A DNA stretch of 64,000 nucleotides, from positions 104,992-168,991 of the forward strand of contig OZ242020.1 of NCBI GenBank assembly GCA_965204875.1. The letters run 5' to 3'. Numbering within the stretch: position 1 is the first letter of the stretch; each line of letters opens with the position of its first letter. The position numbers and the translations under genes are program-made. This document shows positions 1 through 64,000 of this stretch, one piece after another. Source of the DNA: Candidatus Aldehydirespirator sp. Lineage in GTDB: Bacteria > Actinomycetota > Acidimicrobiia > Acidimicrobiales > Aldehydirespiratoraceae. The notes beneath the pieces were generated by a model. It did no database searches, was not told the origin of the DNA, and saw nothing but the letters and a program-made list of their open reading frames with translations.

Positions 1-2
1 TA

Positions 3-491
3 CCTCGAGCCGAGTTGACACCTCTCGCATACCGGCACATAGAGAACTCAGACGATACACTTGCTGTGGCGCTGCGTTCTATCCCAACGAACTTCAAAAA
101 GGTTGAGCTAGTTGAGAGTCACCTACGTAAGGGCAATCGACTGGTTCTGACTAACAGCAGCGACCTAGCCGCTCAAAACCGCCTGTTAAATGTTATTCAT
201 GACCCAGCAACGGCTCTGAATCAAATCAAGATATACGTAACGGAGTCACTTCGAAGACTGTACAATCAACGTAACCTAGTTTCCCATTCTGGCTCACTTC
301 GGTCGAGATCGCTGAGCGTCACTGCAAGAACCGCCTTAAGCCTCGTGGGAGCCGGACTAGACCGTATTGTCCATGCTCAGCTAGAAACAGCTGGACAACT
401 CACACCTCTAAGTCTCGTTGCTCGGGCAGAGAACGAACTTGATCTTCTCGGAACTCCAGGCGGTCGATCACTCAGTTCGCTGCTTGAGTAG
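3..491 (+). CDS. C-terminal part of a hypothetical protein; the 5' end lies outside the window
   Basis: The reading frame is open back to the left window edge, upstream of the listed TTG at 15. GC is clearly lower (about 50% by eye) than in the rest of the window. I recognise no motif. Confidence 0.4.
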   Translation, partial: PRAELTPLAYRHIENSDDTLAVALRSIPTNFKKVELVESHLRKGNRLVLTNSSDLAAQNRLLNVIHDPATALNQIKIYVTESLRRLYNQRNLVSHSGSLRSRSLSVTARTALSLVGAGLDRIVHAQLETAGQLTPLSLVARAENELDLLGTPGGRSLSSLLE

Positions 492-705
492 ACAAGCAAT
501 ACCGAGAGACCTCCTACGCTGTGAACAGCACACGAACTTAGTCTCACGCGCCCCGAACGCGTACACGCGTACGCTCCCACTGCCGCTCACGCTCCCGATG
601 CAGATGCTCCACGCTGACACGGCTACCTCCTAGACGAGATGACCGGCCAACGGGTCAAGGCCGCCACCCACCCGCGTAGCGCTGCGGGGCCGATACGGTT
701 GCGCC

Positions 706-1476
706 ATGGTCTTCTGGGTAAGCGCCGTCGTGATCGCCGTGTTGATGCTGGCGGTGTGGGCCATCAGCGCGGCCATCCGCAATGCCGGCATCGTCGACAT
801 CTTCTGGGGCTTCGGATTCGTGGCCGTGGCCTGGGCGGGTTGGCTGGTCACTGGCGGCAACGCCGCGAGGGCGGGGCTGCTGGTCGCCATGGCGACGGTG
901 TGGGGATTGCGCCTGACCATCCACCTGGCGGTGCGCAACTTGGGCAAGGAGGAGGACTTCCGCTACCAGGCCATGCGCCAGCGGGGAGGTGACAGGTTCT
1001 GGATCACCAGCCTGGTGCGTGTCTTCGCTCTGCAGGGCGCGGTCATGTGGGTCGTGTCGCTGCCCCTCCAGCTCGGCATCAGCGAGACGGAGCGGGGCTG
1101 GGTCGTGCTGTGGGTCGTGGGAGCGGTGGTGTTCCTGGTGGGCTTCGGGTTCGAGGCCATCGGCGACTGGCAACTCACCCGTTTCAAGGCCGATCCCGCC
1201 AACGCCGGCAAGGTGATGGACCGGGGTTTGTGGCGCTACACCCGCCACCCCAACTACTTCGGCGACGCCACCGCCTGGTGGGGTATCGGCTTGGTGGCGG
1301 CCTCAACGCCGATCGGGATCGTGGGCCTGATCGCCCCGGTGATCATGACCTTGTTGTTGATGAGGGTGTCGGGGGTACCGCTGCTTGAGCGCAGCCTCAG
1401 AAAGAACCGCCCGGAATACAGAAAGTACATCGAGCGAACCAGCCCCTTCATACCCCGCCGCCCCAAACCGCTCTAG
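706..1476 (+). CDS. DUF1295 / steroid-5-alpha-reductase-like integral membrane protein
   Basis: The translation is multi-TM. The C-terminal RHPNYFGD...WWG motif is typical of the DUF1295/ICMT-fold family. Confidence 0.8.
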
Positions 1477-1581
1477 ACGCACAAAGGAGTGCGGGGCGAC
1501 GCGCCAAGGCCCCCGAATCGCTCTGGTCCTGGGAGGGCTTGGCAGCATTGCAGGGCGGCGCAGCGGGGGTGCGGCCATGCG

Positions 1582-2151
1582 TCAGTGAGGCGAGATGTCC
1601 AGCGGTGGGCTGGCGAGGTCGCCCGCCACCACCGCCGGAAGGAACTCGCGCAGGCGGGCCGGCACGGTCGGCTCGCCGTTGGCCAGCAGGTCGTCGAGCG
1701 CCCACCAGCCGGCCTCAAGAAACGCCGCTGCCTCCAAGGCCTCCAGCCCGCGCGGCCGGAAGTCGCCGCCGTCGCACCAAGCCACATGTATGCGCTCGTC
1801 GGACTCGAACCGGATGCCCGAGAACGTGTACTCCACATACTGGGTCCACACGCACGGGCCCATACGGACATCGGTGATGCCGGTCTCCTCGTACAGCTCC
1901 CGCAGGCAGGTCGCTGCCGAGTCCTCGCCATAGCCGATCCCACCGCCGGGAATCTCCAGCCACTCCGGCTTGTGCGGATCGATCGGATCCTCCGAGCGGA
2001 TCAGGAACACCCGCCCGGCACCGTCGAGCAGCACGCAACGCGCAGCAGGCCGCCGGATCACAAACGACACGGAACCACGACCGCCAATCGCCGCGAGGTC
2101 AGGTCGGCCAGCACCCCAAGAAGGTAGCGCCCCGACCCGCTCAGACCTCAC
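1582..2151 (-). CDS. NUDIX hydrolase
   Basis: Nudix box GGGIGYGEDSAATCLRELYEETGI matches GX5EX7REUXEEXGU. The start codon is uncertain. Confidence 0.85.
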   Translation of the reverse strand: MRSERVGALPSWGAGRPDLAAIGGRGSVSFVIRRPAARCVLLDGAGRVFLIRSEDPIDPHKPEWLEIPGGGIGYGEDSAATCLRELYEETGITDVRMGPCVWTQYVEYTFSGIRFESDERIHVAWCDGGDFRPRGLEALEAAAFLEAGWWALDDLLANGEPTVPARLREFLPAVVAGDLASPPLDISPH

Positions 2152-2189
2152 TTACCCATCTACTCTCAATCCACTCTGCTCGCGTGCAA

Positions 2190-2783
2190 TCAAATCGGTT
2201 CGACAGTTATCTGCCATTCCGTAGATGGGTCACTTTGGACCTCGAACCAAATCTCACCAGGAGCCAGCCCGAAAAGCCCAACCCCGACATCCAATATCGA
2301 TGTCCACGAACCCGAAGAATCAATCTCATTGACCAACAGTTCCACTACCCCGGCCGAGTCCGACGCAATAACCGCAATATTCGACTGACTGGAACCCTCG
2401 AACACCATCGCAACCCGCCAACGACCCTCACCAAGAACACCAGCACCAGCCACATCCTGACCACTACCCTCCAGGATCACAGGCTCAGGCGGAAGCGTAG
2501 TTGTGGTCGTAGTGGTCGTCGTCGTTGTTGTTGTCGTGGTTGTAGTAGCCATCGTGGTGGTGGTGGTGGTGGTAGTAGTAGTAGTAGGTGCGACTTGCGG
2601 TTCTGTCTCTGGATCCGTCGGCGTTTCTGGAGCTAGCGAAGGCTCCAAAGTTGCTGGCGCAGCGACGGTCGTAGTGGGAGCCGCGGAATCTGACGATTCA
2701 TCGTCGGACACGAGCGCACCGACTATTCCGATCACGACAAAGCAACCAATAGCGATGAGGATGATCTTGAGCGGGCGTGGCAT
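2190..2783 (-). CDS. Membrane-anchored or secreted protein with a long poly-Thr linker
   Basis: An N-terminal TM/signal segment (IILIAIGCFVVIGIVGALV) is followed by an acidic/Pro region, a run of about 35 Thr, and a C-terminal domain of about 100 aa with unknown function. Confidence 0.6.
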   Translation of the reverse strand: MPRPLKIILIAIGCFVVIGIVGALVSDDESSDSAAPTTTVAAPATLEPSLAPETPTDPETEPQVAPTTTTTTTTTTTMATTTTTTTTTTTTTTTTTLPPEPVILEGSGQDVAGAGVLGEGRWRVAMVFEGSSQSNIAVIASDSAGVVELLVNEIDSSGSWTSILDVGVGLFGLAPGEIWFEVQSDPSTEWQITVEPI

Positions 2784-3258
2784 GGTGGCTCCCTTCGGGG
2801 GTTATGGCGTCGTTTGCCGTTCAACACCGAAATCCAGCCACGAAGGGAGCCATGACGACCCAAAACCCCCGTAGGTGGTGGATGTGCAGGAGCCTCGGCA
2901 GATGCCCCCGGTGTTGAACGGCAACGAGCACCATAGCAGCGCGACGGAAACGCCGCGCGCTGAGAACCTCCGGTGATGCGGGGCACGATCAGTCCGGGCG
3001 CACCATTGACACGTCTTGGAAGCAGTGGCGCAGTGAGCACCTTCCCGAGCCAATGCGGCTCTCGCGTTCGGCGTCGGGGGGTGGGGGCGGGGACGGGTGG
3101 GTGGACTCCGCCGATGGTTGCAGTTGGCCGGTCGCGACGGTCGGGTGTTGAGCCGGCACCCAGGGGGACTCGTTGGCCCGCAACCACCATATTAGAGTTA
3201 TGGTGAAAATGTGCGGGAGGGGTTGTGAAATGTCACAAAGGTATGGCATACTACTATT

Positions 3259-4980
3259 GTGCTGATCAAGACCGCCCGCCGGGCTGAAGCCGAGGTCAAA
3301 GCCCTGGTCGCAATGACCAACCGCAACGGCTTCGACACTGCCGAACTGCGTGAGGCGCTGGCGGTGTCTAGAGCTATCAAGGCGGCGCTGTCAGCGTTCC
3401 AGACCAACGCCGCGTTGATCGTCTCTAGGACCGAGCGTCACGGTGACGGCGGCGCCGGGGTGCTCGCTGAGACCGCCGGGTTGTCGCGGCGTGACGCTCA
3501 CGAGCGGGTCCGGGCTGCTGAGACGATCGCGGCGACACCATCGATACGCGACGCGGTCGAGTCCGGTCGGGTGACCGAGGCCAACGCGCGGCGGTTGGCC
3601 GAAGCCGTGAACAGGACGAGCGCTGAGGCTGTGGAGGCCGATGGCGGGTTGCTGACTAAAGCGGAGACGCTGCGGCCTGAGGACTTCGCGAGAGAGTCCC
3701 GGCGTTGGACTGCGGACCGTCAAGATGATGGCGGTGAGCGCGAGTATCAGCGGCTGCGCGCCAAGCGCAGCCTGCACATCTGGGACGCCGACGACGGCAC
3801 GGTGCAGATGCACGGCGTGTTCGATCCGGTGACCGGCAAACGCATCGGCAAACGGCTGCGCGCCGAGGCAGGACGAATGTACGACGCCGACAAGAAGGCA
3901 GCCACCCGCGGCGGCGAGCTTGGCGAACTGCCCGACGCTGCGCGGCGCACCTTCAAACAGTGCATGGCCGACGCCCTCGACAACCACACCTCACACACCC
4001 TCTCGGCCACCGGCAGGGGCCGGGCCACTGACCAACCCGCAGGCACCGGACCGAGGGCAGGCCATCTGGGGGACTCGACCACAGGCACAGGTCCCGACCG
4101 CGGCGCGGACGCAACCACGAGCAGAGTCCCGCGCACAGGCGCAAACCCGGGCAAAACCTTGACACGGGACACCAGCACCGGACGTGACAGTGGCACCAGC
4201 GCAGGTCCGCTCACCAACCGGAACCCCAACACAAGCCCGGCTTCAGCCAGTGACACAGACACCAGCAAGTGCACGGGCGGGTGTGCCGTGCAACCTGGGG
4301 ACTCGGCCGCGGGCACGGGGTCCGGCGCAGGCCAACCTGGAGGCCCGAGTGTGAGCCGGTCGTTCGCGGACATCAGCGTCATCGCGCACGTCGACCGTGC
4401 CACCGGCAATCTGATCGCGGAACTCCCTGACGGTGCGCGGCTGCCCGCGGCGGTGCTTGAGGAACTGGCCTGCAACGCAAGGCTCACCGGCCTCGTCTAT
4501 GACACTGCGGGCACGCCCATCTGGCGGGCCAAATCCTCACGCACCGCCACCGAGGGTCAGCGGCAATCACTGCTCAACCGCTGGGGCGGCTGCTTCCACT
4601 GCGCCGCCGACCCCGACATGTGCCAGATACATCACATCGTGCCCGTCTCAGCGGGCGGAGCCACCAAGATCGACAACATGGTCCCCGTCTGCTGGGACTG
4701 CCACAACAACATCCACCACCACCACTGGCAGATCCGCAAACACCCCGACGGGCACCACAGCCTCCACCCGCCCAAGAGCACCCACCACGGGCCCGCGCGC
4801 GCCCCGGAACGACCACGGCTGTTCACGCAGGACGGCCCCGAAGCCCTCTCAGCGGAGACACAAAGAGCGGCTGCCCCGGCATCGGATCAGCGCCCCCGCG
4901 CCGGACCCAGCGGACCAGCAACCGCACGAGCCGCTCTCCACCCAAGGGCCGTGACAACAACATCGCGAACCGACAGCTAG
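3259..4980 (+). CDS. DUF222 / HNH endonuclease (13E12-repeat-like family)
   Basis: C-terminal HNH motif CFHCAADPDMCQIHHIVPVSAGGATKIDNMVPVCWDCHNNIHH. The long N-terminal region resembles actinobacterial DUF222-HNH proteins. The central segment is disordered and rich in Thr, Gly and Pro. Confidence 0.8.
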   Translation: MLIKTARRAEAEVKALVAMTNRNGFDTAELREALAVSRAIKAALSAFQTNAALIVSRTERHGDGGAGVLAETAGLSRRDAHERVRAAETIAATPSIRDAVESGRVTEANARRLAEAVNRTSAEAVEADGGLLTKAETLRPEDFARESRRWTADRQDDGGEREYQRLRAKRSLHIWDADDGTVQMHGVFDPVTGKRIGKRLRAEAGRMYDADKKAATRGGELGELPDAARRTFKQCMADALDNHTSHTLSATGRGRATDQPAGTGPRAGHLGDSTTGTGPDRGADATTSRVPRTGANPGKTLTRDTSTGRDSGTSAGPLTNRNPNTSPASASDTDTSKCTGGCAVQPGDSAAGTGSGAGQPGGPSVSRSFADISVIAHVDRATGNLIAELPDGARLPAAVLEELACNARLTGLVYDTAGTPIWRAKSSRTATEGQRQSLLNRWGGCFHCAADPDMCQIHHIVPVSAGGATKIDNMVPVCWDCHNNIHHHHWQIRKHPDGHHSLHPPKSTHHGPARAPERPRLFTQDGPEALSAETQRAAAPASDQRPRAGPSGPATARAALHPRAVTTTSRTDS

Positions 4981-5078
4981 AGAGTGGGCGGCGGCGGTCG
5001 ATCTCGCCGGTGCCCCCACACGACAACTGCTGCGGGCGAGCGGGTCCTGTGGGCTTGATCGGCCTCTAGGTTGATCCG

Positions 5079-6886
<1,808 letters not shown>

Positions 6887-6890
<4 letters not shown>

Positions 6891-8836
6891 TGTTCAACTC
6901 ACCGGCGGGAATGCGAACCGGGCCGACGTCGGTGCAGTCCGCCGCCCAGGCCGGCCTGCCCCATGCGGACGTGCCCGGCGAGCTGAGGGCGAGAGTGCAG
7001 CGGGTGCTGGCAGGGGAGCCCGAGCATCCCGATCCGGTCGTCGAGTGGAGCCACGAGACCGACGAGACCGCCGGCCCGTTCGGGCTGCGCAGCTACCTCT
7101 GGCCCCATCGCCGCAGGCTCGCCGCCGCCCTGATGCTGGTGATCATCGAGACGGTCGCCGTGCAGATGGGCCCGGTGCTCACCCAGATCGGGGTGGACGA
7201 CGGCATCGGCGCAGGCGACCGGGGAGTGCTGCTGACCGCGGCCCTCGCCTACGTGTGCCTGCAGGCGCTGGCGGCGGCGGTCGGCGCGGGCCGCATCGCC
7301 CTCACCGGCCGCCTGGGCGAGGAACTGCTGGAGCGCCTGCGCATCCGCACGTTCGGGCACATGCAGCGCCAGGGCATGGACTTCTACACCGGCGAGCGGG
7401 CCGGGGTGCTGCTGACACGCATGACCTCCGACATCGAGGCTCTGTCGGTGCTGTTCCAGGAGGGCGTCATCAACTTCGCGCTGCAGGCCGCGACCCTGGT
7501 CGTGATCACGGTGCTGCTGTTCAACTACGACCCGCTGCTCGCGGTCGTCACCCTCGCGGCCGCGGTGCCGGCGACCGTGGCGGCGTCGCTCTGGTTCAGG
7601 CGCCGCGCCGCGGCCGACTACCTCGACGTGCGCCACCGCATCGGCGAGCTGCTGAGCCATCTGCAGGAGTCGCTCGCTGGCATCAGGGTGATCACGGCCC
7701 ACGGCCGGCGAGCCGCCAGCGTCGCCGAGCACCGCTCCGCCGTGCTCGCCCACCGCGACGCCAACCTGCGGGCCTGGCGGGCCAACGCCCTGTACGGCCC
7801 CGGCAGCGAGGCCATAGGGATCGCTACCCAGGCCGTGCTGCTCGCGGTCGGCGGGGCCATGGCCGCGAGCGGCCGGATCACCGTCGGCGAGCTCGCCGCC
7901 TACCTGCTGTTCCTAACCGCCTTCTTCGCCCCGGTGCAGGCGCTCGTGCAGCTCTACAACTCCTACCAGCAGGCCGGCGCCGCCGTCGCCAAGCTGCGCG
8001 AGCTCTTCGAGACCGAGCCGAGCGTGAGGGAGCGGCCCGGCGCGGTCGAGCTGGGCGCCGTGCGCGGCGAGATCGTCTTCGACGACGTGTGCTTCGCCTA
8101 CCGCGGGGCGCCGCAGGTTCTTCACGGGGTGAGCCTGCGCGTCTCGCCGGGTGAGACGGTGGCGCTCGTGGGCGAGACCGGCGCCGGCAAGTCGACCGTG
8201 GCCCGGCTCATCGCCCGGCTCTACGACCCGACGGGGGGGTCGATCCGCCTCGACGGCCACGACCTGCGCGATGTGACGCTCACAAGCCTCAGATCCCAGA
8301 TAGGGGTCGTGCCCCAGGAGCCGTTCCTGTTCGCGGGCACGGTGCGCGACAACGTGGGCTTCGCCCGCCCGGGCGCCGGCGACGCCGAGCTGGCGGAGGC
8401 TCTGCATGCGGTCGGGATCCAAGACGTCGTGGAGAGGCTCGGCGGCCTCGACGGGATCGTTCACGAGCGGGGCTCGACGCTGTCGGCCGGCGAGCGGCAG
8501 CTGCTGGCGTTGGCGCGCACGTTCGTGTCCCGGCCGCGGGTGCTGGTGCTGGACGAGGCCACGAGCAACCTGGACCTTCGCTCGGAGGCACAGATCGAGG
8601 TGGCGCTGGATGCGCTTTTGAGCGGCCGCACCGCGGTGATCGTGGCGCACCGCCTGAGCACGGCGCGCCGCGCCGACCGCATAGTGGTGATGCGCGAAGG
8701 CCGGATCGTCGAAGTCGGCAGCCATGAGGATCTGCTGGCCGCCGGCGGGCGCTATGCGACGATGTTCGAGACCTGGGACAGCCACACTCAAGGCTCCAGA
8801 ACGGCCGACTCCACCACAGGCAGCGATCCGCAATGA
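6887..8836 (+). CDS. ABC exporter, fused permease and ATPase (half transporter 2)
   Basis: The start GTG/ATG at 6887/6890 overlaps the upstream stop (GTGATG). Walker A GETGAGKST, signature LSAGERQLLALART, Walker B VLVLDEATSNLD. The listed ORF 5993..8836 is an out-of-frame upstream extension. Confidence 0.9.
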
Positions 8837-9654
8837 GCACACCCGACCCGAACCGTGCGCCTGATGCGGGCGACGCCGTGATAGCCCTGCGCGGGGTGCG
8901 CCGCAGGATCGAGGGCACCGAGGTGCTGCGCGGCATCGACTGGGAGGTGCGCTCAGGTCAGCGCTGGGTCGTCCTCGGACCCAACGGCTCCGGCAAGACC
9001 ACCCTGGTGCGGATCGCGTCGATGTGGGAGCACCCCTCGCAGGGAGCGGTGGAGGTGCTGGGCGAGCGGCTGGGGCATACCGACGTGCGCCGCCTGCGAG
9101 CCCGGGTGGGCTTCAGCAGCGCCGCCATGGCCGATCTGCTCCGACCGGCGCTCACCGCCGTCGAGGTCGTGATGACCGCGAAGCACGCCGCGCTGGAGCC
9201 GTGGTGGCACAGCTACGAGGACATCGACCGCCGGCAGGCCCGGCAGGCCCTCGAGCGGGTCGGGTGCGCCCACCGGGCGGGCAACCGGTTCGGGACGCTC
9301 TCCTCGGGCGAGAGGCAGCGGGTGCTGCTGGCTCGGTCGCTGCTGACCGACCCTGGGGTGATCATCCTGGACGAGCCCAACGCCGGACTCGACCTCGCGG
9401 GCCGCGAGGAGCTGATCATCACGCTGCGAGACCTCGCGCTGGATGCGGCCACTCCCCCGCTGGTGCTCGTCACCCACCACGCTGACGAGATCCCCGACGG
9501 GTTCACGCACGCACTGCTGCTGCGGGCGGGCAAGGTGCTGGCCGCCGGGCCCATCGGCGACACCCTCACAAGCGCCAACCTCTCGGCCTGCTTCGGGCTG
9601 GACCTGGTGCTGGAACGCCGCCACGGACGCTGGTCAGCCCGAGCCACCGCCTAG
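8833..9654 (+). CDS. Stand-alone ABC transporter ATP-binding protein
   Basis: ATGA overlap with the upstream gene. Walker A GPNGSGKTT, signature LSSGERQRVLLARSL, Walker B IILDEPNAGLD. Confidence 0.85.
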   Translation: MSTPDPNRAPDAGDAVIALRGVRRRIEGTEVLRGIDWEVRSGQRWVVLGPNGSGKTTLVRIASMWEHPSQGAVEVLGERLGHTDVRRLRARVGFSSAAMADLLRPALTAVEVVMTAKHAALEPWWHSYEDIDRRQARQALERVGCAHRAGNRFGTLSSGERQRVLLARSLLTDPGVIILDEPNAGLDLAGREELIITLRDLALDAATPPLVLVTHHADEIPDGFTHALLLRAGKVLAAGPIGDTLTSANLSACFGLDLVLERRHGRWSARATA

Positions 9655-9786
9655 CACACTTCCGAAACACTGACCACACGGCGCTAACGCACCTGCAACT
9701 CGGAGGCTCCCGCCAGCGTTAATGCCCTCTTCAGTCGGACTGTGCCTCAAACTGCTCCGACGTCCAGCGCGGTGGTCTGGCTGGAG

Positions 9787-11454
9787 TCATGCTGCGGCCG
9801 CCTCGAGCATTGCGAGGTCCGGCACCGGGATTCGGGCCATCTCGGACGGCTCGAACTTGACGAGCCCGCCTGCGTAGGTGCGTCCGACCGCGTTCGGCGC
9901 CGCCGCGCGTAAGGCAGCAGCGAGAGCGTCAATAGCCGGTCCCGTCATCGGCTCCCGTGGATAGATGCCGTGAGCCACGTTCACGTGCCGCACGGCGGCC
10001 CGGTTGCGAACGAACGCCGGCGGGCGGCGGGCCATGTAGGTGGCAAGAATCGGCGCAGGCTCCCGCAGCCGCACCGACCACCAAGGGTTCCTTTTGCGGG
10101 CGACGTAGCCCACTGGAACGCCACGATGCGTCGCCAAACGCAGGAACCGGTCGATGCGGGCCCTGTCATCAGCGTCGAACACGTCAAGATCTGCGGGCAG
10201 GTCGATCACGGCTCGCAGACCCTGGACTCCTCCCACCAGTGCGTTGCCGGCGCCGAACAACTCGCGGGCGCGTGTGATCGCCGGGAACAGCACGCCGCAC
10301 GGCAGCGACGGGTCCCCAGCATCGGTTATCCAGGTCTTGTTGGCGCCGGTCACCGCCCCACGATGCACTCGGCAGAGCTCACCGAGTTCGACATGTCCCG
10401 CCGGCGGCCGGGGTGATCGCTGGAGCAGAGTCGACCATCGCGGGGCGGCACGCACCTCCTCGCGATCAAACCGACGACCGCCATCCAACGCACCCAGCGC
10501 GGCAGTCCCGGGAACGCGCCTCATGCGGATCGAGGTCGTAGATGTGCCTACCTCGAAGCAGGTCACCGCGGCGGTCGTGGCGGCATCGCTGAAGGGTGTC
10601 GCGGAGGGATCGACCACATGCACTGACACCCCGCCCAGCCTGGTGGACACGAGTTCGCGCAACAGGCGTCCGTAGTTCACGTCGAGCCATTCGGACGATG
10701 TCACCAGCGATCCGACATCGCCCGGACGCGCATGCAGTGCAGTGGCCACAAAGAAGTAGGCGTGCAGGCCGGCAAGGCCGTTGGCACGCAGACCGAGACG
10801 TGACGCGCTCGCAGCCAGCCACCGCTTGCCTGATTGTCCGATCTGATGGTGCCGGACATAGGGAGGATTACCAAGATAAGCAGTCATGCCTGCCATAGTG
10901 CCTAGATCGGCTTCAAGATAATCTTCGACGACGATGCGCGCTCGTCCGTCAAATCCGGCCGCTGTCAGGTTGGCCCGGGCCACCAGGGCTGCTAGAGGAT
11001 CGACCTCGACACCCACGAGCGACGCTGCCGGGAAGGCCCGGCCCGCGGCCAGCAAGAAGCGAGCAGAGCCGGTCCCCGGATCAACGACGCGCAAGGGCCG
11101 GCCGCGTCCGGTCGCCCAAGCCACCATCGAGGACACGATCTCTGGAGGCGTGTAGACCGCGCCCAGCAGGCGGCGACGTTCAGGCTGCCTGACCCGAACG
11201 AACGCCTCGCCGAGCGGGTCGCCACCCCGACGCACCAGGTCGATCAGTTCATCGACCGCAACACCGGGATCGATCCGCCCGATCCCGCTGACCAGCCCCG
11301 ACTCCGGTCCCGAGAGGTTGGCAAGGCGACCGGACGCGGCGACTGCCCATGCTGCTGCGGCGATGTGCGCTTCGGTGGACAGACAGCGCTCAACCGTCGA
11401 GTCGTCGAGCCGCGCCTCGGTGGTGGTCAGGGTCATCTGAGTGAAGTGTGGCAT
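9787..11454 (-). CDS. N6-adenine DNA methyltransferase (gamma-class, Eco57I/TaqI-like) with no adjacent nuclease
   Basis: Motif order AVYTPPEIV, then motif I VVDPGTGSARFL, then motif IV GNPPYV. A long C-terminal domain resembles a target-recognition domain. Confidence 0.8.
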   Translation of the reverse strand: MPHFTQMTLTTTEARLDDSTVERCLSTEAHIAAAAWAVAASGRLANLSGPESGLVSGIGRIDPGVAVDELIDLVRRGGDPLGEAFVRVRQPERRRLLGAVYTPPEIVSSMVAWATGRGRPLRVVDPGTGSARFLLAAGRAFPAASLVGVEVDPLAALVARANLTAAGFDGRARIVVEDYLEADLGTMAGMTAYLGNPPYVRHHQIGQSGKRWLAASASRLGLRANGLAGLHAYFFVATALHARPGDVGSLVTSSEWLDVNYGRLLRELVSTRLGGVSVHVVDPSATPFSDAATTAAVTCFEVGTSTTSIRMRRVPGTAALGALDGGRRFDREEVRAAPRWSTLLQRSPRPPAGHVELGELCRVHRGAVTGANKTWITDAGDPSLPCGVLFPAITRARELFGAGNALVGGVQGLRAVIDLPADLDVFDADDRARIDRFLRLATHRGVPVGYVARKRNPWWSVRLREPAPILATYMARRPPAFVRNRAAVRHVNVAHGIYPREPMTGPAIDALAAALRAAAPNAVGRTYAGGLVKFEPSEMARIPVPDLAMLEAAAA

Positions 11455-11672
11455 CGCCCCGATCCGTTCGCTGGGATGGTGTCCCCCGCCGCGGCCGATG
11501 GTGAATGCATCTGCGGGAACTGTGCCTGCGCGTGCCGCTCGGGGTTACCGCAGGCACACGAGAAGCATGGCTTGGGGTTGTGACAGCTGGCGGCGCCCTG
11601 CGCGGCCGGCTCAAGGCTGGTCTGGTAAGTGATCCTGCCTGCTGGGCGCGGTTGACAGTCCCGTGCGCCGGA

Positions 11673-12866
11673 TCAAACAGTGTGGGCGCGGATGACCTCG
11701 GCCAGGGTGGCGACGCCGGTGTTGATGGCTTCGGTGGACAGGTGGCCGAAGCACAGCCGCATGCGGCGGGCGCCGTGCCCGGGATCGGTGCACCAGCCCG
11801 CGCCAGGGTTGAACTCGACTCCGGCCGCCGCGGCGGGCGCGACCAGGTCGGCGGTGTCGTAGCCGTCCGGCAACGTCGCCCACACGAAGATCCCGCCACT
11901 CGGCGGCGTGAACGCGAGCACCGCAGAGAGGTGCTCGCTGAGGGCCGAGCACAGCGCCTCGCACTTGCCCCGCAGCACGCTCACAAGCTGCTCGACATGG
12001 TCGTCGAAATGCGCGGCCGCGTACTCGGCGACCGCGAGCTGCTCGAGCGCACCGGAGCCGCCGTCGGACTTGAGCGGCAGGACCCTGCCGAGCAGGGGCC
12101 AGTCGGCCACGATGTAGCCGAGCCGCAGCGCCGGCGCCAGGGTCTTGGAGAACGAGCCGCAGTAAACGACCTGACCGCCACCGGCGTCGAGCGACCGGAT
12201 CGTCGGCGGCCTCGCACCGTCGAATATCAGATCGGCGTAGCAGTCATCCTCGAAGACGGCCACACCGTGGCACCGGGCCGCCTCCAGCAACTGGAGTCTG
12301 CGCTCGACCCCCATGACGGTTCCCGTCGGGTTCTGAACGGTCGGGATCGTGTAGATGAGCTTGGGCCGCCGACCACGGGCCGCCAGCGACGCAAGGGTCT
12401 CCTCGAGATGGTCGATGCGGATGCCGCCGCCGTCCAGGGCCACGCCGTGGACCTCCGCGCCGAGGGCGGTCAGCCTGCTCAAGGCGCCCGCATACGTGGC
12501 CTCCTCCACCACCACGGCGTCGCCCGGCGCCACGAGCGCGCCGCACACCAGGTCGAGCGCCTGCAGCGAGCCCGAGGTGACCAGCACCTCGTCGGGGTCG
12601 GTGGGCATGTGCGCGCGCCGTTCCAGCGCCCCGGCCACGACCTCGCGCAGCGGCAGGTGTCCCTGGGGACTGCCGCCCAGGTTGTAGCGCGCCAGGTCGG
12701 TGCCGTGGCGGGACAGCGCCACCGCGGCCGCCTCCGACAGTCCCGCGAAGGGCACGCTGTGGGGGTCGTTGTGGCCGCCGACGAAGTTGAAGGGCGGATC
12801 GCCCGCCCACCGCTGTTGCCCGCCGGCCAGGCCGGGCCGCAGCAGGGCCGTCATGTCAAAGCTCAT
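11673..12866 (-). CDS. PLP-dependent aminotransferase (class I/II fold)
   Basis: SFSKTLAPALRLGY provides the PLP-lysine motif. The overall layout matches an aminotransferase of about 400 aa. Confidence 0.75.
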   Translation of the reverse strand: MSFDMTALLRPGLAGGQQRWAGDPPFNFVGGHNDPHSVPFAGLSEAAAVALSRHGTDLARYNLGGSPQGHLPLREVVAGALERRAHMPTDPDEVLVTSGSLQALDLVCGALVAPGDAVVVEEATYAGALSRLTALGAEVHGVALDGGGIRIDHLEETLASLAARGRRPKLIYTIPTVQNPTGTVMGVERRLQLLEAARCHGVAVFEDDCYADLIFDGARPPTIRSLDAGGGQVVYCGSFSKTLAPALRLGYIVADWPLLGRVLPLKSDGGSGALEQLAVAEYAAAHFDDHVEQLVSVLRGKCEALCSALSEHLSAVLAFTPPSGGIFVWATLPDGYDTADLVAPAAAAGVEFNPGAGWCTDPGHGARRMRLCFGHLSTEAINTGVATLAEVIRAHTV

Positions 12867-12975
12867 GGCACGAACCTACTGCGCGCTACCCCGCCCGCAG
12901 AACCCGCGGGTGGCGCAGGCGTCGGACATTCGAGCGCTGTCCAGCAACTTGCGCGCTACTGTGAACACTTGCGCG

Positions 12976-13758
12976 CTACTGTGAACAGCTGGCGGGGATG
13001 ACGGCGAGGAGCACCCCCTCGGCCACCTCCACACCGGCGGGCGAGGCGACGATGACGTTGGACACGCCGCGTGCCGCTGTGGGGTCGAGCACCTCGTCGC
13101 TGAGGGGATACTCCAGGCCCCAGGTTCTCACGACCCGGGCCGGGCCTCCGACGGCCAGCAGCGAGACCACCTCGCCCACATCGCCGACCAGGCGATGCGA
13201 GCCCCTGAGCACCTGCACGCGGGCCTCGTCGACGGTCGCGGAAAGCGCCACTGTGGCCCAGCGAGGCGATGCCAGCACCAGCAGGCCGGCGAGGGCGTGG
13301 TCGAGCCGGCCACCGGCCGAGGCCAGGACATGTACCTCGCAGGCGCGCCGGCAGGCGTATTCGAGCGCAAGCTCGAGGTCGGTCGAGTCCTTGCGCTCGG
13401 GATGGTCCACCACATCGACACCGAGCCGTCGAGCCTCGGCCAGCGCGCCGTCGCCGGCAGAATCCAGGTCACCCACCACGGCATCGACCCGCCAGCCGAG
13501 GCCGACAGCCACATCAAGCCCACCGTCAGCAGCCACAACCAAGTCGGCATCCACCGACACATCAGCGGCAACGGCCGCTCCGACACTCGCTGACACATCA
13601 GCGGCCGAGACCGGGTCGGCGGACGGAGGCGCGACCTCGCTCACAGCGATGGGCTTGTGAGCCTCGCTCACAGCGGCAACGGCCGCGCTGGCGGGCGATT
13701 GCGCGGCCGGTATCGAGGGTATGGCTCCGGCGATCACCAGGGCACGGCCGCGGCGCAT
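12976..13758 (-). CDS. Thiamine diphosphokinase with an expanded low-complexity N-terminal insert
   Basis: AADGG...VVGDLDS...KDSTDLELAL...GGRLDH motifs of the TPK family. An insert of about 60 aa rich in Ala, Val, Ser and Asp lies near the N-terminus. Confidence 0.7.
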   Translation of the reverse strand: MRRGRALVIAGAIPSIPAAQSPASAAVAAVSEAHKPIAVSEVAPPSADPVSAADVSASVGAAVAADVSVDADLVVAADGGLDVAVGLGWRVDAVVGDLDSAGDGALAEARRLGVDVVDHPERKDSTDLELALEYACRRACEVHVLASAGGRLDHALAGLLVLASPRWATVALSATVDEARVQVLRGSHRLVGDVGEVVSLLAVGGPARVVRTWGLEYPLSDEVLDPTAARGVSNVIVASPAGVEVAEGVLLAVIPASCSQ

Positions 13759-13829
13759 CTGCGGGACCCTACAGAGCGGCCCCGACTCGCTCGCTCAGCG
13801 CAGACACGCAAGCACGCCCCGACTCGCCG

Positions 13830-15131
13830 CTAGGGCAGGTACGGGGTGGGGTCCACCGCCCTGCCGTCGATGCGCAGCTCGAAATGCAGGTGAGGGCCCG
13901 TGGACAGGCCGGTGGATCCCACCGCACCCACCTTGTCGCCGCTCGACACCTGATCGCCGACGGAGACCGAGATCGAGCTGAGGTGGGAGTACAGCGTGCT
14001 GTAGCCGAGCCCGTGATAGACGACGACGGTGTTGCCGTAGCCCGAGCGCCACCCGGCGACGATGACCTCGCCCGAGCGGGCGGCGCCGACCCGGTCGCCG
14101 GTGTCGCCGTCGAGGTCGATGCCCTGGTGCTGGCGCACCGAACCGAGGATGGGATGGACTCGGGGCCCGAAACCCGACGTCTTCTCCCCGCCGACGGGCC
14201 AGACGACCAACTCGAAGGGGCCGTTGGCAGCCTCGTGAGCCTGGCGCTGCTCGGAGACGGCACGCCTGCGGGCCTGCTCCTCGAGCCGGCGCCTCTCGGC
14301 CTCGGCGCGCCGCAGCTCCTCCTCGATGGCGAAGATCTCCCGCTCCATCTCCTCGTCGATGCGCTCGATCTCCGCCGCCTCGCGCTCGTACTCGTCGATG
14401 CGGCGCTGGATCTCGGCCCGGTACTCCTCGGCGGCGAGCCGGGCGTCCTCCAGCTCGGCCAGGCGCTGCTGCTGCGCGGCCCGCTCTCGCTCGGCCTCCT
14501 CCAGCTTCTCGACGGCGCTGCGCCGCACCACTTCGAGCCGAGCCTCGACCGTGCGCAGCTCGTCGGTGATCTCCAGCTCGCTGCCCACGGCCCGCTCGAT
14601 CAGGAAGAGCCGCACCGCGCTCTCGTTGAGGTCGCCGCTCGCCAGCTGCTCGATCACGTCCGCCGGCGCCTGGACGAACACCTCGATGGCACGCTGGCGC
14701 AGGCGCTCGCGCACAGCGGTGATCTCCTCTTGGAGCCAGGCGACCTCGGCGCGGGCCGCAGCAGCCTCGGCGATGGCCGCGGCGATGGACTTCTCGGCCG
14801 CGTCGATCCGGGCCAGTTGCAACTCGATATAGGTCTCCAGCTCGGACAGCGCGGCGACCAGGGCGGCGTCGTCGGCTGCGAGCGCGTCCACCTGCTTGGC
14901 AACCTCGGCCGCGCTGCGGGCCAGTTCCTCTCGCTCAACCCGGATGTCTTGGATCTGCTGATCTGGCTGGGCGAGCGCCGCGGTTCCCGTCAGCGCGGCG
15001 ACCACCGCACCCGCCAGCACGACGCAGATCACGCCGCCTCGCCGCACGCCGGCCGCCCAGAGAGTCCTCGACCAGTGAGACTGACGGTAGCCGTCGGCCA
15101 ATCGTCCATGTGCGGCGGTTGCCCAGAACAT
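13830..15131 (-). CDS. M23 family peptidoglycan metalloendopeptidase with an N-terminal coiled coil
   Basis: C-terminal HQGIDL...GNTVVVYH...GSTGLSTGPHLHFE motifs. A long Glu/Ala/Arg-rich coiled coil precedes them. I prefer the ATG at 15131 (MFWAT..., followed by a TM/signal segment) over the listed start at 15281. Confidence 0.85.
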   Translation of the reverse strand: MFWATAAHGRLADGYRQSHWSRTLWAAGVRRGGVICVVLAGAVVAALTGTAALAQPDQQIQDIRVEREELARSAAEVAKQVDALAADDAALVAALSELETYIELQLARIDAAEKSIAAAIAEAAAARAEVAWLQEEITAVRERLRQRAIEVFVQAPADVIEQLASGDLNESAVRLFLIERAVGSELEITDELRTVEARLEVVRRSAVEKLEEAERERAAQQQRLAELEDARLAAEEYRAEIQRRIDEYEREAAEIERIDEEMEREIFAIEEELRRAEAERRRLEEQARRRAVSEQRQAHEAANGPFELVVWPVGGEKTSGFGPRVHPILGSVRQHQGIDLDGDTGDRVGAARSGEVIVAGWRSGYGNTVVVYHGLGYSTLYSHLSSISVSVGDQVSSGDKVGAVGSTGLSTGPHLHFELRIDGRAVDPTPYLP

Positions 15132-15163
15132 TGTCAACCTGCGAAGCCGGATCACGAGACGGG

Positions 15164-15192
15164 ATCGTAACAAAACCGCAACACGACCGCAA
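15164..15192 (-). promoter_or_regulatory. Candidate promoter of the M23 peptidase gene (TTGCGG-N17-TACGAT on the minus strand)
   Basis: The minus strand reads TTGCGG, then 17 nt, then TACGAT, about 30 nt upstream of the ATG at 15131. This is a sequence pattern only. Confidence 0.3.
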
Positions 15193-15253
15193 CCTATCCG
15201 AAATCTATGTCGCGTGCCGCCGGAACGGCACAGACCCCGACCCAGACCCGGGG

Positions 15254-16414
15254 CTAGGGCTTCGCAGAACCGACGATCCACATGGCGAAATACTGGGCGC
15301 CGCCGCCGTAGGCGTGGCCCAGGGCCCGGCGGGCGCCGTCGACCTGGTGCTCGCCGGCTGCGCCCATCACCTGCAGCGCGGCCTCCGCGAAGCGGATCAT
15401 GCCCGAGGCGCCGATGGGGTTGCTCGAGAGCACGCCGCCGGAGCAGTTGACGGGCAGGTCGCCGCCGTCGAGCTCGGTCGCGCCCGACTCGACCATGCGC
15501 CAGCCGTCACCGGCAGCGGCGAACCCCAGGCTCTCGAGCCACATCGGCTCGTACCACGAGAACGGCACGTAGATCTCCACCGCATCGATCTCGGCCCGGC
15601 GGTCTGAGATGCCGGCCTGGGCGAACACGTCGTCGGCGCACTGCTCGGACGCGGCCGGCGACACCATGTTGCGGCCGCCGTAGCTGTTGCTCTCGCTGCG
15701 CATGGCGGTGCCGTGGACCCACGCCACCGGACCCTCGTGGGCGTCGCCGGCGGCCTCGTCGGTGAGCACCATGGCGCAGGCGCCGTCCGAGGACGGGCAG
15801 GTCTCGGAGTAGCGGATCGGATCCCACAGCATGGGCGAGTCCACCACCTGCTCGAGCGTGAGGCCGTGCTGGTGGAGGTGTGCGTAGGGGTTGAGCAATG
15901 CGTTGCGGCGGTCCTTGTGGGCGACCATGCAGCCGATCAGCTCGGGCGCCCCCGTCATCATCATGTAGCGGCGGATGATCGGCGAGAAGTAGCCGCCAGC
16001 GCCGGCGTTGACGGAGGTGGCGAACGGCTGGGGCAGCGAGAGCGCCCACATGGCGTTGGACTCCGACTGCTTCTCCCAGCCGACGGTGAGCACGCGGCGG
16101 TGCACCCGGCTCTGCACCATCGACGCCGCCACGCAGGCGGTGGAGCCGCCCACCGAGCCTGCGGTGTGAACGCGCATGATGGGCTTGCCGACGGCGCCAA
16201 GTGCCTCGGCCAGGTAGATCTCGGGCATCATCACGCCCTCGAAGAAGTCCGGCGCCTTGCCGATGATCACCGCGTCGATGTCGTCCCAGGTGCACTGCGC
16301 CATCTCCAGGGCGCGGTAGGCGGCCTCCCGCAGCAGCCCGGGGATCGAGACGTCCCGGCGCGCCGAGGCGTACTTGGTCTGGCCCACGCCGGTGACCGCG
16401 GTGCGCTCAGCCAT
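15254..16414 (-). CDS. Thiolase-like protein (SCP-x / lipid-transfer type)
   Basis: Thiolase-fold length and layout. The C-terminal NxSGG-like segment (NCSGGVLSSNPIGASG) is typical of non-specific lipid-transfer thiolases. Confidence 0.8.
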   Translation of the reverse strand: MAERTAVTGVGQTKYASARRDVSIPGLLREAAYRALEMAQCTWDDIDAVIIGKAPDFFEGVMMPEIYLAEALGAVGKPIMRVHTAGSVGGSTACVAASMVQSRVHRRVLTVGWEKQSESNAMWALSLPQPFATSVNAGAGGYFSPIIRRYMMMTGAPELIGCMVAHKDRRNALLNPYAHLHQHGLTLEQVVDSPMLWDPIRYSETCPSSDGACAMVLTDEAAGDAHEGPVAWVHGTAMRSESNSYGGRNMVSPAASEQCADDVFAQAGISDRRAEIDAVEIYVPFSWYEPMWLESLGFAAAGDGWRMVESGATELDGGDLPVNCSGGVLSSNPIGASGMIRFAEAALQVMGAAGEHQVDGARRALGHAYGGGAQYFAMWIVGSAKP

Positions 16415-16498
16415 GCGCCGCCACCGCTAGTCGCCCCCCGACACGCCTGCGCAGATCAGACACGCGCGCCTGCCCCAACCCTCGTAGCGCCGCCACCG

Positions 16499-17554
16499 CT
16501 AGTCGCCCTCCAGCACGCACACCAGGTTCTGCTGCAGGCAGGGCCCCGAGGTGGCGTGCGCGACGGCGCGGTCGCCCTCCCCGCGGGAGATCCGCGACGC
16601 GGCCTCACCGATGCGGATCAGCCCGGAGGCCATCATCGTGTGCGCGGCGAGCGCCCCGCCGGAGGGGTTGACCGCGGTCGTCTCCTCGTCGATGCCCAGC
16701 GCCCGGGTGAGCAGATGCTCCGAGGTGGTGTAGGGCGCGTGCAGTTCGGCGATATCCAGCTTGTCGGCGTTGACGCCGGCGTGCTGCGCGGCCAGCCGTG
16801 CCGACATCGACGAGGTGAGATCGCGGGCGCCGAGAGTGTGGGCATCGCTGCGGTGGTCGAAACCGCGTATCCATGCCGGTCTCTCACAGAGTTCTGCGGC
16901 CCGGTCGCCGGCGGCCAGCACGATGGCGCAGCCGCCGTCGGCGGAGGCCGGCAGGTCCGAGGGGCGCAGCGGATCGACGGCAAACTCCTCGGCGAGGATC
17001 TCATCCACGGTCTTGGGCTCGGCCCGCACCGCCTGGGGGTTGGAGGCGGCATGGGCGCGGCTGCGCGAGGCGATCTCGGCCAGACGCCGCTGACTGACGT
17101 GCCCGCCCTCGAGCTGCAGGCGCGCCGCGAGGGCCTCCACGGCGTGGCTGTCCGGCCAGAGCGGGCACACGTAGTAGGGATCCATCTGGGTGGCGAGAAC
17201 GTCGCGCAGCGAGCCGGGCGACGTCTTGCCGTAGCCGTACACCAGGGCCGTGTCGATGCCGCCGCACTGGATCTTGACCCATGCCTCATACAGCGCCCAG
17301 GCGCCGTCCTGCTCGACATGGCTCTCGCTGATGGGGGGCACCGGACCCGTGCCGTCGATGGTCATGACGAAGGAGAACGCCTGCCCGGCCAGGAAGTCCG
17401 ACGAGCCCGAGCAGGTGAAACCGATGTCAGCCTGGGTGAGGCCGACGTCGGTCTTGGCCCGCTCCATGAGCGGCACCATGAACTCGACCTCGGACTCGCC
17501 GGGGATCGAGGCCTCCTGGCGCTGCGCGAACGAGACGACCGCCACGTCGATCAT
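16499..17554 (-). CDS. Thiolase-like protein, second subunit
   Basis: Thiolase-fold similarity (NPSGGALAAHTMMASGL). It is shorter than its partner and lacks an obvious N-terminal active-site Cys context. Confidence 0.7.
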   Translation of the reverse strand: MIDVAVVSFAQRQEASIPGESEVEFMVPLMERAKTDVGLTQADIGFTCSGSSDFLAGQAFSFVMTIDGTGPVPPISESHVEQDGAWALYEAWVKIQCGGIDTALVYGYGKTSPGSLRDVLATQMDPYYVCPLWPDSHAVEALAARLQLEGGHVSQRRLAEIASRSRAHAASNPQAVRAEPKTVDEILAEEFAVDPLRPSDLPASADGGCAIVLAAGDRAAELCERPAWIRGFDHRSDAHTLGARDLTSSMSARLAAQHAGVNADKLDIAELHAPYTTSEHLLTRALGIDEETTAVNPSGGALAAHTMMASGLIRIGEAASRISRGEGDRAVAHATSGPCLQQNLVCVLEGD

Positions 17555-17699
17555 CCCGGCCCGGACCTCCTCTCGGGCTCAAGTGTGCCGCTCATATCGA
17601 TCACGTCGGCCCGGCCCTCCAGTTCAAGTGCGCATCTCATATCGATCACGTCGGCCCGGCCCTCCCCTCGGACTCAAGCGTGCAGCTCACGTCGATCAC
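17547..17699 (-). repeat. Three tandem units of 45-50 bp at the DUF35/thiolase junction
   Basis: The core tcgatca(c/t) recurs at 17548, 17597, 17642 and 17692. Each unit starts with GTGATCGA and ends with GGCCGGGCCGxx on the coding strand. Confidence 0.9.
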
Positions 17700-18271
17700 G
17701 GCGCCGCGGCCCGGCCGATGCGCTCGTAGTCGTCGATCCGCTCGTCCGGCTCGCCCGTGGGCTCCCAGCCGCTTATGTTGGCCGCCGACGTCTCAAGCTC
17801 GTCGTCGGGCCTCCACACGGCCCTGACGCGCATGCCGATGCGCACCTGCTCGGGCGCGATGTTGACCACCAGGCCCATGAAGCCCACGGAGGCGCCGTCG
17901 AGCACGATCCAGGCGCTGCAGTAGGGCGGCTTGAGGTCGGGCCGGCGCTCGATGGGGACGCGGGTCACGTTGAACGACTCGACATAGCCGACGTCGGGCA
18001 GCTCCACCACCTCGTGCGTCGCCGTGCCAGCGAGCGGGCTCACGCCGCGGGGCGGGACGAACACCTGGCCGGTCACTGCGCAACGCTCGCCGAGGATCCG
18101 CTTTTGGGCCATAGCCCGCAGGTAGCGCGACAGCGCCCGGCCCGGTGTGTAGGTATAGGTGAGCCGCAGCGGGGTGCAGACGCTGGACACGAGATCCTCG
18201 GCGGCGAGGGACTCCGGCAGCGTGACCTTCGAGGACAGCGCGGCGGGAGGCGCCAGCGGATCCGGCGCCAT
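17696..18271 (-). CDS. DUF35 OB-fold / Zn-ribbon protein
   Basis: Its size and its position next to thiolase genes fit. The C-terminal OB-fold-like segment (MRVRAVWRPDD) is typical of DUF35 partners of SCP-x thiolases. Confidence 0.65.
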   Translation of the reverse strand: MAPDPLAPPAALSSKVTLPESLAAEDLVSSVCTPLRLTYTYTPGRALSRYLRAMAQKRILGERCAVTGQVFVPPRGVSPLAGTATHEVVELPDVGYVESFNVTRVPIERRPDLKPPYCSAWIVLDGASVGFMGLVVNIAPEQVRIGMRVRAVWRPDDELETSAANISGWEPTGEPDERIDDYERIGRAAAP

Positions 18272-18720
18272 CAGCAGCCGTCCTCGGGAACGGGCTCGAA
18301 GCCGGCGATGTCGGCTATGTGACCCTCACGCTCGTTGCGCCACACCGCCCGCACCCGCATGCCGGTGAACATCTCAGCACGGTCGGCGAGCACGGCGTGA
18401 AGCATCGGGGTGTCGGCGCCATCGAGTCGTATCAGTGCCCAGGCGAACGGGCGCTCGAACGGCTGCTGGGGCCGGGGATCGCCGTTCCAGGCCCAGGTGA
18501 GCACCTCCCCGCCCTGGCCGACCTCCACCATCTCGGTGAGCGGCTCGGCGTTGATCGGGTCGTACTCCAGCGGCGGGCACAGCACCGAGCCGTCGGCTCT
18601 GCGTATGCCGCAGATCACGCCAGCCCGCAGGCCGGCCAGGAACGCGCCGATCACAGGCCCCGTCGAGCGGGTGAACGGGTACTCCAGCACCAGCGGCGCC
18701 TTCAGCGCTTCGGTGGCCAT
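18271..18720 (-). CDS. DUF35 OB-fold protein (second copy)
   Basis: A paralogous pattern (GMRVRAVWRNE). It has a TGATG one-nucleotide overlap with the downstream DUF35 gene. Confidence 0.65.
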   Translation of the reverse strand: MATEALKAPLVLEYPFTRSTGPVIGAFLAGLRAGVICGIRRADGSVLCPPLEYDPINAEPLTEMVEVGQGGEVLTWAWNGDPRPQQPFERPFAWALIRLDGADTPMLHAVLADRAEMFTGMRVRAVWRNEREGHIADIAGFEPVPEDGC

Positions 18721-18814
18721 GCGCCCCCAATGCTAGAGCAACAACCACTCGCCAAGCGCGCTCGGGTCGGGGTGACAGGTTGCCTGCCAGGGTGACGGGT
18801 TGCCGGCACGCGCC

Positions 18815-18844
18815 GGGAGGCCCGGCCGTGCTGCCGGGCCTCCC
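18815..18844 (-). terminator. Perfect 12-bp stem hairpin downstream of SLH paralog 1
   Basis: GGGAGGCCCGGC, a 6-nt loop, then GCCGGGCCTCCC, about 30 nt after the stop. The same module follows all three SLH genes. Confidence 0.6.
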
Positions 18845-18873
18845 GGTCGGTATGCCGTCTTGTGCTGGTGGTG

Positions 18874-21513
18874 TTAGCCGGAGGGTTCGCTGAAGTTGAT
18901 GATGCCGACTGTGGCGGGTGTCTGGTCCCGGTCATCATCGGCGCCGGGGGCGTTGTCCCGCAAGCGGATCAGGAACAGGACACTGCTCTTGTCGCCCGTC
19001 TCAGTCTCGTCGGTGTCGTTCATCCAGGTTGAGAAGGTGAGACTGCCGTCCGCGCCGGTGTGGCGGGTGTGGCGGTACTGGTCCCAGTTGGGAGAAGACT
19101 GGACGGCTGAGGGCCAAACTTGGAAATCGTTTGACCCCCCCTCCCTCTTAACCCTGTTCGCGTGTTTCTTGCCGGGTTCGGGGAAGTAGATGCGTTGGAG
19201 CTCAAACGTGGCGCGGCTGGTGCCGTCGGCGCCGGCTGTGGTGTCAGAGTTGCCTGCTCTGAGTTGCACCGTGATGGCCACTTCGTCACCGTAATCGGCC
19301 TCAACGGGGGCGTTCTTGTTCTTTTTTGTGTCATCCCCCTTCTTGAACGACTTCTGCAGATCCGCGCCCTCCGACTTCACGGTGATGCTGTCAGCAGCCG
19401 TTCCAGAGGGAACGGTCACGGTCGGCGCGGACCCAGAAGTGATGCGGTCGCCCTCTGACACATGCACGTAGAACACATGCAACCGCTTGTTGTCCAGCAC
19501 CTTCCTGGTGTCCAGGTTGATGATCGCCGTAGAGGCCGGACCGTTGAACTCCTCGAGCACGCGGATCACGATCGTCTTCTTATCACCGGCAGTGCTCGGG
19601 TTCGGGTCCGCCGGCGCAGTGACAGGGAACGAGACCATGCCCGTACCGTCGGTCTTCAGCGTATATTCAGCATCGATATCATAATCACTAACGGTCTCGC
19701 ATTCAGCATCACCACATTGAGGATCGAGTCGGGTATAGCCGATGTACTCGGTGACCTCATGCATCTTATTCCGACGGGGACTATAACGCATCGCGGTAGC
19801 ATGTCCATCCACATCAAATTGCCAGGAATGCAGATTGACAGGGCTGGCACCGTCGACACCGAACGCGGCGCGCTTCAGCTTGTCACCGTCGTTCTCGTCG
19901 GTGTGCAACAACTGCACCGTGAACTGCGACCAATCACCGAACTTCATCTCAAAATAATGGGCACTCTCGCTGTCCGTAGCCTTCGTGTCCGCAACCTTGT
20001 CATCATCAGCCGTAATACGCAACGACTCCGCCGCCACCTGACTCAACGGCAAAGTCGTGGTCGTGGTAGTCGTAGTGGTCGTAGTCGTGGTAGTCGTAGT
20101 CGTCGTCGTGGTAGTCGTAGTCGTCGTGGTAGCCGGGGTGGTAGTCGTAGTCGTAGTAGTCGTGGTAGCCGGGGTGGTAGTCGTAGTAGTGGTAGCCGGG
20201 GTGGTAGTCGTGGCAGTCGTAGTAGTTGTCGCGACCGGGGCCGAACCACCACCGCCACCGCCTGCAGGGGCGGCGGGAACAACCGCGGCCGCGGCCGGCA
20301 CCGTGACAGCATCAGGATCACCGGCGATGCGCAACTCGAAACCATTCACCTCGCCGTTGTAACGGGTGCCGCGGTCGCCGGTCCAGACCCACACCGTCAC
20401 ACCCCGACCAATGGTCGACGCGCTCAACTCGTCCAGTTTGACATCGCCGTCGGCGCCGGTCACCGGGTCACGCGCATCGATCGCGCACGCCGTGGAGGTG
20501 CGGTTAACGCTGCGCACGAGAGCGTTGCACCCGCCCCGCAGATCAAACGCCCGATAGCGGCGCTGCGAACTCACATAGAACCCATCCACCGGCGCCCCCG
20601 ACACCGGCCTGAACGTCGCGTCGCGCACCGACACCACCACCACACCACCGTCGGCCTGCGCCGTCACACCCGCCGGACGCACCCCCGTGTGCGCCAGCGT
20701 GCGCTTGATGAACGACGCCATATTTTTGCGCGGCACCGGACCCTCAGGATCAAACCTCCTCGCATCCCCGGCGCTGCCCGTCGTGATACCAAGCTCATAG
20801 GCGTAACTCGCCGCAACACGCGCATCCCCCGCAGGCACATCTGCGAAATGATCCAGCGTCCCACCCGAACCCAGGATCAGCTCACCCGCCATCGCGCCGT
20901 CCTGATGGAACAGGCCGGGGCTGGCATGGCGCAGGAACCCGATCAGAGCCACCGCCATCTCGGCCCGCGTGATGCTCGCATCGGGCCTGAACGCCATCCC
21001 CGAGCCGGCCAAAATGTCGTTGCGAGCCAGCGCCAGGATCGCGTTGCGGCGCTCCTCGTCGAGATCGGCGACATCGTTGAAGTCGGCGGCGCCCGAGCCG
21101 CCTGTCAGATCCACCCCGGCGACCCCAGCAGCCCTGTGCAAGAACAACGCCATCTGCGAACGCGACACCTCAGACCCGGCATCGAACCGCTCGGCCGTCC
21201 TGCCCCTGGTGATCCCGTAATACGCGATGCAGTTGATCGCATCCTCAGCAACCAACCCCTCGACATCCACAAACCCAGCATCCTCCGACGCGTCACCAAA
21301 ACACGCAGAAAACACCGGCAACGCATCAGCCTCCGCGCGGTCGTCCCCCACAGGCGCAGCCCCGACCGGCGCAGCCACCACAACCCCACCAACCAGACCA
21401 GCCACCAACAACACACACCACAACAAACCACCACCACGACACCGGCGGCGGCGGCCGGCTACAACATCAGCAGCCCCCCCCCCCCGGGGCGAAGTACGAA
21501 CCATCAGAGACAT
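18874..21513 (-). CDS. SLH-domain surface (S-layer-like) protein with poly-Thr linker, paralog 1
   Basis: The conserved start MSLMV lies behind GGAGAGG. It is followed by an Arg-rich n-region and a hydrophobic signal, then three SLH-like repeats (FVDVEGLVAEDAINCIAYYGITRG..F.., FNDVADLDEERRNAILALARNDILAG..FRPDASITRAEMAV, and others). A poly-Thr/Pro/Ala linker of about 60 aa, a variable middle and a conserved C-terminus complete the protein. Confidence 0.8.
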   Translation of the reverse strand: MSLMVRTSPRGGGAADVVAGRRRRCRGGGLLWCVLLVAGLVGGVVVAAPVGAAPVGDDRAEADALPVFSACFGDASEDAGFVDVEGLVAEDAINCIAYYGITRGRTAERFDAGSEVSRSQMALFLHRAAGVAGVDLTGGSGAADFNDVADLDEERRNAILALARNDILAGSGMAFRPDASITRAEMAVALIGFLRHASPGLFHQDGAMAGELILGSGGTLDHFADVPAGDARVAASYAYELGITTGSAGDARRFDPEGPVPRKNMASFIKRTLAHTGVRPAGVTAQADGGVVVVSVRDATFRPVSGAPVDGFYVSSQRRYRAFDLRGGCNALVRSVNRTSTACAIDARDPVTGADGDVKLDELSASTIGRGVTVWVWTGDRGTRYNGEVNGFELRIAGDPDAVTVPAAAAVVPAAPAGGGGGGSAPVATTTTTATTTTPATTTTTTTPATTTTTTTTTTPATTTTTTTTTTTTTTTTTTTTTTTTTTLPLSQVAAESLRITADDDKVADTKATDSESAHYFEMKFGDWSQFTVQLLHTDENDGDKLKRAAFGVDGASPVNLHSWQFDVDGHATAMRYSPRRNKMHEVTEYIGYTRLDPQCGDAECETVSDYDIDAEYTLKTDGTGMVSFPVTAPADPNPSTAGDKKTIVIRVLEEFNGPASTAIINLDTRKVLDNKRLHVFYVHVSEGDRITSGSAPTVTVPSGTAADSITVKSEGADLQKSFKKGDDTKKNKNAPVEADYGDEVAITVQLRAGNSDTTAGADGTSRATFELQRIYFPEPGKKHANRVKREGGSNDFQVWPSAVQSSPNWDQYRHTRHTGADGSLTFSTWMNDTDETETGDKSSVLFLIRLRDNAPGADDDRDQTPATVGIINFSEPSG

Positions 21514-21700
21514 CAGCCTCTCCTCTCGAACACCGGCGGAACCCCGCCGACCCGAATCGACCGGCACGACCCTAACACCACCCGGCCGGCCACAAGCCAA
21601 CCCCGGCAGCACCAGCGCCGTGCCACCCACCAACATACCCCCCCCCCCCCCCCGCAACGCAACGCAACCACAACTCCTCAAGACCTTGAAGGGCCGGCAA
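21514..21700 (-). promoter_or_regulatory. Conserved leader/promoter module of SLH paralog 1, containing a poly-G tract
   Basis: About 170 nt are conserved upstream of all three SLH genes. The module includes a run of about 16 C on the plus strand (21638..21653) abutting aacata (TATGTT on the coding strand), and a GGCGG-GGTT-CCGCC hairpin just before the RBS. Confidence 0.5.
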
Positions 21701-21780
21701 GCGGAGCGGTGACCTCATCCAAGCGCCTAGCCGGAAGGGAGGGGAAGCAAGTCGGGCGAGCCTAGGCTGCCGGCACGCGC

Positions 21781-21810
21781 GGGAGGCCCGGCTGTGTTGC
21801 CGGGCCTCCC
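21781..21810 (-). terminator. Hairpin downstream of SLH paralog 2
   Basis: It has the same GGGAGGCCCGGC / GCCGGGCCTCCC stem as the hairpin at 18815. Confidence 0.6.
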
Positions 21811-21837
21811 GGTCGGTATGCCGTCTCGTGCTGGTGG

Positions 21838-24381
21838 TTAGCCGGAGGGTTCGCTGAGCCTCACGATGCCGCTCGTGACCGGAGTGTTGTTGAGGCTGTT
21901 GGCGGCGTTGGGAGCGTTGGTGCTTGAGCGGATCAGGAACACGACACTGCCTGTGTCACCGGCGGCGGTGTTGGGGTCGTCCATCCAAACCGAGAAGGTG
22001 AGACTGCCGTCAGCGCCAGTGTAACGGGTTCGCCGCCACTGATGCCAATCAGTGGACTGCTGGATAGACTCGGGTCTAACCTCCAAATTGCTTCCTCCAC
22101 TCCTTTTGATCCGATTCACGTGACCGGCCGACGGAAAGTAGCCGCGGTGAATATTGAACGCAGCGCGGCTCGTGCCATCCGCTCCAACGGTGGTGTCTGC
22201 ACCGTCAGCGTCCTTGAGTTGAACCGTGACAGTCACCTCATCACCATAATCGGCCTCCACGAACACCTTGCTGCTGTTACCGGACGTGAACGACTTGTCC
22301 GTCTTCGCACCCTTGGACGTCACAGTGATGCTCGCGGCCGCCTCGCCCGCGGGAACTGTCGTGGTCACCGCAGAGCCAGAAGTCGTACGAGCCCCCTCCG
22401 TCACAAGCACAACAACCACATGCAACCGCTTGTTCGGCAGACCCGTGAACGCGGGAGAAGCCGGACCGTTGACCTCCTCGACAATATGGAGCACCAGCGT
22501 AGCCCTGTCACCCGCAGCGCTTGGGTTCGGATCCGCCGGCGCTGTAACAGCGAACGAAGCCATCCCCGTGCCATCGGTCTTCAGAGTATGCTGAGCAACG
22601 TTATTCGGAGTTTCAGCGCAGGGGTCGCCGCCCCGAAAACCATCCACATAAGCATGGTCATTAGCGACAACTTTAGAAACAGCCTCAGAAATGCTGGTAC
22701 TACACGGAGAAAGGCCAACTCCACGACCCGTCCCGTTGACCTGCCGAACATCGACCAGCACCGGGTTCGTGCCGTCCACACCGAACGCGGCGCGCTTCAC
22801 CCTGTCACCATCGTTCTCATCGGTGTACAACAACTGCACCGTGAACTGCGACCAATCACCGAACTTCATCGCATAATAGGAAACCTTATTTTGATCAATG
22901 AGCCTGGAACCCGCAACAGTCTCATCATCAGGCGTGATGCTCAACGACTCCGCCGCCACCTGACCCAACGGCATAGTCGTAGTAGTCGTCGTCGTCGTCG
23001 TGGTGGTAGTGGTCGTAGTCGTCGTCGTCGTAGTCGTCGTCGTCGTAGTCGTCGTAGCAGTGGGCGTAGTCGTAGTCGTGGTGGTGGTGGTTGCCGGGGC
23101 GGAACCACCGCCGCCGCCTGCAGGAGCGGCGGGAACAACCGCGGTCGCGGCCGGCACCGTGACAGCCCCAGCCTCCCCAGCGATGCGCAACTCGAAACCG
23201 TCCACACTGCTGTCGTTGTAAGAATCGCCGCGGTCGCCGGACCACACCCACACCGTCACACCACGACCAATCGTCGCAGCGGTCAACTCGTCCAGCCTCA
23301 CATCACCGCCGGCACCGGTCACAGGATCACGCGCGTCGATCGCGCACACCGTCGAAGTGCGGTTCACGCTTCTGACGATCGCGTTGCACCCGCCCCGCAG
23401 ATCAAACGCCCGATAGCGGCGCTGCGAACTCACATAGAACCCATCAACCAACGCACCGGCCACCGGCGCGAACACCGCGTCACGCACCGACACAACCACC
23501 GTGTTGCCGTCAGACTGCGCCGTCACCCCCGCCGGGCGCACCTTCGTGTGCGCCAGCGTGCGCGTGATGAACGACGCCATATTCTTGCGCAGAACGGGAT
23601 CACCAGGCGAGAACAGGCTCGCGCCCGCCGCGCTGCCCCTGGTGATACCAAGCTCATACGCGTAGGAGACCGCCGTGTCCACACCCTCAGGCAGACCGCG
23701 ACGCGCGTCAGCGAAATGATCCAGCGTCGCACCCGAACCCAGGATCAGCTCACCGGCCATAGCGCCGCTCCGATGGAACAGTCCGGGGCTGGCATGGCGC
23801 AGGAACCCGACCAGTGCCACCGCCATCTCGGCCCGCGTGATGCTCGCATCGGGCCTGAACGCCATCCCCGACCCGGCCAAGATGTCATTGCGGGCCAACG
23901 CCATGATCGCGTTGCGGCGCTCCTCGTCCAAATCCGCGATGTCAGCGAAGTCGGCGGCACCCGAGCCGCCTGTCAAATCCAACCCCGCCATCCCAGCAGC
24001 CCTGTGCAAGAACAGCGCCATCTGCGAACGCGTCACCTCAGACCCGGCATCGAACCGCTCAACCGTCCTGCCCCTGGTGATCCCATAGTACGCCAGGCAG
24101 TTGATCGCAGCCTCAGCAACCAACCCCTCAGTGTCCACGAACCCCGCGTCACGCGTGGCATCACCCACACACGCCGAAAACACCGGCAACGCATCGGCCT
24201 CCGCGCCGCTGCTGCCCACAGGCGCAGCCCCAACCGGCGCAGCCACCACAACAGAACCCACCAAACCAACCACCAACAACGCAGACCACCATAAGCGAGG
24301 CTTACCCCCGCCACGGCGGCGGCCAGCTACAACATCAACCAGCCCCCCCCCCGCGGGTGAAGTACGAACCATCAGAGACAT
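21838..24381 (-). CDS. SLH-domain surface protein with poly-Thr linker, paralog 2
   Basis: The architecture and N-terminal half match paralog 1 (MSLMVRTSPAGGG...). The central region of about 200 aa has diverged. The C-terminus is conserved (...YTGADGSLTFS.WMDD...VVFLIRSSTNAP...SEPSG). Confidence 0.8.
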   Translation of the reverse strand: MSLMVRTSPAGGGLVDVVAGRRRGGGKPRLWWSALLVVGLVGSVVVAAPVGAAPVGSSGAEADALPVFSACVGDATRDAGFVDTEGLVAEAAINCLAYYGITRGRTVERFDAGSEVTRSQMALFLHRAAGMAGLDLTGGSGAADFADIADLDEERRNAIMALARNDILAGSGMAFRPDASITRAEMAVALVGFLRHASPGLFHRSGAMAGELILGSGATLDHFADARRGLPEGVDTAVSYAYELGITRGSAAGASLFSPGDPVLRKNMASFITRTLAHTKVRPAGVTAQSDGNTVVVSVRDAVFAPVAGALVDGFYVSSQRRYRAFDLRGGCNAIVRSVNRTSTVCAIDARDPVTGAGGDVRLDELTAATIGRGVTVWVWSGDRGDSYNDSSVDGFELRIAGEAGAVTVPAATAVVPAAPAGGGGGSAPATTTTTTTTTPTATTTTTTTTTTTTTTTTTTTTTTTTTTTMPLGQVAAESLSITPDDETVAGSRLIDQNKVSYYAMKFGDWSQFTVQLLYTDENDGDRVKRAAFGVDGTNPVLVDVRQVNGTGRGVGLSPCSTSISEAVSKVVANDHAYVDGFRGGDPCAETPNNVAQHTLKTDGTGMASFAVTAPADPNPSAAGDRATLVLHIVEEVNGPASPAFTGLPNKRLHVVVVLVTEGARTTSGSAVTTTVPAGEAAASITVTSKGAKTDKSFTSGNSSKVFVEADYGDEVTVTVQLKDADGADTTVGADGTSRAAFNIHRGYFPSAGHVNRIKRSGGSNLEVRPESIQQSTDWHQWRRTRYTGADGSLTFSVWMDDPNTAAGDTGSVVFLIRSSTNAPNAANSLNNTPVTSGIVRLSEPSG

Positions 24382-24560
24382 CTCAGCCTCCCCTTCTCTC
24401 GAACACCGGCAGAACCCCGCCGACCCGAATCGACCGGCACAACCCTAACACCACCCGGCCGGCCACAAGCCAACCCGGCAGCACCAGCGCTACACCAACC
24501 ACCAACATACCCCCCCCCGGGCAACGCAACCCACAACTCCACTGGGTTGGCGAAGCTCGC
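24382..24560 (-). promoter_or_regulatory. Conserved leader/promoter module of SLH paralog 2
   Basis: It is homologous to 21514..21700. Here the poly-C run is only about 9 nt (24510..24518). Confidence 0.5.
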
Positions 24561-24574
24561 CGCTGGTGCCGTGG

Positions 24575-26002
24575 TCAGGCGCCGAGCAGCAGGAGCAGGC
24601 CGATGACGGTGTAGAGGATCATCACCGCCAGCATCGGGTACTGCGAGCGTGTGGCCAGCCGCCGCGGCCAGCGCTCCACGGCCCGGTCGTGGGCGACGGC
24701 CACGCCCAGAACATGGCCTGTCGCGATCGCGGCGGTCTGCGTCCAAGCGATCGTGTCGGTGGAGACCAGCAGGTAGTCCACGCCGTAGGCGGCGGTGCCG
24801 AAGAGATTCCAGCCCCGACCGAAGGGATCCGAGGCCAGGGCGATGATCTGCTGTCCCTCCAGCAGCAGGTAGCTGAAATAGTGCGCGACCGTGTAGGCCG
24901 CCGCAATGGGAACGAGCGAACCGGCGAAGGCGCCGGCCAGTTCCCGCTCGCTGCCGCCGGTGATGGCGGCCATCACCGCGATCGCCGCCCGGTACAGCAC
25001 CAGGACCACCAACACCACGAAGGTCAGGCCCACCGTGTTGAAAGCGGTGAGCCCCCAACCCGTGCGAGTCTCGACCGCCGTCAGCCACAGCGAGCTGCGC
25101 GTGAGGCCGTCGAATGTCGTGGAGCCCAGCACGACGAGGATCAGCGCCGTCGAGCCCCGCTTGACCGGCAGCACGGCCAGGCCGGCCAGCGGCAGCCGCA
25201 TCCTCCAGGCGCCGCTCGGGTGGCGGTACAGCGGGGCGATGGCGGAGAGCTTGGTGAACAGCACGCCGAAGCCCTCGGCGTCGCGCACCCAGCCGCGCCC
25301 GAAGACCGCGGCGCCCACCATCAGCACAGCCGCATAGGCCGCCACGTAGGCGCCGAGAAACCTGGGCTCGGAAGGGTCGTGGTAGGCGAGTTCGATCCAG
25401 ACGAACACGGACAGCGCGGCGACGGCCCACCGCTGGTCGCCGGCGCCCCGGTCGGCCTCGGACACCGGGCGCCGTCTGAGGCGCGCCCAGAGCCGGGCCG
25501 ACGTGTCGGCGACCGTGGCGAAGGGGTCGAGCCCTCGCCAGACATCGCCTGCCGGCACCGACGCGACCTGCAGGCCGACCCAGAAGATGATGAAGATCGC
25601 CACCGGCGCGATGTTGACCGAAGGATTGATGTTGCCCCGGAGCCCGGCATACAGCAGCACGCCGAGGGCCAGCAGTCCCGCCGCGCGTGCGACCGGCACG
25701 AGCGCCCGGCCCGCCGTTTGCAGCGGCCCCGGAAGGTCGCGCCCGGCGGCCGCGGCCCGGAGCCTGGGACGCTCCCAGAACATGCCGAGCGCCACGAACG
25801 ACGCCACCACCACGAACGAGGCGGCCCAGGCCAGCTGCCAGGCAGGCACGGGCAGATCGAGCCGGCCGCCCACACCGTGGGCGGCAGCCCGGCCCGCGGA
25901 CGCCGGCACCATCACCGCGGCCAACGCCGGGACCGCTGCCACACGGGTCCACAGTCGCAGCCGTGGGCTACGGCGGCGAGGCTTCGACGGAGGCTGCGTC
26001 AT
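24575..26002 (-). CDS. Polytopic integral membrane protein of unknown function
   Basis: At least 10 hydrophobic segments and an N-terminal signal-like segment ending in AAAHG. I recognise no catalytic motif. Confidence 0.6.
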   Translation of the reverse strand: MTQPPSKPRRRSPRLRLWTRVAAVPALAAVMVPASAGRAAAHGVGGRLDLPVPAWQLAWAASFVVVASFVALGMFWERPRLRAAAAGRDLPGPLQTAGRALVPVARAAGLLALGVLLYAGLRGNINPSVNIAPVAIFIIFWVGLQVASVPAGDVWRGLDPFATVADTSARLWARLRRRPVSEADRGAGDQRWAVAALSVFVWIELAYHDPSEPRFLGAYVAAYAAVLMVGAAVFGRGWVRDAEGFGVLFTKLSAIAPLYRHPSGAWRMRLPLAGLAVLPVKRGSTALILVVLGSTTFDGLTRSSLWLTAVETRTGWGLTAFNTVGLTFVVLVVLVLYRAAIAVMAAITGGSERELAGAFAGSLVPIAAAYTVAHYFSYLLLEGQQIIALASDPFGRGWNLFGTAAYGVDYLLVSTDTIAWTQTAAIATGHVLGVAVAHDRAVERWPRRLATRSQYPMLAVMILYTVIGLLLLLGA

Positions 26003-26094
26003 CGCAGGGGGATGCTCGTGGAGCCCCGAACGGCAGGGACTTGCGGGGCGGCTCCGAGCCGAGGCGCGCGCTCACTGCGGACGCAGGCTAACGG

Positions 26095-26168
26095 TGGGCG
26101 ATACTGGACTTGAACCAGTGGCCTCTGCCGTGTGAAGGCAGCGCTCTAGCCGTCTGAGCTAATCGCCC
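26095..26168 (-). tRNA. tRNA-Val (anticodon CAC)
   Basis: The reverse complement GGGCGATTAGCTCAG...CTGCC-TTCACAC-GGCAG...GGTTCAAGTCC...ATCGCCCA folds as a cloverleaf. CCA is not encoded. Confidence 0.85.
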
Positions 26169-26197
26169 GCGACCGGTGAGACTACCACCGGCCCGAG

Positions 26198-27220
26198 TCA
26201 CATCGCTGCGACTCGAAGGGCCCGCTCCATCACATGGCGGCTGCCGAGCAGTCGGCGCAGCTCGTTCTCCAGGCCGGCTATCGGGTACAGGTTCTGCGGC
26301 GCGCGGGCGTCCTTGTGAGGCTGGCTGGCGTAGCGCGGCAGCAGTGCCGACACAGCGTCGGCGCGGCACACCGCGTCCGCGAGCGCACTCGGCGACGCCA
26401 TCTCGCAGCGCACGATGCCCGACCATGGATGCGCCGCGACAGCCGGCAGGCGCAGGTACCAAGACCAGCGAGCGAAGCCCGAGCCGCCGATGAAGAACAG
26501 CGGGGTCCGCTGGCCGGCCCGCAGCGTCGAGATCACGCGCTGCTCGCGGTCCGGCAGGTACTGGACGTGCTGGGTCTTCACGTACCCGACGCCGGCCGGT
26601 GCGCCGCGGCCCCGGATCGGCCCGTCGAAGACCACCAGTTCCGCTCCCTCCGGCGGGATGATCTGCGCAGCGGTTGGATCGAGCACCGCATCGCCTTCAT
26701 CCGTTCCCTCCGGCGGGACGATCCGCGTCTCCAGCGCGGTCATCTGGTCATGGATCGCCCGGTAGAGGTCGTCGGGCCCGTCGGCCGCGCAGGGAACCAG
26801 CTCGTAGGTGCCGTGGCGGGTGGCGATGGGGACGGTGGCATGGGACGCCCTGGCATAGAGCGCCCGGAACACCCTCGACCCCACCACCCGAGCCGCGTCC
26901 GGGTCACAGCGGACCGCACCGGCGGCGACCGACGCGCAGACGCCGGGGCGGACCCCGTCCCCGTCGGTGATCCAGATGCGGGCGTCTATGCGCCGCACGC
27001 CGTCCACGAACACGACGGACTCCACAGGCTCAGCGTGAGGCGCGGGGTCGACCGCCGACCACCGGCCCTCGGCGCGCTCGGAGTACAGGACGACATCGCC
27101 GGTCGCCTCCTCAAGGTGCTCCGAGTCGGCGGCCAAGCCGTACTCGGGCGCCCAGCTCTCAACCGTGAACCTCAACCGCGCCTCCGGATCACGCGTGCCA
27201 CCCTCTCGCAGCGCAGGCAC
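26198..27220 (-). CDS. nurA: NurA-like nuclease (putative)
   Basis: The protein is 340 aa and sits last in the herA-sbcD-sbcC operon, as nurA does in archaea. It has an N-terminal VFVDGVRRID segment that resembles the catalytic Asp motif of NurA. The assignment rests mainly on context. Confidence 0.5.
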   Translation of the reverse strand: MPALREGGTRDPEARLRFTVESWAPEYGLAADSEHLEEATGDVVLYSERAEGRWSAVDPAPHAEPVESVVFVDGVRRIDARIWITDGDGVRPGVCASVAAGAVRCDPDAARVVGSRVFRALYARASHATVPIATRHGTYELVPCAADGPDDLYRAIHDQMTALETRIVPPEGTDEGDAVLDPTAAQIIPPEGAELVVFDGPIRGRGAPAGVGYVKTQHVQYLPDREQRVISTLRAGQRTPLFFIGGSGFARWSWYLRLPAVAAHPWSGIVRCEMASPSALADAVCRADAVSALLPRYASQPHKDARAPQNLYPIAGLENELRRLLGSRHVMERALRVAAM

Positions 27221-27354
27221 CCCGGCCGTTCAACGGCGGCCGGCCCTCGTGCCGCCGCTTGCGCCACCCTCCCGCAGCGCAGGCGCCCCAGTCAACCGCT
27301 GTGAACCGCACCTCCCGGGCACGGCTCGGCCAAGACACAGCCCTCTTCCCCCCA

Positions 27355-30201
27355 CTATGCCTCCACGCGCTCGATCATCGAGGTGTCAGGCCCCTTGGAC
27401 ACCACGAAGCGCACGGGCATCTCGTCGCCCAGCTCGCTGATGTGGGTGACGATGCACACCATCCGGCCGGACTCGGCCAGGTCGCCGATGGCGCCGGCCA
27501 CGACGCCCAGGGCGTCGGGGTCGAGCGTGCCGAAGCCCTCGTCGAGGAACAGCGAACCGAGCGCCGGACTCCCCGCGGAGGCCGTCTCGCCCCCGCCGTC
27601 GCCGAGCGCCAGAGCCAGAGCGAGGCTCGCCAGGAACGTCTCGCCGCCCGAGAGGGTCTTGGCCCCGCGCACCTCGTCCGCGTTCTGGTGGTCGCAGATC
27701 CCGAAGTCGGGGTCGTCGGGCACAAAGGAGTACTTGCCGTCCGACAGCTCCAGCAGCCGCTCGTTGGCCCGCTCGATCAAGTCCCCGACCGCGCCCACAA
27801 GGAGCCACCGCTCGAACCCGTCGGCCCGCAGCAACCGGCCGAGCTCCGCGGCTACCTCTTCGTCGGCGCGCAACTTGCCGACGCGTGCTTCTAGCTGCTG
27901 ACGCCGACGTAGCTCCTCGGTAGCAGTCTTGTGAGACATCTCGGCATTTGTGACGGCCACCGCCATCTCGCTCACGAAGCGACTCGAGTCGTCGCCGGGC
28001 TCGAAGTGGGCCGAGCACAGGGTTCGTGCGGACGCGATCAGCTCACGCTCGCGGCCCTGCGCGTCGCGCGCCCGGCGCTCGGCCGCCTCTGACTGCCTGG
28101 CGACCGCGGCCAGCGTCTCGATGGCCCAGGCGGCCAGGTCCTCCCAGTCCTGCAGCAACGACGCCTCAGGTGCCGGTGGCGACAGTGGAGCCAACTCGTC
28201 GCGCCTGGCGCCGTAGTCGCGCCGCGCTCGCTGTTCGTCGGCCTCTAGAGCCTCTAGCGCCTTGACCGCTTGCTGCTTGCGCTCATGGGCAGTCTGTTCT
28301 GCGGCCTCGGCCTTCTGCCGGGCGGCGGCCAGAGCCCCGGCCCGCTCGATGTCCGCCTCAAGCTGGGCTACCTCGGGCTCTCCGGCCAAACGCTCTTCGA
28401 GTTCCTGGCACTGCCGCTGGCAGCTGTCCCGATCTGCCTCGACCTTCGCCTTCTCGACCTCGGCATCCTGCTCCGCCCTAAGGCAGTCCCGCGTCTCGGC
28501 AGCATCTCGCAGGTCGCGCTCGGCCTGCTCCGCGGCCTGCCGCGCAGCGCTGCACCGCTCCGCTTCGGCAGCAAGCTCGTCGGCCTGTGATTCGAGACGG
28601 TCCAGCTCGACCCCGTCCGGCTGGCCCTGAAGCTCGTGCTGCAGCGTCTTCTCTCGCGCCGATAGCTGCTGCAACTGTGACGAGAGGCGTGCCGAGGCGC
28701 TGCGCAACTCAACAAGGGCGTCGGCCGCGCGTTCAACTTCGGACTGGGCGCGGCGGTGGTCAACATCGAGCCTGGCAAGCTCAGCGTCCGGGTCGTGTTC
28801 GGGAAGTTCCACGACCGTCCGGCGGCACACGGGGCACGGTTCACCCTCTCGCAACTGCGTAACCAGTCCCTCGGCCTGCTTGAGCGCACGAGCGAGATCG
28901 AGCCGCTCCACTGCCTTCGACAAGACCCCCTTGGCCGCCGACTGCTCGGCCTGCGCCGACTGCTCGGCCGCAACAGCACGTTCATGCTCAACTGCACGAT
29001 CGGCCACCTGCGGTGCCAGCTCTTCCAGTTCGGCCCGCAACGCGCGCACCCGCTCGATCTGGCCCCGATCCGGACCGCCGGCTGCGGAGTCGAGCGCCTG
29101 CTCAGCCGCACGACGCGCCGCAGCCGCTGCGCCCTCAGCCTCAGCCAGTCGCTCACGCACGACTTCGGCGGCCGCGACCGCTTCCCCGGCGACACGCTCC
29201 GCCTCGCCGGCGCGCTCCTGCAGGGAATCCAGCCGGCCCCGCTCTGCGTCGAGACGCCCGTGATCATCGAGAAGCCTCCGACACTGCCCCACGCTGGGAC
29301 CCTCGTCTGCCTCACGGCGCGCCCCGGTCGCGGCATCGCGCGCCTCCTCGTATTTCGCCGCGGCGCCGTCGCTTGCCTCACGAGCCGCCTGAAGCTCGGC
29401 GTCGAGCCGTTGCACGGCGCCTGGCACCGCCTTGCTACGGGCGAGCACCTTCCCAGCGGCGGCGAGGCGCGACATCTCGCCCTCGGCCGCCTTGCGATCA
29501 GCAACAGCCACCTCGAGCTGCTCCATCCGGGCTTCGAGCTCTGCCTGGGCGGCGCGTGCGGCCTCGGCAAGCCCGGCAAGCTCGGTGACCCGTTCAGCGG
29601 TCGGCGCCTCACGCTCGAGTTCGGGCCGCAGCGCCGCGATCTGATCCCGGGCCGTGGCGGCCCGCCTGCGAGCCTCGGCACCCACGCGGTCGTAGATGCC
29701 CAGGCCGATGAGGTGTTTCAGCAGTTCCTGGCGGTCGGCGGCCTTGTCGTGCAGGAACTCCGCGAAACGGCCCTGCGGCAGCACCACGGTCTTGGTGAAG
29801 CGGTCGAAGTCGAGGCCCAGGAGCCCCTCAACGGCGGGGCCCATCTCGCGGGCGCTGCCGGCCAGGGTCTGCTCGCCTCGCTCCAGGCGGGCCTCCCTGG
29901 TGGAGGCGCCGGCGGCGGTCCGGCGAACCACGCGCGTCGCCGTGTACGCCTCGCCGCCCGCCTCGAAGTCGAGGGAGACCCGCGCCTCCGCCGCCAGCTG
30001 GTTGATGACCGGTGCCACGGCCCGGGCGTCGTCGTAGCGGGCCACGGTTCCGAACAGGGCGAAGGTGATGCCGTCGATGATCGTGGTCTTGCCGGATCCG
30101 GTAGGCCCCACGAGGGCTGCCTGCTCCACATCGCTGAAGTCCACCGCGGTGTCGGAGCGGAAGCTGCCGAAGCCCCTCAGGCTCAACTTCAAGGGCCTCA
30201 T
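27355..30201 (-). CDS. sbcC: SbcC / Rad50-like SMC ATPase
   Basis: Walker A GPTGSGKTT, long coiled coils, a central zinc hook CPVC, signature LSGGETFLASLALALAL, Walker B LFLDEGFGTLD. Confidence 0.9.
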   Translation of the reverse strand: MRPLKLSLRGFGSFRSDTAVDFSDVEQAALVGPTGSGKTTIIDGITFALFGTVARYDDARAVAPVINQLAAEARVSLDFEAGGEAYTATRVVRRTAAGASTREARLERGEQTLAGSAREMGPAVEGLLGLDFDRFTKTVVLPQGRFAEFLHDKAADRQELLKHLIGLGIYDRVGAEARRRAATARDQIAALRPELEREAPTAERVTELAGLAEAARAAQAELEARMEQLEVAVADRKAAEGEMSRLAAAGKVLARSKAVPGAVQRLDAELQAAREASDGAAAKYEEARDAATGARREADEGPSVGQCRRLLDDHGRLDAERGRLDSLQERAGEAERVAGEAVAAAEVVRERLAEAEGAAAAARRAAEQALDSAAGGPDRGQIERVRALRAELEELAPQVADRAVEHERAVAAEQSAQAEQSAAKGVLSKAVERLDLARALKQAEGLVTQLREGEPCPVCRRTVVELPEHDPDAELARLDVDHRRAQSEVERAADALVELRSASARLSSQLQQLSAREKTLQHELQGQPDGVELDRLESQADELAAEAERCSAARQAAEQAERDLRDAAETRDCLRAEQDAEVEKAKVEADRDSCQRQCQELEERLAGEPEVAQLEADIERAGALAAARQKAEAAEQTAHERKQQAVKALEALEADEQRARRDYGARRDELAPLSPPAPEASLLQDWEDLAAWAIETLAAVARQSEAAERRARDAQGRERELIASARTLCSAHFEPGDDSSRFVSEMAVAVTNAEMSHKTATEELRRRQQLEARVGKLRADEEVAAELGRLLRADGFERWLLVGAVGDLIERANERLLELSDGKYSFVPDDPDFGICDHQNADEVRGAKTLSGGETFLASLALALALGDGGGETASAGSPALGSLFLDEGFGTLDPDALGVVAGAIGDLAESGRMVCIVTHISELGDEMPVRFVVSKGPDTSMIERVEA

Positions 30202-30349
30202 CGCGGCGCCTCCGCGCCCCCGGCACGCCTGCGAGCGAGTGCCGCAGGAACGCTCCGAACCGGGTCAGGCCTCATCGCGGCGCCTCCGCGCCCCCGGCAC
30301 GCCTGCGAGCGAGTGCCGCAGGAACGCTCCGAACCGGGTCGGGCCTCAT
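30196..30349 (-). repeat. Two tandem 74-bp units between sbcD and sbcC
   Basis: cat (ATG) recurs at 30199, 30273 and 30347. The two units are nearly identical, differing only at about 30267/30341 (a/g). Confidence 0.9.
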
Positions 30350-31527
30350 CGCAGCGTCTCTGCCCGATCGGCCTCGTGCTGTTCCTCCAGCAGCGCGACG
30401 AACAGCGACCTCACCCGCCCGTCCGCGATGTTGCGCTCGGCCAGGTACTCGTCGAAGAGCTCGACGCTGCCGCGCCCGGATCGCGCGGACCGGCGGCGCC
30501 GAGGTTGCGAGTCGTCCTCGACGCGCACGTCCACCACGCTCTCACCGCGTGCGCCCAGCGCCTCGCGCACCTCTCCGGCAAGGCCGGCCCGCCGCGGCTC
30601 CCGCACGATCACCCTCAGCCACGGGTCTCCCTCAAGCTCCGCGGCGGCCCCGGCGACCTCCGCCAGCGTGCCCGACAGCGTGCGCAGCGACCGGCCGCCC
30701 CCCAGCCGCAGCGGCGTCACCGCCGGGGGCAGGCCGGCCTCAATCTCGACCAGGTTCACCTGCTTGTGGTGCTGCTCCTCGCCGAAGTCGAGCTGCAGGG
30801 GCGACCCGCAATAGTGGATCTGGCCAGGCCCGGCGATCCTCTGGGGCCGGTGCACGTGGCCGAGTGCCACATATCCCGCCGTGGCCGGAAAGACCTGGGC
30901 GCTCAGCGCGTACTCGTCGACGAAGTGCACGGCCCGCTCGCCGCCCCCGAGCCTGCCGCCGTGCACGAAGGCGTGCGCCATCAACACGTTGACCGTGCCG
31001 GGCTCGAAGCCCCCGGCCAGCACCTCGATCAGCAGCCGCATGCGCTCGGCATAGGCCTGCGCGTGCTCGTAGGCCTCGGAGTCCATCAGGTCCCTGGCGC
31101 GGACGATGCCGCGCCGTGACACGAACGGCAGCATGGCCACGCAGGCGTCCTCGCCCCGGCGCGTCCGCAAGCGCAGCACGCCGCCGTCGCCGGGCCTGCT
31201 CGGCTCGGCAACCACATGCACGCGCCCGGCGGCCTCGAACACGGGCGCCACGGCTGCGAGCTTGCGACCGCTGTCGTGGTTGCCGGCGATCACCGCCACC
31301 TGTGCGCCTGTGCCGGCCAGGTCCAGCAGCGCCCGGTACACGATCCTCTCCGCCTCGGCCGACGGCGCGGAGGTCTCGAACACGTCGCCCGCCACGAGCA
31401 CCAGGTCTACCGAGTGCTCACCGGCCAGGCGGGCGATCTCGGCCAGCACCGCCTGATGCTCGCCGGCGCGGCTTCGCCCCCGGATCGTCTTGCCGACGTG
31501 CCAGTCGCTGGTGTGCAGCAGTTTCAT
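30346..31527 (-). CDS. sbcD: SbcD / Mre11-like nuclease
   Basis: MKLLHTSDWHVGK...LVAGDVFE...IAGNHD phosphoesterase motifs. I prefer the start at 31527 (MKLLHTSDWH) over the listed 31608. Confidence 0.9.
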   Translation of the reverse strand: MKLLHTSDWHVGKTIRGRSRAGEHQAVLAEIARLAGEHSVDLVLVAGDVFETSAPSAEAERIVYRALLDLAGTGAQVAVIAGNHDSGRKLAAVAPVFEAAGRVHVVAEPSRPGDGGVLRLRTRRGEDACVAMLPFVSRRGIVRARDLMDSEAYEHAQAYAERMRLLIEVLAGGFEPGTVNVLMAHAFVHGGRLGGGERAVHFVDEYALSAQVFPATAGYVALGHVHRPQRIAGPGQIHYCGSPLQLDFGEEQHHKQVNLVEIEAGLPPAVTPLRLGGGRSLRTLSGTLAEVAGAAAELEGDPWLRVIVREPRRAGLAGEVREALGARGESVVDVRVEDDSQPRRRRSARSGRGSVELFDEYLAERNIADGRVRSLFVALLEEQHEADRAETLR

Positions 31528-31582
31528 CGCCGCACCCGCCGCAGCCGGGCAACCACGCCGGCGCGCCGCGCCTGTTGCAGCC

Positions 31583-33346
31583 TCACGCCAGGCCCTCGAA
31601 AGGGTCATCGGGCTGTGCGGGGCCGCCGGCGCCGGGAGGCAGGGAGGGATCGACCTCGGCTGAGCGGGTGGCCCAGGCCGGGAACGGGAACTCCACCAGC
31701 AGCGGCACCGGCAGGCGGGGCTGGGACACGTACATCGAGCCGGGCTTGAGGATCGTGGCCCGCTGGCGCTGCACGCCGGGCAGGAACCCGTACTGCTCGC
31801 GGCCCGCCTCGGCGCTGTCGAGGCGCCCGACCACGCGCACGGCGCTGTTGGCCACCACCCGCCGCTCCACCTCGCTGGCCGTCTGCTGGGCGCCGATCAG
31901 GATGATCCCGAGGCTGCGTCCCCGCTCGGCCACGTCCAGCAGGATCTCCTTGATGGGGCTGCTGCCGTCGCGGGGCGCGTACTTGTTGAGCTCGTCGAGC
32001 ACCACGAACTGCAGCGGCTTGGAGGTTCCGCTGCTCTCCTTGGCCTCGAAGGCCTGGCGCAGCACGACGCCGACCACGAAACGCTTGGCCCGGTCGTGGA
32101 GCTGATGTATGTCCACCACGGTGAGCTGGTTGGAGTCCAGGTCGATCGCGTGGGCCGGGGCGTCCGCCACGTCGGCGCGTATCAGATGGTGGAGGTGGCG
32201 CACCGAGGCGTGCAACCGGCGAACGAAGGCGTTGATCGTGCCGGGGCCGATGGCCCGCCCGCTCCAGCGCGGGTCCGGCGCCTGGTCGGGATCGTCGGGG
32301 ATCAGCTGCCGCTCGATGGCGTTCACAAGCTCGCCGAAGCGCCGGATCGTGCTCTTGCCGATGCGCACCGACCCGTCCGCCGCCGCGGTCCTATCGGCGC
32401 ACCGGGCCAGCTGCGCCGCCACCGACTGCACGACGATGGTGTACTGCTGGCGCTCGTCCTGGGCGTCCGCGAACAGGAAGGGCAGCAGCTGCTGCGAGCA
32501 GAAGTCGGCGATGCTCCAGAAGTAGGGGCGCACCCCGTAGTGCCGGGCGCCGGTGGCGGGGGTGGCGTTGGGGTCGTTGGGGCGGGGCGGCGCCAGGACG
32601 CCGACCGAGGTGAAGGGAGCGGGCTGGAGCCCCAGCGCCGCGTAGCGCTGTCGCTGGTCGGGTTCGAGGCGGGCGTTGGGGTGGTCCAGGAAGAGCAGGT
32701 CCTCGCCCTTGACGTTGAAGATCAGGCCCTTGGTGTGCATGGCCTCGCCCGCGAGCACACCCGAGTTGAACAGCGCGTACAGCAGGAACGTGGCGTAGCT
32801 GGTCTTGGTGGCGACGCCGGAGATGCCGCTGATGTTGATGTGGGCGCCCTTGGTGCCGTCGATGAAGTCGAGGTCGAGGTAGATGGGCTCGTCGTAGCGG
32901 CTCAGGCCCGCAGGAAGGCGGCGATCCGGCTCGACCTCATCGAAGTCCAGGGCCGCGTCGCGCTCCTCGCCGGCGGCGAGGCGCACCTCCGAACCGGGCA
33001 GCGGCGGCACGAACGTCTCCGGCACCACCCTGGTGAGCTGCACCTGCGCGGCCTCGCTCACCTCGGCCGGCAGCACGCCGTCGGCGATCAGGAAGACGTC
33101 GCTGTCGAAGCGGGCGCCCTCGTGGCGGGCCCGCACCTGGCTGACGACGCCGTAGAGGCAGATCCGGTCATCGTTGGGCAGCACCCGGTCTATCGCCACC
33201 ACGTCATCGAGCTGCAGGTGCGAGCCGGGTGCCACGGCCACCCAGAACTCGAGCGGCGTGGCGTCGTCGGTGCCGAGCACCCGGCCCACCACCTCGCTCA
33301 CGGCAACCTCTCCATCAATGTGCTCTTCATCAAGATGAAGGTACAA
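31583..33346 (-). CDS. herA: HerA-like (DUF87, FtsK/HerA superfamily) ATPase
   Basis: An N-terminal barrel-like region, a deviant Walker A GISGVATKTS, Walker B FVVLDELNKY, and a C-terminal LGIILIGAQQTASEV segment typical of HerA. Confidence 0.75.
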   Translation of the reverse strand: MYLHLDEEHIDGEVAVSEVVGRVLGTDDATPLEFWVAVAPGSHLQLDDVVAIDRVLPNDDRICLYGVVSQVRARHEGARFDSDVFLIADGVLPAEVSEAAQVQLTRVVPETFVPPLPGSEVRLAAGEERDAALDFDEVEPDRRLPAGLSRYDEPIYLDLDFIDGTKGAHINISGISGVATKTSYATFLLYALFNSGVLAGEAMHTKGLIFNVKGEDLLFLDHPNARLEPDQRQRYAALGLQPAPFTSVGVLAPPRPNDPNATPATGARHYGVRPYFWSIADFCSQQLLPFLFADAQDERQQYTIVVQSVAAQLARCADRTAAADGSVRIGKSTIRRFGELVNAIERQLIPDDPDQAPDPRWSGRAIGPGTINAFVRRLHASVRHLHHLIRADVADAPAHAIDLDSNQLTVVDIHQLHDRAKRFVVGVVLRQAFEAKESSGTSKPLQFVVLDELNKYAPRDGSSPIKEILLDVAERGRSLGIILIGAQQTASEVERRVVANSAVRVVGRLDSAEAGREQYGFLPGVQRQRATILKPGSMYVSQPRLPVPLLVEFPFPAWATRSAEVDPSLPPGAGGPAQPDDPFEGLA

Positions 33347-33426
33347 CAGGCGTGTGACAGCGGTTCTCGCACCGGCCCCGTGCGGCGCTGAGACCCTCAG
33401 GCGGGCTCGGGCAGGCTGCAGGGGCG

Positions 33427-34836
33427 CTACAGCGGCGCCACGGGATCGAGTGCCAGGAGGTCCTCGAGCACGGCAAGCGTCTCGAGCACGGCCAGGTCGT
33501 CGACCTGGTGGCCCATTGCCTGCAGGCCGATGGGCATCCCGTCGGCTGCGAAGCCGCAGCAGACCGTGCCCGCGGGCCGGCGTGTCAGGTTGGCCAGCGG
33601 AGTGAACCGCACCCAGTCCGGGGTGGGCTCGCCGTCGATGGTGCCCATCCCCTCGGCCACCGGGGTCTGACCCGCCACGGTCGGCAGCAGCAGCACGTCG
33701 TAGCCGGCCATCATCTCGGCCAGCTCCACCGACAGCTCACCGCAACGCTGCCGAGCCTCGAACATCGACGACACCGTGGTCGTGTCGAGGTTGTCCTCCA
33801 TCCAGCCGGCCAGCAGCGGCGTGACATGGTCCCAGTCGGCGGTACCGCGCAGCGGGCCATACAAAGGCGCGAGCCCGCCCCCGAAGAACAGCGCCAGGAA
33901 CGCCGGCATCCCCCTGTCGAGCACAGTCGACGCCTCGGTGACCTCCACACCCGCAGCGGCCAAGCGCTCGACGGCGCTCGCACAGCTGGCCGCGATCTCC
34001 GAGTCGACCGCGCCGCCGTCTATCGAAGGCGCCCACAGCACCCGGCGAGGCGGCTGCGGGGAGTCGAGCGCGTCACGCCAGGAGCGGTCCGGCGCGGGCA
34101 GGCTGCGAAGGTCGGCCGGATCGGGGCCGGTCACAGCGTCCAGGCACAGCGCCACGTCACGGATGCGCCGAGCCATCGGCCCCACGCACGACAAGTCCCC
34201 CAGGCCAAGGGGCGGCGGGCCGCTCGGGACCCTGCCCTGGCTGGTCTTGATGCCCGACAGGCCGCAGACCGACGAGGGGATGCGTATCGAGCCCCCGCCG
34301 TCGGAGCCGGTGCCGACCGGGATCATCCCGGCGGCCAGAGCCGCCGCGGTGCCGCCGGACGACCCGCCGGGCGAACGCCGGGTGTTCCACGGATTGAGAG
34401 CGGCCCCGAACAGGGGGCTGTAGGTGTCCATCATGCAGCCCTGCTCGGGTGTGTTGGTCTTGCCGATCACAACGCACCCGGCGGCGCGCAGGCGGGCCAC
34501 CTCGGTCGCGTCGCGCTCGGCCGCCGCGGCGTGCCTCAGGTGCATGGCGCCCCTGGTGGTGACGAAGCCGGCGGCGTCGGCCAGGTCCTTCACACCGATG
34601 GGGATGCCGGCCAGCGGGCCGGGGTCGCGGCCGGCGTCCAGCTGCTCGTCGAGCGCCGCGGCCTGCGCCCTGGCATTGTCCGCGTCCACCGCCACGAACG
34701 CGTTGACGGCACCGTTGAGCGCCTCGATGCGCTCGAGCGCATGCTCGGTCACGGCCGCCGCGCTGAGCGCGCGCTCGCGCACCAGAGCCGCCAAGGCCTC
34801 CACCGTCACACTGCGAAAATCCGGCACCTCTGTCAT
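33427..34836 (-). CDS. Amidase (amidase-signature family)
   Basis: GGSSGG signature (SPGGSSGGTAAALAAG) and a length of about 470 aa. Confidence 0.85.
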   Translation of the reverse strand: MTEVPDFRSVTVEALAALVRERALSAAAVTEHALERIEALNGAVNAFVAVDADNARAQAAALDEQLDAGRDPGPLAGIPIGVKDLADAAGFVTTRGAMHLRHAAAAERDATEVARLRAAGCVVIGKTNTPEQGCMMDTYSPLFGAALNPWNTRRSPGGSSGGTAAALAAGMIPVGTGSDGGGSIRIPSSVCGLSGIKTSQGRVPSGPPPLGLGDLSCVGPMARRIRDVALCLDAVTGPDPADLRSLPAPDRSWRDALDSPQPPRRVLWAPSIDGGAVDSEIAASCASAVERLAAAGVEVTEASTVLDRGMPAFLALFFGGGLAPLYGPLRGTADWDHVTPLLAGWMEDNLDTTTVSSMFEARQRCGELSVELAEMMAGYDVLLLPTVAGQTPVAEGMGTIDGEPTPDWVRFTPLANLTRRPAGTVCCGFAADGMPIGLQAMGHQVDDLAVLETLAVLEDLLALDPVAPL

Positions 34837-34858
34837 CGCATCGCCCTCCCGTCAGGCG

Positions 34859-34913
34859 TCCACCGAATGTGATCCACCGAATGTAATCCACCGAATGTAA
34901 TCCACCGAATGTA
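34859..34913. repeat. Four tandem copies of the 14-bp unit tccaccgaatgtNa between murF and the amidase gene
   Basis: Read directly from the sequence: gtccaccgaatgtga tccaccgaatgtaa tccaccgaatgtaa tccaccgaatgta. The array ends about 25 nt upstream of the amidase start. Confidence 0.9.
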
Positions 34914-34946
34914 TGCGGAGATCAGGGTGCGTCGAGCGCAGCGCGA

Positions 34947-36374
34947 TCAGCAGCTGATCAGGCGCTCCAGCAGGCGCTCCAGCCCCGCCACCCGCGATGC
35001 CTTGACCAGCAGGACGTCGCCGGATCGGGGCCAGCCCAGCCGGCGCAGCGCCCCGAAAGCGCCGTCGATGTCCGCCGTCTCGGCCATCACGCCGCCTCCC
35101 AGCGAGTACTCCGCAGCGTTGACCGTCACGATCCCGACGCCGAGGCCCGCAGCCGCCGCGCCGATCTCTGCATGCGCCTCCTCGGAGAAGTCGCCCAGCT
35201 CTGCCATCGTGCCCAGCACCGCAAGCCGGCGCCGGGCCGGAAGCGCCGCCAGAGCCTCGAGCGCGGCCCGCATGGAGGCGGGATTGGCGTTGTAGCAGTC
35301 ATCGATCAGGCGCGCGCCGCTGGCGCTGCGCAACAGTTCCATGCGATGCGGCGAGAGGGTCGGCTCGGCCAGTCCCGCCGCCACCTCGTCGGGCGCCACA
35401 CCGAGGTGCAGCGCGACCGCGGCCGCGGCGAGCGCGTTGTCCACCAGATGGGCGCCCCTGGCCCCGAGCACCACGGGCTGCTGCCCATATGGGCTGCACA
35501 GAGTGAACCGGGGCGTCAACTCGTCGTCGATAGTGACGTCCCGAGCCGACACCTCGCCACCGGCGCCGTATGTGACCACCTTCGCACGGGTGCCGGCGGC
35601 CATCGCCGCGACCCTGGGCGCGCCGGCGTTCAAGAAGGCCGCGCCGCCCTCCGCCGCGGGCGGCAGCGCCTCCACCAGCGCCCGCTTGGCCGCCGCCACC
35701 GACTCCAGGGTAAGGAACTCGCTGGTGTGGGCCAGGCCCACATTGGTCACCACGCCCATGTTCGGCCTGGCCAGATCGCACAGCGAGGCGATGTGGCCGG
35801 GGCCTCTCGCCCCCATCTCGACCACCAGCGCCTGGACACCCTCCGGTGCCGACAGGATCGTGATGGGGACGCCGATCTCGTTGTTGAACGACCGCCTGCT
35901 CGCCCACACAAGCCGCGAGCGGCCGAGCACGGCGGCCAAGAGGTCCTTGGTGGTGGTCTTGCCGACCGAGCCCGTGATCCCCACCACCGCAGGGTTCCCG
36001 AGCCTGCGGCGCGCCTCGGCGGCGAGGTCGCGCAGCGCCCGGGCCGTGTCGTCGACCCTCACCGCGGCCGCTCCCGCGACCGCGGGCTCCCGGGCCGTGA
36101 GGTAGCCGGCCGCGCCCCGTGACACGGCGTCAGCTATGAAGTCATGCCCGTCGCGCGCGGCGACCAGCGGCACGAACAGCATGCCGGGCCGCACGTCGCG
36201 GCTGTCGTGGGCAACCCCGTCCAGGGTCGCGTCAGCGGAGCCCGAGCACACACGGCCCCCGGTAGCGTCCGCGACCTGCTCAGCCGTCCAGCGCACGCCC
36301 GCGATTGTGCCATGAGCCGGACCTGTCACAGCCGAGCCGGCCCAGCCCAGGAGACCGCCTCGCGTGATCGCCAC
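34947..36374 (-). CDS. murF: UDP-N-acetylmuramoyl-tripeptide--D-alanyl-D-alanine ligase
   Basis: Mur ligase P-loop GITGSVGKTTTKDLL and a MurF-like length and domain order. The start is uncertain; an internal GTG near 36296 is possible. Confidence 0.85.
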   Translation of the reverse strand: MAITRGGLLGWAGSAVTGPAHGTIAGVRWTAEQVADATGGRVCSGSADATLDGVAHDSRDVRPGMLFVPLVAARDGHDFIADAVSRGAAGYLTAREPAVAGAAAVRVDDTARALRDLAAEARRRLGNPAVVGITGSVGKTTTKDLLAAVLGRSRLVWASRRSFNNEIGVPITILSAPEGVQALVVEMGARGPGHIASLCDLARPNMGVVTNVGLAHTSEFLTLESVAAAKRALVEALPPAAEGGAAFLNAGAPRVAAMAAGTRAKVVTYGAGGEVSARDVTIDDELTPRFTLCSPYGQQPVVLGARGAHLVDNALAAAAVALHLGVAPDEVAAGLAEPTLSPHRMELLRSASGARLIDDCYNANPASMRAALEALAALPARRRLAVLGTMAELGDFSEEAHAEIGAAAAGLGVGIVTVNAAEYSLGGGVMAETADIDGAFGALRRLGWPRSGDVLLVKASRVAGLERLLERLISC

Positions 36375-36495
36375 GAAGGCGGAGCAGGCGGATCAACGGC
36401 CCAGGACTGTCCGGCTAACGTCCCAGAACAGTCCGGCGGTTGCGCAGAACAGACCGATCAAGAGCCCGCAACCCGCCGGCGATAGCGTCGCTGAC

Positions 36496-37836
36496 ATGGT
36501 TGACCGGCGGGTGCGGCTGGTGGTGCTGTTCGGCGGTCGCTCCGCCGAGCATGCGGTCTCTTGCGTATCGGCCCGACACGTGATCGCCGCCGCCGACTCG
36601 GAGAAATACTTGGTCGAGCCGGTCGGCATCACCACCGACGGCACCTGGGTCCGGGCAGAGGCGGCGGCCGAGGCGCTGCAGGCGGGCACCTCCGAACTGC
36701 CTGAGCGACTGAGCGCGGCAGGCCCACCGGTCGATCCGCTCGCCGTGCTGGGCACCTCCGGAGCAACCGGCTCACCGGCCGTGCCGGGCGCCTCGGCAGC
36801 AGCCGATGTCGTCATCGGCGGGAAGCGGGCGCGTGCCCGGCACAGCGGCCCGACCGTCGTGGCGCCGATCCTGCACGGGCCCATGGGAGAGGACGGCACC
36901 GTCCAGGGCCTGCTCGATCTGGCCAGCGTCGCATATGTCGGCGCGGGCGTGCTGTCCTCGGCTCTGTGCATGGACAAGACGGCAGCCAAGACGATGCTCG
37001 CACAAGGCGGGATAGCACAGGTTCGCTGGCGCTCGCTCACCGTCGACGACCCCTCGGCAAGCAACGACGACCTCGCGAGCGACATCGAAGCCATCGTGGA
37101 GGATCTGGGACTGCCGGCCTTTGTGAAGCCCGCCCGCATGGGCTCCTCGGTCGGCGTGTCGCTGGCGCGCACCCGTGACGAGCTGGCCGACGGGCTGCGG
37201 GCTGCGGGCTGCTATGACCGTCTCGTCATCGTCGAGGAGCGCTCCCGCGGGCGCGAGATCGAGATCGCCGTGATCGGCAACGACGGCTACGAGGCGATCC
37301 TGCCGCCACCCAGCGACGCCACCGGCACCGACCGGATGCGGGACGACGACGGCTACGAGGCCAGCCTGCCGCCACCCAGCGACGCCACCGGCACCGATCA
37401 GGTCGAGGACGACGACGGCTACCAAGTGAGCCTGCCGGGCGAGATCGTCCCCGCTGCGGACTTCTACGACTATGACGACAAGTACGGCGACGGCGCCGAA
37501 CTCCATGTCCCCGCACCGCTCGCCAACACCGAGGTAGCCGAGGCGCAGCGCCTCGCCATGGCCGCCTGCCGGGCGCTGAGGGTGGAAGGCATGGCCCGCG
37601 TCGACTTCTTCTACGAGGACGGACGGAATGGCCGCGGCGACCGAGGCTGGCTGGTGAACGAGCTGAACACGATGCCGGGGTTCACCCCTATATCGATGTT
37701 CCCGAAGCTCTGGCATGCCGGCGGGCTCACCTATGGGGATCTGATCGACCGCCTGGTGGAACTGGCACTGCAGCGCCACGCCCGGCGGCAGCGCCACACC
37801 CGCACCGACCCCGGCACGACCCTTCCGGCGCTGTGA
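36496..37836 (+). CDS. ddl: D-alanine--D-alanine ligase carrying a 44-aa repeat insertion
   Basis: RLVVLFGGRSAEHAVS, the ATP-grasp core, FYDYDDKY and NELNTMPGFT motifs. The ATG at 36496 is preferred over the listed 36364. See the repeat at 37282..37413. Confidence 0.9.
   Translation: MVDRRVRLVVLFGGRSAEHAVSCVSARHVIAAADSEKYLVEPVGITTDGTWVRAEAAAEALQAGTSELPERLSAAGPPVDPLAVLGTSGATGSPAVPGASAAADVVIGGKRARARHSGPTVVAPILHGPMGEDGTVQGLLDLASVAYVGAGVLSSALCMDKTAAKTMLAQGGIAQVRWRSLTVDDPSASNDDLASDIEAIVEDLGLPAFVKPARMGSSVGVSLARTRDELADGLRAAGCYDRLVIVEERSRGREIEIAVIGNDGYEAILPPPSDATGTDRMRDDDGYEASLPPPSDATGTDQVEDDDGYQVSLPGEIVPAADFYDYDDKYGDGAELHVPAPLANTEVAEAQRLAMAACRALRVEGMARVDFFYEDGRNGRGDRGWLVNELNTMPGFTPISMFPKLWHAGGLTYGDLIDRLVELALQRHARRQRHTRTDPGTTLPAL
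37282..37413 (+). repeat. In-frame 2 x 66-bp tandem repeat inside ddl
   Basis: DGYEAILPPPSDATGTDRMRDD / DGYEASLPPPSDATGTDQVEDD precede the ancestral-looking DGYQVSLPGEIVPAADFYDY. Confidence 0.9.
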
Positions 37837-38030
37837 ACCACCGGTGGAGTTCGCCACCCCACAGAGCCCATGCGCCGGGTTGCGGCTCAAGCAGAGTGGA
37901 GGTCTCGATCTGTGAACCGCTCACAAGCCCGCGCTCGCCCGCGGTGACAGCGGCGCGCACACTTCTATACCCGCAGCGACAGGGTGCCCGTCAAACGTGC
38001 GATAGCGGCTGATCCGCTAGAACTAGCGGC

Positions 38031-40478
38031 GTGATCTCTGAGGCTCTGGCCGGCAAGCGCATCGCCATCACGGGCGCGACCGGCTTTCTGGGCACGGCGC
38101 TCACCGAGCGGCTGCTGCGCTGCGTGCCCGGCTGCGAGCTGGTGCTGATCGTGCGTCCAGGCCGCCGGGGCGCGGCCGAGCGGGTGCGCCGCGACGTGCT
38201 GCGCAACGACGCCTTCGGCCGCTTGCGCGCCGAGCTGTCGCAGCAGGGCGCTCAGGAGTCCTATGAGGAGATGACGGCACGGCGGGTCACGGCCGTCGCG
38301 GGCGATGTCAGCGTCGACGGGCTGGGGCTCGACGACGCCGGCCTGGCCGCGCTGGCCGCCTGCGACACGGTGATACACGCTGCGGCCACCGTCAACTTCG
38401 ACTCGGCCCTCGACGACGCGGTCGAGGTCAACCTGCTCGGCCCGACACGGGTGGCGGCGGCGCTCGCCGAGGCCGGCGCCAGAGCACACCTGATCTCGGT
38501 ATCGACCTGCTACGTGGCCGGCAGCCGCCGGGGCGCGGCCCCCGAGCAGCTCGTCGACGACTCGCCGTTCTTCACCGACGTGGACTGGCGCGACGAGGCG
38601 GCCGGCGCACGCCAGGCCCGCGCCGACGCCGAGCAGGCCAGCCGGAGCCCACAGCGCCTCGCCGCGCTGTCCGCTGAGGCCCGGCGAGAGCTCGGCGCGG
38701 CCGGCATCCCGGCGATTGCCCACAAGGTGGAGAGCCTGAGGCGGCGCTGGGTGGAGGAGCAGATGAGCAGCGCCGGCCGCGCCAGGGCCGCCAGCCTGGG
38801 CTTCCCCGACGCCTACGCCTTCACCAAGGCCCTCGGTGAGCGCGCCTTGGCCGAGACCCGCGGCGACACGCCGGTGAGCATCGTGCGGCCCTCCATCATC
38901 GAGTCCGCCCTGGCCGAGCCCTACCCGGGATGGATCCGCGGCTTCCGGATGGCCGAGCCGGTGATCGCCGCCTACGCCCGGGGCCTGCTCAAGGAGTTCC
39001 CCGGCGTGCCCGAGGGGATCATCGACGTGATCCCGGTGGACCTCGTCGTGGCCACCATCGCAGCGGTGGCGGCACGCGGCCCCGGCGGTCACCACTCCGG
39101 CAGTCACACCCCCCAGGGTCACGACTCCGGCAGTCACAGCCCCGGCGGCCACGACTCCGGCGGTCACGGCCCGGACGTCGTCCAGATCGCCAGCGGGGCC
39201 ATCAACCCGCTCAAGTACGGCCAACTCTTCGACCTCGTGAGCGGCTGGTTCACCGACCACCCCGTCTACGACGAGCACAACCAGCCGATCCGGGTGCCTC
39301 GCTGGTCGTTCCCCGGACGGGGGCGCGTGGCCCGGCAGCTCCAGCGGGCCCAGCGCTGCCTGGAGGCGGCCGACCGGGTGCTCTCGGTGCTGCCCCTGCG
39401 GGGCCGCCACGCGATGATGAGCGCCGGCCTCGACGAGCGCCGCCAGCAACTGGAGCGTGCCAGCGACTACGTGGAGCTGTACGGCGCCTACGCCGAGTGC
39501 GAGGCGATCTACGGGCTCGACCGCCTGATGGAGCTGTGGGAGTCCCTCGACGACATCGACCGGTCGACGTTCTGCTTCGACCCGCGCCGCGTGGACTGGG
39601 ACCGCTACGTGCACGAGATCCACCTGCCGTCGATGGTGGAGCAGGCCCGCCTGAAGATGGCGCCGGGCACGCGGCCCCCCGGGGGCGAGACCCGCTCGGG
39701 CAGGCTCCGGCGGCAGGTGCTCGCCCCCGAGCGCCACCTGGCCGTGTTCGACCTCGAGAACACGCTGATCGCGTCGAACGTGGTGGCCAGCTACGCCTGG
39801 CTCGCCACCCGCGAGCTGGACGACGCAGCCAGGGTGCGTTTCGCGGCCCGCACGCTGGCCGAGGCGCCCAGGCTGCTGGCGCTGGACCGCCGCGACCGCA
39901 GCGACTTCCTGCGCTACTTCTACCGCCGCTTCGCCGGCGCCGGAGTCGACCGCATGGACGCCGAGTGCGCCGAGATGCTCAGCGACCTGATCCTGGCCAG
40001 GTCCTTTCCCCAGGGCATCCGCCGGGTGCGCCGGCATCGAGCCGCCGGGCACACGACCCTGCTCATCACCGGCGCGCTGGACTTCGTGGTGGCGCCCCTG
40101 CGACCGCTCTTCGACCACATCGTGGCCGCGGAGATGGGAACCCGCGACGGCGCCTACGACGGCAGACTGCGCAGCGTGCCCCCCACCGGCGAGGCCCGCT
40201 ACCAGACTCTGGTCGATTTCGCCGCCGAGCGCGGCCTCGACCTCCGGGAGTCCGTCGCATACGCCGACAGCACGTCGGATCTGCCGATGCTCGAGGCCGT
40301 GGGCTTCCCGGTGGCGGTCAACCCCGAGACCAAGCTCGCAGCCCTGGCACGGCGGCGCGGCTGGCTCATCGAGCACTGGTCGACCAGCGCCGGAGCGCCG
40401 GCCAAGCTGCTGCCGATGGCGCCGCGGGACCGCCATCGCCACCGGCACGGGCGCGCCACGCTCACCAGGCTCGCCTGA
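38031..40478 (+). CDS. Fatty acyl-CoA/thioester reductase (NAD_binding_4-type) fused to a HAD-IB hydrolase domain
   Basis: N-terminal ITGATGFLGTALTERLL Rossmann motif and a FAR-like layout. The C-terminal part carries AVFDLENTLI (HAD motif I with Glu in place of the second Asp) and ADSTSDLPMLE (motif IV). Confidence 0.65.
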   Translation: MISEALAGKRIAITGATGFLGTALTERLLRCVPGCELVLIVRPGRRGAAERVRRDVLRNDAFGRLRAELSQQGAQESYEEMTARRVTAVAGDVSVDGLGLDDAGLAALAACDTVIHAAATVNFDSALDDAVEVNLLGPTRVAAALAEAGARAHLISVSTCYVAGSRRGAAPEQLVDDSPFFTDVDWRDEAAGARQARADAEQASRSPQRLAALSAEARRELGAAGIPAIAHKVESLRRRWVEEQMSSAGRARAASLGFPDAYAFTKALGERALAETRGDTPVSIVRPSIIESALAEPYPGWIRGFRMAEPVIAAYARGLLKEFPGVPEGIIDVIPVDLVVATIAAVAARGPGGHHSGSHTPQGHDSGSHSPGGHDSGGHGPDVVQIASGAINPLKYGQLFDLVSGWFTDHPVYDEHNQPIRVPRWSFPGRGRVARQLQRAQRCLEAADRVLSVLPLRGRHAMMSAGLDERRQQLERASDYVELYGAYAECEAIYGLDRLMELWESLDDIDRSTFCFDPRRVDWDRYVHEIHLPSMVEQARLKMAPGTRPPGGETRSGRLRRQVLAPERHLAVFDLENTLIASNVVASYAWLATRELDDAARVRFAARTLAEAPRLLALDRRDRSDFLRYFYRRFAGAGVDRMDAECAEMLSDLILARSFPQGIRRVRRHRAAGHTTLLITGALDFVVAPLRPLFDHIVAAEMGTRDGAYDGRLRSVPPTGEARYQTLVDFAAERGLDLRESVAYADSTSDLPMLEAVGFPVAVNPETKLAALARRRGWLIEHWSTSAGAPAKLLPMAPRDRHRHRHGRATLTRLA
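39087..39176 (+). repeat. In-frame 3 x 30-bp His/Gly/Ser-rich repeat inside the reductase gene
   Basis: GHHSGSHTPQ GHDSGSHSPG GHDSGGHGPD. Confidence 0.85.
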
Positions 40479-40533
40479 TGCACCGCAACCTCAACCATCG
40501 CGGGCGCGCCACGCTCGCCAGGCCCGCCTGATG
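40448..40533 (+). repeat. 53-bp tandem duplication of the reductase/LarA-like gene junction
   Basis: cgggcgcgccacgctc(a/g)ccaggc(t/c)cgcctgatg occurs twice, at 40448..40480 and 40501..40533. Confidence 0.9.
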
Positions 40534-42150
40534 GCGCCGGACCGCCGCCCGCACCGGGCGCCGCGACCCGGTCTCGTCGTCGAGGTGGACCGCTCCACGC
40601 CGCCGGTGCTGTTCCACCACGGCGAGGGGTTCCGCCTGGAGCGGCTGCCGCCGGGGCGCAGCCGCGTGATCTACCCCGCCGAGCCGCAGGCGGGCCTTTC
40701 CGACCCCGACGGGGCCATACGCGAGGCCCTGCTGAACCCGCTCGACGACGACCCGCTGCCTTCGCTGCTGCATCCGGGAATGCGCCTCACCATCGCCTTC
40801 GACGACGTGTCGCTGCCGCTGCCGCCCATGCGACGACCCGACATCCGCCAGCGCGTCGTCGAGCAGGTGCTCGACATGGCGGCCGCGGCCGGGGTCGACG
40901 ACGTGCACCTGATCGCGGCGCTGGCCCTGCACCGTCGCATGACCGAGGCCGAGCTGCGCCACGCCCTCGGCGACCGGGTCTATGAGGCGTTCGCCCCGCA
41001 CGGAGCCCTCTACAACCACGACGCCGAGGATCCCGACGGCATGGTGGAGCTGGGCCGCACCCCCCACGACGAGCTGGTCACCATGAACCGCCGGGCCGCG
41101 GAGAGCGACCTGCTGGTGTACGTGAACATCAACCTCGTCGCCATGGACGGCGGATGGAAGTCCACGGCCACGGGCCTGGCCGGATACAGCGCGCTGCGCC
41201 ACCATCACAACGTGGCGACCATGCAGCGGTCTCGCTCGTTCATGGACCGCCACCGCTCGGAGCTGCACCGCTCGAACTGGCGCCAGGGCGAGGTGATCAA
41301 GGCCCACGGCCCGCGCGTTTTCCAAATCGAGACCACCGTCAACAACAACACCTTCGGCCGCTCCGGCCCCCTGGCCGTGCTGCAGAAGCGGGAGTGGGAG
41401 TGGGGCGCGCGGGACCGGGCGTCGTTCATGGCGATGCAGGCCGGCCTGCGGGCCATGCCGGGCGCGGCCCGCCGCAGCCTCTTCGGCTCCTGGCTGGCCC
41501 CGTACGAGATGACCTCGGTGCAGGCCGGCGACGTCGAGGCCGTGCACGAGCGCACCACCTCACACGTGCTGTCACAGCATCTGGTGGCCGTCGAGGGCCA
41601 GACCGACGTGCTCACGATGGGGCTGCCCTACATCTGCCCCTACAACGTGAACTCGACCATGAACCCGATCCTGGTCATGTGCCTGGGCCTGGGGTACTTC
41701 TTCAACCTCTACCGGGGCCGGCCGCTGGTGCGCTCCGGCGGCGTGGTGATCATGAGCCATCCCACGCCCTGGGAGTTCCACCCGGTGCATCATCCGAGCT
41801 ACATCGACTTCTTCGAGCAGGTGCTGCCCGTCACCACCGACCCCGCCGAGATCGAGTCGAAGTTCGAGGAGCAGTTCGCCCGCGACGAGTGGTACATCCA
41901 CCTGTACCGCACCAGCTACGCCTATCACGGCGTCCACCCGTTCTACATGTGGTACTGGGGGGCGCACGCCCTGCAGTGGCTGGGCCGGGTGATCGTGGTG
42001 GGCGGCGACCCTGCGGCGGTGCGCAGGATGGGCTTCCAGCCCGCCTCCACCCTGCCGGACGCGCTGGAGATGGCCGGCGATGTGGTGGGACCGTCGCCCA
42101 CGATCACACACCTGCACAACCCGCCGATCCTCATGGCCGACGTAACGTGA
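40531..42150 (+). CDS. LarA-like (DUF2088, lactate-racemase N-terminal domain) protein
   Basis: The N-terminal region (LTIAFDDVSLPLP...VHLIAALALHRRMT...NINLVAMDGGWKS) resembles the DUF2088/LarA fold. This is judged by eye only. Confidence 0.5.
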   Translation: MAPDRRPHRAPRPGLVVEVDRSTPPVLFHHGEGFRLERLPPGRSRVIYPAEPQAGLSDPDGAIREALLNPLDDDPLPSLLHPGMRLTIAFDDVSLPLPPMRRPDIRQRVVEQVLDMAAAAGVDDVHLIAALALHRRMTEAELRHALGDRVYEAFAPHGALYNHDAEDPDGMVELGRTPHDELVTMNRRAAESDLLVYVNINLVAMDGGWKSTATGLAGYSALRHHHNVATMQRSRSFMDRHRSELHRSNWRQGEVIKAHGPRVFQIETTVNNNTFGRSGPLAVLQKREWEWGARDRASFMAMQAGLRAMPGAARRSLFGSWLAPYEMTSVQAGDVEAVHERTTSHVLSQHLVAVEGQTDVLTMGLPYICPYNVNSTMNPILVMCLGLGYFFNLYRGRPLVRSGGVVIMSHPTPWEFHPVHHPSYIDFFEQVLPVTTDPAEIESKFEEQFARDEWYIHLYRTSYAYHGVHPFYMWYWGAHALQWLGRVIVVGGDPAAVRRMGFQPASTLPDALEMAGDVVGPSPTITHLHNPPILMADVT

Positions 42151-42232
42151 CGCCGACTCGTCAGAACTCCGGCACCGAACCGGCACCGAGGTCGGAGCAT
42201 CGCTCCGGGACTCGCCCCGCCGACGTGAGCTG

Positions 42233-43186
42233 ATGGGCATCGCGCACGATCTGGGGCTGACCGGCCTGGGGCGGCGCCTGCCGTCGCCGGTTCGGGCATG
42301 GCGCGCCCGCTCGTTCCCGCTGCGGGCGCCGGCGCTGCCGCGCGGCGTCGAGTCCACCGAGGCGCCGCAGCGCACCGGCTCGGGCTTCGACACATCGTGG
42401 GCGCGCCGCTGGCCGGCTCGCATGTGCCGCGCCGCCATCGTGGAGGGGCCGATGCGGGCCATGGTCCAGGTGTTCGCCTCGCCTCGCCGCAACGGCATCG
42501 ACCGCCTCAGCGGCCTCGAGGGGCCGGTGATCTTCGTGTCCAACCACCACAGCCATATCGACACCCCCCTGCTGCTCACCTCGATCCCCGAGCCGTGGCG
42601 CCACCGCATGATGGTGGGCGCGGCGGCGGACTACTTCTTCGGCACGCGCACCGCAGGGGCGGCGGCCGCCCTCGTCATCGGCGCCATCCCCATCGAGCGC
42701 GCCCGCGTCGGGCGCCGCTCCGCCGACCTCGCGGCCGGCCTCATCGACGATGGCTGGAGCCTGCTGATCTACCCGGAGGGCGGCAGGAGCCCCGACGGCT
42801 GGGGGCAGCCGTTTCGGGGCGGCGCCGCCTACCTGGCGCTGCGCTGCGGCGTGCCGGTGGTGCCGATCTGCGTGCGCGGCACCGGCAACATCTTGAGCAA
42901 GGGCCGCCGGATGCCCAAGCCGGCGGAGGCGTCGGTGACCTTCGGCGTTCCCATGCGGCCCGAACCGGGTGAGCGGGCGCCCCGCTTCGCGGCCCGCATC
43001 GAGGCGGCAGTGGCGGCCCTGGCCGACGAGGCCGGCACCGACTGGTACTCGGCGCGCATGCGCGCCCACGCCGGCGCCGGCGGCACGCTGACCGGCCCCG
43101 CCGCCGGCGCCTGGCGCCGCCAGTGGGCCCTCGGCCAGCGCCCCCGCCGGCAGGCCCGCCCGCAACACCGCTGGCCCGCCCCCTAG
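42233..43186 (+). CDS. PlsC-type (lysophospholipid/glycerol-3-phosphate) acyltransferase
   Basis: HX4D motif NHHSHIDTPLL and the YPEGGRS motif. Confidence 0.8.
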   Translation: MGIAHDLGLTGLGRRLPSPVRAWRARSFPLRAPALPRGVESTEAPQRTGSGFDTSWARRWPARMCRAAIVEGPMRAMVQVFASPRRNGIDRLSGLEGPVIFVSNHHSHIDTPLLLTSIPEPWRHRMMVGAAADYFFGTRTAGAAAALVIGAIPIERARVGRRSADLAAGLIDDGWSLLIYPEGGRSPDGWGQPFRGGAAYLALRCGVPVVPICVRGTGNILSKGRRMPKPAEASVTFGVPMRPEPGERAPRFAARIEAAVAALADEAGTDWYSARMRAHAGAGGTLTGPAAGAWRRQWALGQRPRRQARPQHRWPAP

Positions 43187-43348
43187 CGCTCGCGGCGCTG
43201 CCCTCCTCCGCTTCACAGGCGATATCGGCACGGGCAGATCGCAGGCCATAACTGCGCCTGCCTGCCCGAAGCGCACCGGGCACTTCTGGCACGCACACGC
43301 CCCTTGAGCCCCCCTCTGAAGCGTCGGGATCGCTCGTAGGCTGAGTTC

Positions 43349-45637
43349 ATGGGCGCGTCATCCAGTACTCCGATAGGTGAGATCAGCCGCGTGTACGCCA
43401 CGCTGGACGAGCGGGTGGGACGGGCCCGCGAGAGCCTCGGGCGTCCCCTGACGCTGACCGAGAAGATCCTGGTCAACCACCTCGACGGCTCCGCCACCGG
43501 CGTGCCCGAGCGGAACGCCTACGTGGACCTGCGCCCCGACCGGGTGGCCATGCAGGACGCCACCGCGCAGATGGCCTGGCTGCAGTTCATGACCGCCGGG
43601 CTCGACGAGGTGCAGGCGCCCACCACCACCCACTGCGACCACCTGATCACCGCCCGCAGCGACGCCAGGCGCGACCTGCTCGCCGCGCTGTCGGGCAACG
43701 ACGAGGTGTACGAGTTCCTGCGCAGCGTGTGCGCCCGCTACGGCGCCGGGTTCTGGAAGCCCGGCTCGGGCATCATCCACCAGGTCGTGCTCGAGAACTA
43801 CGCCTACCCCGGCGGGATGATGATCGGCACCGACAGCCACACTCCCAACGCCGGCGGGCTGGCCATGATCGCGGTGGGCGTCGGCGGCGCGGACGCCGTG
43901 GACGTGATGACGGGATTCGGATGGAACGTGCGCTGGCCCAAGCTCATCGGCGTGCATCTCACGGGCCGCCTCAGCGGCTGGTCCGCCCCCAAGGACGTGA
44001 TCCTCAAGGTGGCCGACGTCCTCACCGTGGCGGGCGGCACGGGCGCCGTCGTCGAGTACTTCGGTGAGGGTGCCCGCTCGCTGAGCGCCACGGGCAAGGC
44101 CACCATCTGCAACATGGGCGCCGAGATCGGCGCCACCACCTCGATCTTCGACTACGACGAATCCATGGGCCGCTACCTGCGGGCGACGGGCCGCAGCGAG
44201 GCCGCCGACGCCGCCGACGCGGTGGGCCACCACCTGCGCGGCGATCCCGAGACCGAGCAAGACCCCGGACGCTTCTACGACCGGGTGGTGGAGATCGACC
44301 TCGACGCCCTCGGCCCCCACATCAACGGCCCGCACACGCCGGATCTGTCCCGGCCCGTCGCCGGCCTCGGCGGCGAGGCCCGCGAGCACGGCTGGCCGCT
44401 GGAGATCAGCGCCGCGCTCGTGGGCAGCTGCACCAACTCCTCCTACGAGGACATCACCAGGGCCGCCTCCATAGCACGCGACGCGGCCTCCAAGGGACTG
44501 CGGGCCCGCACCCGGCTGCTCGTGACACCCGGATCCGAGCAGATCCGCGCCACGATCACCCGGGACGGGCTGATGGCCGACCTCGAAGCGCTGGGCGCCA
44601 CCGTCCTGGCGAACGCCTGCGGGCCCTGCATCGGCCAGTGGGACCGCTCCGGCGAGGAGGGTCACGCCCCCGGCACGCCGAACGTGATCGTCACCTCATA
44701 CAACCGCAACTTCCCCAAGCGCAACGACGGCGACGCCGCCACCCTGGCCTTCGTCACCTCGCCCGAGACGGTGATCGCGCTGGCCCTCGCCGGGAGCCTC
44801 GACTTCGACCCGGCCCGCGGCACCCTGGCCAACGCCCGCGGCGAGGCGGTGACGCTGGCCGAGCCCGAGGGGATCGAGCTGCCCCCGGCTGGTTTCGATC
44901 CCGGCGCCGACCTGTTCGAGCCGCCGCCCGCGGACGGCACGGGCGTCGAGGTGTCGGTCTCGCCCGACTCGCAGCGCATCCAGCTGCTGCAGCCCTTCGC
45001 CCCCTGGGACGGGCGGGACTTCGAGGACCTGCCGGTGATCGCCAAGGCCCGCGGGAAGTGCACCACCGACCACATCTCCGCCGCCGGGCCGTGGCTGCGC
45101 TACCGGGGCCATCTCGAGAACATCTCCGGCAACCTCTACCTGGGCGTGGTCAACGCCTTCGACGGCTACGAGACGGGCCACGGACGCAACCAGCTCACCG
45201 GCCGGGTGCAGCCGCTGCCCGAGATCGCCCGCGACTATCACGCGGCAGGCCGGCGCTGGGTGTTCATCGGCGACTCCAACACCGGCGAGGGGTCCAGCCG
45301 CGAGCACGCCGCCATGGAGCCGCGCTACCGGGGCTGCGCGATGGCGCTGGCACGCAGCTTCGCGCGCATCCACGAGACCAACCTCAAGAAGCAGGGGGTC
45401 CTGGCGCTCACGTTCGCGGACCCCGCCGACTACGAGCGGATCGGCGAGAGCGACCGGATCGCCGTGCGGGGCCTGGCGGACCTGGCGCCCGGCCGACCTG
45501 TGAGGGTGGAGGTCACGCCGCCGGGCGCGGCGATGTGGTCCTTCGAGGGCCTGCACACGCTGAGCGGCGAGCAGATCGAGTGGTTCCACGCCGGCAGCGC
45601 CCTGAACATCATCTCGAACCGCGGCGCAGCCCGCTGA
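43349..45637 (+). CDS. acn: Aconitate hydratase (about 760 aa, mitochondrial-type architecture)
   Basis: LTLTEKILVNHL, DRVAMQDATAQMA, IGTDSHTPNAGG, SCTNSSYED and NACGPCIGQW cluster-ligand motifs. Confidence 0.9.
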   Translation: MGASSSTPIGEISRVYATLDERVGRARESLGRPLTLTEKILVNHLDGSATGVPERNAYVDLRPDRVAMQDATAQMAWLQFMTAGLDEVQAPTTTHCDHLITARSDARRDLLAALSGNDEVYEFLRSVCARYGAGFWKPGSGIIHQVVLENYAYPGGMMIGTDSHTPNAGGLAMIAVGVGGADAVDVMTGFGWNVRWPKLIGVHLTGRLSGWSAPKDVILKVADVLTVAGGTGAVVEYFGEGARSLSATGKATICNMGAEIGATTSIFDYDESMGRYLRATGRSEAADAADAVGHHLRGDPETEQDPGRFYDRVVEIDLDALGPHINGPHTPDLSRPVAGLGGEAREHGWPLEISAALVGSCTNSSYEDITRAASIARDAASKGLRARTRLLVTPGSEQIRATITRDGLMADLEALGATVLANACGPCIGQWDRSGEEGHAPGTPNVIVTSYNRNFPKRNDGDAATLAFVTSPETVIALALAGSLDFDPARGTLANARGEAVTLAEPEGIELPPAGFDPGADLFEPPPADGTGVEVSVSPDSQRIQLLQPFAPWDGRDFEDLPVIAKARGKCTTDHISAAGPWLRYRGHLENISGNLYLGVVNAFDGYETGHGRNQLTGRVQPLPEIARDYHAAGRRWVFIGDSNTGEGSSREHAAMEPRYRGCAMALARSFARIHETNLKKQGVLALTFADPADYERIGESDRIAVRGLADLAPGRPVRVEVTPPGAAMWSFEGLHTLSGEQIEWFHAGSALNIISNRGAAR

Positions 45638-45665
45638 ACGGCCTGCGAGCCGCCGCCAGAAAGGC

Positions 45666-45700
45666 TGAAGCGGCTGACCTGGGGGAGATCAGCCGCTTCA
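45666..45700 (+). terminator. 12-bp perfect hairpin after the aconitase gene
   Basis: TGAAGCGGCTGA, an 11-nt loop, then TCAGCCGCTTCA, 29 nt after the stop. There is no U-tract. Confidence 0.5.
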
Positions 45701-45907
45701 TCTGGCACTCGAGCCTCATTTTGAGAGGGGGGTTTGCCCGAGTGCGTTCGGTGCATCCTGCGCTGGAGGGAGCGCTCCGCAGTCCGAACACCGGTCAAGC
45801 TAACAGCCTCCGGAGCCGGAGCAAGCATCATCGCGACAGTTTGTATCGATACTTGCTATCGCTAGCTGCGATTGTGTCGGACCGCTGCGGCGATACCGTT
45901 GCCTGCG

Positions 45908-46864
45908 ATGGAACTCCGGCAGCTCAACGCCCTGCTCGCCGTAGCAGAGCACGAGAGCTTCTCGGCCGCGGCCAGGGCCCTGCACACCGTTCAGTCCAAC
46001 GTCTCGGCGCATGTCGCCCGACTCGAGGCCGAGGCGGGGGCGACGCTGATCGACAGAGCGCGCCGCACCCTCACCCCCGAGGGCCAGGTGGTCGCCGGGC
46101 GGGCACGGCGCATCCAGCTCGAGCTGCAGGCCATCTCCGACGATCTCGCCTCCCTGCGCTCCAACCTGACCGGCACCGTGCGCCTCGGCGTCATCGGCAC
46201 GACGGCACGCTGGATCGTCCCGCTGCTCCTCGACGATTCCAAGCGCCGGCACCCGGGCCTGGAGCTGATCGTGGTGGCCGCCACCACCTTGACGCTGGTG
46301 CCCCTGCTGGTCCAGGACCGCATCGACCTGGCCGTCGTGAACCTGCCCGTGGACGACCCCGACGTGCAGACCGAGTACCTCTTCAGCGAGGATCTCACGG
46401 TGATCGCGCCCGAGCACCACGAGCTGGCCGCCCTCGAGCGGGTCAGCCTCGGCGATCTGGCACACCATGAGATACTGCTGCCACCGAGGGGGACCGCCTT
46501 CCGCGACGAGATCGACGCGGACGCGCGGCGCGCCCGGGTGAAGCTGGTGACACGAGCCGAGATCGACGGTCTGCGGCTGCTGGCCGCGCTGGCGCTCGCG
46601 GGGCTGGCACCGGCGCTGCTGCCCGCCAGCGCCACGCACGGGGTCTCTGCGGGCGGCTGGCGCAGGGTTGCCGTGGACGGCGTCGGGGCGCGCATCGTCG
46701 GGTTCGCACGGAACCGTCGCGCCGCGCCGTCGGCGCCCCCGCGCGCGGTCGCCGAGATGATCCACGAGATCGTGCGAGCCGAGGCCGAGCGCGAGCCGCA
46801 CATACGCCACGGCCGGCCTCCCGCCGGCGCGGGCGCGGCGAGCCGGGCACCCGCACTGACATGA
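45908..46864 (+). CDS. LysR-family transcriptional regulator
   Basis: N-terminal HTH MELRQLNALLAVAEHESFSAAARALHTVQSNVSAHVARLE. The ATG at 45908 is preferred as the start. Confidence 0.9.
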   Translation: MELRQLNALLAVAEHESFSAAARALHTVQSNVSAHVARLEAEAGATLIDRARRTLTPEGQVVAGRARRIQLELQAISDDLASLRSNLTGTVRLGVIGTTARWIVPLLLDDSKRRHPGLELIVVAATTLTLVPLLVQDRIDLAVVNLPVDDPDVQTEYLFSEDLTVIAPEHHELAALERVSLGDLAHHEILLPPRGTAFRDEIDADARRARVKLVTRAEIDGLRLLAALALAGLAPALLPASATHGVSAGGWRRVAVDGVGARIVGFARNRRAAPSAPPRAVAEMIHEIVRAEAEREPHIRHGRPPAGAGAASRAPALT

Positions 46865-48261
46865 CCGCCGAGTCGCCCCGGCCGGCAGACCACGGTGCCG
46901 GCCCAGCGGGCGCTGCTCGCCTGGCCGTCAGGGCGGGATCCGCGGCGTTCGTTCGCGCCAGCGTCACCACCCTCGGCGGGCGAACGGTCGTCGACGTCGA
47001 TGCTCGCGGGCCGGACACCGACGACCACGGCGCCCTCGCCTGGGCCGACGGCCGCGACATGGCCGCCGCGGCCCGCCTGGCGCGCGCCCAGCGCCTGCCG
47101 ATCGTGTTGCGGCTGGCCTCCTCGGGCGCGGACCTCACCGAGGGCATCGACGCTCTGGCCGGCTGGGCCGCCGCGGCCGCCGAACTCGCCCGCTGCTCGG
47201 GCGTGGTGCCCGTCATCGTGATCGCGGAGGGCCCCAACGTGTCGGGCCCGGCCCTGCTGCTGGGGCTGGCCGACTTCGTGGTGATGACCACCGACGCCTA
47301 CGCGTTCGTCGTCGGCCCGCAGATGGTGGAGGAGTTCACCGGCATGCCCGTCGACCGTGCCGCGCTGGGCGGCGCCGAGACGCACGCGGCGCGCACGGGC
47401 GTGGCCGGCTTCCTGGCAGCCGACGCCGCCGAGGCCGAGGAGACCGTCGCCGAGCTTCTCGGATACCTGCCCGACCACAACGGCGCCGACCCCCCGCCGC
47501 GGCGCTGCGACGACCCGGTCGACCGGGCCGTCAGCGAGCTGTACGAGGTGCTGCCCGCCGAGTCCGGCGGCACCTACAACGTCACCGACGTGCTGGCAGC
47601 GGTGGTCGACGGCGGCGTGCTGCTGGAGCCGCAGGCCTACTGGGGCCCCAACCTGGTCACCGCCTTCGCCACGCTCGGCGGGCGGCCCGTGGGGCTCGTC
47701 GCCAACCAGCCACAGTCCCTGGCCGGCACGCTGGACATCACCGCGTCGCGCAAGGGCGCCCGCTTCGTCGCCTTCTGCGACGCCTTCAACCTTCCGGTGA
47801 TCACCTTCGTGGACACCTCCGGCTTCTATCCCGGCAAGGATCTGGAGTGGCGGGGCATGATCCGCTACGGCGCCCAGATGGCCTTCGCCTACGCCCGCGC
47901 CACCGTGCCGCGGGTCAACGTGACGCTGCGCAAGTCCTACGGCGGCGCCTACATCGTCATGGACTCCAAGACGATGGGCAACGACGTGGCGCTGGCCTGG
48001 CCCACCGCGGAGATCGCGGTCATGGGCGCGCGGGGCGCCGTGGAGATCCTGCATCGCAGAGCCGGCGCCGCCGAGCGGGCCGAGCTGGAGGCGGCCTACG
48101 AGCAGCGCCTGCTCAACCCCTACATCGCCGCCGACCGCGGCGCCATCGACGCGGTGATCGACCCGGCCGACACCCGGCGCGAGCTGTGCGCGGCCCTGGA
48201 GATGCTGATCGCGAAGCGTGAGCGGCTGCCGCGGCGACGCCACGACAACACGCCCCTGTAA
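46861..48261 (+). CDS. Acyl-CoA carboxylase carboxyltransferase (beta) subunit-like protein
   Basis: The C-terminal half carries GGAYIVMDSK and AWPTAEIAVMGARGAVEIL carboxyltransferase motifs. It has an ATGA overlap with the LysR gene. Confidence 0.75.
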   Translation: MTAESPRPADHGAGPAGAARLAVRAGSAAFVRASVTTLGGRTVVDVDARGPDTDDHGALAWADGRDMAAAARLARAQRLPIVLRLASSGADLTEGIDALAGWAAAAAELARCSGVVPVIVIAEGPNVSGPALLLGLADFVVMTTDAYAFVVGPQMVEEFTGMPVDRAALGGAETHAARTGVAGFLAADAAEAEETVAELLGYLPDHNGADPPPRRCDDPVDRAVSELYEVLPAESGGTYNVTDVLAAVVDGGVLLEPQAYWGPNLVTAFATLGGRPVGLVANQPQSLAGTLDITASRKGARFVAFCDAFNLPVITFVDTSGFYPGKDLEWRGMIRYGAQMAFAYARATVPRVNVTLRKSYGGAYIVMDSKTMGNDVALAWPTAEIAVMGARGAVEILHRRAGAAERAELEAAYEQRLLNPYIAADRGAIDAVIDPADTRRELCAALEMLIAKRERLPRRRHDNTPL

Positions 48262-48296
48262 CCCCCGGCGACGCCACGGCGGCGCGCCGGGGTATT

Positions 48297-49571
48297 GTGA
48301 ACACGATGACGCATAGCATCACGATCACCGACAACCGCTCGGGGGACAGCATCGAGATCCCCATCGCCGGCGGCGGGATCGACTCCTCGCAGTGGCGCAA
48401 GCTGCTTCCGGGGATCTGGTTCTATGATCCCGGCCTCGCCACCACCGCCGGCACGGCCAGCGCCATAGCCGAGATCGACGGCGACGCGGGCGTCCTGCGA
48501 TACCGCGGCTACCCGATCGAGCAGCTCGCCGAGCACAGCACCTTCCCGGAGGTGGCCTACCTGCTGATCCACGGCGAGCTGCCTGCGCCCGGCGAGCTGG
48601 ACGTCTGGGTGGATGAGATAACCCGCCACACCTTCGTCCACGAGAACTTCCGCAAGCGCATCTTCGACGCCTTCCACTACGACGCCCACCCGATGGGCCT
48701 GCTGACCTCGGGCGTGGCCGGCCTGTCGACCTTCTATCCCGACGCCAAGGACATCTTCGACCGCGGCAACCGCATGGCGCAGATCATCCGCCTGATCGCC
48801 AAGATGCCGACGCTCGCGGCGGCGGCCTACCGCTTCTCGAGGGGCCTGCCCTTCAACTTCCCCGACAACGCCGACGACTTCCCGACGCGCTTCCTCAAGA
48901 TGATGTTCGACATCGACGGCAGCTACGAGCCCCCCGCCGCGCTGGTGCGGGCCATGCGGGTGCTGTTCATCCTGCACGCCGACCACGGGCAGAACTGCTC
49001 CACCACCGCGGCGCGGGTGGTGGGTTCGAGCCACGCCGACCCGTACTCGGCCATCGCCGCGGCCTGCGCCGCCCTGTACGGCCCCCTGCACGGCGGCGCC
49101 AACGAGGCCGTGATCAACATGCTGGGCGAGATCGGCTCATACGACAACGTGGACAGCTTCGTGGCGTCGGCCAAGCGTGAGGGGCGCCGGCTGATGGGCT
49201 TCGGGCACCGCATCTACAAGAACTACGACCCGCGGGCGATGATCATCAAGGCCGCGGCACACGACGTGTTCGAGGTGATCGGCAAGAACCCGCTGCTCGA
49301 CATCGCCCTCAAGCTCGAGGAGGTGGCGCTGGCCGACGAGTATTTCCTGAGCCGGCGCCTCTACCCGAACGTCGACTTCTACTCGGGACTCATCTACCAG
49401 TCGCTGGGGTTCCCCACCAACATGTTCACCGTGCTCTTCGCCATCGGCCGCACCCCGGGATGGCTGGCACACTGGAACGAGATGCTCGAGCAGAACTCAC
49501 GCATCTACCGCCCCCGCCAGCTCTACACAGGCGCAGACCGCCGCGACTACAAGCCACTAGAAGCCCGCTAG
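48297..49571 (+). CDS. gltA: Citrate synthase
   Basis: ILHADHGQNCST, GPLHGGANE and GFGHRIYKNYDPR motifs. Confidence 0.9.
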   Translation: MNTMTHSITITDNRSGDSIEIPIAGGGIDSSQWRKLLPGIWFYDPGLATTAGTASAIAEIDGDAGVLRYRGYPIEQLAEHSTFPEVAYLLIHGELPAPGELDVWVDEITRHTFVHENFRKRIFDAFHYDAHPMGLLTSGVAGLSTFYPDAKDIFDRGNRMAQIIRLIAKMPTLAAAAYRFSRGLPFNFPDNADDFPTRFLKMMFDIDGSYEPPAALVRAMRVLFILHADHGQNCSTTAARVVGSSHADPYSAIAAACAALYGPLHGGANEAVINMLGEIGSYDNVDSFVASAKREGRRLMGFGHRIYKNYDPRAMIIKAAAHDVFEVIGKNPLLDIALKLEEVALADEYFLSRRLYPNVDFYSGLIYQSLGFPTNMFTVLFAIGRTPGWLAHWNEMLEQNSRIYRPRQLYTGADRRDYKPLEAR

Positions 49572-49616
49572 CGCACCAGTCGAACCAGCCCGGCCCGCCT
49601 GTTTTCGCCCTGGGAG

Positions 49617-50600
49617 CTAGGGCTGGGCCGTGTGGAGCACGATCTTGCCGGCGTTTAGGTTGGCCTCCATGCGGTGGTGGGCTGCGGGGGCGTCGTCGAG
49701 GGCGAAGCGGCTGTCGATGACCGGGCGCATCGTCCCCGCGGCCACGTGCGGCAGGATCTCAGCCGCGAACCGGCGGGTGACGGCGATCTTCTCCTCGATG
49801 GGCCGGGCGCGCAGGGTGGTGCCGATCAGGGTCGCTCGCCGGGCCAGCAGCGTCATGGGGTCGAACGGCACCGGCTTGCCCGCCATCACGCCCACCTGCA
49901 CGATCCGGCCGCCGGTTCGCACGCACGACACGTTGCGCGGCAGGTAGTCGCCGCCGACGACGTCGAGCACCACGTCCACGCCGCCGCCGCCGGTCGCGGC
50001 GCTGACCGCGGCCACGAAGTCGTCGCTGGCGTAGTCGATCACGATGTCGGCGCCGAGGGCCTCACAGACATGTTGCTTGCCGGCGGAGGCGGTGACCGCG
50101 ATGCGCGCCCCGATGGCCTTGGCTATCTGGATGGACGCCGTGCCGACCCCCGACGCGCCCGCGTGTACGAGCGCCCAGCGGCCCGAGGTGAGCCCGCCCT
50201 GGCGCACCAGCGCGTCCCAGGCCGTGATGAACACCTCCGGGAGAGCGCCCGCATCCTCAAGCCCGAGGGCGGCGGGCACCGCCATCGCCTGGCGCTCGTG
50301 AACGGTGAGCCGCTCTGCGTAGCCGCCGCCGGCGACGATGCCCATCACCGCGTCGCCCACAGCGTGCTCGGTGACCCGCTCGCCGGTTGCGGCGACACGC
50401 CCCGCGAACTCCAGGCCGGGGATCTCATGCTCCGCCGGCGGCCCCGGATACCGGCCGCGCCGCTGCATCAGATCGGCACGGTTGACCGACGTGGTCGCCA
50501 CGTCCACCAGGATCTCCTCGGGGCCGGGCACCGGATCCGGCACGTCGCGAACCACCAGCACCTCGGGCGGCCCCTTCTGCTCGATAACGACAGCTCTCAC
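49617..50600 (-). CDS. qor: NAD(P)H:quinone oxidoreductase (zeta-crystallin / MDR family)
   Basis: MDR layout with HAGASGVGTASIQIAK as the nucleotide-binding motif. Confidence 0.8.
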   Translation of the reverse strand: MRAVVIEQKGPPEVLVVRDVPDPVPGPEEILVDVATTSVNRADLMQRRGRYPGPPAEHEIPGLEFAGRVAATGERVTEHAVGDAVMGIVAGGGYAERLTVHERQAMAVPAALGLEDAGALPEVFITAWDALVRQGGLTSGRWALVHAGASGVGTASIQIAKAIGARIAVTASAGKQHVCEALGADIVIDYASDDFVAAVSAATGGGGVDVVLDVVGGDYLPRNVSCVRTGGRIVQVGVMAGKPVPFDPMTLLARRATLIGTTLRARPIEEKIAVTRRFAAEILPHVAAGTMRPVIDSRFALDDAPAAHHRMEANLNAGKIVLHTAQP

Positions 50601-50646
50601 AGTGATCCTCCCAATCCAGCGATCTGATGCCGCGGGTAAACAAGCG

Positions 50647-51078
50647 TCAGAAATACCCGAAATCGGAGGGGCCGTCCGGGAGGTAAGCCGACCCCGGATC
50701 TGATCCTTCCGGCACTATAGGAGCATCGGAATCCGGACGATCCAGCATCGCCCAACTCGCTTCCACGCTCCGACCATCGGCCAACACCGCCTGCCCGGAC
50801 ATGCCAGACCCAGCGCCAGCGCCACCCGCCACGAAGCCTGAAGCCTCCAAAAGGCGCACTTTGCGACGCAACCGCGCCTTCGCCATTAGTAGCGTCATCA
50901 ACATAACCGCGAGACCAACGAAGAAAATCCATGAACCCACCATCACTCCCCAGGTCATCACGAAATAGCATGCGGAGCTAGTCCAATACAAGATAAGCGC
51001 CAGCAAGTCGGTGCGGAATGCAACGGGACTGCCATCAGCCCAAACCGCTGACTTGAACGCTGACCTGATCACTTCCAC
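50647..51078 (-). CDS. Hypothetical small membrane protein (lower-GC patch)
   Basis: Two clear TM segments and no recognisable motif. Local GC is markedly lower. Confidence 0.45.
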   Translation of the reverse strand: MEVIRSAFKSAVWADGSPVAFRTDLLALILYWTSSACYFVMTWGVMVGSWIFFVGLAVMLMTLLMAKARLRRKVRLLEASGFVAGGAGAGSGMSGQAVLADGRSVEASWAMLDRPDSDAPIVPEGSDPGSAYLPDGPSDFGYF

Positions 51079-51095
51079 GAGCCAACCTACTATTG

Positions 51096-52028
51096 CTAGC
51101 AGCCAGGTCTATTGCTTCGGTGGCGCAAATTGCATTTGTTGGCCGGAGGAATCGGACCTCCAGTATACGGTTTCCGATCAGCGTTCAGCTTATCTCTGTG
51201 CCTCCATGCCTCCCGCACGTAGTGCGGACCCGCGGTGACTGCCGTGGTTACCGCTGCAGTACAAGGGATGCTGGAGGCACATCGAAGCGCGGCATATTTC
51301 ACCACGACAAACACTGCAACCCAGAAGGGGTCAGCCACCACAGGGTAACTCGCACCGCGATGATCCACCGTTTGAACAATCACCCGGCCGTTAATTTCAA
51401 AATGAGTCAGCACATCTTTGCCGTCCGCGTCTACAGCCCAGGGTGCCATAATCCCGCCGGCTTCCTTGCCGAAGTCGTCATAGAACCTCACCGAGCCGTC
51501 GTTTTGAATCTTGGCGCTATACCCTGCAGGCACGGCACGTTCAAACCGATACTTCGTTGAGGCATCGGAATTGTCGATGATCAACGCGGCCATGAACACT
51601 GAAGCGTCATCGGCCGCGTGAGTCCACAATTCAACGTTCTCGTCGTCTTCGAGGGCTACAACGGCATCAGGAACACCCCGATCCGTCCACACCGTGTCGA
51701 ACTCGGCCGCGCCTGTGTTAGCAACCGGTCCCGGAGCTGTGGTCTCGACATCGCGATTGATGTCTGAGGCGCTGCCGCCACCCACACCGGCATTCGCGGC
51801 TGGGACTGAATCGTCGTCGCTAGCGTCGGCGACACCCGCAGGAGCTTCGAGCGGCGTCTGCGCCTGAGCGGGCAGCGCAACTGTCAGCGCTAGGACAGCA
51901 ACCGCGCACACCGCGGCACACGAAAGTCGGACTCTGCGCCTCACGGCAGTACCTCCTGATTGACCTGTGCGACCTCGGCTGCGGGGCTGCACGCTGGTAG
52001 CTATACCCGAGATCAAGCGCTGTGTCAA
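51096..52028 (-). CDS. Hypothetical secreted protein (lower-GC patch)
   Basis: Signal peptide (LSCAAVCAVAVLALTVALPAQAQ) followed by an acidic linker. No recognisable domain. Confidence 0.5.
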   Translation of the reverse strand: MTQRLISGIATSVQPRSRGRTGQSGGTAVRRRVRLSCAAVCAVAVLALTVALPAQAQTPLEAPAGVADASDDDSVPAANAGVGGGSASDINRDVETTAPGPVANTGAAEFDTVWTDRGVPDAVVALEDDENVELWTHAADDASVFMAALIIDNSDASTKYRFERAVPAGYSAKIQNDGSVRFYDDFGKEAGGIMAPWAVDADGKDVLTHFEINGRVIVQTVDHRGASYPVVADPFWVAVFVVVKYAALRCASSIPCTAAVTTAVTAGPHYVREAWRHRDKLNADRKPYTGGPIPPANKCNLRHRSNRPGC

Positions 52029-52053
52029 GTGTCCTGGGACTCAGCCCTGGAAC

Positions 52054-53796
52054 TCAGAAGCGCAGCTTGGACGGGTAGGGGTAGAGGTCGGGGAAGTCTC
52101 CGCTGCGGTTGCGCTGCTGCATCGACTGCCAGAACCCGACCGTGGCGATCTCGGGGTATTGCTCTGCGAACACCTCTCCGAGCACCGCAGGCGAGCGCAG
52201 GAAGGTGGCGAACTCCTCGGGGAACACGTCGTCGGCGCCCACCGGGAACCACGGCTGATCGAGCATCTCGTCGGCGTCGGCACCGGGGGCGGGCAGCCCG
52301 CGGAAGTTCACCTCCGACAGCAGGGCCAGCTCGTCATAGTCATAGAACACGACCGCGCCGAGCCGGGTCACGCCGAAGTTCTTGGCGAACAGGTCGCCGG
52401 GGAAGATGTTGGCCGCGGCCAGGTCCTTGATGGCGTTGCCGTAGTCGACGGCGGCCGCCCGCACCCGGTCGGGCGCCATCTCCCGCAAGTACAGGTCCAG
52501 CGGGTAGACGCGCCGCTCGGTGTACACATGGCCGAGCACCACCTCGTCGCCGCTGACGGTCACCGTGCGCGAGCAGTCCCGCTGCAGTTCCTCGAGGAGG
52601 TCGTGGTCGAAGCGGTCGCGGGAGAAGGTCAGGTTCTCGAACTCCTGCGCGTCCACCAGCCTGCCCATCCGGTCGTAGCCGAACACCAGCTGGTAGCGCC
52701 TCTTGACCTCCTCGGGGGTGATCCTCTTGCTGGGCGGGAAGCGGTCCTTGATGACCTTGAACACCACGTCGAACGAGGGCAGCGCGAACACCGCCATGAC
52801 GGTGCCGGCGGCGCCGCGCGAGTGCTCGAAGCGGGTGTTGGAGTGCTCCATGTGCCGGTACAGGGCCCGGAAAAGGTTGGTCTTGCCGTGCTGGGAGTAC
52901 CCGAGGGCGGTGTAGAGCTCGGCGACCGGCTTCACCGGCAGCATCGACTTGAGGAAGGCCACGACGGCGGCGGGGCGCGTCGTGAGGGCGTGCATGTAGG
53001 AGCGGGCGTAGCTGAACAGGCGGCTGGCGGCGGACTCGGTCAGCAGCGCCGCATCGACGCGCACGCCCGTGCCGTCGTGCACGACGGGCAGGATGCACGG
53101 CGACACCCGGTTGAGCCAGCGCAGCCGGCCGACCAGGTAGGCACCCTTCTGTCGGTAGAAGACGGGTTCGAGCACGTCGATGGCGTCGAGTCCCCGCCAA
53201 GTGCCCGCAAGCTGCGCGTCGATCCGCTCGGCCACCAGGCGGGCGTCTCGGTCCAGGTCGGCGAAGTGCGGCCCCAGCGGGCTGCGTCGCAGGACAGCCC
53301 GCACCGCAGCCTCCGTAGAGCTCGCAGCCCCCGCGGGCGCGGCGACAGCGGCGGTGCGGTAGTCGCCCGCGGCGGGGTCGTCGGCAGGCAGCGCCGTGGG
53401 GCCGAGCCAGATGAACTCCAGATCCCGGTCGAGGCCGACTACATCGAAGAGGCGCCGGGTGACGGAGTTGTAGAACGTCTCGGCCAGCTCCGTGTCGCCG
53501 CGCGGCGCCACGAGTTCCACGTAGCGCCGCTGGGCCTCGATCCAGCTGCCCCGCGGATCGCAGGCTGGAACCCGGTCGCGGCAGGTCTCGACGGTCTCGA
53601 GCACGGCGGCGGTGTGCAGCTCGAGACGCTCGGCCGCGTCCTGGCGGTGGCCGTGCCAGTCCCGTGCGAGGAAGCGCTCCCCGGCACGGCCGGTGATGGC
53701 GATGAAGCGGCGGTGGAAGTCCTCGAAGCGCCGGTAGAGGATGTTCGCCAGCTCCTCCGGCGTGCCCGGGCGGCCCGGTCGGCTTCGCGGGCCCAC
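52054..53796 (-). CDS. aceK: Isocitrate dehydrogenase kinase/phosphatase
   Basis: Strong collinear similarity to E. coli AceK as I recall it: FDVVFKVIKDRF, AQEFENL, AAANIFPGDLFAKNFGVTR, VVFYDYDE and VNFR segments. Confidence 0.85.
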   Translation of the reverse strand: MGPRSRPGRPGTPEELANILYRRFEDFHRRFIAITGRAGERFLARDWHGHRQDAAERLELHTAAVLETVETCRDRVPACDPRGSWIEAQRRYVELVAPRGDTELAETFYNSVTRRLFDVVGLDRDLEFIWLGPTALPADDPAAGDYRTAAVAAPAGAASSTEAAVRAVLRRSPLGPHFADLDRDARLVAERIDAQLAGTWRGLDAIDVLEPVFYRQKGAYLVGRLRWLNRVSPCILPVVHDGTGVRVDAALLTESAASRLFSYARSYMHALTTRPAAVVAFLKSMLPVKPVAELYTALGYSQHGKTNLFRALYRHMEHSNTRFEHSRGAAGTVMAVFALPSFDVVFKVIKDRFPPSKRITPEEVKRRYQLVFGYDRMGRLVDAQEFENLTFSRDRFDHDLLEELQRDCSRTVTVSGDEVVLGHVYTERRVYPLDLYLREMAPDRVRAAAVDYGNAIKDLAAANIFPGDLFAKNFGVTRLGAVVFYDYDELALLSEVNFRGLPAPGADADEMLDQPWFPVGADDVFPEEFATFLRSPAVLGEVFAEQYPEIATVGFWQSMQQRNRSGDFPDLYPYPSKLRF

Positions 53797-53808
53797 GGCG
53801 GGAAGGCC

Positions 53809-54120
53809 TCAGTCCTCGGCAGCGCCTGCGTCGTTGCGAGCGAGGTCGTGGTGGCGGATCACCTCGTCGATCACGAACCGCAGGAACTTCTCGCTGAAGG
53901 CGGGGTCGAGGTTGGCCGCTGCGGCCAGTTCCCGCATCCTGGCGACCTGCTGCGACTCGCGCTCGGGATCAGCGGGCGGCAGCCCGGCGCTTGCCTTGTA
54001 CGCGCCGATCTGCTTGGTGACCTTGAAGCGCTCGGCAAGCAGCAGTACCAGAGCAGCGTCAATGTTGTCGATGCTCGACCGGTAACCGGCCAACAATTCG
54101 TCACCCGGTCCCGAGTCCAC
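53809..54120 (-). CDS. Chorismate mutase (AroQ class)
   Basis: RSSIDNIDAALVLLLAERFKVTKQIGAYK...PEREQ-like pattern of small AroQ mutases. The start codon is GTG. Confidence 0.8.
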   Translation of the reverse strand: MDSGPGDELLAGYRSSIDNIDAALVLLLAERFKVTKQIGAYKASAGLPPADPERESQQVARMRELAAAANLDPAFSEKFLRFVIDEVIRHHDLARNDAGAAED

Positions 54121-54131
54121 GACCCGAAACG

Positions 54132-55655
54132 CTACCGCCGTCGAGTTCTTTCGGCAATGAGGTGCTCGATGGCCTCGTCTCGGGCCCAGGCAAGATCTAC
54201 GAGATCGTCAATCGAGGCAACCAATAGCTCGCCTCGACCCTCGATTTCTGTGCGAAGAACATCGAGCGGAACCCGCCTATCGCTCTTTGTGCCATTATGA
54301 TACGGGCAGAGCGGTGCACGATTGTCTATTTCGTGTCGTCCCTGCTTCGACCTGGGATCGATATGATCTAGCACGAAATTATTGATAGTGTGTTGGATCA
54401 ACATCTCGCCGTTCACGTCCTGTTTCCAGTTGGCAAATCCACAGCACCAGGCACGCCAATCCGAAAGACCCAACAGAAACTCAAGCATCTCCGAGCGTGA
54501 GAATATGCTAGCACGGGTCTTGTACTTGCGAGGTGGCAATGGCTTTACCGACTTCACATCGTCTTCCAATGTCGAGCGAACAGGTAGTTCGTGCGGTCCA
54601 CGCATAGTGACATCCGCGCGCGCCAGTGAGGCCCCCGCGTGAGCCAACACGCCCTCAGGTGCTTCACCATCAACGGCGTAACCGAACTTCTTGAACTGCC
54701 GCCTAAGCACAGTCATCGCACGCGGAGATATGTCACAAGCCACCCACTGACGGCCTAACCTTTCCGCAGCTACCGGAACATAGGCACATCCAGCGAAAGG
54801 GTCCATCACCAGATCGCCGGGCATGCTAGATGCTCGGACGATAAGTTCGGCCAAGGCTACCGGCTTCTGGGTCGGATATCCAGTGCGCTCTTTCGCCTGA
54901 TTGTTGAGTGATGGTATGTTCCACACATCGGTCATGCCCTTCTGTTTTCCACTAAGCCTACGTGACGAGGCCGGTTGCGTCGGCTTGGAGAAGGGGAAGA
55001 CATCGGACTTTGTGTAAAATAGTAAGGTATCATGCTTGCGTGACCATCGCTTCGGAGATGATCCACCCAATCCGTATGACCAAACGATCTCGTTCTGAAA
55101 ATTCTCCTCGCCAAATGTCGCATCTAGCAACATTCTCAGATAACTGTTGGCGGCATGATCACAATGCAAGTAGATTGACCCTGAAGGCTTCAGAATACGA
55201 TGGCATTCGATGAGTCGTACAGCCATGTATGCTAGATAAGCAGCGGCACTCTCAGAATGTGTCTTTCGAGTAGCTTGTATCGCACTGTTCACTGCTGAAT
55301 GCCGATCTTCAATATCGTTCATCCATTCCTCGTGGATGTCAGCTGACCACGACCATATATCCTGAAACCTCGCTGTCGTGTCACCCGACGGCCACACGAT
55401 GCTCGCCTTATCCGCATCATTCACACCGTGAATGCCCCATGATGCAAGAACATCTGACTCCATCTGAGTCTCCTCGGCAGTCAGTGGAGGCCTGAGCTTG
55501 CCGACGAACGTGTCGTTCTTCGCGAATGGAGGATCGGTGCAGATGAGGTCGACGCAAGCCGTATCCAGCGACTTGAGCAAATGGCAGTTGTCAACAATGA
55601 ACAGATGCCGGTTGAGAGAGTGTGCCTGTGTCGTGCTGCTCACGTCGCTGGCCAT
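54132..55655 (-). CDS. Beta-class N4/N6 DNA methyltransferase fused to a C-terminal HNH nuclease domain
   Basis: Motif IV TDPPF comes before motif I DPFAGCAY...AAERLGR, which is the beta-class order. The C-terminal DHIDPRSKQGRHEIDNRAPLCPYHNGTKSD forms the HNH domain. GC is about 50% by eye. Confidence 0.75.
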   Translation of the reverse strand: MASDVSSTTQAHSLNRHLFIVDNCHLLKSLDTACVDLICTDPPFAKNDTFVGKLRPPLTAEETQMESDVLASWGIHGVNDADKASIVWPSGDTTARFQDIWSWSADIHEEWMNDIEDRHSAVNSAIQATRKTHSESAAAYLAYMAVRLIECHRILKPSGSIYLHCDHAANSYLRMLLDATFGEENFQNEIVWSYGLGGSSPKRWSRKHDTLLFYTKSDVFPFSKPTQPASSRRLSGKQKGMTDVWNIPSLNNQAKERTGYPTQKPVALAELIVRASSMPGDLVMDPFAGCAYVPVAAERLGRQWVACDISPRAMTVLRRQFKKFGYAVDGEAPEGVLAHAGASLARADVTMRGPHELPVRSTLEDDVKSVKPLPPRKYKTRASIFSRSEMLEFLLGLSDWRAWCCGFANWKQDVNGEMLIQHTINNFVLDHIDPRSKQGRHEIDNRAPLCPYHNGTKSDRRVPLDVLRTEIEGRGELLVASIDDLVDLAWARDEAIEHLIAERTRRR

Positions 55656-55751
55656 CTTCTCAGTACCTTCCTTTCGGAGGGATCGCGTAGGCTACAAGCG
55701 AGCACAGGCGCCGCAGCGCGCACCACAAGTTGAGGGGCGCTTGTCCAGTGG

Positions 55752-55826
55752 TGGGCCGTAGGGGATTTGAACCTCTGACCTCCTGCGTGTCGAGCAGGCG
55801 CTCTAACCAGGCTGAGCTAACGGCCC
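55752..55826 (-). tRNA. tRNA-Val (anticodon GAC) with non-canonical features
   Basis: The reverse complement GGGCCGTTAGCTCAGCCTGGTTAGAGCG-CCTGC-TCGACAC-GCAGG-AGGTC-AGAGGTTCAAATCCCCT-ACGGCCCA folds as a cloverleaf. Position 33 reads C and the T-stem has one A.C mismatch. Confidence 0.7.
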
Positions 55827-56015
55827 CGAGGCTTCGCAGGCTAGCAGGCGCGGCCGGCACGCGTGCCGATCAAGGACGTAGATGAGCGCTCATTCCAGAT
55901 CGAGGAGCAGCCAACCGCCGCTCCGCCGAGGCCCGGCACGGAGCCGACCTCCCCATAGCGCCGACAACGGGACATCTAGACAGCCCCGAGTAGCACATGC
56001 GCCCTGTTAGCATGG

Positions 56016-57398
56016 GTGCCGGTGGGCGAGATGGTGGCGAGTGAGGCGTGGCTGCCCTCAGCGGGCGGGCTGCAACGGCGGCGCTATCACGGCTACCTGC
56101 CCGACCCGCTGAGCGACTGGGCCCCCGAGCCGGACGCCGCGTTGCAGGCTGCGATCGATGCCGCCGATCAGCACTGCGCCCGGATCGGCCGCATGGGAGG
56201 CGCACCGCTGGGGGTTGCCGTGGCGTCCTGGGTGGTCGCACGCGACGAGAGCATCCAGTCGAGCATCATCGAAGGCATCCGCACATCGAGGGATGCCCTC
56301 GCCTGGGCGCAGTACCGAGAGCGCACCGGTCAGCCGATATTCGACGCGAACAGCGCGCTGACGCTGGGCGCGGGGCGGCAACTCGAGGCCGCCCGCGAGT
56401 TGGGCGAGCGCATGAGAGAGGGCGAGGCCTGCCGCGTGGAGGACTTGCGTGCGCTGCACGCGGCCCTCTGCGAGAACACCCCTGATCGCCACATTGCCGG
56501 AGTCGTGCGGCATGAGCCCATCTGGATAGGCCCTCCCAACTGCCGGATCGAAGATGCTGCCTTCGTGGCGCCGCCGCCCTCGTATGTGCCCGATCTGCTG
56601 GAGGACTTGACGCATTACATCAACTCGGCACGTCACTCTCCGGCGTTTCAAGCCGCCGCCGCTCACGCACAGTTCGAGGCGATCCACCCGTTCGAGGACG
56701 GCAACGGCAGAACCGGCAGGGCACTCATCCACGCGGTGCTCATAGCCCGAGGAGTGGTGAACGGCGCAGTGCCCATCAGTTCCACGCTCGAACGCGAGCG
56801 CCGTGAATATTATGCGGCGCTCAACGAGTCGCATGTGCTGTGCGCGCCCGGCGACTCGCGGGCACGCCTGTCCGGATTGAGCAGATGGCTGCTGCTGTTC
56901 CGGGACGCCGCCGCCGAAGCCGAGGAGCACGTTCGGCATGCTCTCGAATCTGCCGAGGCGTTAATCTCCCAATGGCGCAATAGGGCGCGTCTGAGAGCGG
57001 GGAGCGGCGCGACCGCGCTCCTAGAGGCGCTGCCGTCAATGCCGATCTTGACGGCTGACATGGCTGCCCGAAGATTGGGCATGAGTCCCAAGTCCGCACG
57101 CACCGCGATACGCACGCTGACACGGGCAGGCATTCTCAAGCCGATCGGCGGCAAGCGCAACGGGCGCTACACGGTGCCCGACGTCATCGAGTTGATCCCG
57201 ACCACTACGCCGGAAGGGGGCGCGGTGGCGGCCAACTACAGCACCGCGGCAGCCGCAGCGTCATCGCTGTTGGACGCCTTGCCACCCAACGCCGCCGCCA
57301 GGCAGCATATCGTGTGCGCGTACCTGGGCCCGCGCTCCAAGAAGCCCTGCCTGCTGCCCAAAGGCCACGGCGGTCAGCACCGCTACACAACCCGGTGA
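56016..57398 (+). CDS. Fic family protein
   Basis: Fic motif HPFEDGNGRTGRAL and a C-terminal wHTH-like region. The start is uncertain. Confidence 0.85.
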   Translation: MPVGEMVASEAWLPSAGGLQRRRYHGYLPDPLSDWAPEPDAALQAAIDAADQHCARIGRMGGAPLGVAVASWVVARDESIQSSIIEGIRTSRDALAWAQYRERTGQPIFDANSALTLGAGRQLEAARELGERMREGEACRVEDLRALHAALCENTPDRHIAGVVRHEPIWIGPPNCRIEDAAFVAPPPSYVPDLLEDLTHYINSARHSPAFQAAAAHAQFEAIHPFEDGNGRTGRALIHAVLIARGVVNGAVPISSTLERERREYYAALNESHVLCAPGDSRARLSGLSRWLLLFRDAAAEAEEHVRHALESAEALISQWRNRARLRAGSGATALLEALPSMPILTADMAARRLGMSPKSARTAIRTLTRAGILKPIGGKRNGRYTVPDVIELIPTTTPEGGAVAANYSTAAAAASSLLDALPPNAAARQHIVCAYLGPRSKKPCLLPKGHGGQHRYTTR

Positions 57399-57733
57399 GA
57401 TCGGATTGGGCCTGCCCGGCCGGCACGGCCGGATCGCTCCACTCATTGAAGGCCCCAAGCCAGGCTGCTGCCCGGAAGCCGTTGTCCCACTGTTCGCGCT
57501 CCGTCATCCGCAGGGGCACCACACAGGCTGATTGAAGACCGCGGCCTGCCCTCAACCGTCACGCTGAGGCAGAGCAAGCGCAACGCCGCATCACCCTTCC
57601 CTCCAGTAAGTGCCCAGTAGCGCTGCTGTGCGCCTGTGGATTGGCCCACCAATGCCGGATGCGCTCGTAGGCGCCCAGCGGCGCGGGGCGCGCCCCCCAC
57701 GACCTCCCGGAGGTCGGGGCGGCTGCGCGATCG

Positions 57734-57808
57734 AGCGCCGGGCGGGATTTGAACCCGCGGCTTCACGGCTTTGCAGGCCGTTCCCTTCGGCCACTCGGGC
57801 ACCGGCGC
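57734..57808 (-). tRNA. tRNA-Cys (anticodon GCA)
   Basis: The reverse complement GCGCCGGTGCCCGAGTGGCCGAAGGGA-ACGGC-CTGCAAA-GCCGT...GCGGGTTCAAATCCCGC-CCGGCGCT closely resembles actinobacterial tRNA-Cys. Confidence 0.85.
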
Positions 57809-57944
57809 GGGGTTCCAAGCGTACCGGCGACACCGGCGCCTGCCGCGGCCTCCGGCGGTCGCAGCGGACTCCTTCAGTTCGCAGCAATGACGGTGTACGT
57901 TGTTGGGTTATCGCCGCGGCCTCCGGCGGTCGCAGCGGACTCCG

Positions 57945-58577
57945 TCAGCGCCGGCGGGAGCGGGCGGCCACCGCTGCGGTCACCGACGCCGCCCCCGCCG
58001 AGTGCAGGCACCTCGCGACCGCACGCAACGTTGCGCCGGTGAGCATCACGTCGTCCACAAGCACTATGTGGCGGTCCGCAACCGGCTCCAGCGCCATGTA
58101 ACCCAACCCTGCGGCAACCTCGTCGTGCGCCTCGGGCTCGACGTCTTGCATCTTGGGCGAATCGCGCCGGCGGCCGAGGAGGCCGGGGCGCCACTCCCCC
58201 GCCCCGGCTGCCGCCAACGCTCGCGCCAGATGCGAAGCCACGGTCGCAGCGCGCCCCCTCGTTGCCGCGTGATCGACCTGGGTGAGTGGCGCATAGGCGT
58301 CATCGGATGCCCGACCGGGCCGCGACACCAGGGTCGGATCGCCCTGCCCCGTGGCCGATGGCGGCCCCGAGGGCACGCCCGTGACCAGGTTCGGCGGGCC
58401 GCCCGATGGCACGGGGATCCGGGCCGCCAGGCCCGCGAAGCGAACGGCGAGCCGGGCCGCCGCCGCCGGGTCGTCCAAGTCCCGGGCCCTGTGCACCAGC
58501 AGGCCGACCTCGGTGCGGACATTGCCGGCGGGTCTCCAGTAGTCGTCGAGCACATGCAGGCTCTCGACGCCTCGCAT
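57945..58577 (-). CDS. ComF-family phosphoribosyltransferase-like protein
   Basis: C-terminal PRTase motif HIVLVDDVMLTGATL. The listed start at 58622 overlaps tRNA-Gly, so an internal start (ATG at 58577 or later) is more likely. Confidence 0.6.
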   Translation of the reverse strand: MRGVESLHVLDDYWRPAGNVRTEVGLLVHRARDLDDPAAAARLAVRFAGLAARIPVPSGGPPNLVTGVPSGPPSATGQGDPTLVSRPGRASDDAYAPLTQVDHAATRGRAATVASHLARALAAAGAGEWRPGLLGRRRDSPKMQDVEPEAHDEVAAGLGYMALEPVADRHIVLVDDVMLTGATLRAVARCLHSAGAASVTAAVAARSRRR

Positions 58578-58580
58578 CGG

Positions 58581-58653
58581 AGCGGACGACCGGCCTCGAA
58601 CCGGCGACCTCAACCTTGGCAAGGTTGCGCTCTACCAACTGAGCTACGTCCGC
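58581..58653 (-). tRNA. tRNA-Gly (anticodon GCC)
   Basis: The reverse complement GCGGACGTAGCTCAGTTGGTAGAGCG-CAACC-TTGCCAA-GGTTG-AGGTC-GCCGGTTCGAGGCCGGT-CGTCCGCT. Confidence 0.9.
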
Positions 58654-58759
58654 GAAGAAGCGACGATGCTAGCGCCGCACTCCAGCACCGACACCGGCAC
58701 CCAGACATCAGACACCGCTGAGCCGGTCGTTGCCGAAGGGAGAGGAAACAGTTTCGGCT

Positions 58760-59770
58760 CTAGTGGCGGTCGCCGGGCGCGGCGGGCGACCCGGGCGCAT
58801 CGCGCACGCTGACCGCCGCGGCGCGCAAGGACCCGGCCACTGCATCGGCATCAGCGAGCTCCGCCTCCTGATCGGCACTGATCGGCAGCAGCCTCTCCAG
58901 CGGGGAGCGCGCCTCCGCGGACGCGTGCGCCAGCAGTTCGGCGGCGGCTGCTAGGTGGTCTGCGGCATTCTGATCGTTGGTCTGTTCCGTCATCTCCTGA
59001 GTGGAAGACGCATATCCGGCAAAGCGCCAGTTTGTGAACGCCCCCTTGGAATCGCGCGGCAGGGCACCGAGGGCAGCAGACACCGCCGCGTGAACATCCT
59101 GCTCGTCAACGAGCGCATCAAGCATCTTCTCTATCTTGTGATCGCGGTCGAGGACGCGCCCCTTGCGCAGGCGTCCTATCGCGTTCAGCGATGACTCGAG
59201 GCAAAAGTGGGAGTCTTCCAACATGTTCAGCAGCGCCCACGACCCGGGACGATCTTCGCTAGTCGAACTATGGCTGAAGGCAGCGTCACAGGCCGAAGAT
59301 CCTTTGCGCGCGCCCTGCATAATTTCGTTGATGGCGAGCTGCCTATCGTTGCGTGCCATAGTCCACGCCGCTCCTTCCCGCTCCGCGATATCGCCGTCAA
59401 TCTCTGAATGTCCGCTCAGGGTGCGCCCGTGGCGGACGGCCTCGCTGTAAACGGACGAGCGTGCATATCGGGTGCTCCAGGCAAGCTGCCGCGGCGTCAC
59501 CGGCATAGCGTCACAGTCGAAACCGGTGACGCCATGCGCCCGGTCTTGCAACTCGCCCTGCAGCGCCTCGAACTCCGACTCCGAGCAGTCCGGCGTGTCC
59601 ACGACCACCAGCAGGTCGATGTCGGAGCGCTCCGTCGCCGCGTTCTTGGCGACCGAACCGAACAGCACAACCGCCTCGATCTCAGGATGCGCATCCCGAA
59701 GAGCCTCCGCGGCGCGCTGAGCATCAGCAGCAGTAGGAATGGAGGCAGCCGAGTTGCCGGGAGTGCCCAT
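58760..59770 (-). CDS. Fused nucleotidyltransferase (MNT-type) and HEPN-like protein, paralog A
   Basis: N-terminal LFGSVAKNAATERSDIDLLVVV (the GS...DxD NTase motif). The C-terminal half carries GRLRKGRVLDRDHK, which fits the HEPN Rx4-6H motif. Confidence 0.6.
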   Translation of the reverse strand: MGTPGNSAASIPTAADAQRAAEALRDAHPEIEAVVLFGSVAKNAATERSDIDLLVVVDTPDCSESEFEALQGELQDRAHGVTGFDCDAMPVTPRQLAWSTRYARSSVYSEAVRHGRTLSGHSEIDGDIAEREGAAWTMARNDRQLAINEIMQGARKGSSACDAAFSHSSTSEDRPGSWALLNMLEDSHFCLESSLNAIGRLRKGRVLDRDHKIEKMLDALVDEQDVHAAVSAALGALPRDSKGAFTNWRFAGYASSTQEMTEQTNDQNAADHLAAAAELLAHASAEARSPLERLLPISADQEAELADADAVAGSLRAAAVSVRDAPGSPAAPGDRH

Positions 59771-59889
59771 AACGCGAGACGCCTCCTGCGGAGCGGGGTC
59801 ATCGGCAGCCTAATCGAAACGCCCCTTGACGCCCCTGTGGGCCGTGGGTAGGGAAACGGGTCGGGCGTGCCGGGGCTTCCGGGACGCGC

Positions 59890-59919
59890 GGGAGGCCCGG
59901 CGGCGTTGCCGGGCCTCCC
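59890..59919 (-). terminator. Hairpin downstream of SLH paralog 3
   Basis: It has the same GGGAGGCCCGGC / GCCGGGCCTCCC stem as the hairpins at 18815 and 21781. Confidence 0.6.
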
Positions 59920-59952
59920 GGTCGGTGTGCCGTCTCGGGTGTTTGATGGCGT

Positions 59953-62355
59953 TTAGCCGGTGGGTTCGCTGAGTCTCACGATGCCGCTTGTGACCGGGGT
60001 GGTGCCGAGGTCGTTGGTGGCGTCGGGGGCGTTGGTGCTCGAGCGGATCAGGAACACAACGCTGCCCGAGTGGCCCGAGGTGCCGGTGTCGGGGTCGTCC
60101 ATCCAGGTTGAGAAGGTGAGGCTGCCGTCAGCGCCGGTGTAACGGGTCCGCCGGTACTGGTCCCAACCGCTGGACGCCTCGGCAGACCGCGGCATAATCA
60201 CAATATCGCGCGCTCCCGCCCTTTCAATCGAGTTCGCGTGACCGCCTGTCGGGAAGTAGAGACGTTGGATATTGAACGCAGCGCGGCTCGTGCCATCCAC
60301 ACCGACGGTGGTGTCACCGTCAGCGTCCTGGAGTTGCACCGTGATCGACACCTCATCACCATAATCGGCCGCCACGAACGTCGAGCTTGTGGTCCCGGAC
60401 GTGAACGACTTGTCAGTCTTGGCACCGTTGGACATCACGGTAATCTTGGTAGCCGCGTCGCCGGCGGGCACGGTCGTGGTCACCGCGGACCCAGAAGTCG
60501 TGCGCGCACCCTCCGACACATGCACAATGACCACATGCATCCGCTTGTTCGGAACAGCAGTGATCGCAGACGATGCCGGACCGTTGATCTCCTCCACAAG
60601 ATGAACTACCAGCGTGCGCCTGTCACCCGCAGTGCCCGGGGTCGGATCCGCCGGCGCCATAACAGCGAACGAAGCCATACCCGTGCTATCGGTCTTCAGA
60701 GTATGCTGAGCAACGGTAGCATCGTTTCGAGTGGAATTGAGATAGTCGTTAGCAACAACCTTCGGCGTAGCACTACTGAACTGAGAAGGGTTCTTTAGGT
60801 GAGTATCGATGTCGACCTGCCGAACATCAATCAACACAGGGTTCGTGCCGTCCACACCGAACGCGGCGCGCTTCACCTTGTCACCATCATTCTCGTCGGT
60901 GTACAACAACTGCACCGTGAACTGCGACCAGTCACCGAACTTCATCTGGTAATAGTCACCGCCACCACTAAAGGTGGCCTTGGTAGCCGCAACCTTCTCA
61001 TCATCAGGCGTGATACTCAACGACTCGGCCGCCACCTGACCCAACGGCATAGTAGTCGTAGTCGTCGTAGTGGTCGTAGTAGGCGTAGTCGTCGTCGTCG
61101 TCGTGGTCGTCGTGGCGGAACCGCCGCCGCCGCCTGCTGGGGCGGCGGGAACGACCGCGGTCGCGGCCGGCACCGTGACAGCGTCAGGATCACCGGCGAT
61201 GCGCAACTCGAACCCGTCCACACTGCTGTCGTTGTAAGAATCGCCCCGGTCGCCGGACCAGACCCACACCGTCACACCACGACCGATGGTCGCGGCGGCC
61301 AGCTCGTCCAGCTTCACATCACCATCGGCGCCGGTGACCGGATCACGCGCGTCGACCGCGCACGCCGTCGAGGTGCGATTCACGCTCCGCACGAGCGCGT
61401 TGCACCCGCCCCGCAGATCAAACGCCCGATAGCGGCGCTGCGTGCTCACATAGAACCCGTCAACCGGCGCACCAGCCACCGGCATGAACATTGCGTCGCG
61501 CACCGACACCACCACCGTGTTGCCATCGGCCTGCGCGGTCACGCCAGCGGGGCGCACACCCGTGTGCGCCAACCAGCGCGACACGAACGATGCCAGGTTC
61601 TTGCGCAGCACACGACCCTCAGGATCAAACTTGCTCCCATCGCTGGCGCTGCCCGTCGTCAACCCCAACTCGAACCCATAACTCGCCGCCGTGCCCACAC
61701 GTCCCGAACGCGCGTCGCTGAAATGATCCAGGCTGCCCTCGCCGAGCTTCAACGCGCCCGACGCGTCGAACAGGCCCGGGCTCGCCAACCGCAACAACCC
61801 CACAAGCGCCGCCACCGTCTCAGCACGCGTCACCGGCACACCGGACATGGCACCGTCACCCGAGAGCACACCGGCGGCGGCCAACGCCGCCACAGCACGC
61901 CGGGTCTCATTGTCCATCGCGGCGTCGCCATCCATCCCGGCGTCATCTTCGGCGTCACCGAACTCAACCCCCGCGAGCACCGCCGCCCGATACAACACCA
62001 ACGCCAACTCCGCACGCGACACCACCGCACCGGCACCGAACCGGTCCTCAGACGCGCTCACGGCGACCCCGTAATACGCCAGACAGTTCACCGCGTCCTC
62101 AGCGCCGATACCCGCAACATCCACAAACCCCGCATCCCCCAACGCGTCACCAAAACACGCAGAAAACACCGGCAACACATCAGCCTCCGCGCCGCTGCCG
62201 CCCACAGGCGCGGCCCCAGCAGGAGCCGCTGCCACAACCCCACCAACCAAACCAACCACCAACAACACACACCACAACAAACCACCACCACCACCACGGC
62301 GGCGGCCGGCTACAACATCAGCCAGCCCCCCCCCCGCGGCGAGAACCACTACCAA
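59953..62355 (-). CDS. SLH-domain surface protein with a shorter poly-Thr linker, paralog 3; the conserved start is apparently out of frame
   Basis: The architecture matches paralogs 1 and 2. The ORF track starts this ORF at a TTG (MVVVLAAGGG...). The conserved RBS and ATG-TCT-CTG-ATG lie a few nt upstream in a different frame. Confidence 0.7.
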   Translation of the reverse strand: MVVVLAAGGGLADVVAGRRRGGGGGLLWCVLLVVGLVGGVVAAAPAGAAPVGGSGAEADVLPVFSACFGDALGDAGFVDVAGIGAEDAVNCLAYYGVAVSASEDRFGAGAVVSRAELALVLYRAAVLAGVEFGDAEDDAGMDGDAAMDNETRRAVAALAAAGVLSGDGAMSGVPVTRAETVAALVGLLRLASPGLFDASGALKLGEGSLDHFSDARSGRVGTAASYGFELGLTTGSASDGSKFDPEGRVLRKNLASFVSRWLAHTGVRPAGVTAQADGNTVVVSVRDAMFMPVAGAPVDGFYVSTQRRYRAFDLRGGCNALVRSVNRTSTACAVDARDPVTGADGDVKLDELAAATIGRGVTVWVWSGDRGDSYNDSSVDGFELRIAGDPDAVTVPAATAVVPAAPAGGGGGSATTTTTTTTTTPTTTTTTTTTTMPLGQVAAESLSITPDDEKVAATKATFSGGGDYYQMKFGDWSQFTVQLLYTDENDGDKVKRAAFGVDGTNPVLIDVRQVDIDTHLKNPSQFSSATPKVVANDYLNSTRNDATVAQHTLKTDSTGMASFAVMAPADPTPGTAGDRRTLVVHLVEEINGPASSAITAVPNKRMHVVIVHVSEGARTTSGSAVTTTVPAGDAATKITVMSNGAKTDKSFTSGTTSSTFVAADYGDEVSITVQLQDADGDTTVGVDGTSRAAFNIQRLYFPTGGHANSIERAGARDIVIMPRSAEASSGWDQYRRTRYTGADGSLTFSTWMDDPDTGTSGHSGSVVFLIRSSTNAPDATNDLGTTPVTSGIVRLSEPTG

Positions 62356-62540
62356 CCATCAGAGACATCTGAGCCTCCCCTTTCTCTCGAACGCCGGCAG
62401 AACCCCGCCGACCCGGCTAGACGGCACAACCCTAACACCACCGGCCGGCAACACGCCAACCCCGGCAGCACCAGAGCCACACCACCCACCAACATACCCA
62501 AGCCGCCCCCCGGCACGCAACAACCACAAACCCTCAAGGC
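62356..62540 (-). promoter_or_regulatory. Conserved leader/promoter module of SLH paralog 3
   Basis: It is homologous to the other two leaders. Here the poly-C run next to aacata is interrupted (ccc aag ccg cccccc). Confidence 0.45.
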
Positions 62541-62790
62541 CGAGAACGGCCGGCTAGCAGCGCATGGACATCATCCAAGCGCCTGCACGAACTGCGACGC
62601 CCCAGCCGGCTCGCCCCCCTGCTGCCGACGACGGCCCCCCGACGGCACGTCCGTGACCAGATCCGGCAGGCCGACCGACGAACCGGGGACCTGAGCTGCA
62701 AGGCACCGGTCGCTTGACACGACGCATCGCACAAGCACGTTGCCGCACTGGCGCGGACGCGGCACGCCGCCGGCAGGAACAGCTTCGGCT

Positions 62791-63801
62791 CTAGTGGCGG
62801 TCGCCGGGCGCTGCGGGCGAACCGGGCGCATCGCGCACGCTGACCGCCGCAGCGCGCAAGGACTCGGCCACTGCATCGGCATCAGCGAGCTCCTCCTCCT
62901 GATCGGCGCTGATCGGCGGCAGCCTCTCCAGCGAGCCGCGCGCCTCTGCTGCCGCGTATCTCAAGAGTGCCGCCGCAGCTTCCAGATGAGCCGCAGCGTT
63001 CTCCTCGGTTGTCTCAGCCATCAGCTTCGGGGTTGCCCCAGCGTAGAGCGCGAGCCGCCACCTCGTGAACTCGCCCTTGTCGTCGCGCGGCAGGTCGCTG
63101 AGCGCCACGGAGGCTGCCGCATACGCATCGACTTCTTCGGCTAGCTCCTCCAGCATGATCTCAATCCGATGATCGCGGTCAAGGATGCGCCCCATACGCA
63201 GGCGTCCTACCGCGTTCAGGCAGGCTTCGGCACAAGCATGGGAGCTTTCCAACGCGTCCTGCAGTGTCCGCAGTCGCTTGCCGGCACCGCTAGAAATCAG
63301 CAACTCTCGCGCTGCTCGGTCCGCCGACTCCGCCTTCCTTGCAGCCTGCATAATTTCGTTGATGGCGAGCTGCCTATCGTTGCGTGCCATAGCCCATGCT
63401 GCCCCTTCCCGCTCAGCGATATCGCTGTCAATCTCTGAATGTCCGCTCAGGGTGCGCCCGTGGCGGACGGCCTCGCTGTAAACCGACGAGCGCGCATATC
63501 GGGTACTCCAGGCAAGCTGCCGCGGCGTCACCGGCATAGCGTCACAGTCGAAACCGGTGACGCTATGCACCCGGTCTTGCAACTCGCCCTGCAGCGCCTC
63601 GAACTCCGACTCCGAGCAGTCCGGCGTGTCCACGACCACCAGCAGGTCGATGTCGGAGCGCTCCGTCGCCGCGTTCTTGGCGACCGAGCCGAACAGCACA
63701 ACCGCCTCGATCTCAGGATGCGCATCCCGAAGAGCCTCCGCAGCACGTTGAGCATCAGCAGCAGTAGGAATGGAGGCAGTGGAGTTGCTAGGAGTGCTCA
63801 T
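62791..63801 (-). CDS. Fused nucleotidyltransferase (MNT-type) and HEPN-like protein, paralog B
   Basis: It has the same length (336 aa) as paralog A. The first ~135 and last ~45 residues are nearly identical to paralog A, the middle has diverged, and RMGRILDRDHR is conserved. Confidence 0.6.
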   Translation of the reverse strand: MSTPSNSTASIPTAADAQRAAEALRDAHPEIEAVVLFGSVAKNAATERSDIDLLVVVDTPDCSESEFEALQGELQDRVHSVTGFDCDAMPVTPRQLAWSTRYARSSVYSEAVRHGRTLSGHSEIDSDIAEREGAAWAMARNDRQLAINEIMQAARKAESADRAARELLISSGAGKRLRTLQDALESSHACAEACLNAVGRLRMGRILDRDHRIEIMLEELAEEVDAYAAASVALSDLPRDDKGEFTRWRLALYAGATPKLMAETTEENAAAHLEAAAALLRYAAAEARGSLERLPPISADQEEELADADAVAESLRAAAVSVRDAPGSPAAPGDRH

Positions 63802-64000
63802 AACGCGGGACGCCTCCTACGGAACGGGGTCATCGGCAGTCTAATCGAGACATCCCCGTGCGCACGCGCCGCCCCAGCGGTACGACCTCGCCGCCAACCA
63901 CGAAACTGAGCGTCCCAGCGCGCACGCGCCGCTCCAGAACCCAGAGCCACAACGCCACCGCCGGACACAGCTGCTCAGAGCCCTGCCCACGATCGGGACT

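What the first reader, a model, noticed from the sequence alone, without database searches (positions are those of the whole stretch)
40448..40533. 53-bp duplication of the reductase/LarA-like junction creates a 17-codon TGATG-coupled mini-ORF
The reductase ends ...GRATLTRLA* with its TGA overlapping an ATG (CTGATG). That ATG opens MHRNLNHRGRATLARPA* (40478..40531). The mini-ORF ends in the same GCCTGATGG context, where its TGA overlaps the ATG of the LarA-like gene (40531). The mini-ORF recapitulates the last 9 residues of the upstream protein. This is the third example in the window of a junction duplication that conserves the coupling.
Basis: seen in the sequence. Interest (0 to 1): 0.55.

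Follow-up and report, generated by a model that had tools for sequence, protein, structure and literature searches.

The report
Duplicated gene junction with relay mini-ORF
Between two overlapping operon genes of an uncultured Acidimicrobiales bacterium lies a 53-base tandem copy of the first gene's tail, forming a 17-codon filler reading frame that keeps the stop/start overlap on both sides; it looks like the MIRU repeats of mycobacteria but arose by local duplication, and similar copies have arisen repeatedly in related genomes.

Summary
Window 40429-40480 and 40482-40533 are a tandem direct repeat (43/52 identical, period 53; simulated maximum 35/52). The reductase/HAD gene ends in TGATG. 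That ATG opens MHRNLNHRGRATLARPA*, whose TGA overlaps the ATG of the LarA-like gene.

The mini-ORF copies the whole reductase tail from an internal Met codon (86% identity, gaps only in whole codons). A 10-nt microhomology, GATGGCGCCG, marks both ends of the duplicated segment.

It is not a dispersed element.

The closest relatives (92% and 89% LarA identity) have a single TGATG junction. Two other clades carry their own units of 47 nt and 44 nt at the same junction. All periods are 2 mod 3, so the relay of overlapping stops and starts stays intact. The next junction, LarA to acyltransferase, also carries relay mini-ORFs of varying length across the clade.

Best explanation: a microhomology-mediated tandem duplication that survives because it preserves termination-reinitiation coupling. 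The architecture matches mycobacterial MIRUs, but this is not a member of that family. No expression data or reads were available. Interest is moderate.

The parts
38031..40478 (+). Upstream gene: fatty acyl-CoA reductase (NAD_binding_4/Sterile) fused to a HAD-type hydrolase, 815 aa. Its stop TGA is at 40476-40478.
   Evidence: ORF list. Pfam NAD_binding_4 E=5.5e-52 and HAD E=8.6e-24.
40416..40477 (+). Repeat unit 1 (62 nt): the reductase C-terminal tail from its in-frame Met codon to the TG before the first junction ATG (MAPRDRHRHRHGRATLTRLA).
   Evidence: Direct repeat D1. Codon-gapped alignment to the mini-ORF gives 44/51 identical. The Met aligns with L/M in orthologous tails.
40415..40424 (+). 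Left copy of the 10-nt exact microhomology GATGGCGCCG, at the tail Met codon.
   Evidence: Read from the sequence. Relatives carry CCGATGGCGCC at the same place.
40476..40480 (+). First TGATG: the reductase stop overlaps the mini-ORF start by one base.
40478..40531 (+). Repeat unit 2, the 17-codon mini-ORF MHRNLNHRGRATLARPA*. The unit is 53 nt (40478-40530).
40467..40469 (+). Weak Shine-Dalgarno-like AGG, 8 nt before the mini-ORF ATG. Its copy at 40520-40522 lies 8 nt before the LarA ATG.
   Evidence: Read from the sequence. Relatives have GAGG or GGAGG at the same spacing in both copies. Function is inferred.
40529..40533 (+). Second TGATG: the mini-ORF stop overlaps the LarA-like start.
   Evidence: It aligns with the single TGATG of L161, L165 and L002 and of L002 and L004.
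40530..40539 (+). Right copy of the 10-nt microhomology GATGGCGCCG, at the LarA start.
40531..42150 (+). Downstream gene: LarA-like (Lar_N / DUF2088) protein, 539 aa.
   Evidence: Pfam Lar_N E=1.5e-36. The N-terminus aligns with orthologous starts.
42147..42233 (+). Second relay mini-ORF in the same operon, 28 codons: VTPTRQNSGTEPAPRSEHRSGTRPADVS*. Its GTG overlaps the LarA stop (GTGA) and its TGA overlaps the acyltransferase ATG (TGATG). Its C-terminus echoes the LarA C-terminus MADVT*.
42233..43186 (+). Third operon gene: PlsC-type acyltransferase, 317 aa.
   Evidence: Pfam Acyltransferase E=3.2e-18.

Best explanation
This is a lineage-specific tandem duplication of the reductase/LarA gene junction.

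Origin. An ancestor had a single TGATG junction, as the closest relatives still do. Unequal exchange or replication slippage between two copies of GATGGCGCC duplicated the intervening tail of roughly 53-62 nt. One copy lay at an in-frame Met codon in the reductase tail. The other lay at the LarA start.

Why the relay survives. The left breakpoint sits on an in-frame ATG, and the segment ends in the reductase stop. The new copy is therefore a self-contained mini-gene. It inherits the weak SD, an ATG overlapping the reductase TGA, 17 sense codons, and a TGA overlapping the LarA ATG.

Proposed function. Ribosomes that finish the reductase can restart on the mini-ORF, and then restart on LarA, so the coupled expression of the two proteins is not interrupted.

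Proposed selection. Duplications whose period is not 2 mod 3 would send restarting ribosomes across the LarA start in the wrong frame and would be removed. This would explain why only frame-compatible units are seen. The peptide itself has no function.

Shown: the repeat, its anatomy, its local origin, the empty and filled orthologous sites, and the mod-3 rule.

Inferred: the microhomology mechanism, that the mini-ORF is translated, and that selection for coupling is what filters the periods.
For: - The repeat is far beyond chance.
- The mini-ORF aligns to the whole reductase tail with whole-codon gaps only, 86% identity. Its 5' end (ATG CAC CGC AAC C) matches the tail of relative L161 (ATG GCG CCC CGC AAC C) better than the window's own, now diverged, tail. 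So the copy began at the Met codon.
- A 10-nt exact microhomology sits at 40415-24 and 40530-39.
- Units from four window loci and from L001/L003 share no consensus. blastn of the units finds no other copies in the window or in 168 related loci.
- Empty sites with one TGATG occur in L161-164 (92% aa), L165 (89%), L166, L168, L002 and L004. Filled sites with different units occur in L001/L003/L167 (47 nt) and L169 (44 nt). The L169 peptide MASHDRAARLSETG* begins like its LarA (MASDRR) and ends like its reductase (KLSRTA*).
- An NJ tree places the 53-, 47- and 44-nt units in three separate clades. L002 and L004, which lack the unit, sit inside the 47-nt clade, implying precise loss.
- All periods are 2 mod 3: 53, 47 and 44 here, and 74 and 50/95 elsewhere in the window.
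- Of 12 sequence-verified duplications of overlapping junctions, 11 keep a strict relay (binomial against 1/3: 5e-5; events listed).
- There is no terminator, promoter, Rfam family or unusual RNA structure between the genes.
- In some Acidimicrobiales the reductase and LarA are fused in one ORF, which fits a need for co-expression.
- Short coupled ORFs that deliver ribosomes to a downstream gene, and MIRUs as an example, are described in PMC12548453.
Against: - There are no expression, ribosome-profiling or read data, so translation of the mini-ORF and reinitiation are inferred.
- The SD in the window is weak (AGG only).
- Frame compatibility of this particular unit follows automatically from the breakpoint lying on an in-frame ATG. 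On its own it says nothing about selection. At this junction there are only three independent units (p = 0.04).
- The 11/12 count has ascertainment caveats: some events were found with a chain-based search, and phylogenetic independence was judged by eye.
- There are counter-examples. In L168 a 69-nt duplication of the LarA/acyltransferase junction breaks the strict relay. A 72-nt junction duplication at window 16415-16508 has no start codon in its first copy.
- In this GC content about two thirds of TGA stops are preceded by A, G or T. 'Overlapping starts' that count GTG and TTG are therefore common by chance (my own estimate from base composition). Generic chain scans were also noisy.
- The mismatches cluster in the 5' part of the unit (7/20 against 2/32, p = 0.02). 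This needs either constraint on the SD-to-start part or gene conversion.
Confidence: 0.75

Rival explanations
1. It is a MIRU-type dispersed, possibly mobile, repeat that inserts at start codons and carries its own coupled ORF. It would not be a local duplication.
For: The architecture is the one described for MIRUs: a 40-100 bp unit between operon genes, with an ORF whose ends overlap the neighbours. The 53-bp unit size equals the commonest MIRU size in M. tuberculosis H37Rv (PMC3558156 table 2). Filled and empty sites exist among relatives.
Against: The unit is a copy of the adjacent reductase tail along its whole length. Units at different loci share no consensus. No other copies exist in the window or in about 1.2 Mb of related loci. 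Units in other clades resemble their own flanks, not each other. The direct repeat at the filled site in L001 is 17 nt of junction sequence, not a 4-nt target duplication of the kind reported for MIRUs. The organism is an Acidimicrobiales, not a mycobacterium.
Confidence: 0.05
2. It is a selectively neutral tandem duplication. LarA is translated from its own ribosome-binding site, the mini-ORF is irrelevant, and frame compatibility is a by-product of breakpoints lying on ATG-containing microhomologies, or coincidence.
For: For this unit the frame follows from the in-frame ATG breakpoint. Each unit copy carries its own SD-like motif, so de novo initiation at LarA is possible. Counter-examples exist: L168 and the 72-nt unit at 16.4 kb. 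Many more distant orthologs manage with ordinary non-overlapping spacers.
Against: 11 of 12 verified junction duplications keep the relay. Units at this junction differ in length by whole codons (44, 47, 53). At the LarA/acyltransferase junction the relay ORF has seven different lengths across the clade, and all are frame-compatible. That pattern is expected for translated sequence, not for free spacer.
Confidence: 0.15
3. It is an assembly or sequencing artefact: a spurious duplication of the junction.
For: No reads could be inspected. The exact LarA protein is not on record elsewhere, so there is no independent assembly of the same strain.
Against: The two copies differ at 9 of 52 positions and by whole-codon indels. 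Assembly duplications are normally identical. Independent assemblies of related organisms show analogous units at the same junction.
Confidence: 0.03
4. The mini-ORF encodes a functional micropeptide or a regulatory leader peptide.
For: It has a start, an SD-like motif and an open frame.
Against: It is absent from the closest relatives. Peptides at the same site in other clades are unrelated in sequence and length: MAERTRGLELPGRSA, MAAGARGMRLLGGVA, MASHDRAARLSETG. There is no RNA structure or Rfam match that would suggest attenuation.
Confidence: 0.02

Closest known systems
Mycobacterial interspersed repetitive units (MIRUs; Supply et al. 1997 Mol Microbiol 26:991, as summarised in PMC12548453 and PMC3184786)
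   Same: Short units of 40-100 bp, often tandem, lying between co-directional operon genes. Each contains a small ORF whose start and stop overlap the stop and start of the neighbours, so coupling is kept. Copy number or presence varies between relatives. The common unit sizes, 53 and 77 bp (PMC3558156), are 2 mod 3, like the 44, 47, 53 and 74 nt seen here.
   Different: MIRUs are one sequence family found at about 40-50 loci per genome. They are thought to insert at start codons with tetranucleotide target repeats.
Ordinary bacterial minisatellites / VNTRs made by slipped-strand mispairing or unequal exchange between short direct repeats (established knowledge)
   Same: Head-to-tail copies, microhomology at the ends, gain and precise loss among close relatives, and further in-frame indels.
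   Different: The repeated segment is a complete translation stop/restart module. The surviving periods obey a reading-frame rule even though the unit lies outside the annotated genes.
Short 'delivery' upstream ORFs and the synthetic bicistronic design, in which a leader ORF's stop overlaps the start of the gene of interest (PMC12548453, its refs 75 and 78)
   Same: A short translated ORF has its stop overlapping the downstream start, and carries the downstream SD inside its own coding sequence. Its only role is to hand ribosomes on.
   Different: Here the ORF is itself fed by termination of an upstream gene, making a two-step relay. It arose by duplication rather than by design. Its activity is untested.

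Membership tests
MIRU (mycobacterial interspersed repetitive unit) | Unit of about 40-100 bp located between co-directional genes of one operon | tested here: met
   A 53-nt unit lies between the reductase/HAD and LarA-like genes. There is no promoter or terminator between them.
MIRU (mycobacterial interspersed repetitive unit) | Unit contains an ORF whose start and stop overlap the stop and start of the flanking genes | tested here: met
   TGATG at both ends (40476-80 and 40529-33), with 17 open codons between them.
MIRU (mycobacterial interspersed repetitive unit) | One sequence family dispersed at tens of loci, sharing a consensus | tested here: not met
   Units from four window loci and two relatives give no common consensus. 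blastn finds only the local tandem copies in the window plus 168 loci. The test is limited to 64 kb of this genome.
MIRU (mycobacterial interspersed repetitive unit) | Sequence similarity to the MIRU consensus | not testable with these tools
MIRU (mycobacterial interspersed repetitive unit) | Host is a Mycobacterium | tested here: not met
   All close relatives of the locus are Acidimicrobiales/Acidimicrobiia MAGs.
MIRU (mycobacterial interspersed repetitive unit) | Short (tetranucleotide) target-site repeats at filled versus empty sites, suggesting insertion | tested here: not met
   Comparing L001 (filled) with L002 (empty), the flanking repeat is 17 nt of junction sequence (GAGGTCGGCCTGATGGC). 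The interior resembles the neighbouring gene ends. In the window the whole unit is a copy of the adjacent tail.
Tandem duplication / minisatellite by microhomology | Head-to-tail copies derived from the adjacent sequence | tested here: met
   83% ungapped and 86% codon-gapped identity to the immediately preceding sequence.
Tandem duplication / minisatellite by microhomology | Short direct repeat at both ends of the duplicated segment in the pre-duplication state | tested here: met
   GATGGCGCCG at 40415-24 and 40530-39. The empty-site relative L161 has CCGATGGCGCC and CTGATGGCCTC 56 nt apart. L166 has them 53 nt apart.
Tandem duplication / minisatellite by microhomology | Copy number varies among close relatives, including precise loss | tested here: met
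   Filled and empty sites occur within clades of 93-95% nt identity: L001 versus L002, L003 versus L004, L169 versus L168. Strain-level variation could not be tested.
Translationally coupled relay (termination-reinitiation) ORF | The mini-ORF is translated, and downstream expression depends on it | not testable with these tools
   This needs ribosome profiling or reporter assays. Only the sequence prerequisites (overlaps, SD-like motif, open frame) are shown.

The most novel reading that the evidence does not exclude
In these high-GC Acidimicrobiales, termination-reinitiation may be so dominant that any sequence added between overlapping genes must itself be a translated relay ORF. Intercistronic spacers would then evolve under a reading-frame constraint without any constraint on the peptide. 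Gain, loss and resizing of relay units would act as an evolvable dial for the ratio of neighbouring gene products. Locally born units like these could also be the evolutionary starting point of dispersed MIRU-type families.
Probability: 0.2. Interest if true: 0.65.

Novelty: new variant of a known kind. Interest (0 to 1): 0.42.

Why it matters
It would give a clean natural experiment on translational coupling. The same gene junction has been duplicated independently at least three times, with 44-, 47- and 53-nt units, and each time the stop/start relay was kept. A neighbouring junction carries relay ORFs of seven different lengths.

If the frame rule holds genome-wide, three things follow. Some 'intergenic' DNA in operons would be under selection for being translated, not for what it encodes. 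The MIRU architecture would be shown to arise from plain local duplication outside mycobacteria. Annotators would have a reason to treat such spacers as functional relay ORFs rather than as noise.

If the rule does not hold, this is an ordinary minisatellite.

Tried and rejected
1. Old LarA start. I considered that the Met at 40416 (LLPMAPR...) is the remnant of an older LarA start, because of D2 and a 53-nt-offset match in L004. I rejected this. The Met aligns with L/M in a widely conserved tail motif, LP[LIM][AG]PR. The L004 match is at a level expected by chance: about 0.35 hits per 64 kb in shuffles.

2. Generic scans for mini-ORFs bounded by two overlapping junctions, and a crude GC3-based gene caller. 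These were too noisy to give a genome-wide rate. High-GC frames are open by chance, and [AGT]TGA is common.

3. Other tandem repeats in the related loci whose period is not a multiple of 3 (L116, L013, L016, L079 and others). Those inspected in sequence (L116, L013, L016, L079) are intergenic repeats that do not involve an overlapping stop/start. They neither support nor contradict the frame rule.

4. RNA explanations. There is no Rfam hit, and folding is no better than shuffles (z = -0.45). There is no promoter or terminator.

5. Search for conspecific genomes. No exact LarA protein is on record. The metagenome scan gave at most 81% identity. The best relative is 92%. Strain-level copy-number variation therefore could not be examined.

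6. Literature searches for a description of junction duplications with coupled ORFs outside mycobacteria found nothing. The original MIRU paper is not held.
Full report
**1. What is there**

The window is high-GC DNA (about 63-73% across the window, about 72% around the locus). The region holds a co-directional gene row.

- 38031..40478 encodes an 815-aa fusion of a fatty-acyl-CoA-reductase-type domain (NAD_binding_4, Sterile) and a HAD hydrolase.
- 40531..42150 encodes a 539-aa LarA-like protein (Lar_N).
- 42233..43186 encodes a PlsC-type acyltransferase.
- An aconitase gene follows after a longer gap.

The reductase ends ...GRATLTRLA* in the context GCCTGATG. The ATG embedded in that TGATG (40478) opens MHRNLNHRGRATLARPA*. 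Its TGA lies in a second GCCTGATG, whose ATG (40531) starts the LarA-like gene.

The repeat finder reports 40429-40480 and 40482-40533 as a direct repeat of 52 nt, 83% identical, spaced 53 nt apart. The 43/52 matches compare with a maximum of 35/52 in 40 simulated sequences of the same size and dinucleotide make-up.

**2. What was duplicated**

With gaps restricted to whole codons, the mini-ORF aligns to the entire last 20 codons of the reductase, beginning at an internal Met codon at 40416 (44/51 identical).

The first codons of the mini-ORF are ATG CAC CGC AAC C. They fit the tail of the closest relative, L161 (ATG GCG CCC CGC AAC C), better than the window's own tail, which has since changed to ...CGG GAC CGC. 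So the copy was made from the Met codon onward, before that change.

The 10-mer GATGGCGCCG occurs exactly at the tail Met (40415-24) and at the LarA start (40530-39). Relatives with a single junction have the same pair of short repeats, 53 nt apart in L166 and 56 nt apart in L161.

This is the signature expected of a tandem duplication by unequal exchange or slippage between short direct repeats. That mechanism is an inference from established knowledge.

The left repeat lies on an in-frame ATG, and the segment ends with the reductase stop. The copy is therefore automatically an ORF that starts in the first TGATG and ends in the second. Later changes were whole-codon indels (unit 1 is now 62 nt, unit 2 is 53 nt) and nine substitutions. 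The substitutions cluster in the 5' part: 7/20 against 2/32 in the SD-to-start part (Fisher p = 0.02).

**3. Local copy, not a dispersed element**

I aligned units from the four junction repeats in the window and from two relatives. They share only the start codon and an SD-like GGAGG. blastn of every unit against the window and 168 related loci finds only the local tandem copies. There is no Rfam family, no unusual RNA fold, and no promoter or terminator in the interval.

**4. Orthologous junctions**

The locus belongs to uncultured Acidimicrobiales. The exact LarA protein is not on record. The best relatives are at 92% (L161-L164) and 89% (L165) amino-acid identity.

| State | Loci | Unit and peptide |
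|---|---|---|
| Empty (single TGATG) | L161-L164, L165, L166, L168, L002, L004 | none |
| Filled | L001, L003, L167 | 47 nt; MAERTRGLELPGRSA*, MAAGARGMRLLGGVA*, MAVRARTPELPRRSA* |
| Filled | L169 | 44 nt; MASHDRAARLSETG* |
| Filled | window | 53 nt; MHRNLNHRGRATLARPA* |

The L169 peptide begins like its LarA (MASDRR...) and ends like its reductase (...KLSRTA*). That is what a duplication spanning the junction should give.

An NJ tree of the LarA genes puts the 53-, 47- and 44-nt units in three different clades. It places the empty L002 and L004 inside the 47-nt clade.

The 47-nt units of L001 and L167 share interior sequence that their own reductase tails lack, so they are orthologous. Hence there was at least one precise loss. 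The window and L169 units resemble their own tails, so they are most simply independent gains.

All three unit lengths are 2 mod 3, and all keep TGATG on both sides.

**5. The same thing elsewhere**

In the window (minus strand):

- The SbcD/SbcC junction carries two 74-nt units. Each is a 25-codon ORF linked by ATGA overlaps.
- The ChsH2-like/thiolase-like junction carries units of 50, 45 and 50 nt. They read as a 17-codon and a 31-codon ORF linked by GTGA/ATGA overlaps.
- In each case the mini-ORF starts like the downstream protein and ends like the upstream one.

At the next junction of the same operon:

- The LarA stop (GTGA) is overlapped by a 28-codon ORF that ends ...PADVS*. This echoes the LarA ending ...MADVT*. 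Its TGA overlaps the acyltransferase ATG.
- Relatives have relay ORFs there of 3, 5+2, 6, 17, 20, 25 and 29 codons. In L161 the peptide ends ...EIMADVT*.
- More distant orthologs mostly have a direct GTGA/ATGA overlap.
- L138 has a 53-nt unit there, and L039 has two 62-nt units.

**6. Is the relay kept more often than chance?**

For a duplication that contains an overlapping stop/start, only one period class in three lets the ORF opened at the first junction end in the stop of the second.

I counted events in which a repeat of the junction is visible in sequence. Eleven of twelve keep a strict relay (binomial p about 5e-5).

- The exception is L168. There a 69-nt duplication makes the mini-ORF run 7 nt past the acyltransferase ATG.
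- A 72-nt duplication of a non-overlapping junction at 16415-16508 lacks a start in its first copy, so the rule does not apply to it.

This statistic is rough. Independence was judged by eye, some events were found with a relay-based search, and for the window unit itself the frame follows from the breakpoint. Generic genome scans could not sharpen it, because in this GC content open frames and [AGT]TGA contexts are common by chance.

**7. Mechanism proposed**

Shown:
- a locally derived tandem duplication of a stop/restart module
- its recurrence at this junction
- precise loss
- whole-codon length changes
- a frame rule

Inferred:
- Ribosomes terminating at the reductase UGA reinitiate at the overlapping AUG. 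They translate 17 codons, terminate at the second UGA and reinitiate on LarA.
- Units that break this relay are selected against, because restarting ribosomes would cross the LarA start out of frame.
- The peptide is not conserved and is very unlikely to matter.

In several Acidimicrobiales the reductase and LarA are fused into one ORF (L035 and L048; L109, L117 and L119). This fits a requirement for joint expression.

**8. Comparison with what is known**

The architecture is that of mycobacterial MIRUs. These are 40-100-bp units between operon genes, with small ORFs whose ends overlap the neighbours. They are proposed to minimise the effect of insertion on expression (PMC12548453; PMC3184786). 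The standard M. tuberculosis units are 53 and 77 bp, also 2 mod 3 (PMC3558156).

Membership fails on the features that define the family. There is no shared consensus or dispersal. The flanking repeat is 17 nt of junction sequence rather than a tetranucleotide. The host is not a mycobacterium. Similarity to the MIRU consensus could not be tested.

The element also matches an ordinary microhomology-mediated minisatellite. Functionally it matches short 'delivery' ORFs and the synthetic bicistronic design.

I found no description of locally born junction duplications with preserved coupling outside mycobacteria. The search covers open-access text only.

**9. Verdict**

It is best described as a new variant of a known kind: MIRU-like architecture produced by recurrent local duplication in Acidimicrobiia.

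Interest is moderate. The single locus is an ordinary mutation. The recurrence and the frame rule make a testable case that intercistronic spacers in these operons are constrained to remain translated relays.

Noticed in passing
window 30202-30349 (minus strand): Two near-identical 74-nt units lie between an SbcD-like gene (30346..31608) and an SbcC-like gene (27355..30201). Each encodes MRPDPVRSVPAALARRRAGGAEAPR*, with ATGA overlaps at every boundary. The unit contains an internal inverted repeat, CCTGCG...CGCAGG.
   Followed up: partly
window 17555-17699 (minus strand): Three units of 50, 45 and 50 nt lie between a ChsH2-type OB-fold gene (17696..18271) and a thiolase-like gene (16499..17554). 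They read as a 17-codon ORF and a 31-codon ORF, linked by GTGA/ATGA overlaps. Each begins VID(V/M), like the downstream MIDV.
   Followed up: partly
window 16415-16508 (minus strand): A 72-nt duplication of the non-overlapping junction (GGCGACTAGCGGTGGCGGCGC then ATG) lies between the thiolase-like gene and the next thiolase gene (15254..16414). The first copy has TAC where the second has ATG, so no relay ORF exists here.
   Followed up: partly
window 42147-42233: A 28-codon ORF bridges the LarA stop (GTGA) and the acyltransferase start (TGATG). Its end, PADVS*, echoes LarA's MADVT*. Relatives have bridging ORFs of 3 to 29 codons at this junction. In L168 the relay is broken by a 69-nt duplication, and in L165 by a long spacer.
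   Followed up: yes
window 57838-57952: A direct repeat of about 44 nt with period 71 (GCCGCGGCCTCCGGCGGTCGCAGCGGACTCC...) lies downstream of a phosphoribosyltransferase-domain ORF on the minus strand. It is not obviously a gene junction and remains unexplained.
   Followed up: partly
L035, L048, L109, L117, L119 (reductase/LarA region): In these Acidimicrobiales loci the reductase/HAD frame runs straight into the LarA-like gene, apparently as a single fused ORF. This suggests the two proteins work together.
   Followed up: no
L165:2860-3001: The reductase tail of the 89% relative contains an in-frame tandem repeat of about 45 nt (TCATCAGCATCCGGTTCTG(T/C)CGGATCAGCGGCCCGCTCAGCC, two copies). 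The tail region is repeat-prone in other ways too.
   Followed up: no
L138:4611-4666 and L039:5590-5716: Junction duplications at the LarA/next-gene boundary in more distant Acidimicrobiales. L138 has one 53-nt unit (VSTDAVDTDAHDEMADVT*). L039 has two 62-nt units (VSGPRNPC(R/G)RPERPWSERHVT*). Both are linked by GTGA overlaps.
   Followed up: partly
window 2496-2587, 20050-20230, 22970-23080, 61045-61115: Long runs of GTC/GTA/GTG triplets on the plus strand (period 9-36). Read on the minus strand they would be Asp/Tyr/His-rich low-complexity coding repeats, occurring in several genes.
   Followed up: no
window 34859-34913 and 12947-12987: Two AT-richer intergenic direct-repeat arrays: TCCACCGAATGTAA in about 4 copies (97% identical), and ACTTGCGCGCTACTGTGAAC in 2 exact copies. 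They look like operator or iteron-type binding-site arrays.
   Followed up: no
window 37276-37437 and 39075-39168: In-frame coding tandem repeats: 66 nt in about 2.4 copies just upstream of the reductase gene region, and 30 nt in about 2.7 copies inside the reductase gene, between its reductase and HAD domains.
   Followed up: no

What the first reader, a model, noticed from the sequence alone, without database searches (positions are those of the whole stretch)
54132..55655. Low-GC single-polypeptide DNA methyltransferase-HNH nuclease fusion wedged between a tRNA and chorismate mutase
The 507-aa product has beta-class amino-methyltransferase motifs: TDPPF, followed by DPFAGCAY...AAERLGR. It also has a C-terminal HNH domain (DHIDP...H-x-IDN...CPYHN). 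GC is about 20 points below the flanks. The gene begins about 100 nt from the 3' end of tRNA-Val(GAC) and stops 11 nt before the GTG of the chorismate mutase gene. This indicates a precise horizontal insertion. A methyltransferase fused to HNH could act as a one-protein restriction-modification or anti-phage module. It could also be a phage-derived, self-protecting homing nuclease.
Basis: partly seen in the sequence, partly recalled or inferred. Interest (0 to 1): 0.55.

Follow-up and report, generated by a model that had tools for sequence, protein, structure and literature searches.

The report
One-protein DNA methylase–nuclease, mobile family
The gene encodes an intact DNA methyltransferase fused to an HNH nuclease, most likely a one-protein restriction-modification module, and it belongs to a large uncharacterised family that swaps its DNA-recognition segment and sometimes rides inside IS1595 transposons in symbiont genomes.

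Summary
A 507-aa ORF (54132-55655, minus strand) carries a beta-class N6/N4 DNA methyltransferase domain and a C-terminal HNH domain with all catalytic residues. It starts 93 nt after tRNA-Val(GAC) and stops 11 nt before chorismate mutase. Its GC is 0.53 against 0.69 for the window.

It is one member of a large family found mainly in sponge, coral and termite symbiont MAGs. Three comparative results point to a "methylate self, cut unmethylated DNA" enzyme:
- The scaffold and nuclease are conserved, but the target-recognition segment is hypervariable. Tandem arrays hold 3-4 genes that are 96-100% identical outside it and 13-32% identical inside it.
- In some members a T5orf172 (GIY-YIG-like) nuclease domain replaces HNH at the same position.
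- No partner gene is conserved next to it.

In 11 of 80 related loci the gene is cargo of an IS1595-family transposon. The repeat pair was seen in nine, and two have 8-bp target duplications. The window copy has no transposase, repeats or integrase. It lies in a variable region beside a SoFic-like Fic gene. One relative shares it (79% identity) and five others lack it. I found no phage origin and no homing site. Activity and specificity are untested.

The parts
54132..55655 (-). Complete gene for the 507-aa methyltransferase-HNH fusion protein
   Evidence: ORF. Pfam N6_N4_Mtase plus HNH. Full-length homologues at 72-79% identity. dN 0.14 against the L001 copy with synonymous sites saturated, which indicates purifying selection.
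54711..55553 (-). Beta-class amino-methyltransferase domain (residues 35-315), with motif IV before motif I
   Evidence: Pfam E 8.8e-41. PDB sequence hits to M.BceJIV, M.RsrI and CcrM. Foldseek best matches are the same enzymes.
55524..55535 (-). Catalytic motif IV, D41-P-P-F44
   Evidence: Read directly from the sequence. Present in 78 of 78 family members that include this region.
55254..55517 (-). Family-specific helical, tryptophan-rich insertion between motif IV and motifs V/VI (approximately residues 47-134)
   Evidence: Conserved W73, W88, W101, W103 and W111 in alignment A1. Helices 60-72, 78-83 and 103-132 in the model. Its role is unknown.
54891..55079 (-). Target-recognition segment (approximately residues 193-255). 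This copy has the shortest variant in the family.
   Evidence: Mean pairwise identity is 0.18 here, against 0.41-0.58 for the flanking methyltransferase parts. It is 13-32% identical between tandem paralogues that are otherwise 96-100% identical. pLDDT is low at 228-241.
54711..54890 (-). Motif X (ERTGYPTQKP), motif I variant (DPFAGCAY) and motif II acidic residue D308
   Evidence: F287, G289, C290 and D308 are invariant in 82 of 82 members. Alignment to the AdoMet-binding region of M.BceJIV.
54471..54665 (-). Linker between methyltransferase and nuclease (residues 331-395), partly conserved
   Evidence: Alignment A1. Low-confidence stretches at 365-381 in the model.
54261..54470 (-). HNH (beta-beta-alpha-metal) nuclease domain, residues 396-465. 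Contains D430-H431, N445 and N454, with C405, C450 and H453 as probable zinc ligands.
   Evidence: Pfam HNH above its cut-off. Catalytic residues are invariant in A1 and present in 69-71 of 82 broader family members; the remainder lack H431 and include the T5orf172-bearing members. The model shows strand 428-431, strand 446-449 and helix 451-457 at pLDDT of about 90.
55656..55748 (-). 93-nt spacer between the tRNA-Val 3' end and the ATG. It contains GGAAGG 9-14 nt upstream of the start.
   Evidence: Sequence. No sigma-70-like promoter was found. It does not align with the corresponding spacer of L001.
55749..55826 (-). tRNA-Val(GAC), the upstream neighbour
   Evidence: ARAGORN. 94% identical to the L001 copy.
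53809..54120 (-). Chorismate mutase (AroQ), the downstream neighbour on the same strand, 11 nt after the stop. AceK follows at 52054-53796.
   Evidence: Pfam and NCBIfam.
56016..57398 (+). Fic-domain protein resembling the SoFic defence protein. It is the second variable gene of this small island.
   Evidence: Pfam Fic 1.9e-20. PADLOC SoFic 1.1e-58 over nearly the whole profile. Present in L001 at a different position and only 53% identical.

Best explanation
The gene encodes a stand-alone, single-chain enzyme that most likely acts as a self-contained restriction-modification module. The N-terminal two thirds form a beta-class, probably N6-adenine, DNA methyltransferase. Its short variable segment between motif VIII and motif X reads a specific DNA sequence. 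A linker of about 65 residues then leads to an HNH nuclease. Shown here: both domains are present, their catalytic residues are intact and under purifying selection, the recognition segment alone is hypervariable, the nuclease module is exchangeable, and the gene needs no conserved neighbour. Inferred: the methyltransferase marks the host's own sites with AdoMet, while unmethylated sites on incoming DNA are cut by the tethered HNH. Because one recognition segment would serve both activities, swapping it would change both together, as in Type IIG enzymes. One HNH site makes one nick, so double-strand cleavage would need two molecules or two sites. The family spreads horizontally, partly as cargo of IS1595-type transposons, where such a module would also stabilise its carrier. 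The window copy is a transposase-less member. It was acquired by horizontal transfer into a variable, defence-rich junction between a tRNA cluster and the chorismate mutase-AceK operon.
For: Domains and motifs. DPPF is present in 78/78 members, F-x-G-C-A and D308 in 82/82, and D430/H431/N445/N454 are invariant in subfamily alignment A1. Purifying selection: dN 0.14 with saturated synonymous sites against the L001 copy. Specificity diversification: the recognition segment has 0.18 mean identity against 0.41-0.58 for the scaffold. Tandem arrays L080, L048, L036 and L025 hold 3-4 genes that are 96-100% identical outside it and 13-32% inside it. Nuclease exchange: of 73 members, 55 have HNH and 9 have T5orf172/MUG113 at the same C-terminal position. 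In L055 the HNH is a separate ORF overlapping the methyltransferase stop by 4 nt. Autonomy: the only recurrent neighbour is the IS1595 transposase (11/80 loci), and other neighbours are unrelated. The linker+HNH module is specific to this architecture. It has only 80 representatives among 1.84 billion proteins, and where the listed protein is long (about 375-610 aa) it lies at the C-terminus; the shorter hits look like fragments. Mobility: 25-33 nt terminal inverted repeats bracket transposase plus methylase-nuclease, with 8-bp target duplications in L010 and L031. Horizontal origin of the window copy: GC 0.533 and GC3 0.575 against 0.69 and 0.83-0.93, and absence from five relatives. Defence context: a SoFic-like gene lies 361 nt away, and relatives carry McrBC at the equivalent junction. 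Viral relatives are almost all methyltransferase-only, which fits the nuclease being the host-side weapon.
Against: No enzymatic or genetic data exist for any member, and I found no paper on this architecture. Motif I is F-A-G-C-A rather than the usual F-x-G-x-G, so AdoMet binding is inferred, not shown. Nothing here shows that cleavage is blocked by methylation. All REBASE Type IIG enzymes are reported to have the other (class A, gamma-like) methyltransferase type (10.1101/2023.12.13.571470), so there is no precedent for this design. PADLOC recognises only the methyltransferase part. The recognition sequence is unknown, so site avoidance could not be tested. The overall model is only moderately confident (pLDDT 74.5), and the domain arrangement is not reliable.
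Confidence: 0.55

Rival explanations
1. It is a selfish mobility or gene-conversion device rather than a defence enzyme. The methyltransferase part serves mainly as a sequence-specific DNA-binding module. The HNH or GIY-YIG domain nicks nearby to promote spread of the gene or exchange of its recognition cassette, as in a homing endonuclease, and methylation limits self-damage.
For: HNH and T5orf172/GIY-YIG are the nuclease types typical of homing endonucleases, and they are interchangeable here. There are many copies per genome and tandem arrays with cassette-like recognition segments. The gene is consistently GC-poorer than its hosts.
Against: Loci share no common insertion site or interrupted host gene. 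The documented mobility is by a DDE transposase with target duplications, not by homing. Beta-class recognition segments normally read 4-6 bp (established knowledge), which is far too frequent for a homing site. The subfamily is absent from phage collections.
Confidence: 0.15
2. It is an accessory protein of IS1595-type transposons, for example for target choice, target immunity or post-segregational killing of cells that lose the element. The window copy is a relic left after the transposase and the element ends were lost.
For: The transposase lies directly upstream on the same strand in 11 of 80 loci. Inverted repeats enclose both genes, and 8-bp duplications flank the unit in two loci. Transporter IS are known in the IS1595 family (10.1101/2021.05.26.445724).
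Against: About 85% of the loci, including the closest relatives and the window, have no transposase or repeats. The window gene is intact and under purifying selection without them. Tandem arrays with different recognition segments are hard to explain by a transposition role. Post-segregational killing would be the same biochemistry as the best explanation, not a true alternative.
Confidence: 0.1
3. It is an orphan, regulatory or anti-restriction methyltransferase. Its HNH tail would be non-catalytic (a structural or DNA-clamping zinc module) or would act on something other than unmethylated target DNA. This includes the variant in which the methyltransferase fold is a reader and the enzyme cuts modified DNA.
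For: Phage and plasmid relatives of the scaffold are methyltransferase-only. Motif I deviates from the consensus. The Pfam HNH score of this copy is modest (26 bits).
Against: The general-base His, both Asn residues and the Cys/His ligands are invariant in the subfamily and present in essentially all HNH-bearing members. Replacement of HNH by another nuclease fold argues that nuclease activity is what is selected. The invariant DPPF and D308 argue for an active methyltransferase rather than a reader. Hypervariable recognition segments in arrays are not expected for a regulatory methylase.
Confidence: 0.12

Closest known systems
Type IIG / IIC single-polypeptide restriction-modification enzymes (MmeI, BpuSI, Tth111II)
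   Same: Nuclease and methyltransferase lie in one chain and no partner gene is needed. One recognition module presumably serves both activities, so swapping it would re-programme both. The cassette-like recognition segments seen here fit that logic.
   Different: The known enzymes have an N-terminal PD-(D/E)XK nuclease, a gamma-type (class A) methyltransferase and a C-terminal recognition domain (established knowledge). REBASE Type IIG enzymes are reported to be exclusively class A. This protein has a beta-class (class B) methyltransferase with an internal recognition segment and a C-terminal HNH. Its activity is untested.
Stand-alone beta-class m6A methyltransferases (M.BceJIV, M.RsrI, CcrM, M.MboIIA)
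   Same: They share the fold, the motif order (IV ... X, I-III) and DPP[YF] catalysis. They are the best sequence and structure matches.
   Different: They have no nuclease domain. This family adds an insertion of about 85 residues after motif IV, an F-x-G-C-A motif I, a linker and an HNH. Identity is only 17-25%.
HNH Type II restriction endonucleases (KpnI, Hpy99I, MnlI, PacI)
   Same: They use the same beta-beta-alpha-metal catalytic module with a structural zinc site and a presumed single metal ion (PMC4081073).
   Different: They are separate proteins with their own DNA recognition, paired with a separate methyltransferase gene. No significant sequence match to any solved HNH was found (best was IscB, E 0.84).
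Transporter insertion sequences (tIS) of the IS1595 family
   Same: In 11 related loci a DDE_Tnp_IS1595 transposase and the methylase-nuclease gene lie together. Where I checked, they lie between terminal inverted repeats, and the expected 8-bp target duplication is present in L010 and L031.
   Different: I found no report of a methylase-nuclease passenger in this IS family. The window copy has no transposase or repeats.
Free-standing HNH / GIY-YIG homing endonucleases of phages
   Same: They use the same nuclease folds and are modular fusions of a nuclease to a DNA-binding part.
   Different: Those enzymes recognise long sites, sit in phage genomes, introns or inteins, and carry no methyltransferase. 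This family is absent from cultured phages as a fusion and has no common target locus.

Membership tests
Beta-class N6/N4 amino-DNA-methyltransferases (Pfam PF01555) | Significant match to the family profile | tested here: met
   140.7 bits against a cut-off of 26.7, E 8.8e-41, covering profile positions 1-217 of 221.
Beta-class N6/N4 amino-DNA-methyltransferases (Pfam PF01555) | Permuted motif order: catalytic (D/S)PP(Y/F) near the N-terminus, AdoMet motif I (FxGxG) near the C-terminus, recognition segment between them | tested here: met
   DPPF lies at 41-44 and motif I at 287-291, with the variable segment at 193-255. Motif I reads F-A-G-C-A, so the second Gly is Ala. This is invariant in the family.
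Beta-class N6/N4 amino-DNA-methyltransferases (Pfam PF01555) | Fold similarity to solved members | tested here: met
   Foldseek probability 1.00 and target TM 0.59-0.66 to M.BceJIV, M.RsrI and M.MboIIA.
Beta-class N6/N4 amino-DNA-methyltransferases (Pfam PF01555) | Methyl transfer to DNA, and the base modified (m6A or m4C) | not testable with these tools
   DPPF rather than SPPY favours adenine, from established knowledge of these motifs, but this is only a lead.
HNH / beta-beta-alpha-metal nucleases (Pfam PF01844) | Profile match above the curated threshold | tested here: met
   26 bits against 21.4, E 1e-5, residues 425-460. Relatives reach E 6e-14.
HNH / beta-beta-alpha-metal nucleases (Pfam PF01844) | General-base His at the end of strand 1, structural Asn, and metal-binding Asn/His on the helix | tested here: met
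D430-H431, N445 and N454 are invariant in A1. The model places them on strand 428-431, before strand 446-449 and on helix 451-457.
HNH / beta-beta-alpha-metal nucleases (Pfam PF01844) | Metal-dependent DNA cleavage | not testable with these tools
   Needs purified protein.
Type IIG / IIC restriction-modification enzymes | Nuclease and methyltransferase domains in one polypeptide | tested here: met
Type IIG / IIC restriction-modification enzymes | Architecture of characterised members: N-terminal PD-(D/E)XK, gamma/class A methyltransferase, C-terminal recognition domain | tested here: not met
   This protein has a class B (beta) methyltransferase with a C-terminal HNH. Type IIG is reported as exclusively class A. 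It is therefore not a member of the MmeI-like family, although it may work like one.
Type IIG / IIC restriction-modification enzymes | Cleavage of unmethylated sites and protection by its own methylation | not testable with these tools
   No experimental data are available.
IS1595-family transporter IS (passenger gene) | Adjacent DDE_Tnp_IS1595 transposase, terminal inverted repeats enclosing both genes, 8-bp target duplication | tested here: not met
   These features are met in relatives: 11 loci have the transposase, the GGGAATTATATAC-type repeat pair was seen in nine (L010, L016, L021, L031, L055, L060, L076, L078, L079), and L010 and L031 have target duplications. In the window there is no transposase, and the only repeat-motif hits are 3-mismatch matches at 19181, 49385 and 60251, far from the gene.
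tRNA-targeted genomic island | Integrase gene and a direct repeat of the tRNA 3' end at the far border | tested here: not met
   No integrase lies between 53.8 and 58.7 kb. No repeat of the tRNA-Val 3' end was found.
Homing endonuclease genes | Residence in a phage, intron or intein, or at one conserved target locus | tested here: not met
   Neighbours are diverse and unrelated, and tRNA adjacency is rare. There is no full-length phage relative.

The most novel reading that the evidence does not exclude
This is a previously uncharacterised class of one-protein restriction-modification enzymes: a beta-class methyltransferase plus a C-terminal HNH or GIY-YIG-like nuclease. Its specificity would be re-programmed by exchanging a short internal recognition cassette, as seen in tandem arrays of near-identical genes. 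It also spreads as the cargo of IS1595 transposons, giving transposable restriction-modification units that are especially abundant in sponge and other symbiont genomes.
Probability: 0.45. Interest if true: 0.7.

Novelty: new variant of a known kind. Interest (0 to 1): 0.5.

Why it matters
If the protein methylates and cuts through one shared recognition segment, it defines a new architecture of single-chain restriction-modification enzyme. All described Type IIG enzymes use the other methyltransferase class and a PD-(D/E)XK nuclease. The arrays of genes that differ only in a cassette of about 60-200 residues would form a natural library of specificities. That would be useful for finding or engineering new sequence-specific nucleases, nickases and methylases. 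Carriage inside IS1595 elements would be a compact example of a defence or addiction module moving by transposition. It may also help explain why DNA methylase and HNH domains are reported as enriched in sponge microbiomes (PMC12284385, citing earlier surveys). For this genome, it marks the tRNA-Gly/Cys/Val to chorismate mutase junction as a small defence island. It also shows that the public gene call is truncated and loses the catalytic motif.

Tried and rejected
- **Integration scars.** I looked for direct repeats of the tRNA-Val 3' end, inverted repeats and the IS1595 repeat motif around the gene. None were found.
- **Empty site.** I looked for tRNA-Val directly followed by chorismate mutase in relatives found through AceK homologues. 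Five relatives were examined (L082-L086). All have a different left neighbour of chorismate mutase and no tRNA, so neither an empty site nor clade-wide conservation could be shown.
- **Source genome.** Looking up the window's own proteins (P0001, P0121) to identify the genome failed: no gene with exactly these products is on record and no names are held.
- **Phage origin.** Rejected.
- **Plasmid origin.** Only methyltransferase-domain matches of 39.7% identity or less were found.
- **General tRNA association.** Rejected. In 48 loci only L004 has a tRNA close upstream on the same strand.
- **Conserved partner gene** (a separate nuclease, controller protein or helicase). None was found by clustering all neighbouring ORFs of 81 loci.
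- **Functional link to the Fic gene.** Fic does not recur at other loci, so this is island co-location only.
- **HNH against solved structures.** No significant sequence match.
- **Dating the acquisition by dS.** Synonymous sites between the window and L001 copies are saturated, and the strong GC3 difference makes comparison with housekeeping genes unreliable.
- **Second copy in the window.** None.
Full report
**1. The observation**

The minus-strand ORF 54132-55655 encodes 507 aa. Pfam finds a DNA methylase domain (PF01555, residues 35-315, E 8.8e-41). It also finds an HNH domain (PF01844, residues 425-460, 26 bits against a cut-off of 21.4).

tRNA-Val(GAC) lies at 55749-55826 on the same strand, 93 nt upstream of the ATG. 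The stop codon lies 11 nt before the GTG of a 103-aa chorismate mutase. AceK follows that gene.

Gene GC is 0.533 and GC3 is 0.575. The rest of the window has GC 0.692, and the neighbouring housekeeping genes have GC3 of 0.83-0.93.

The public gene call for this protein (P0001, 443 aa) starts at an internal Met and omits the catalytic DPPF motif. Homologues align from residue 1, so 507 aa is the correct length.

**2. Anatomy of the protein**

The methyltransferase is beta-class.
- Motif IV (D41-P-P-F44) comes first.
- An insertion of about 85 residues follows. It is helical, tryptophan-rich and specific to this family.
- Motifs V-VIII come next, then a short variable segment (about residues 193-255).
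- Motif X (ERTGYPTQKP) and motif I (DPFAGCAY) follow, with the motif II acidic residue D308.

The best sequence and fold matches are the m6A methyltransferases M.BceJIV, M.RsrI, CcrM and M.MboIIA. DPPF is present in 78 of 78 relatives that include the region. F-x-G-C-A and D308 are present in 82 of 82. Motif I has Ala in place of the second Gly, and this is a fixed signature of the family.

A linker of about 65 residues leads to the HNH domain. D430-H431, N445 and N454 are invariant in the subfamily, and C405, C450 and H453 are likely zinc ligands. An AlphaFold2 model (mean pLDDT 74.5, about 90 over the HNH part) places these residues on a canonical beta-beta-alpha unit: strand 428-431, strand 446-449 and helix 451-457.

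Against the 79%-identical copy in a related genome, dN is 0.14 while synonymous sites are saturated. The gene is under purifying selection.

**3. The family**

The protein search returned 7,675 proteins at E ≤ 0.001, most through the methyltransferase domain. The top hits are full-length fusions. A scan of species-representative genomes gave at least 595 loci. Nearly all are MAGs of sponge, coral or termite symbionts: Dehalococcoidia, Acidimicrobiales, Poribacteria, Latescibacterota, Spongiisociaceae and others. Several copies per genome are common.

Four properties bear on function.

- **Only the recognition segment is hypervariable.** Mean pairwise identity is 0.18 there, against 0.41 for the N-terminal part and 0.58 for the C-terminal methyltransferase part. 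The tandem arrays L080 (4 genes), L048 (3), L036 (3) and L025 (4) contain genes that are 96-100% identical in scaffold and nuclease but 13-32% identical in that segment.
- **The nuclease is modular.** Of 73 members scanned, 55 carry HNH. Nine carry a T5orf172/MUG113 (GIY-YIG-like) domain at the same C-terminal position. In L055 the HNH is a separate ORF that overlaps the methyltransferase stop by 4 nt.
- **The linker+HNH module is essentially private to this architecture.** It has 80 representatives among 1.84 billion proteins. Where the listed protein is long (about 375-610 aa) the module lies at the C-terminus; the shorter hits look like fragments.
- **No partner gene is conserved.** I clustered all neighbouring ORFs of 81 loci. 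The only recurrent neighbour is an IS1595-family transposase.

**4. Mobility**

In 11 of 80 loci a DDE_Tnp_IS1595 / Zn_ribbon_IS1595 transposase lies directly upstream on the same strand. Terminal inverted repeats of 25-33 nt, starting GGGAATTATATAC, enclose transposase plus methylase-nuclease as one unit of about 3 kb. I saw this repeat pair in nine of the eleven loci. L010 (TTTCGATG) and L031 (TTTCTTTG) have perfect 8-bp target duplications. Both the HNH and the T5orf172 versions occur as such cargo.

These elements are transporter IS, a form described for the IS1595 and IS66 families (10.1101/2021.05.26.445724). I found no report of this passenger.

Family genes average 3.4 GC points below their flanks, and much more in high-GC hosts. 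This fits frequent transfer.

As a fusion the family is absent from 50,697 phage records and 72,556 plasmids. The subfamily is absent from IMG/VR. Viral relatives of the scaffold are almost all methyltransferase-only.

**5. The window locus**

The window copy has no transposase, no inverted repeats, no integrase and no repeat of the tRNA end.

One related genome (L001) has housekeeping proteins 75-90% identical to the window's. It has the same tRNA-Val / methylase-HNH / chorismate mutase arrangement. Its copy is 79% identical and also low in GC: 0.51 in a locus whose flanking DNA is 0.60 GC. A Fic gene is present in both genomes, but it sits at a different position and is only 53% identical.

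Five other relatives, with AceK 77-84% identical, keep chorismate mutase-AceK and citrate synthase; four of them also keep the alcohol dehydrogenase gene, which L086 lacks. Upstream of chorismate mutase they carry other variable genes: DUF222-HNH, McrBC or small ORFs. They have no tRNA there.

The junction is therefore a variable, defence-rich spot. The Fic protein matches the SoFic defence model at E 1.1e-58. I conclude the following:
- The gene is foreign by composition.
- It is not clade-wide.
- "Precise insertion at the tRNA" is not demonstrated.
- tRNA adjacency is not a family trait.

**6. Mechanism**

The data fit best a self-contained "methylate self, cut unmethylated DNA" enzyme.

Shown:
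- Two intact catalytic domains under selection.
- Diversification confined to the recognition segment.
- An exchangeable nuclease module.
- Genetic autonomy.
- Residence in defence-type and mobile contexts.

Inferred:
- AdoMet-dependent N6-adenine methylation of a short site.
- HNH cleavage near unmethylated sites, with two molecules needed for a double-strand break.
- Coupled re-programming of both activities by cassette exchange.
- A stabilising (addictive) effect on carrier elements.

I put this at 0.55. The rivals are listed here and argued in the structured fields.
- A selfish homing or gene-conversion device: 0.15.
- A transposon accessory protein with the window copy as a relic: 0.10.
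- An orphan or reader methyltransferase with a non-restriction HNH: 0.12.

**7. Comparison with known systems**

Functionally the closest are the Type IIG/IIC single-chain enzymes. This protein is not a member of that family, because those combine an N-terminal PD-(D/E)XK nuclease with a gamma/class A methyltransferase. A REBASE-based survey reports Type IIG as exclusively class A.

The protein is a member of the beta-class methyltransferase superfamily and of the HNH superfamily. The 2014 Type II review lists HNH restriction enzymes only as separate proteins. My literature searches found no description of a beta-methyltransferase-HNH fusion.

I rate it a new variant of a known kind, of moderate interest. 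The window gene itself is one ordinary, transposase-less member. The family-level features are the more notable finding: cassette arrays, nuclease swapping and IS1595 carriage.

Noticed in passing
window 54132-55655 (-), public protein P0001: The public gene call for this ORF is 443 aa. It starts at an internal Met (residue 65) and so lacks the catalytic DPPF motif. Homologues show that the 507-aa start is correct.
   Followed up: yes
window 56016-57398 (+): A Fic-domain protein matches the SoFic anti-phage model (E 1.1e-58). It sits between tRNA-Cys and tRNA-Val, splitting the tRNA-Gly/Cys/Val cluster. In the relative L001 the Fic gene lies on the other side of the methylase-HNH gene and is only 53% identical, so the block order differs between the two genomes.
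   Followed up: partly
window 51096-52028 (-): A 310-aa ORF has a signal-peptide-like N-terminus, no Pfam match and low GC (0.60; GC3 0.60). It lies between AceK and the alcohol dehydrogenase gene. It is absent from L001, which has a 607-aa HNH-domain protein at that spot. This is a second variable slot in the same neighbourhood.
   Followed up: partly
window 58760-59770 (-) and 62791-63801 (-): Two paralogous 336-aa nucleotidyltransferase (Pol-beta fold) genes are 77% identical overall. Their first ~150 and last ~40 residues are nearly identical and the middle is divergent. They flank an 800-aa ORF with a weak SLH-domain hit (59953-62355) that includes a GC dip at about 60200-61000.
   Followed up: partly
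L080 6442-12362; L048 5922-9638; L036 27-3738; L025 12-4753: Tandem arrays of 3-4 methylase-nuclease genes have near-identical scaffolds and unrelated recognition segments. This looks like a specificity cassette library.
   Followed up: partly
L010 6885-9861; L021 6886-9753; L031 6852-9878 (also L016, L055, L060, L076, L078, L079): IS1595-family transposons of about 3 kb carry the methylase-HNH gene, or in L056, L078 and L079 a methylase-T5orf172 gene, as a passenger between GGGAATTATATAC-type inverted repeats. 8-bp target duplications are present in L010 and L031 but not in L021.
   Followed up: yes
L055 7962-8918 and 8915-9337: Inside an IS1595 element the methyltransferase and the HNH domain are separate ORFs overlapping by 4 nt. 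This is either a genuine two-gene version or a frameshift or assembly error.
   Followed up: no
L082 6134-7588; L083 3560-7423; L084 4366-7430; L085 5977-7578: In related genomes the slot upstream of chorismate mutase holds a DUF222-HNH protein, preceded by McrBC genes in L083 and L084 (the McrB ORF in L084 is a 99-aa fragment). L001 also has a DUF222-HNH gene about 10 kb away.
   Followed up: no
window 57842-57877 and 57913-57948: A 36-nt direct repeat (97% identical, 71 nt apart) lies between tRNA-Cys and the ComF-like phosphoribosyltransferase gene.
   Followed up: no
L004 10002-14927 (-): Next to a 65%-identical family member lies a 1641-aa DEAD/Helicase_C protein with an MZB (MrfA zinc-binding) domain. 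This may be another defence gene.
   Followed up: no

What the first reader, a model, noticed from the sequence alone, without database searches (positions are those of the whole stretch)
58760..63801. Two mosaic MNT-HEPN-like fusion paralogs bracket the third SLH surface-protein gene
The genes at 58760..59770 and 62791..63801 both encode 336-aa proteins. Each has an N-terminal minimal nucleotidyltransferase motif (GS...DIDLLVV) and a C-terminal R-x5-H HEPN-like motif (R(V/I)LDRDH). Their first ~135 and last ~45 residues are almost identical, including at the DNA level. The middle ~150 residues have diverged strongly. This is the same pattern of conserved ends and a variable core seen in the SLH genes. 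MNT and HEPN are normally a two-gene toxin-antitoxin pair. A fused, duplicated and diversifying version flanking a putatively phase-variable surface gene suggests a linked module for defence, addiction or regulation.
Basis: partly seen in the sequence, partly recalled or inferred. Interest (0 to 1): 0.55.

Follow-up and report, generated by a model that had tools for sequence, protein, structure and literature searches.

The report
Duplicated fused MNT-HEPN toxin-antitoxin-like genes
Two neighbouring genes encode copies of a single-chain nucleotidyltransferase-plus-HEPN protein, an already catalogued toxin-antitoxin-like design, and their position either side of a surface-protein gene looks like a one-off local rearrangement with no functional link.

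Summary
Two 336-aa ORFs (58760-59770 and 62791-63801, both on the - strand) are 77% identical. Their ends are about 96% identical at the DNA level and the core about 60%.

The N-terminus is a minimal nucleotidyltransferase (MNT), matched above Pfam's cut-off. The C-terminus is a classical HEPN domain (PF05168, "HEPN-T"). That assignment rests on remote homology: Pfam does not hit the window proteins directly, but relatives pass its cut-off, and a C-terminal profile hits the solved HEPN proteins 1ufb and 1wol. The E…R-x5-H site is retained.

- **No SLH link.** None of 31 related loci carries an SLH gene, and the window's other two SLH paralogs have no MNT neighbour.
- **No diversifying selection.** dN/dS is 0.17-0.27 in every segment. 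dS is about 0.12 at the ends and about 1.45 in the core, and a third paralog gives conflicting trees, so gene conversion homogenised the ends of an old duplicate.

Relatives form a rare, chromosomal family, found mainly in Acidimicrobiia and largely in sponge symbionts. They often occur as abutting tandem arrays in R-M, Fic or defence neighbourhoods. MNT fusions to HEPN-T were catalogued in 2013, and a different fused MNT-HEPN toxin-antitoxin was characterised in 2026. This is a new member of a known kind, of modest interest.

The parts
58760..59770 (-). mnt1: 336-aa single-chain MNT-HEPN protein
   Evidence: ORF. Pfam MNT hits. AlphaFold model with mean pLDDT 83.9. Identical to database protein P0001.
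59411..59731 (-). mnt1 MNT (minimal nucleotidyltransferase) domain, aa 14-120, with the GS...DxD motif at aa 38-52 (59615-59659)
   Evidence: Pfam Polbeta PF18765 at 39.5 bits (cut-off 26.9) and NTP_transf_2 PF01909 at 38.5 bits (cut-off 21). The model shows an alpha/beta fold over aa 14-120. GS is present in 58/58 and DxD in 57/58 family members that have a residue at those columns.
59354..59410 (-). mnt1 flexible linker, about aa 121-139
   Evidence: pLDDT is below 50 for residues 125-139 in the full-length model.
58799..59353 (-). mnt1 all-helical HEPN-like domain, aa 140-324
   Evidence: C-terminal model has pLDDT 89.8 and pTM 0.87. BLASTP to P0045's HEPN region gives E = 7e-12. hhalign to the family C-terminus gives 91% and 99.3%. 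The family profile hits 1ufb and 1wol.
59138..59158 (-). mnt1 R205-x5-H211 motif (RVLDRDH). The partner acidic residue E192 lies 19 residues upstream.
   Evidence: Read directly from the sequence. H211 and E192 are each conserved in 59/61 family members, and 45/59 have an Arg 4-6 residues before the His.
58901..59320 (-). Diverged core of mnt1 (gene nt 451-870, aa 151-290)
   Evidence: About 60% nt identity to mnt2. dS = 1.45, dN = 0.39, dN/dS = 0.27.
59771..59817 (-). Conserved 5' leader of mnt1, with a TAGGCT -10-like box and a GGAGG ribosome-binding site
   Evidence: The alignment with the mnt2 leader is nearly identical over about 50 nt and then breaks down. The promoter role is inferred.
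62791..63801 (-). mnt2: paralogous 336-aa MNT-HEPN protein. The public annotation (P0002) starts it at codon 35.
63169..63189 (-). mnt2 R205-x5-H211 motif (RILDRDH)
   Evidence: Read directly from the sequence.
62932..63351 (-). Diverged core of mnt2. It is closer to the third paralog P0003 than to mnt1.
63802..63848 (-). Conserved 5' leader of mnt2
59851..62584 (-). SLH cassette (gene 59953-62355), homologous to the slh1/slh2 locus beyond both gene ends. It fills the gap between the two MNT repeats. It is a neighbour and not part of the MNT-HEPN module.
   Evidence: blastn to 18797-24512 at 72-86% identity. tblastn. Pfam SLH.
59889..59920 (-). Perfect 13-bp GC hairpin just downstream of the slh3 stop. 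It is terminator-like and separates slh3 from mnt1.
   Evidence: RNA fold of -37.6 kcal/mol, z = -3.16.
58579..58653 (-). tRNA-Gly(GCC) immediately downstream of mnt1, part of a Val-Cys-Gly tRNA cluster interspersed with conflict-type genes (context only)
   Evidence: ARAGORN. Neighbouring genes.

Best explanation
The two genes are paralogs of a single-chain MNT-HEPN protein. Each has an N-terminal minimal nucleotidyltransferase joined by a flexible linker of about 20 residues to a C-terminal classical HEPN domain (HEPN-T, Pfam PF05168). The HEPN domain keeps the putative RNase residues E192, R205 and H211.

They belong to a rare, chromosomal family found mainly in Acidimicrobiia, many of them sponge symbionts. 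Family members occur singly or as directly abutting tandem arrays, usually among restriction-modification, Fic, PIN or SIR2-HerA genes.

The most likely mechanism is inferred by analogy with type VII HepT/MntA and the fused FhepTA. The NTase domain would nucleotidylylate the HEPN domain, and/or sterically block its dimerisation, keeping an RNase silent. Stress or phage infection would release it and arrest growth.

The mosaic is historical, not adaptive. The duplication is old (core dS about 1.45). Gene conversion between two direct repeats 4 kb apart has recently homogenised the MNT domain plus leader and the 3' tail (dS about 0.12). Every segment is under purifying selection.

The SLH gene between the copies is an unrelated paralogous cassette sitting where relatives have abutting tandem copies. 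This last point is inferred.
For: **Architecture**
- MNT domain: Pfam and NCBIfam hits.
- HEPN domain.
- Confident two-domain model.
- Catalytic-type residues are conserved: H211 59/61, E192 59/61, Rx4-6H 45/59, GS/DxD in nearly all.

**Family and context**
- Only 92 hits among 1.84 billion representative proteins.
- 20 of the 23 reference-genome loci are from Acidimicrobiia MAGs.
- Tandem arrays of 2-4 copies.
- 6 of 8 sampled neighbourhoods hold R-M, defence or toxin genes.
- In the window, a methylase-HNH fusion and a Fic gene lie next door, with homologs near family members elsewhere.

**Gene conversion**
- Segment-wise dS and dN.
- Tree incongruence with the third paralog P0003.
- The same conserved-MNT, variable early-HEPN mosaic appears in the 4-copy array of L024.

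**Independence from the SLH gene**.

**Literature**
- HEPN-T 'fusions to MNT' and clustering with R-M operons (PMC3710099).
- Fused MNT-HEPN acting as a self-regulating toxin-antitoxin (PMC13000451).
Against: - Pfam's HEPN model does not hit the window proteins directly.
- A profile of the closest branch alone finds no solved HEPN structure.
- Foldseek on the C-terminal model gives no significant match. HepT and other HEPN chains appear only among weak hits, at E >= 0.6.
- The Arg is not at a fixed position across the family.
- There is no Tyr next to the His, unlike the AMPylated Tyr of HepT and FhepTA.
- The MntA equivalog model scores 37 bits against a cut-off of 60.
- Anantharaman et al. 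state that HEPN domains fused to MNT are typically inactive substrate-binding domains.
- Two of the eight contexts are plain housekeeping.
- There are no relatives on phages, plasmids or viral contigs.
- No toxicity, RNase or AMPylation data exist for any HEPN-T fusion that I could find.
Confidence: 0.55

Rival explanations
1. Domesticated enzyme. The protein is a nucleotidyltransferase that modifies a small molecule or another protein. [quoted passage not shown] It would not be a toxin-antitoxin module.
For: - Anantharaman et al. 2013 state that MNT-fused HEPN domains are typically inactive and exapted for substrate binding.
- The best full-length Foldseek hits are two-domain enzymes: AadA, 3c18, LinB, ANT(4') and HalB.
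- There is no Tyr acceptor beside the His.
- The Arg position is variable across the family.
- Some members sit in housekeeping neighbourhoods.
Against: - Those Foldseek hits are weak: E >= 2.6e-3 and TM 0.2-0.34.
- NCBIfam ANT models score far below their cut-offs.
- The domain matches PF05168, not the aminoglycoside-NT C-terminal families.
- His and Glu are near-invariant, and 76% of members keep Rx4-6H.
- Tandem arrays and defence-island contexts are unusual for a metabolic or resistance enzyme.
Confidence: 0.25
2. Linked SLH module. The two MNT-HEPN genes would be functionally tied to the surface-protein gene they bracket. They might act as an addiction or regulatory device. Alternatively they might act as 1-kb direct repeats whose recombination deletes or amplifies the SLH cassette, giving a form of phase variation.
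For: - The bracket geometry is exact. The SLH cassette (59851-62584) fills the space between the repeats, which end at 59817 and start at 62775.
- The repeats share 450 nt at about 96% identity in direct orientation, enough for RecA-mediated deletion.
- Ongoing sequence exchange between the copies is demonstrated.
Against: - 0 of 31 family loci in other genomes carry an SLH relative.
- slh1 and slh2 in the same window have no MNT neighbour.
- A hairpin and separate leaders argue for independent transcription.
- In relatives the copies abut directly, 3-12 nt apart.
- Any direct repeat can recombine, so the geometry alone needs no selected function.
Confidence: 0.08
3. Arms-race diversification. 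The variable core would be driven by positive selection, for instance to change trigger or target specificity, and would not simply be old divergence.
For: - The most variable patch, aa about 150-180 (end of the first HEPN helix and the following loop), is also the most variable region among the four tandem copies in L024.
- The family sits in conflict-gene neighbourhoods.
Against: - Core dN/dS is 0.27 with saturated dS (1.45), so there is no excess of replacement changes.
- Only two or three sequences are available, so site-level tests are impossible.
- The variable patch coincides with a lower-confidence loop, which may simply be unconstrained.
Confidence: 0.1

Closest known systems
HEPN-T (Pfam PF05168) fused to MNT, as catalogued by Anantharaman et al. 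2013 (PMC3710099, Table 1)
   Same: - Same two domains in the same order.
- Same HEPN subfamily. Relatives pass Pfam's PF05168 gathering score, and the family profile hits 1ufb, 1wol and TM0613.
- The same tendency to cluster with R-M genes.
   Different: - The window proteins are a divergent, lineage-restricted branch that Pfam's HEPN model does not detect directly.
- They keep E, R-x5 and H, whereas the survey considered fused HEPN domains typically inactive.
- They form tandem arrays.
FhepTA, the fused MntA-HepT toxin-antitoxin of Shewanella (Yao et al. 2026, PMC13000451)
   Same: - A single polypeptide with an N-terminal MNT and a C-terminal HEPN that carries an R...H motif.
- It offers a plausible mechanistic template: self-nucleotidylylation and control of HEPN dimerisation.
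   Different: - FhepTA's HEPN is the DUF86/HepT type, with RφxxxH plus an adjacent AMPylated Tyr. Here the HEPN is PF05168-type, with R-x5-H and no adjacent Tyr.
- FhepTA is 276 aa with a 3-5-residue hydrophobic linker. Here the protein is 336 aa with a disordered linker of about 20 residues and an extra C-terminal helix.
- FhepTA lies on prophages and islands. This family gave no hits on phages, plasmids or viral contigs.
Two-gene type VII HepT/MntA (HEPN/MNT) toxin-antitoxin systems
   Same: - The MNT domain's best NCBIfam match is MntA (37 bits).
- Stand-alone MntA structures (7bxo, 8xeo, 1no5) are the best compact structural matches to the N-domain, with TMt 0.58-0.67.
   Different: - One gene instead of two.
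- The score is below the MntA equivalog cut-off of 60.
- The toxin domain belongs to a different HEPN family.
Aminoglycoside/lincosamide nucleotidyltransferases (AadA, ANT(4'), ANT(9), LinB, KNTase)
   Same: A two-domain layout of an NTase plus a helical, HEPN-superfamily C-terminal domain. These are weak Foldseek hits.
   Different: - NCBIfam scores are 12-19 bits against cut-offs of 193-505.
- Their C-terminal domains lack the Rx4-6H residues.
- The genomic context here is not a resistance context.

Membership tests
MNT / Pol-beta-superfamily minimal nucleotidyltransferase (PF01909, PF18765) | Profile match above the curated cut-off | tested here: met
   PF18765 scores 39.5 and 39.8 bits (cut-off 26.9). 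PF01909 scores 38.5 and 39.7 bits (cut-off 21). Both copies were tested.
MNT / Pol-beta-superfamily minimal nucleotidyltransferase (PF01909, PF18765) | Catalytic G-S...D-x-D motif on an alpha/beta core | tested here: met
   G38-S39 and D50-I-D52 are present. They are conserved in 57-58 of the 58 family members that have a residue at those columns. The model shows an alpha/beta fold over aa 14-120 at pLDDT around 95.
Classical HEPN domain (HEPN-T, PF05168) | Direct profile match above Pfam's gathering score | tested here: not met
   There is no PF05168 hit for either window protein, even at E <= 1. Relatives P0004 (27.0), P0045 (23.0) and P0053 (22.4) pass the cut-off of 22.
Classical HEPN domain (HEPN-T, PF05168) | Demonstrable homology to recognised HEPN domains | tested here: met
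   - mnt1 C-terminus against P0045's HEPN region: E = 7e-12.
- Window trio against the rest of the family, hhalign: 91%, E = 9e-7.
- Closest branch against the PF05168-bearing branch: 99.3%, E = 2e-20.
- Family profile against 1ufb: 6.6e-6, and against 1wol: 5.8e-4.
Classical HEPN domain (HEPN-T, PF05168) | Rx4-6H motif plus a conserved acidic residue in a preceding helix | tested here: met
   R205-x5-H211 and E192 are present in both copies and in P0003. Across the family, H is in 59/61, E in 59/61 and Rx4-6H in 45/59.
Classical HEPN domain (HEPN-T, PF05168) | Four-helix up-down HEPN fold | tested here: inconclusive
[quoted passage not shown] | MntA equivalog score of at least 60 bits (NF047752) | tested here: not met
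   36.9 and 37.5 bits.
[quoted passage not shown] | DUF86/HepT-type HEPN with RφxxxH and an adjacent Tyr acceptor | tested here: not met
   There is no PF01934 hit. The motif is R-x5-H followed by K-I-E, with no adjacent Tyr.
[quoted passage not shown] | HEPN toxicity neutralised by MNT-catalysed AMPylation | not testable with these tools
   This requires expression and mass-spectrometry experiments.
FhepTA (fused MntA-HepT) | Single polypeptide, MNT at the N-terminus and HEPN at the C-terminus | tested here: met
   The same single-ORF architecture is seen in more than 60 relatives.
FhepTA (fused MntA-HepT) | High similarity to a two-gene HepT/MntA pair, a 3-5-residue hydrophobic linker, and carriage on a mobile element | tested here: not met
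   The HEPN subfamily is different. The linker is about 20 residues and disordered. There are no phage, plasmid or viral-contig relatives.
Aminoglycoside/lincosamide nucleotidyltransferases | NCBIfam family or equivalog score above the cut-off | tested here: not met
   The best score is 19.2 bits, against cut-offs of 193-505.
   0 of 31 loci have an SLH relative. slh1 and slh2 lack MNT neighbours.

The most novel reading that the evidence does not exclude
The mainly acidimicrobial MNT-HEPN-T fusions could be an undescribed single-protein abortive-infection system, analogous to CapRel. In this reading the variable stretch at the start of the HEPN domain (aa about 150-180) is a trigger-sensing surface, and tandem arrays of 2-4 paralogs form a repertoire of sensors. 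Concerted evolution would keep the MNT 'safety catch' uniform while the sensor cores stay distinct. The window's pair would then be one such array, split by an inserted SLH cassette.
Probability: 0.12. Interest if true: 0.6.

Novelty: new member of a known kind. Interest (0 to 1): 0.27.

Why it matters
The result removes a tempting but unsupported story, a defence or addiction module tied to a phase-variable surface protein. It replaces that story with a documented case of gene conversion between nearby paralogs.

It also defines a rare family of MNT-HEPN-T fusions, mainly in Acidimicrobiia and enriched in sponge symbionts. The family keeps its putative RNase residues and forms tandem arrays in defence-type neighbourhoods. 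That runs against the 2013 generalisation that MNT-fused HEPN domains are inactive.

If the proteins are active, the family would extend the recently described fused MNT-HEPN toxin-antitoxin concept (FhepTA) to a second HEPN subfamily. No member of that subfamily has been tested biochemically as far as I could find.

Tried and rejected
**Look-ups and searches that gave nothing**
- Exact-protein look-ups for P0001, P0002, P0003 and P0039 found no record. I therefore could not retrieve the source chromosome, locate the third paralog, or see past window position 64000.
- Cluster look-up gave no names or accessions.
- Foldseek on the C-terminal model gave no significant hit.
- Full-length Foldseek gave only weak hits, depressed by domain orientation.
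- A profile of the closest branch alone (A6) found no solved HEPN structure.
- PADLOC hits covered only the MNT domain and matched unnamed candidate families.
- The sigma-70 and terminator consensus scans were uninformative at about 68% GC.
- Searches of plasmids, phages and viral contigs found no relatives.

**Readings I rejected**
- Antibiotic nucleotidyltransferase: scores are far below the cut-offs.
- Assembly artefact or collapsed strain variants: the copies differ by 17% at the DNA level, a third paralog exists, and more than 60 relatives share the architecture.
- Accidental fusion of two genes by a frameshift: the same single ORF is present across many genomes.
- Positive diversifying selection on the core: dN/dS is 0.27.
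Full report
**1. Observation**

Both ORFs are present exactly as described: 58760-59770 and 62791-63801, both on the - strand and both 336 aa. They align without gaps at 77% identity.

The DNA repeat is a sharp mosaic:
- Gene nt 1-450 differ at 20 positions.
- Gene nt 451-870 are about 60% identical.
- Gene nt 871-1011 differ at 7 positions.
- The repeat extends 17 nt past the stop and 47 nt into a shared 5' leader (58743-59817 against 62775-63848).

The GS...DIDLLVV motif (aa 38-56) and the R(V/I)LDRDH motif (aa 205-211) are as stated. Between the copies lies an 800-aa SLH protein gene, a paralog of two tandem SLH genes at 18.9-24.4 kb.

**2. What the proteins are**

*N-terminus.* Residues 14-120 form a minimal nucleotidyltransferase. 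Pfam PF18765 and PF01909 score above their cut-offs. The best NCBIfam match is the MntA antitoxin, at 37 bits and below its 60-bit equivalog cut-off. Aminoglycoside nucleotidyltransferase models score 12-19 bits against cut-offs of 193-505, so this is not a known resistance enzyme.

*C-terminus.* No family library hits the C-terminal 200 residues directly. The assignment rests on homology:
- The word-indexed search found only the two window proteins, a third paralog in the same genome (P0003, 62% identity) and three distant fusions. One of those, P0004, passes Pfam's HEPN (PF05168) gathering score.
- The exhaustive search found closer relatives: P0039 (39% identity, E = 5.5e-39), P0040, and about 40 further two-domain proteins. 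Of these, P0045 and P0053 pass the HEPN cut-off.
- mnt1's C-terminal domain alone aligns to P0045's HEPN region at E = 7e-12, and to P0039 at E = 2e-22 with the R-x5-H conserved.
- Profile comparisons agree. The window trio against the rest of the family gives 91%. The closest branch against the PF05168-bearing branch gives 99.3%, E = 2e-20.
- A C-terminal family profile hits the solved HEPN proteins TT1696/1ufb (6.6e-6), 1wol (5.8e-4) and, weakly, TM0613.

*Conservation.* Across 61 non-redundant members, the His and the helix Glu are each present in 59. 45 of the 59 members with the His have an Arg 4-6 residues upstream of it. GS/DxD is essentially invariant.

I conclude that this is an MNT-HEPN-T fusion with a retained RNase-type site. 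The Arg position does drift within the family, and there is no Tyr beside the His as there is in HepT.

**3. The mosaic**

Nei-Gojobori estimates are as follows:

| Segment | dS | dN/dS |
|---|---|---|
| 5' end | 0.127 | 0.17 |
| Core | 1.45 | 0.27 |
| 3' end | 0.116 | 0.26 |

Selection is therefore purifying throughout, and the ends are simply far younger than the core.

The third paralog gives conflicting trees. At the ends mnt1 and mnt2 are nearly identical and P0003 is the outlier. In the core mnt2 is closer to P0003 than to mnt1. That is the signature of gene conversion between the two neighbouring direct repeats, not of diversifying selection.

The four tandem copies in another genome (L024) show the same pattern. 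The MNT domain is 80-96% identical, and the linker plus first HEPN helix are 43-75% identical. Concerted evolution of the MNT half looks like a family habit.

**4. The SLH link**

The evidence is against a functional link:
- None of 31 loci encoding family members contains a relative of the SLH proteins.
- slh1 and slh2 in this window have no MNT neighbour.
- The SLH-homologous cassette (59851-62584) extends beyond the gene on both sides and fills the gap between the MNT repeats almost exactly. In relatives, tandem copies abut with spacers of 3-12 nt.
- A perfect 13-bp GC hairpin (-37.6 kcal/mol) follows slh3.
- Each MNT gene has its own conserved leader, with a -10-like box and a GGAGG site.

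The simplest reading is a tandem MNT-HEPN pair split by, or duplicated around, an SLH cassette in this one genome. The direct repeats could in principle mediate loss or gain of the cassette, but nothing here shows that this happens.

**5. Context and likely function**

20 of the 23 reference-genome loci are from Acidimicrobiia MAGs, many from sponge symbionts. There are no hits on plasmids, phages or viral contigs.

Six of the eight neighbourhoods with precomputed annotation contain R-M, defence or toxin genes:
- a type III-like Mod+Res pair with Schlafen/HATPase genes (twice);
- SIR2-HerA;
- a MmeI-type methylase with PIN and Fic;
- three Fic genes with UvrD;
- a PLD-nuclease with a transposase and HNH.

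Two neighbourhoods are housekeeping.

In the window, the pair sits at a Val-Cys-Gly tRNA cluster next to a low-GC methylase-HNH fusion and a Fic gene. Homologs of both recur near family members elsewhere.

This fits the 2013 survey, which lists HEPN-T 'fusions to MNT' and clustering with R-M operons (PMC3710099). The same survey expected fused HEPN domains to be inactive.

A mechanistic template is FhepTA (PMC13000451). In that protein the MNT domain auto-oligoAMPylates the HEPN RNase and blocks its dimerisation. The present family differs from FhepTA in HEPN subfamily, linker and motif, so it may work like FhepTA but is not a member of that group.

I rate the fused toxin-antitoxin or defence reading at about 0.55. 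The domesticated-enzyme reading I rate at about 0.25.

**6. Verdict**

The SLH linkage and the 'diversifying' label are not supported. The architecture is already catalogued, so this is a new, lineage-restricted member of a known kind, of modest interest.

Noticed in passing
window 54132-58653: A Val(GAC)-Cys-Gly tRNA cluster is interspersed with conflict-type genes. These are a low-GC (0.56) N6/N4 DNA methylase fused to an HNH nuclease (54132-55655), a Fic/DOC protein (56016-57398) and a phosphoribosyltransferase-domain ORF (57945-58622). Housekeeping genes (AceK, citrate synthase) end at about 54 kb, so this looks like a variable island.
   Followed up: partly
L005, L021, L026, L030 and window 56016-57398: Fic-domain genes homologous to the window's Fic protein (28-32% identity, E about 1e-15) lie within 10 kb of MNT-HEPN family members in four other loci. 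L030 has three Fic genes. A methylase-HNH homolog (29% identity over 450 aa) lies near the family member in L023.
   Followed up: partly
L024 8001-11787; L029 6968-8912: Relatives form directly abutting tandem arrays, four copies in L024 and two in L029, with spacers of 3-100 nt. In both genomes the array sits beside a ResIII helicase gene and Schlafen-AlbA_2/HATPase_c_4 gene(s). L029 also has an N6_N4 methylase gene there.
   Followed up: partly
window 61041-61121: slh3 contains a run of about 21 Thr codons (TTTTTTTTTTPTTTTTTTTTT), detected as a repeat with 9-nt periodicity. It could be a site of slippage and length variation in the surface protein.
   Followed up: no
window 62356-62584: Homology of slh3 to slh1/slh2 continues upstream of the listed TTG start at 62355. 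The protein alignment reaches 62520 and the DNA alignment reaches 62584. The true start of slh3 is probably further upstream.
   Followed up: no
window 63700-63801: The public annotation of mnt2 (P0002, 302 aa) starts at codon 35 (GTG). The 5' 100 nt, the leader and the GGAGG site are about 96% identical to those of mnt1, which is annotated at full length. The 336-aa form is therefore more likely.
   Followed up: yes
window 57945-58622: The mechanically listed PRTase ORF overlaps tRNA-Gly (58579-58653), so its real start must lie downstream of the listed one. Many long antisense ORFs in this region (for example 60799-62694 on the + strand) are artefacts of the high GC content.
   Followed up: no
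P0044, P0048, P0052 (relatives, C-termini): Some longer family members (410-428 aa) end in a shared Cys/His-rich tail, for example 'C(K/Q)NPHPGAGG(V/T)CS..H', which resembles a small zinc-binding module. The window proteins lack it.
   Followed up: no
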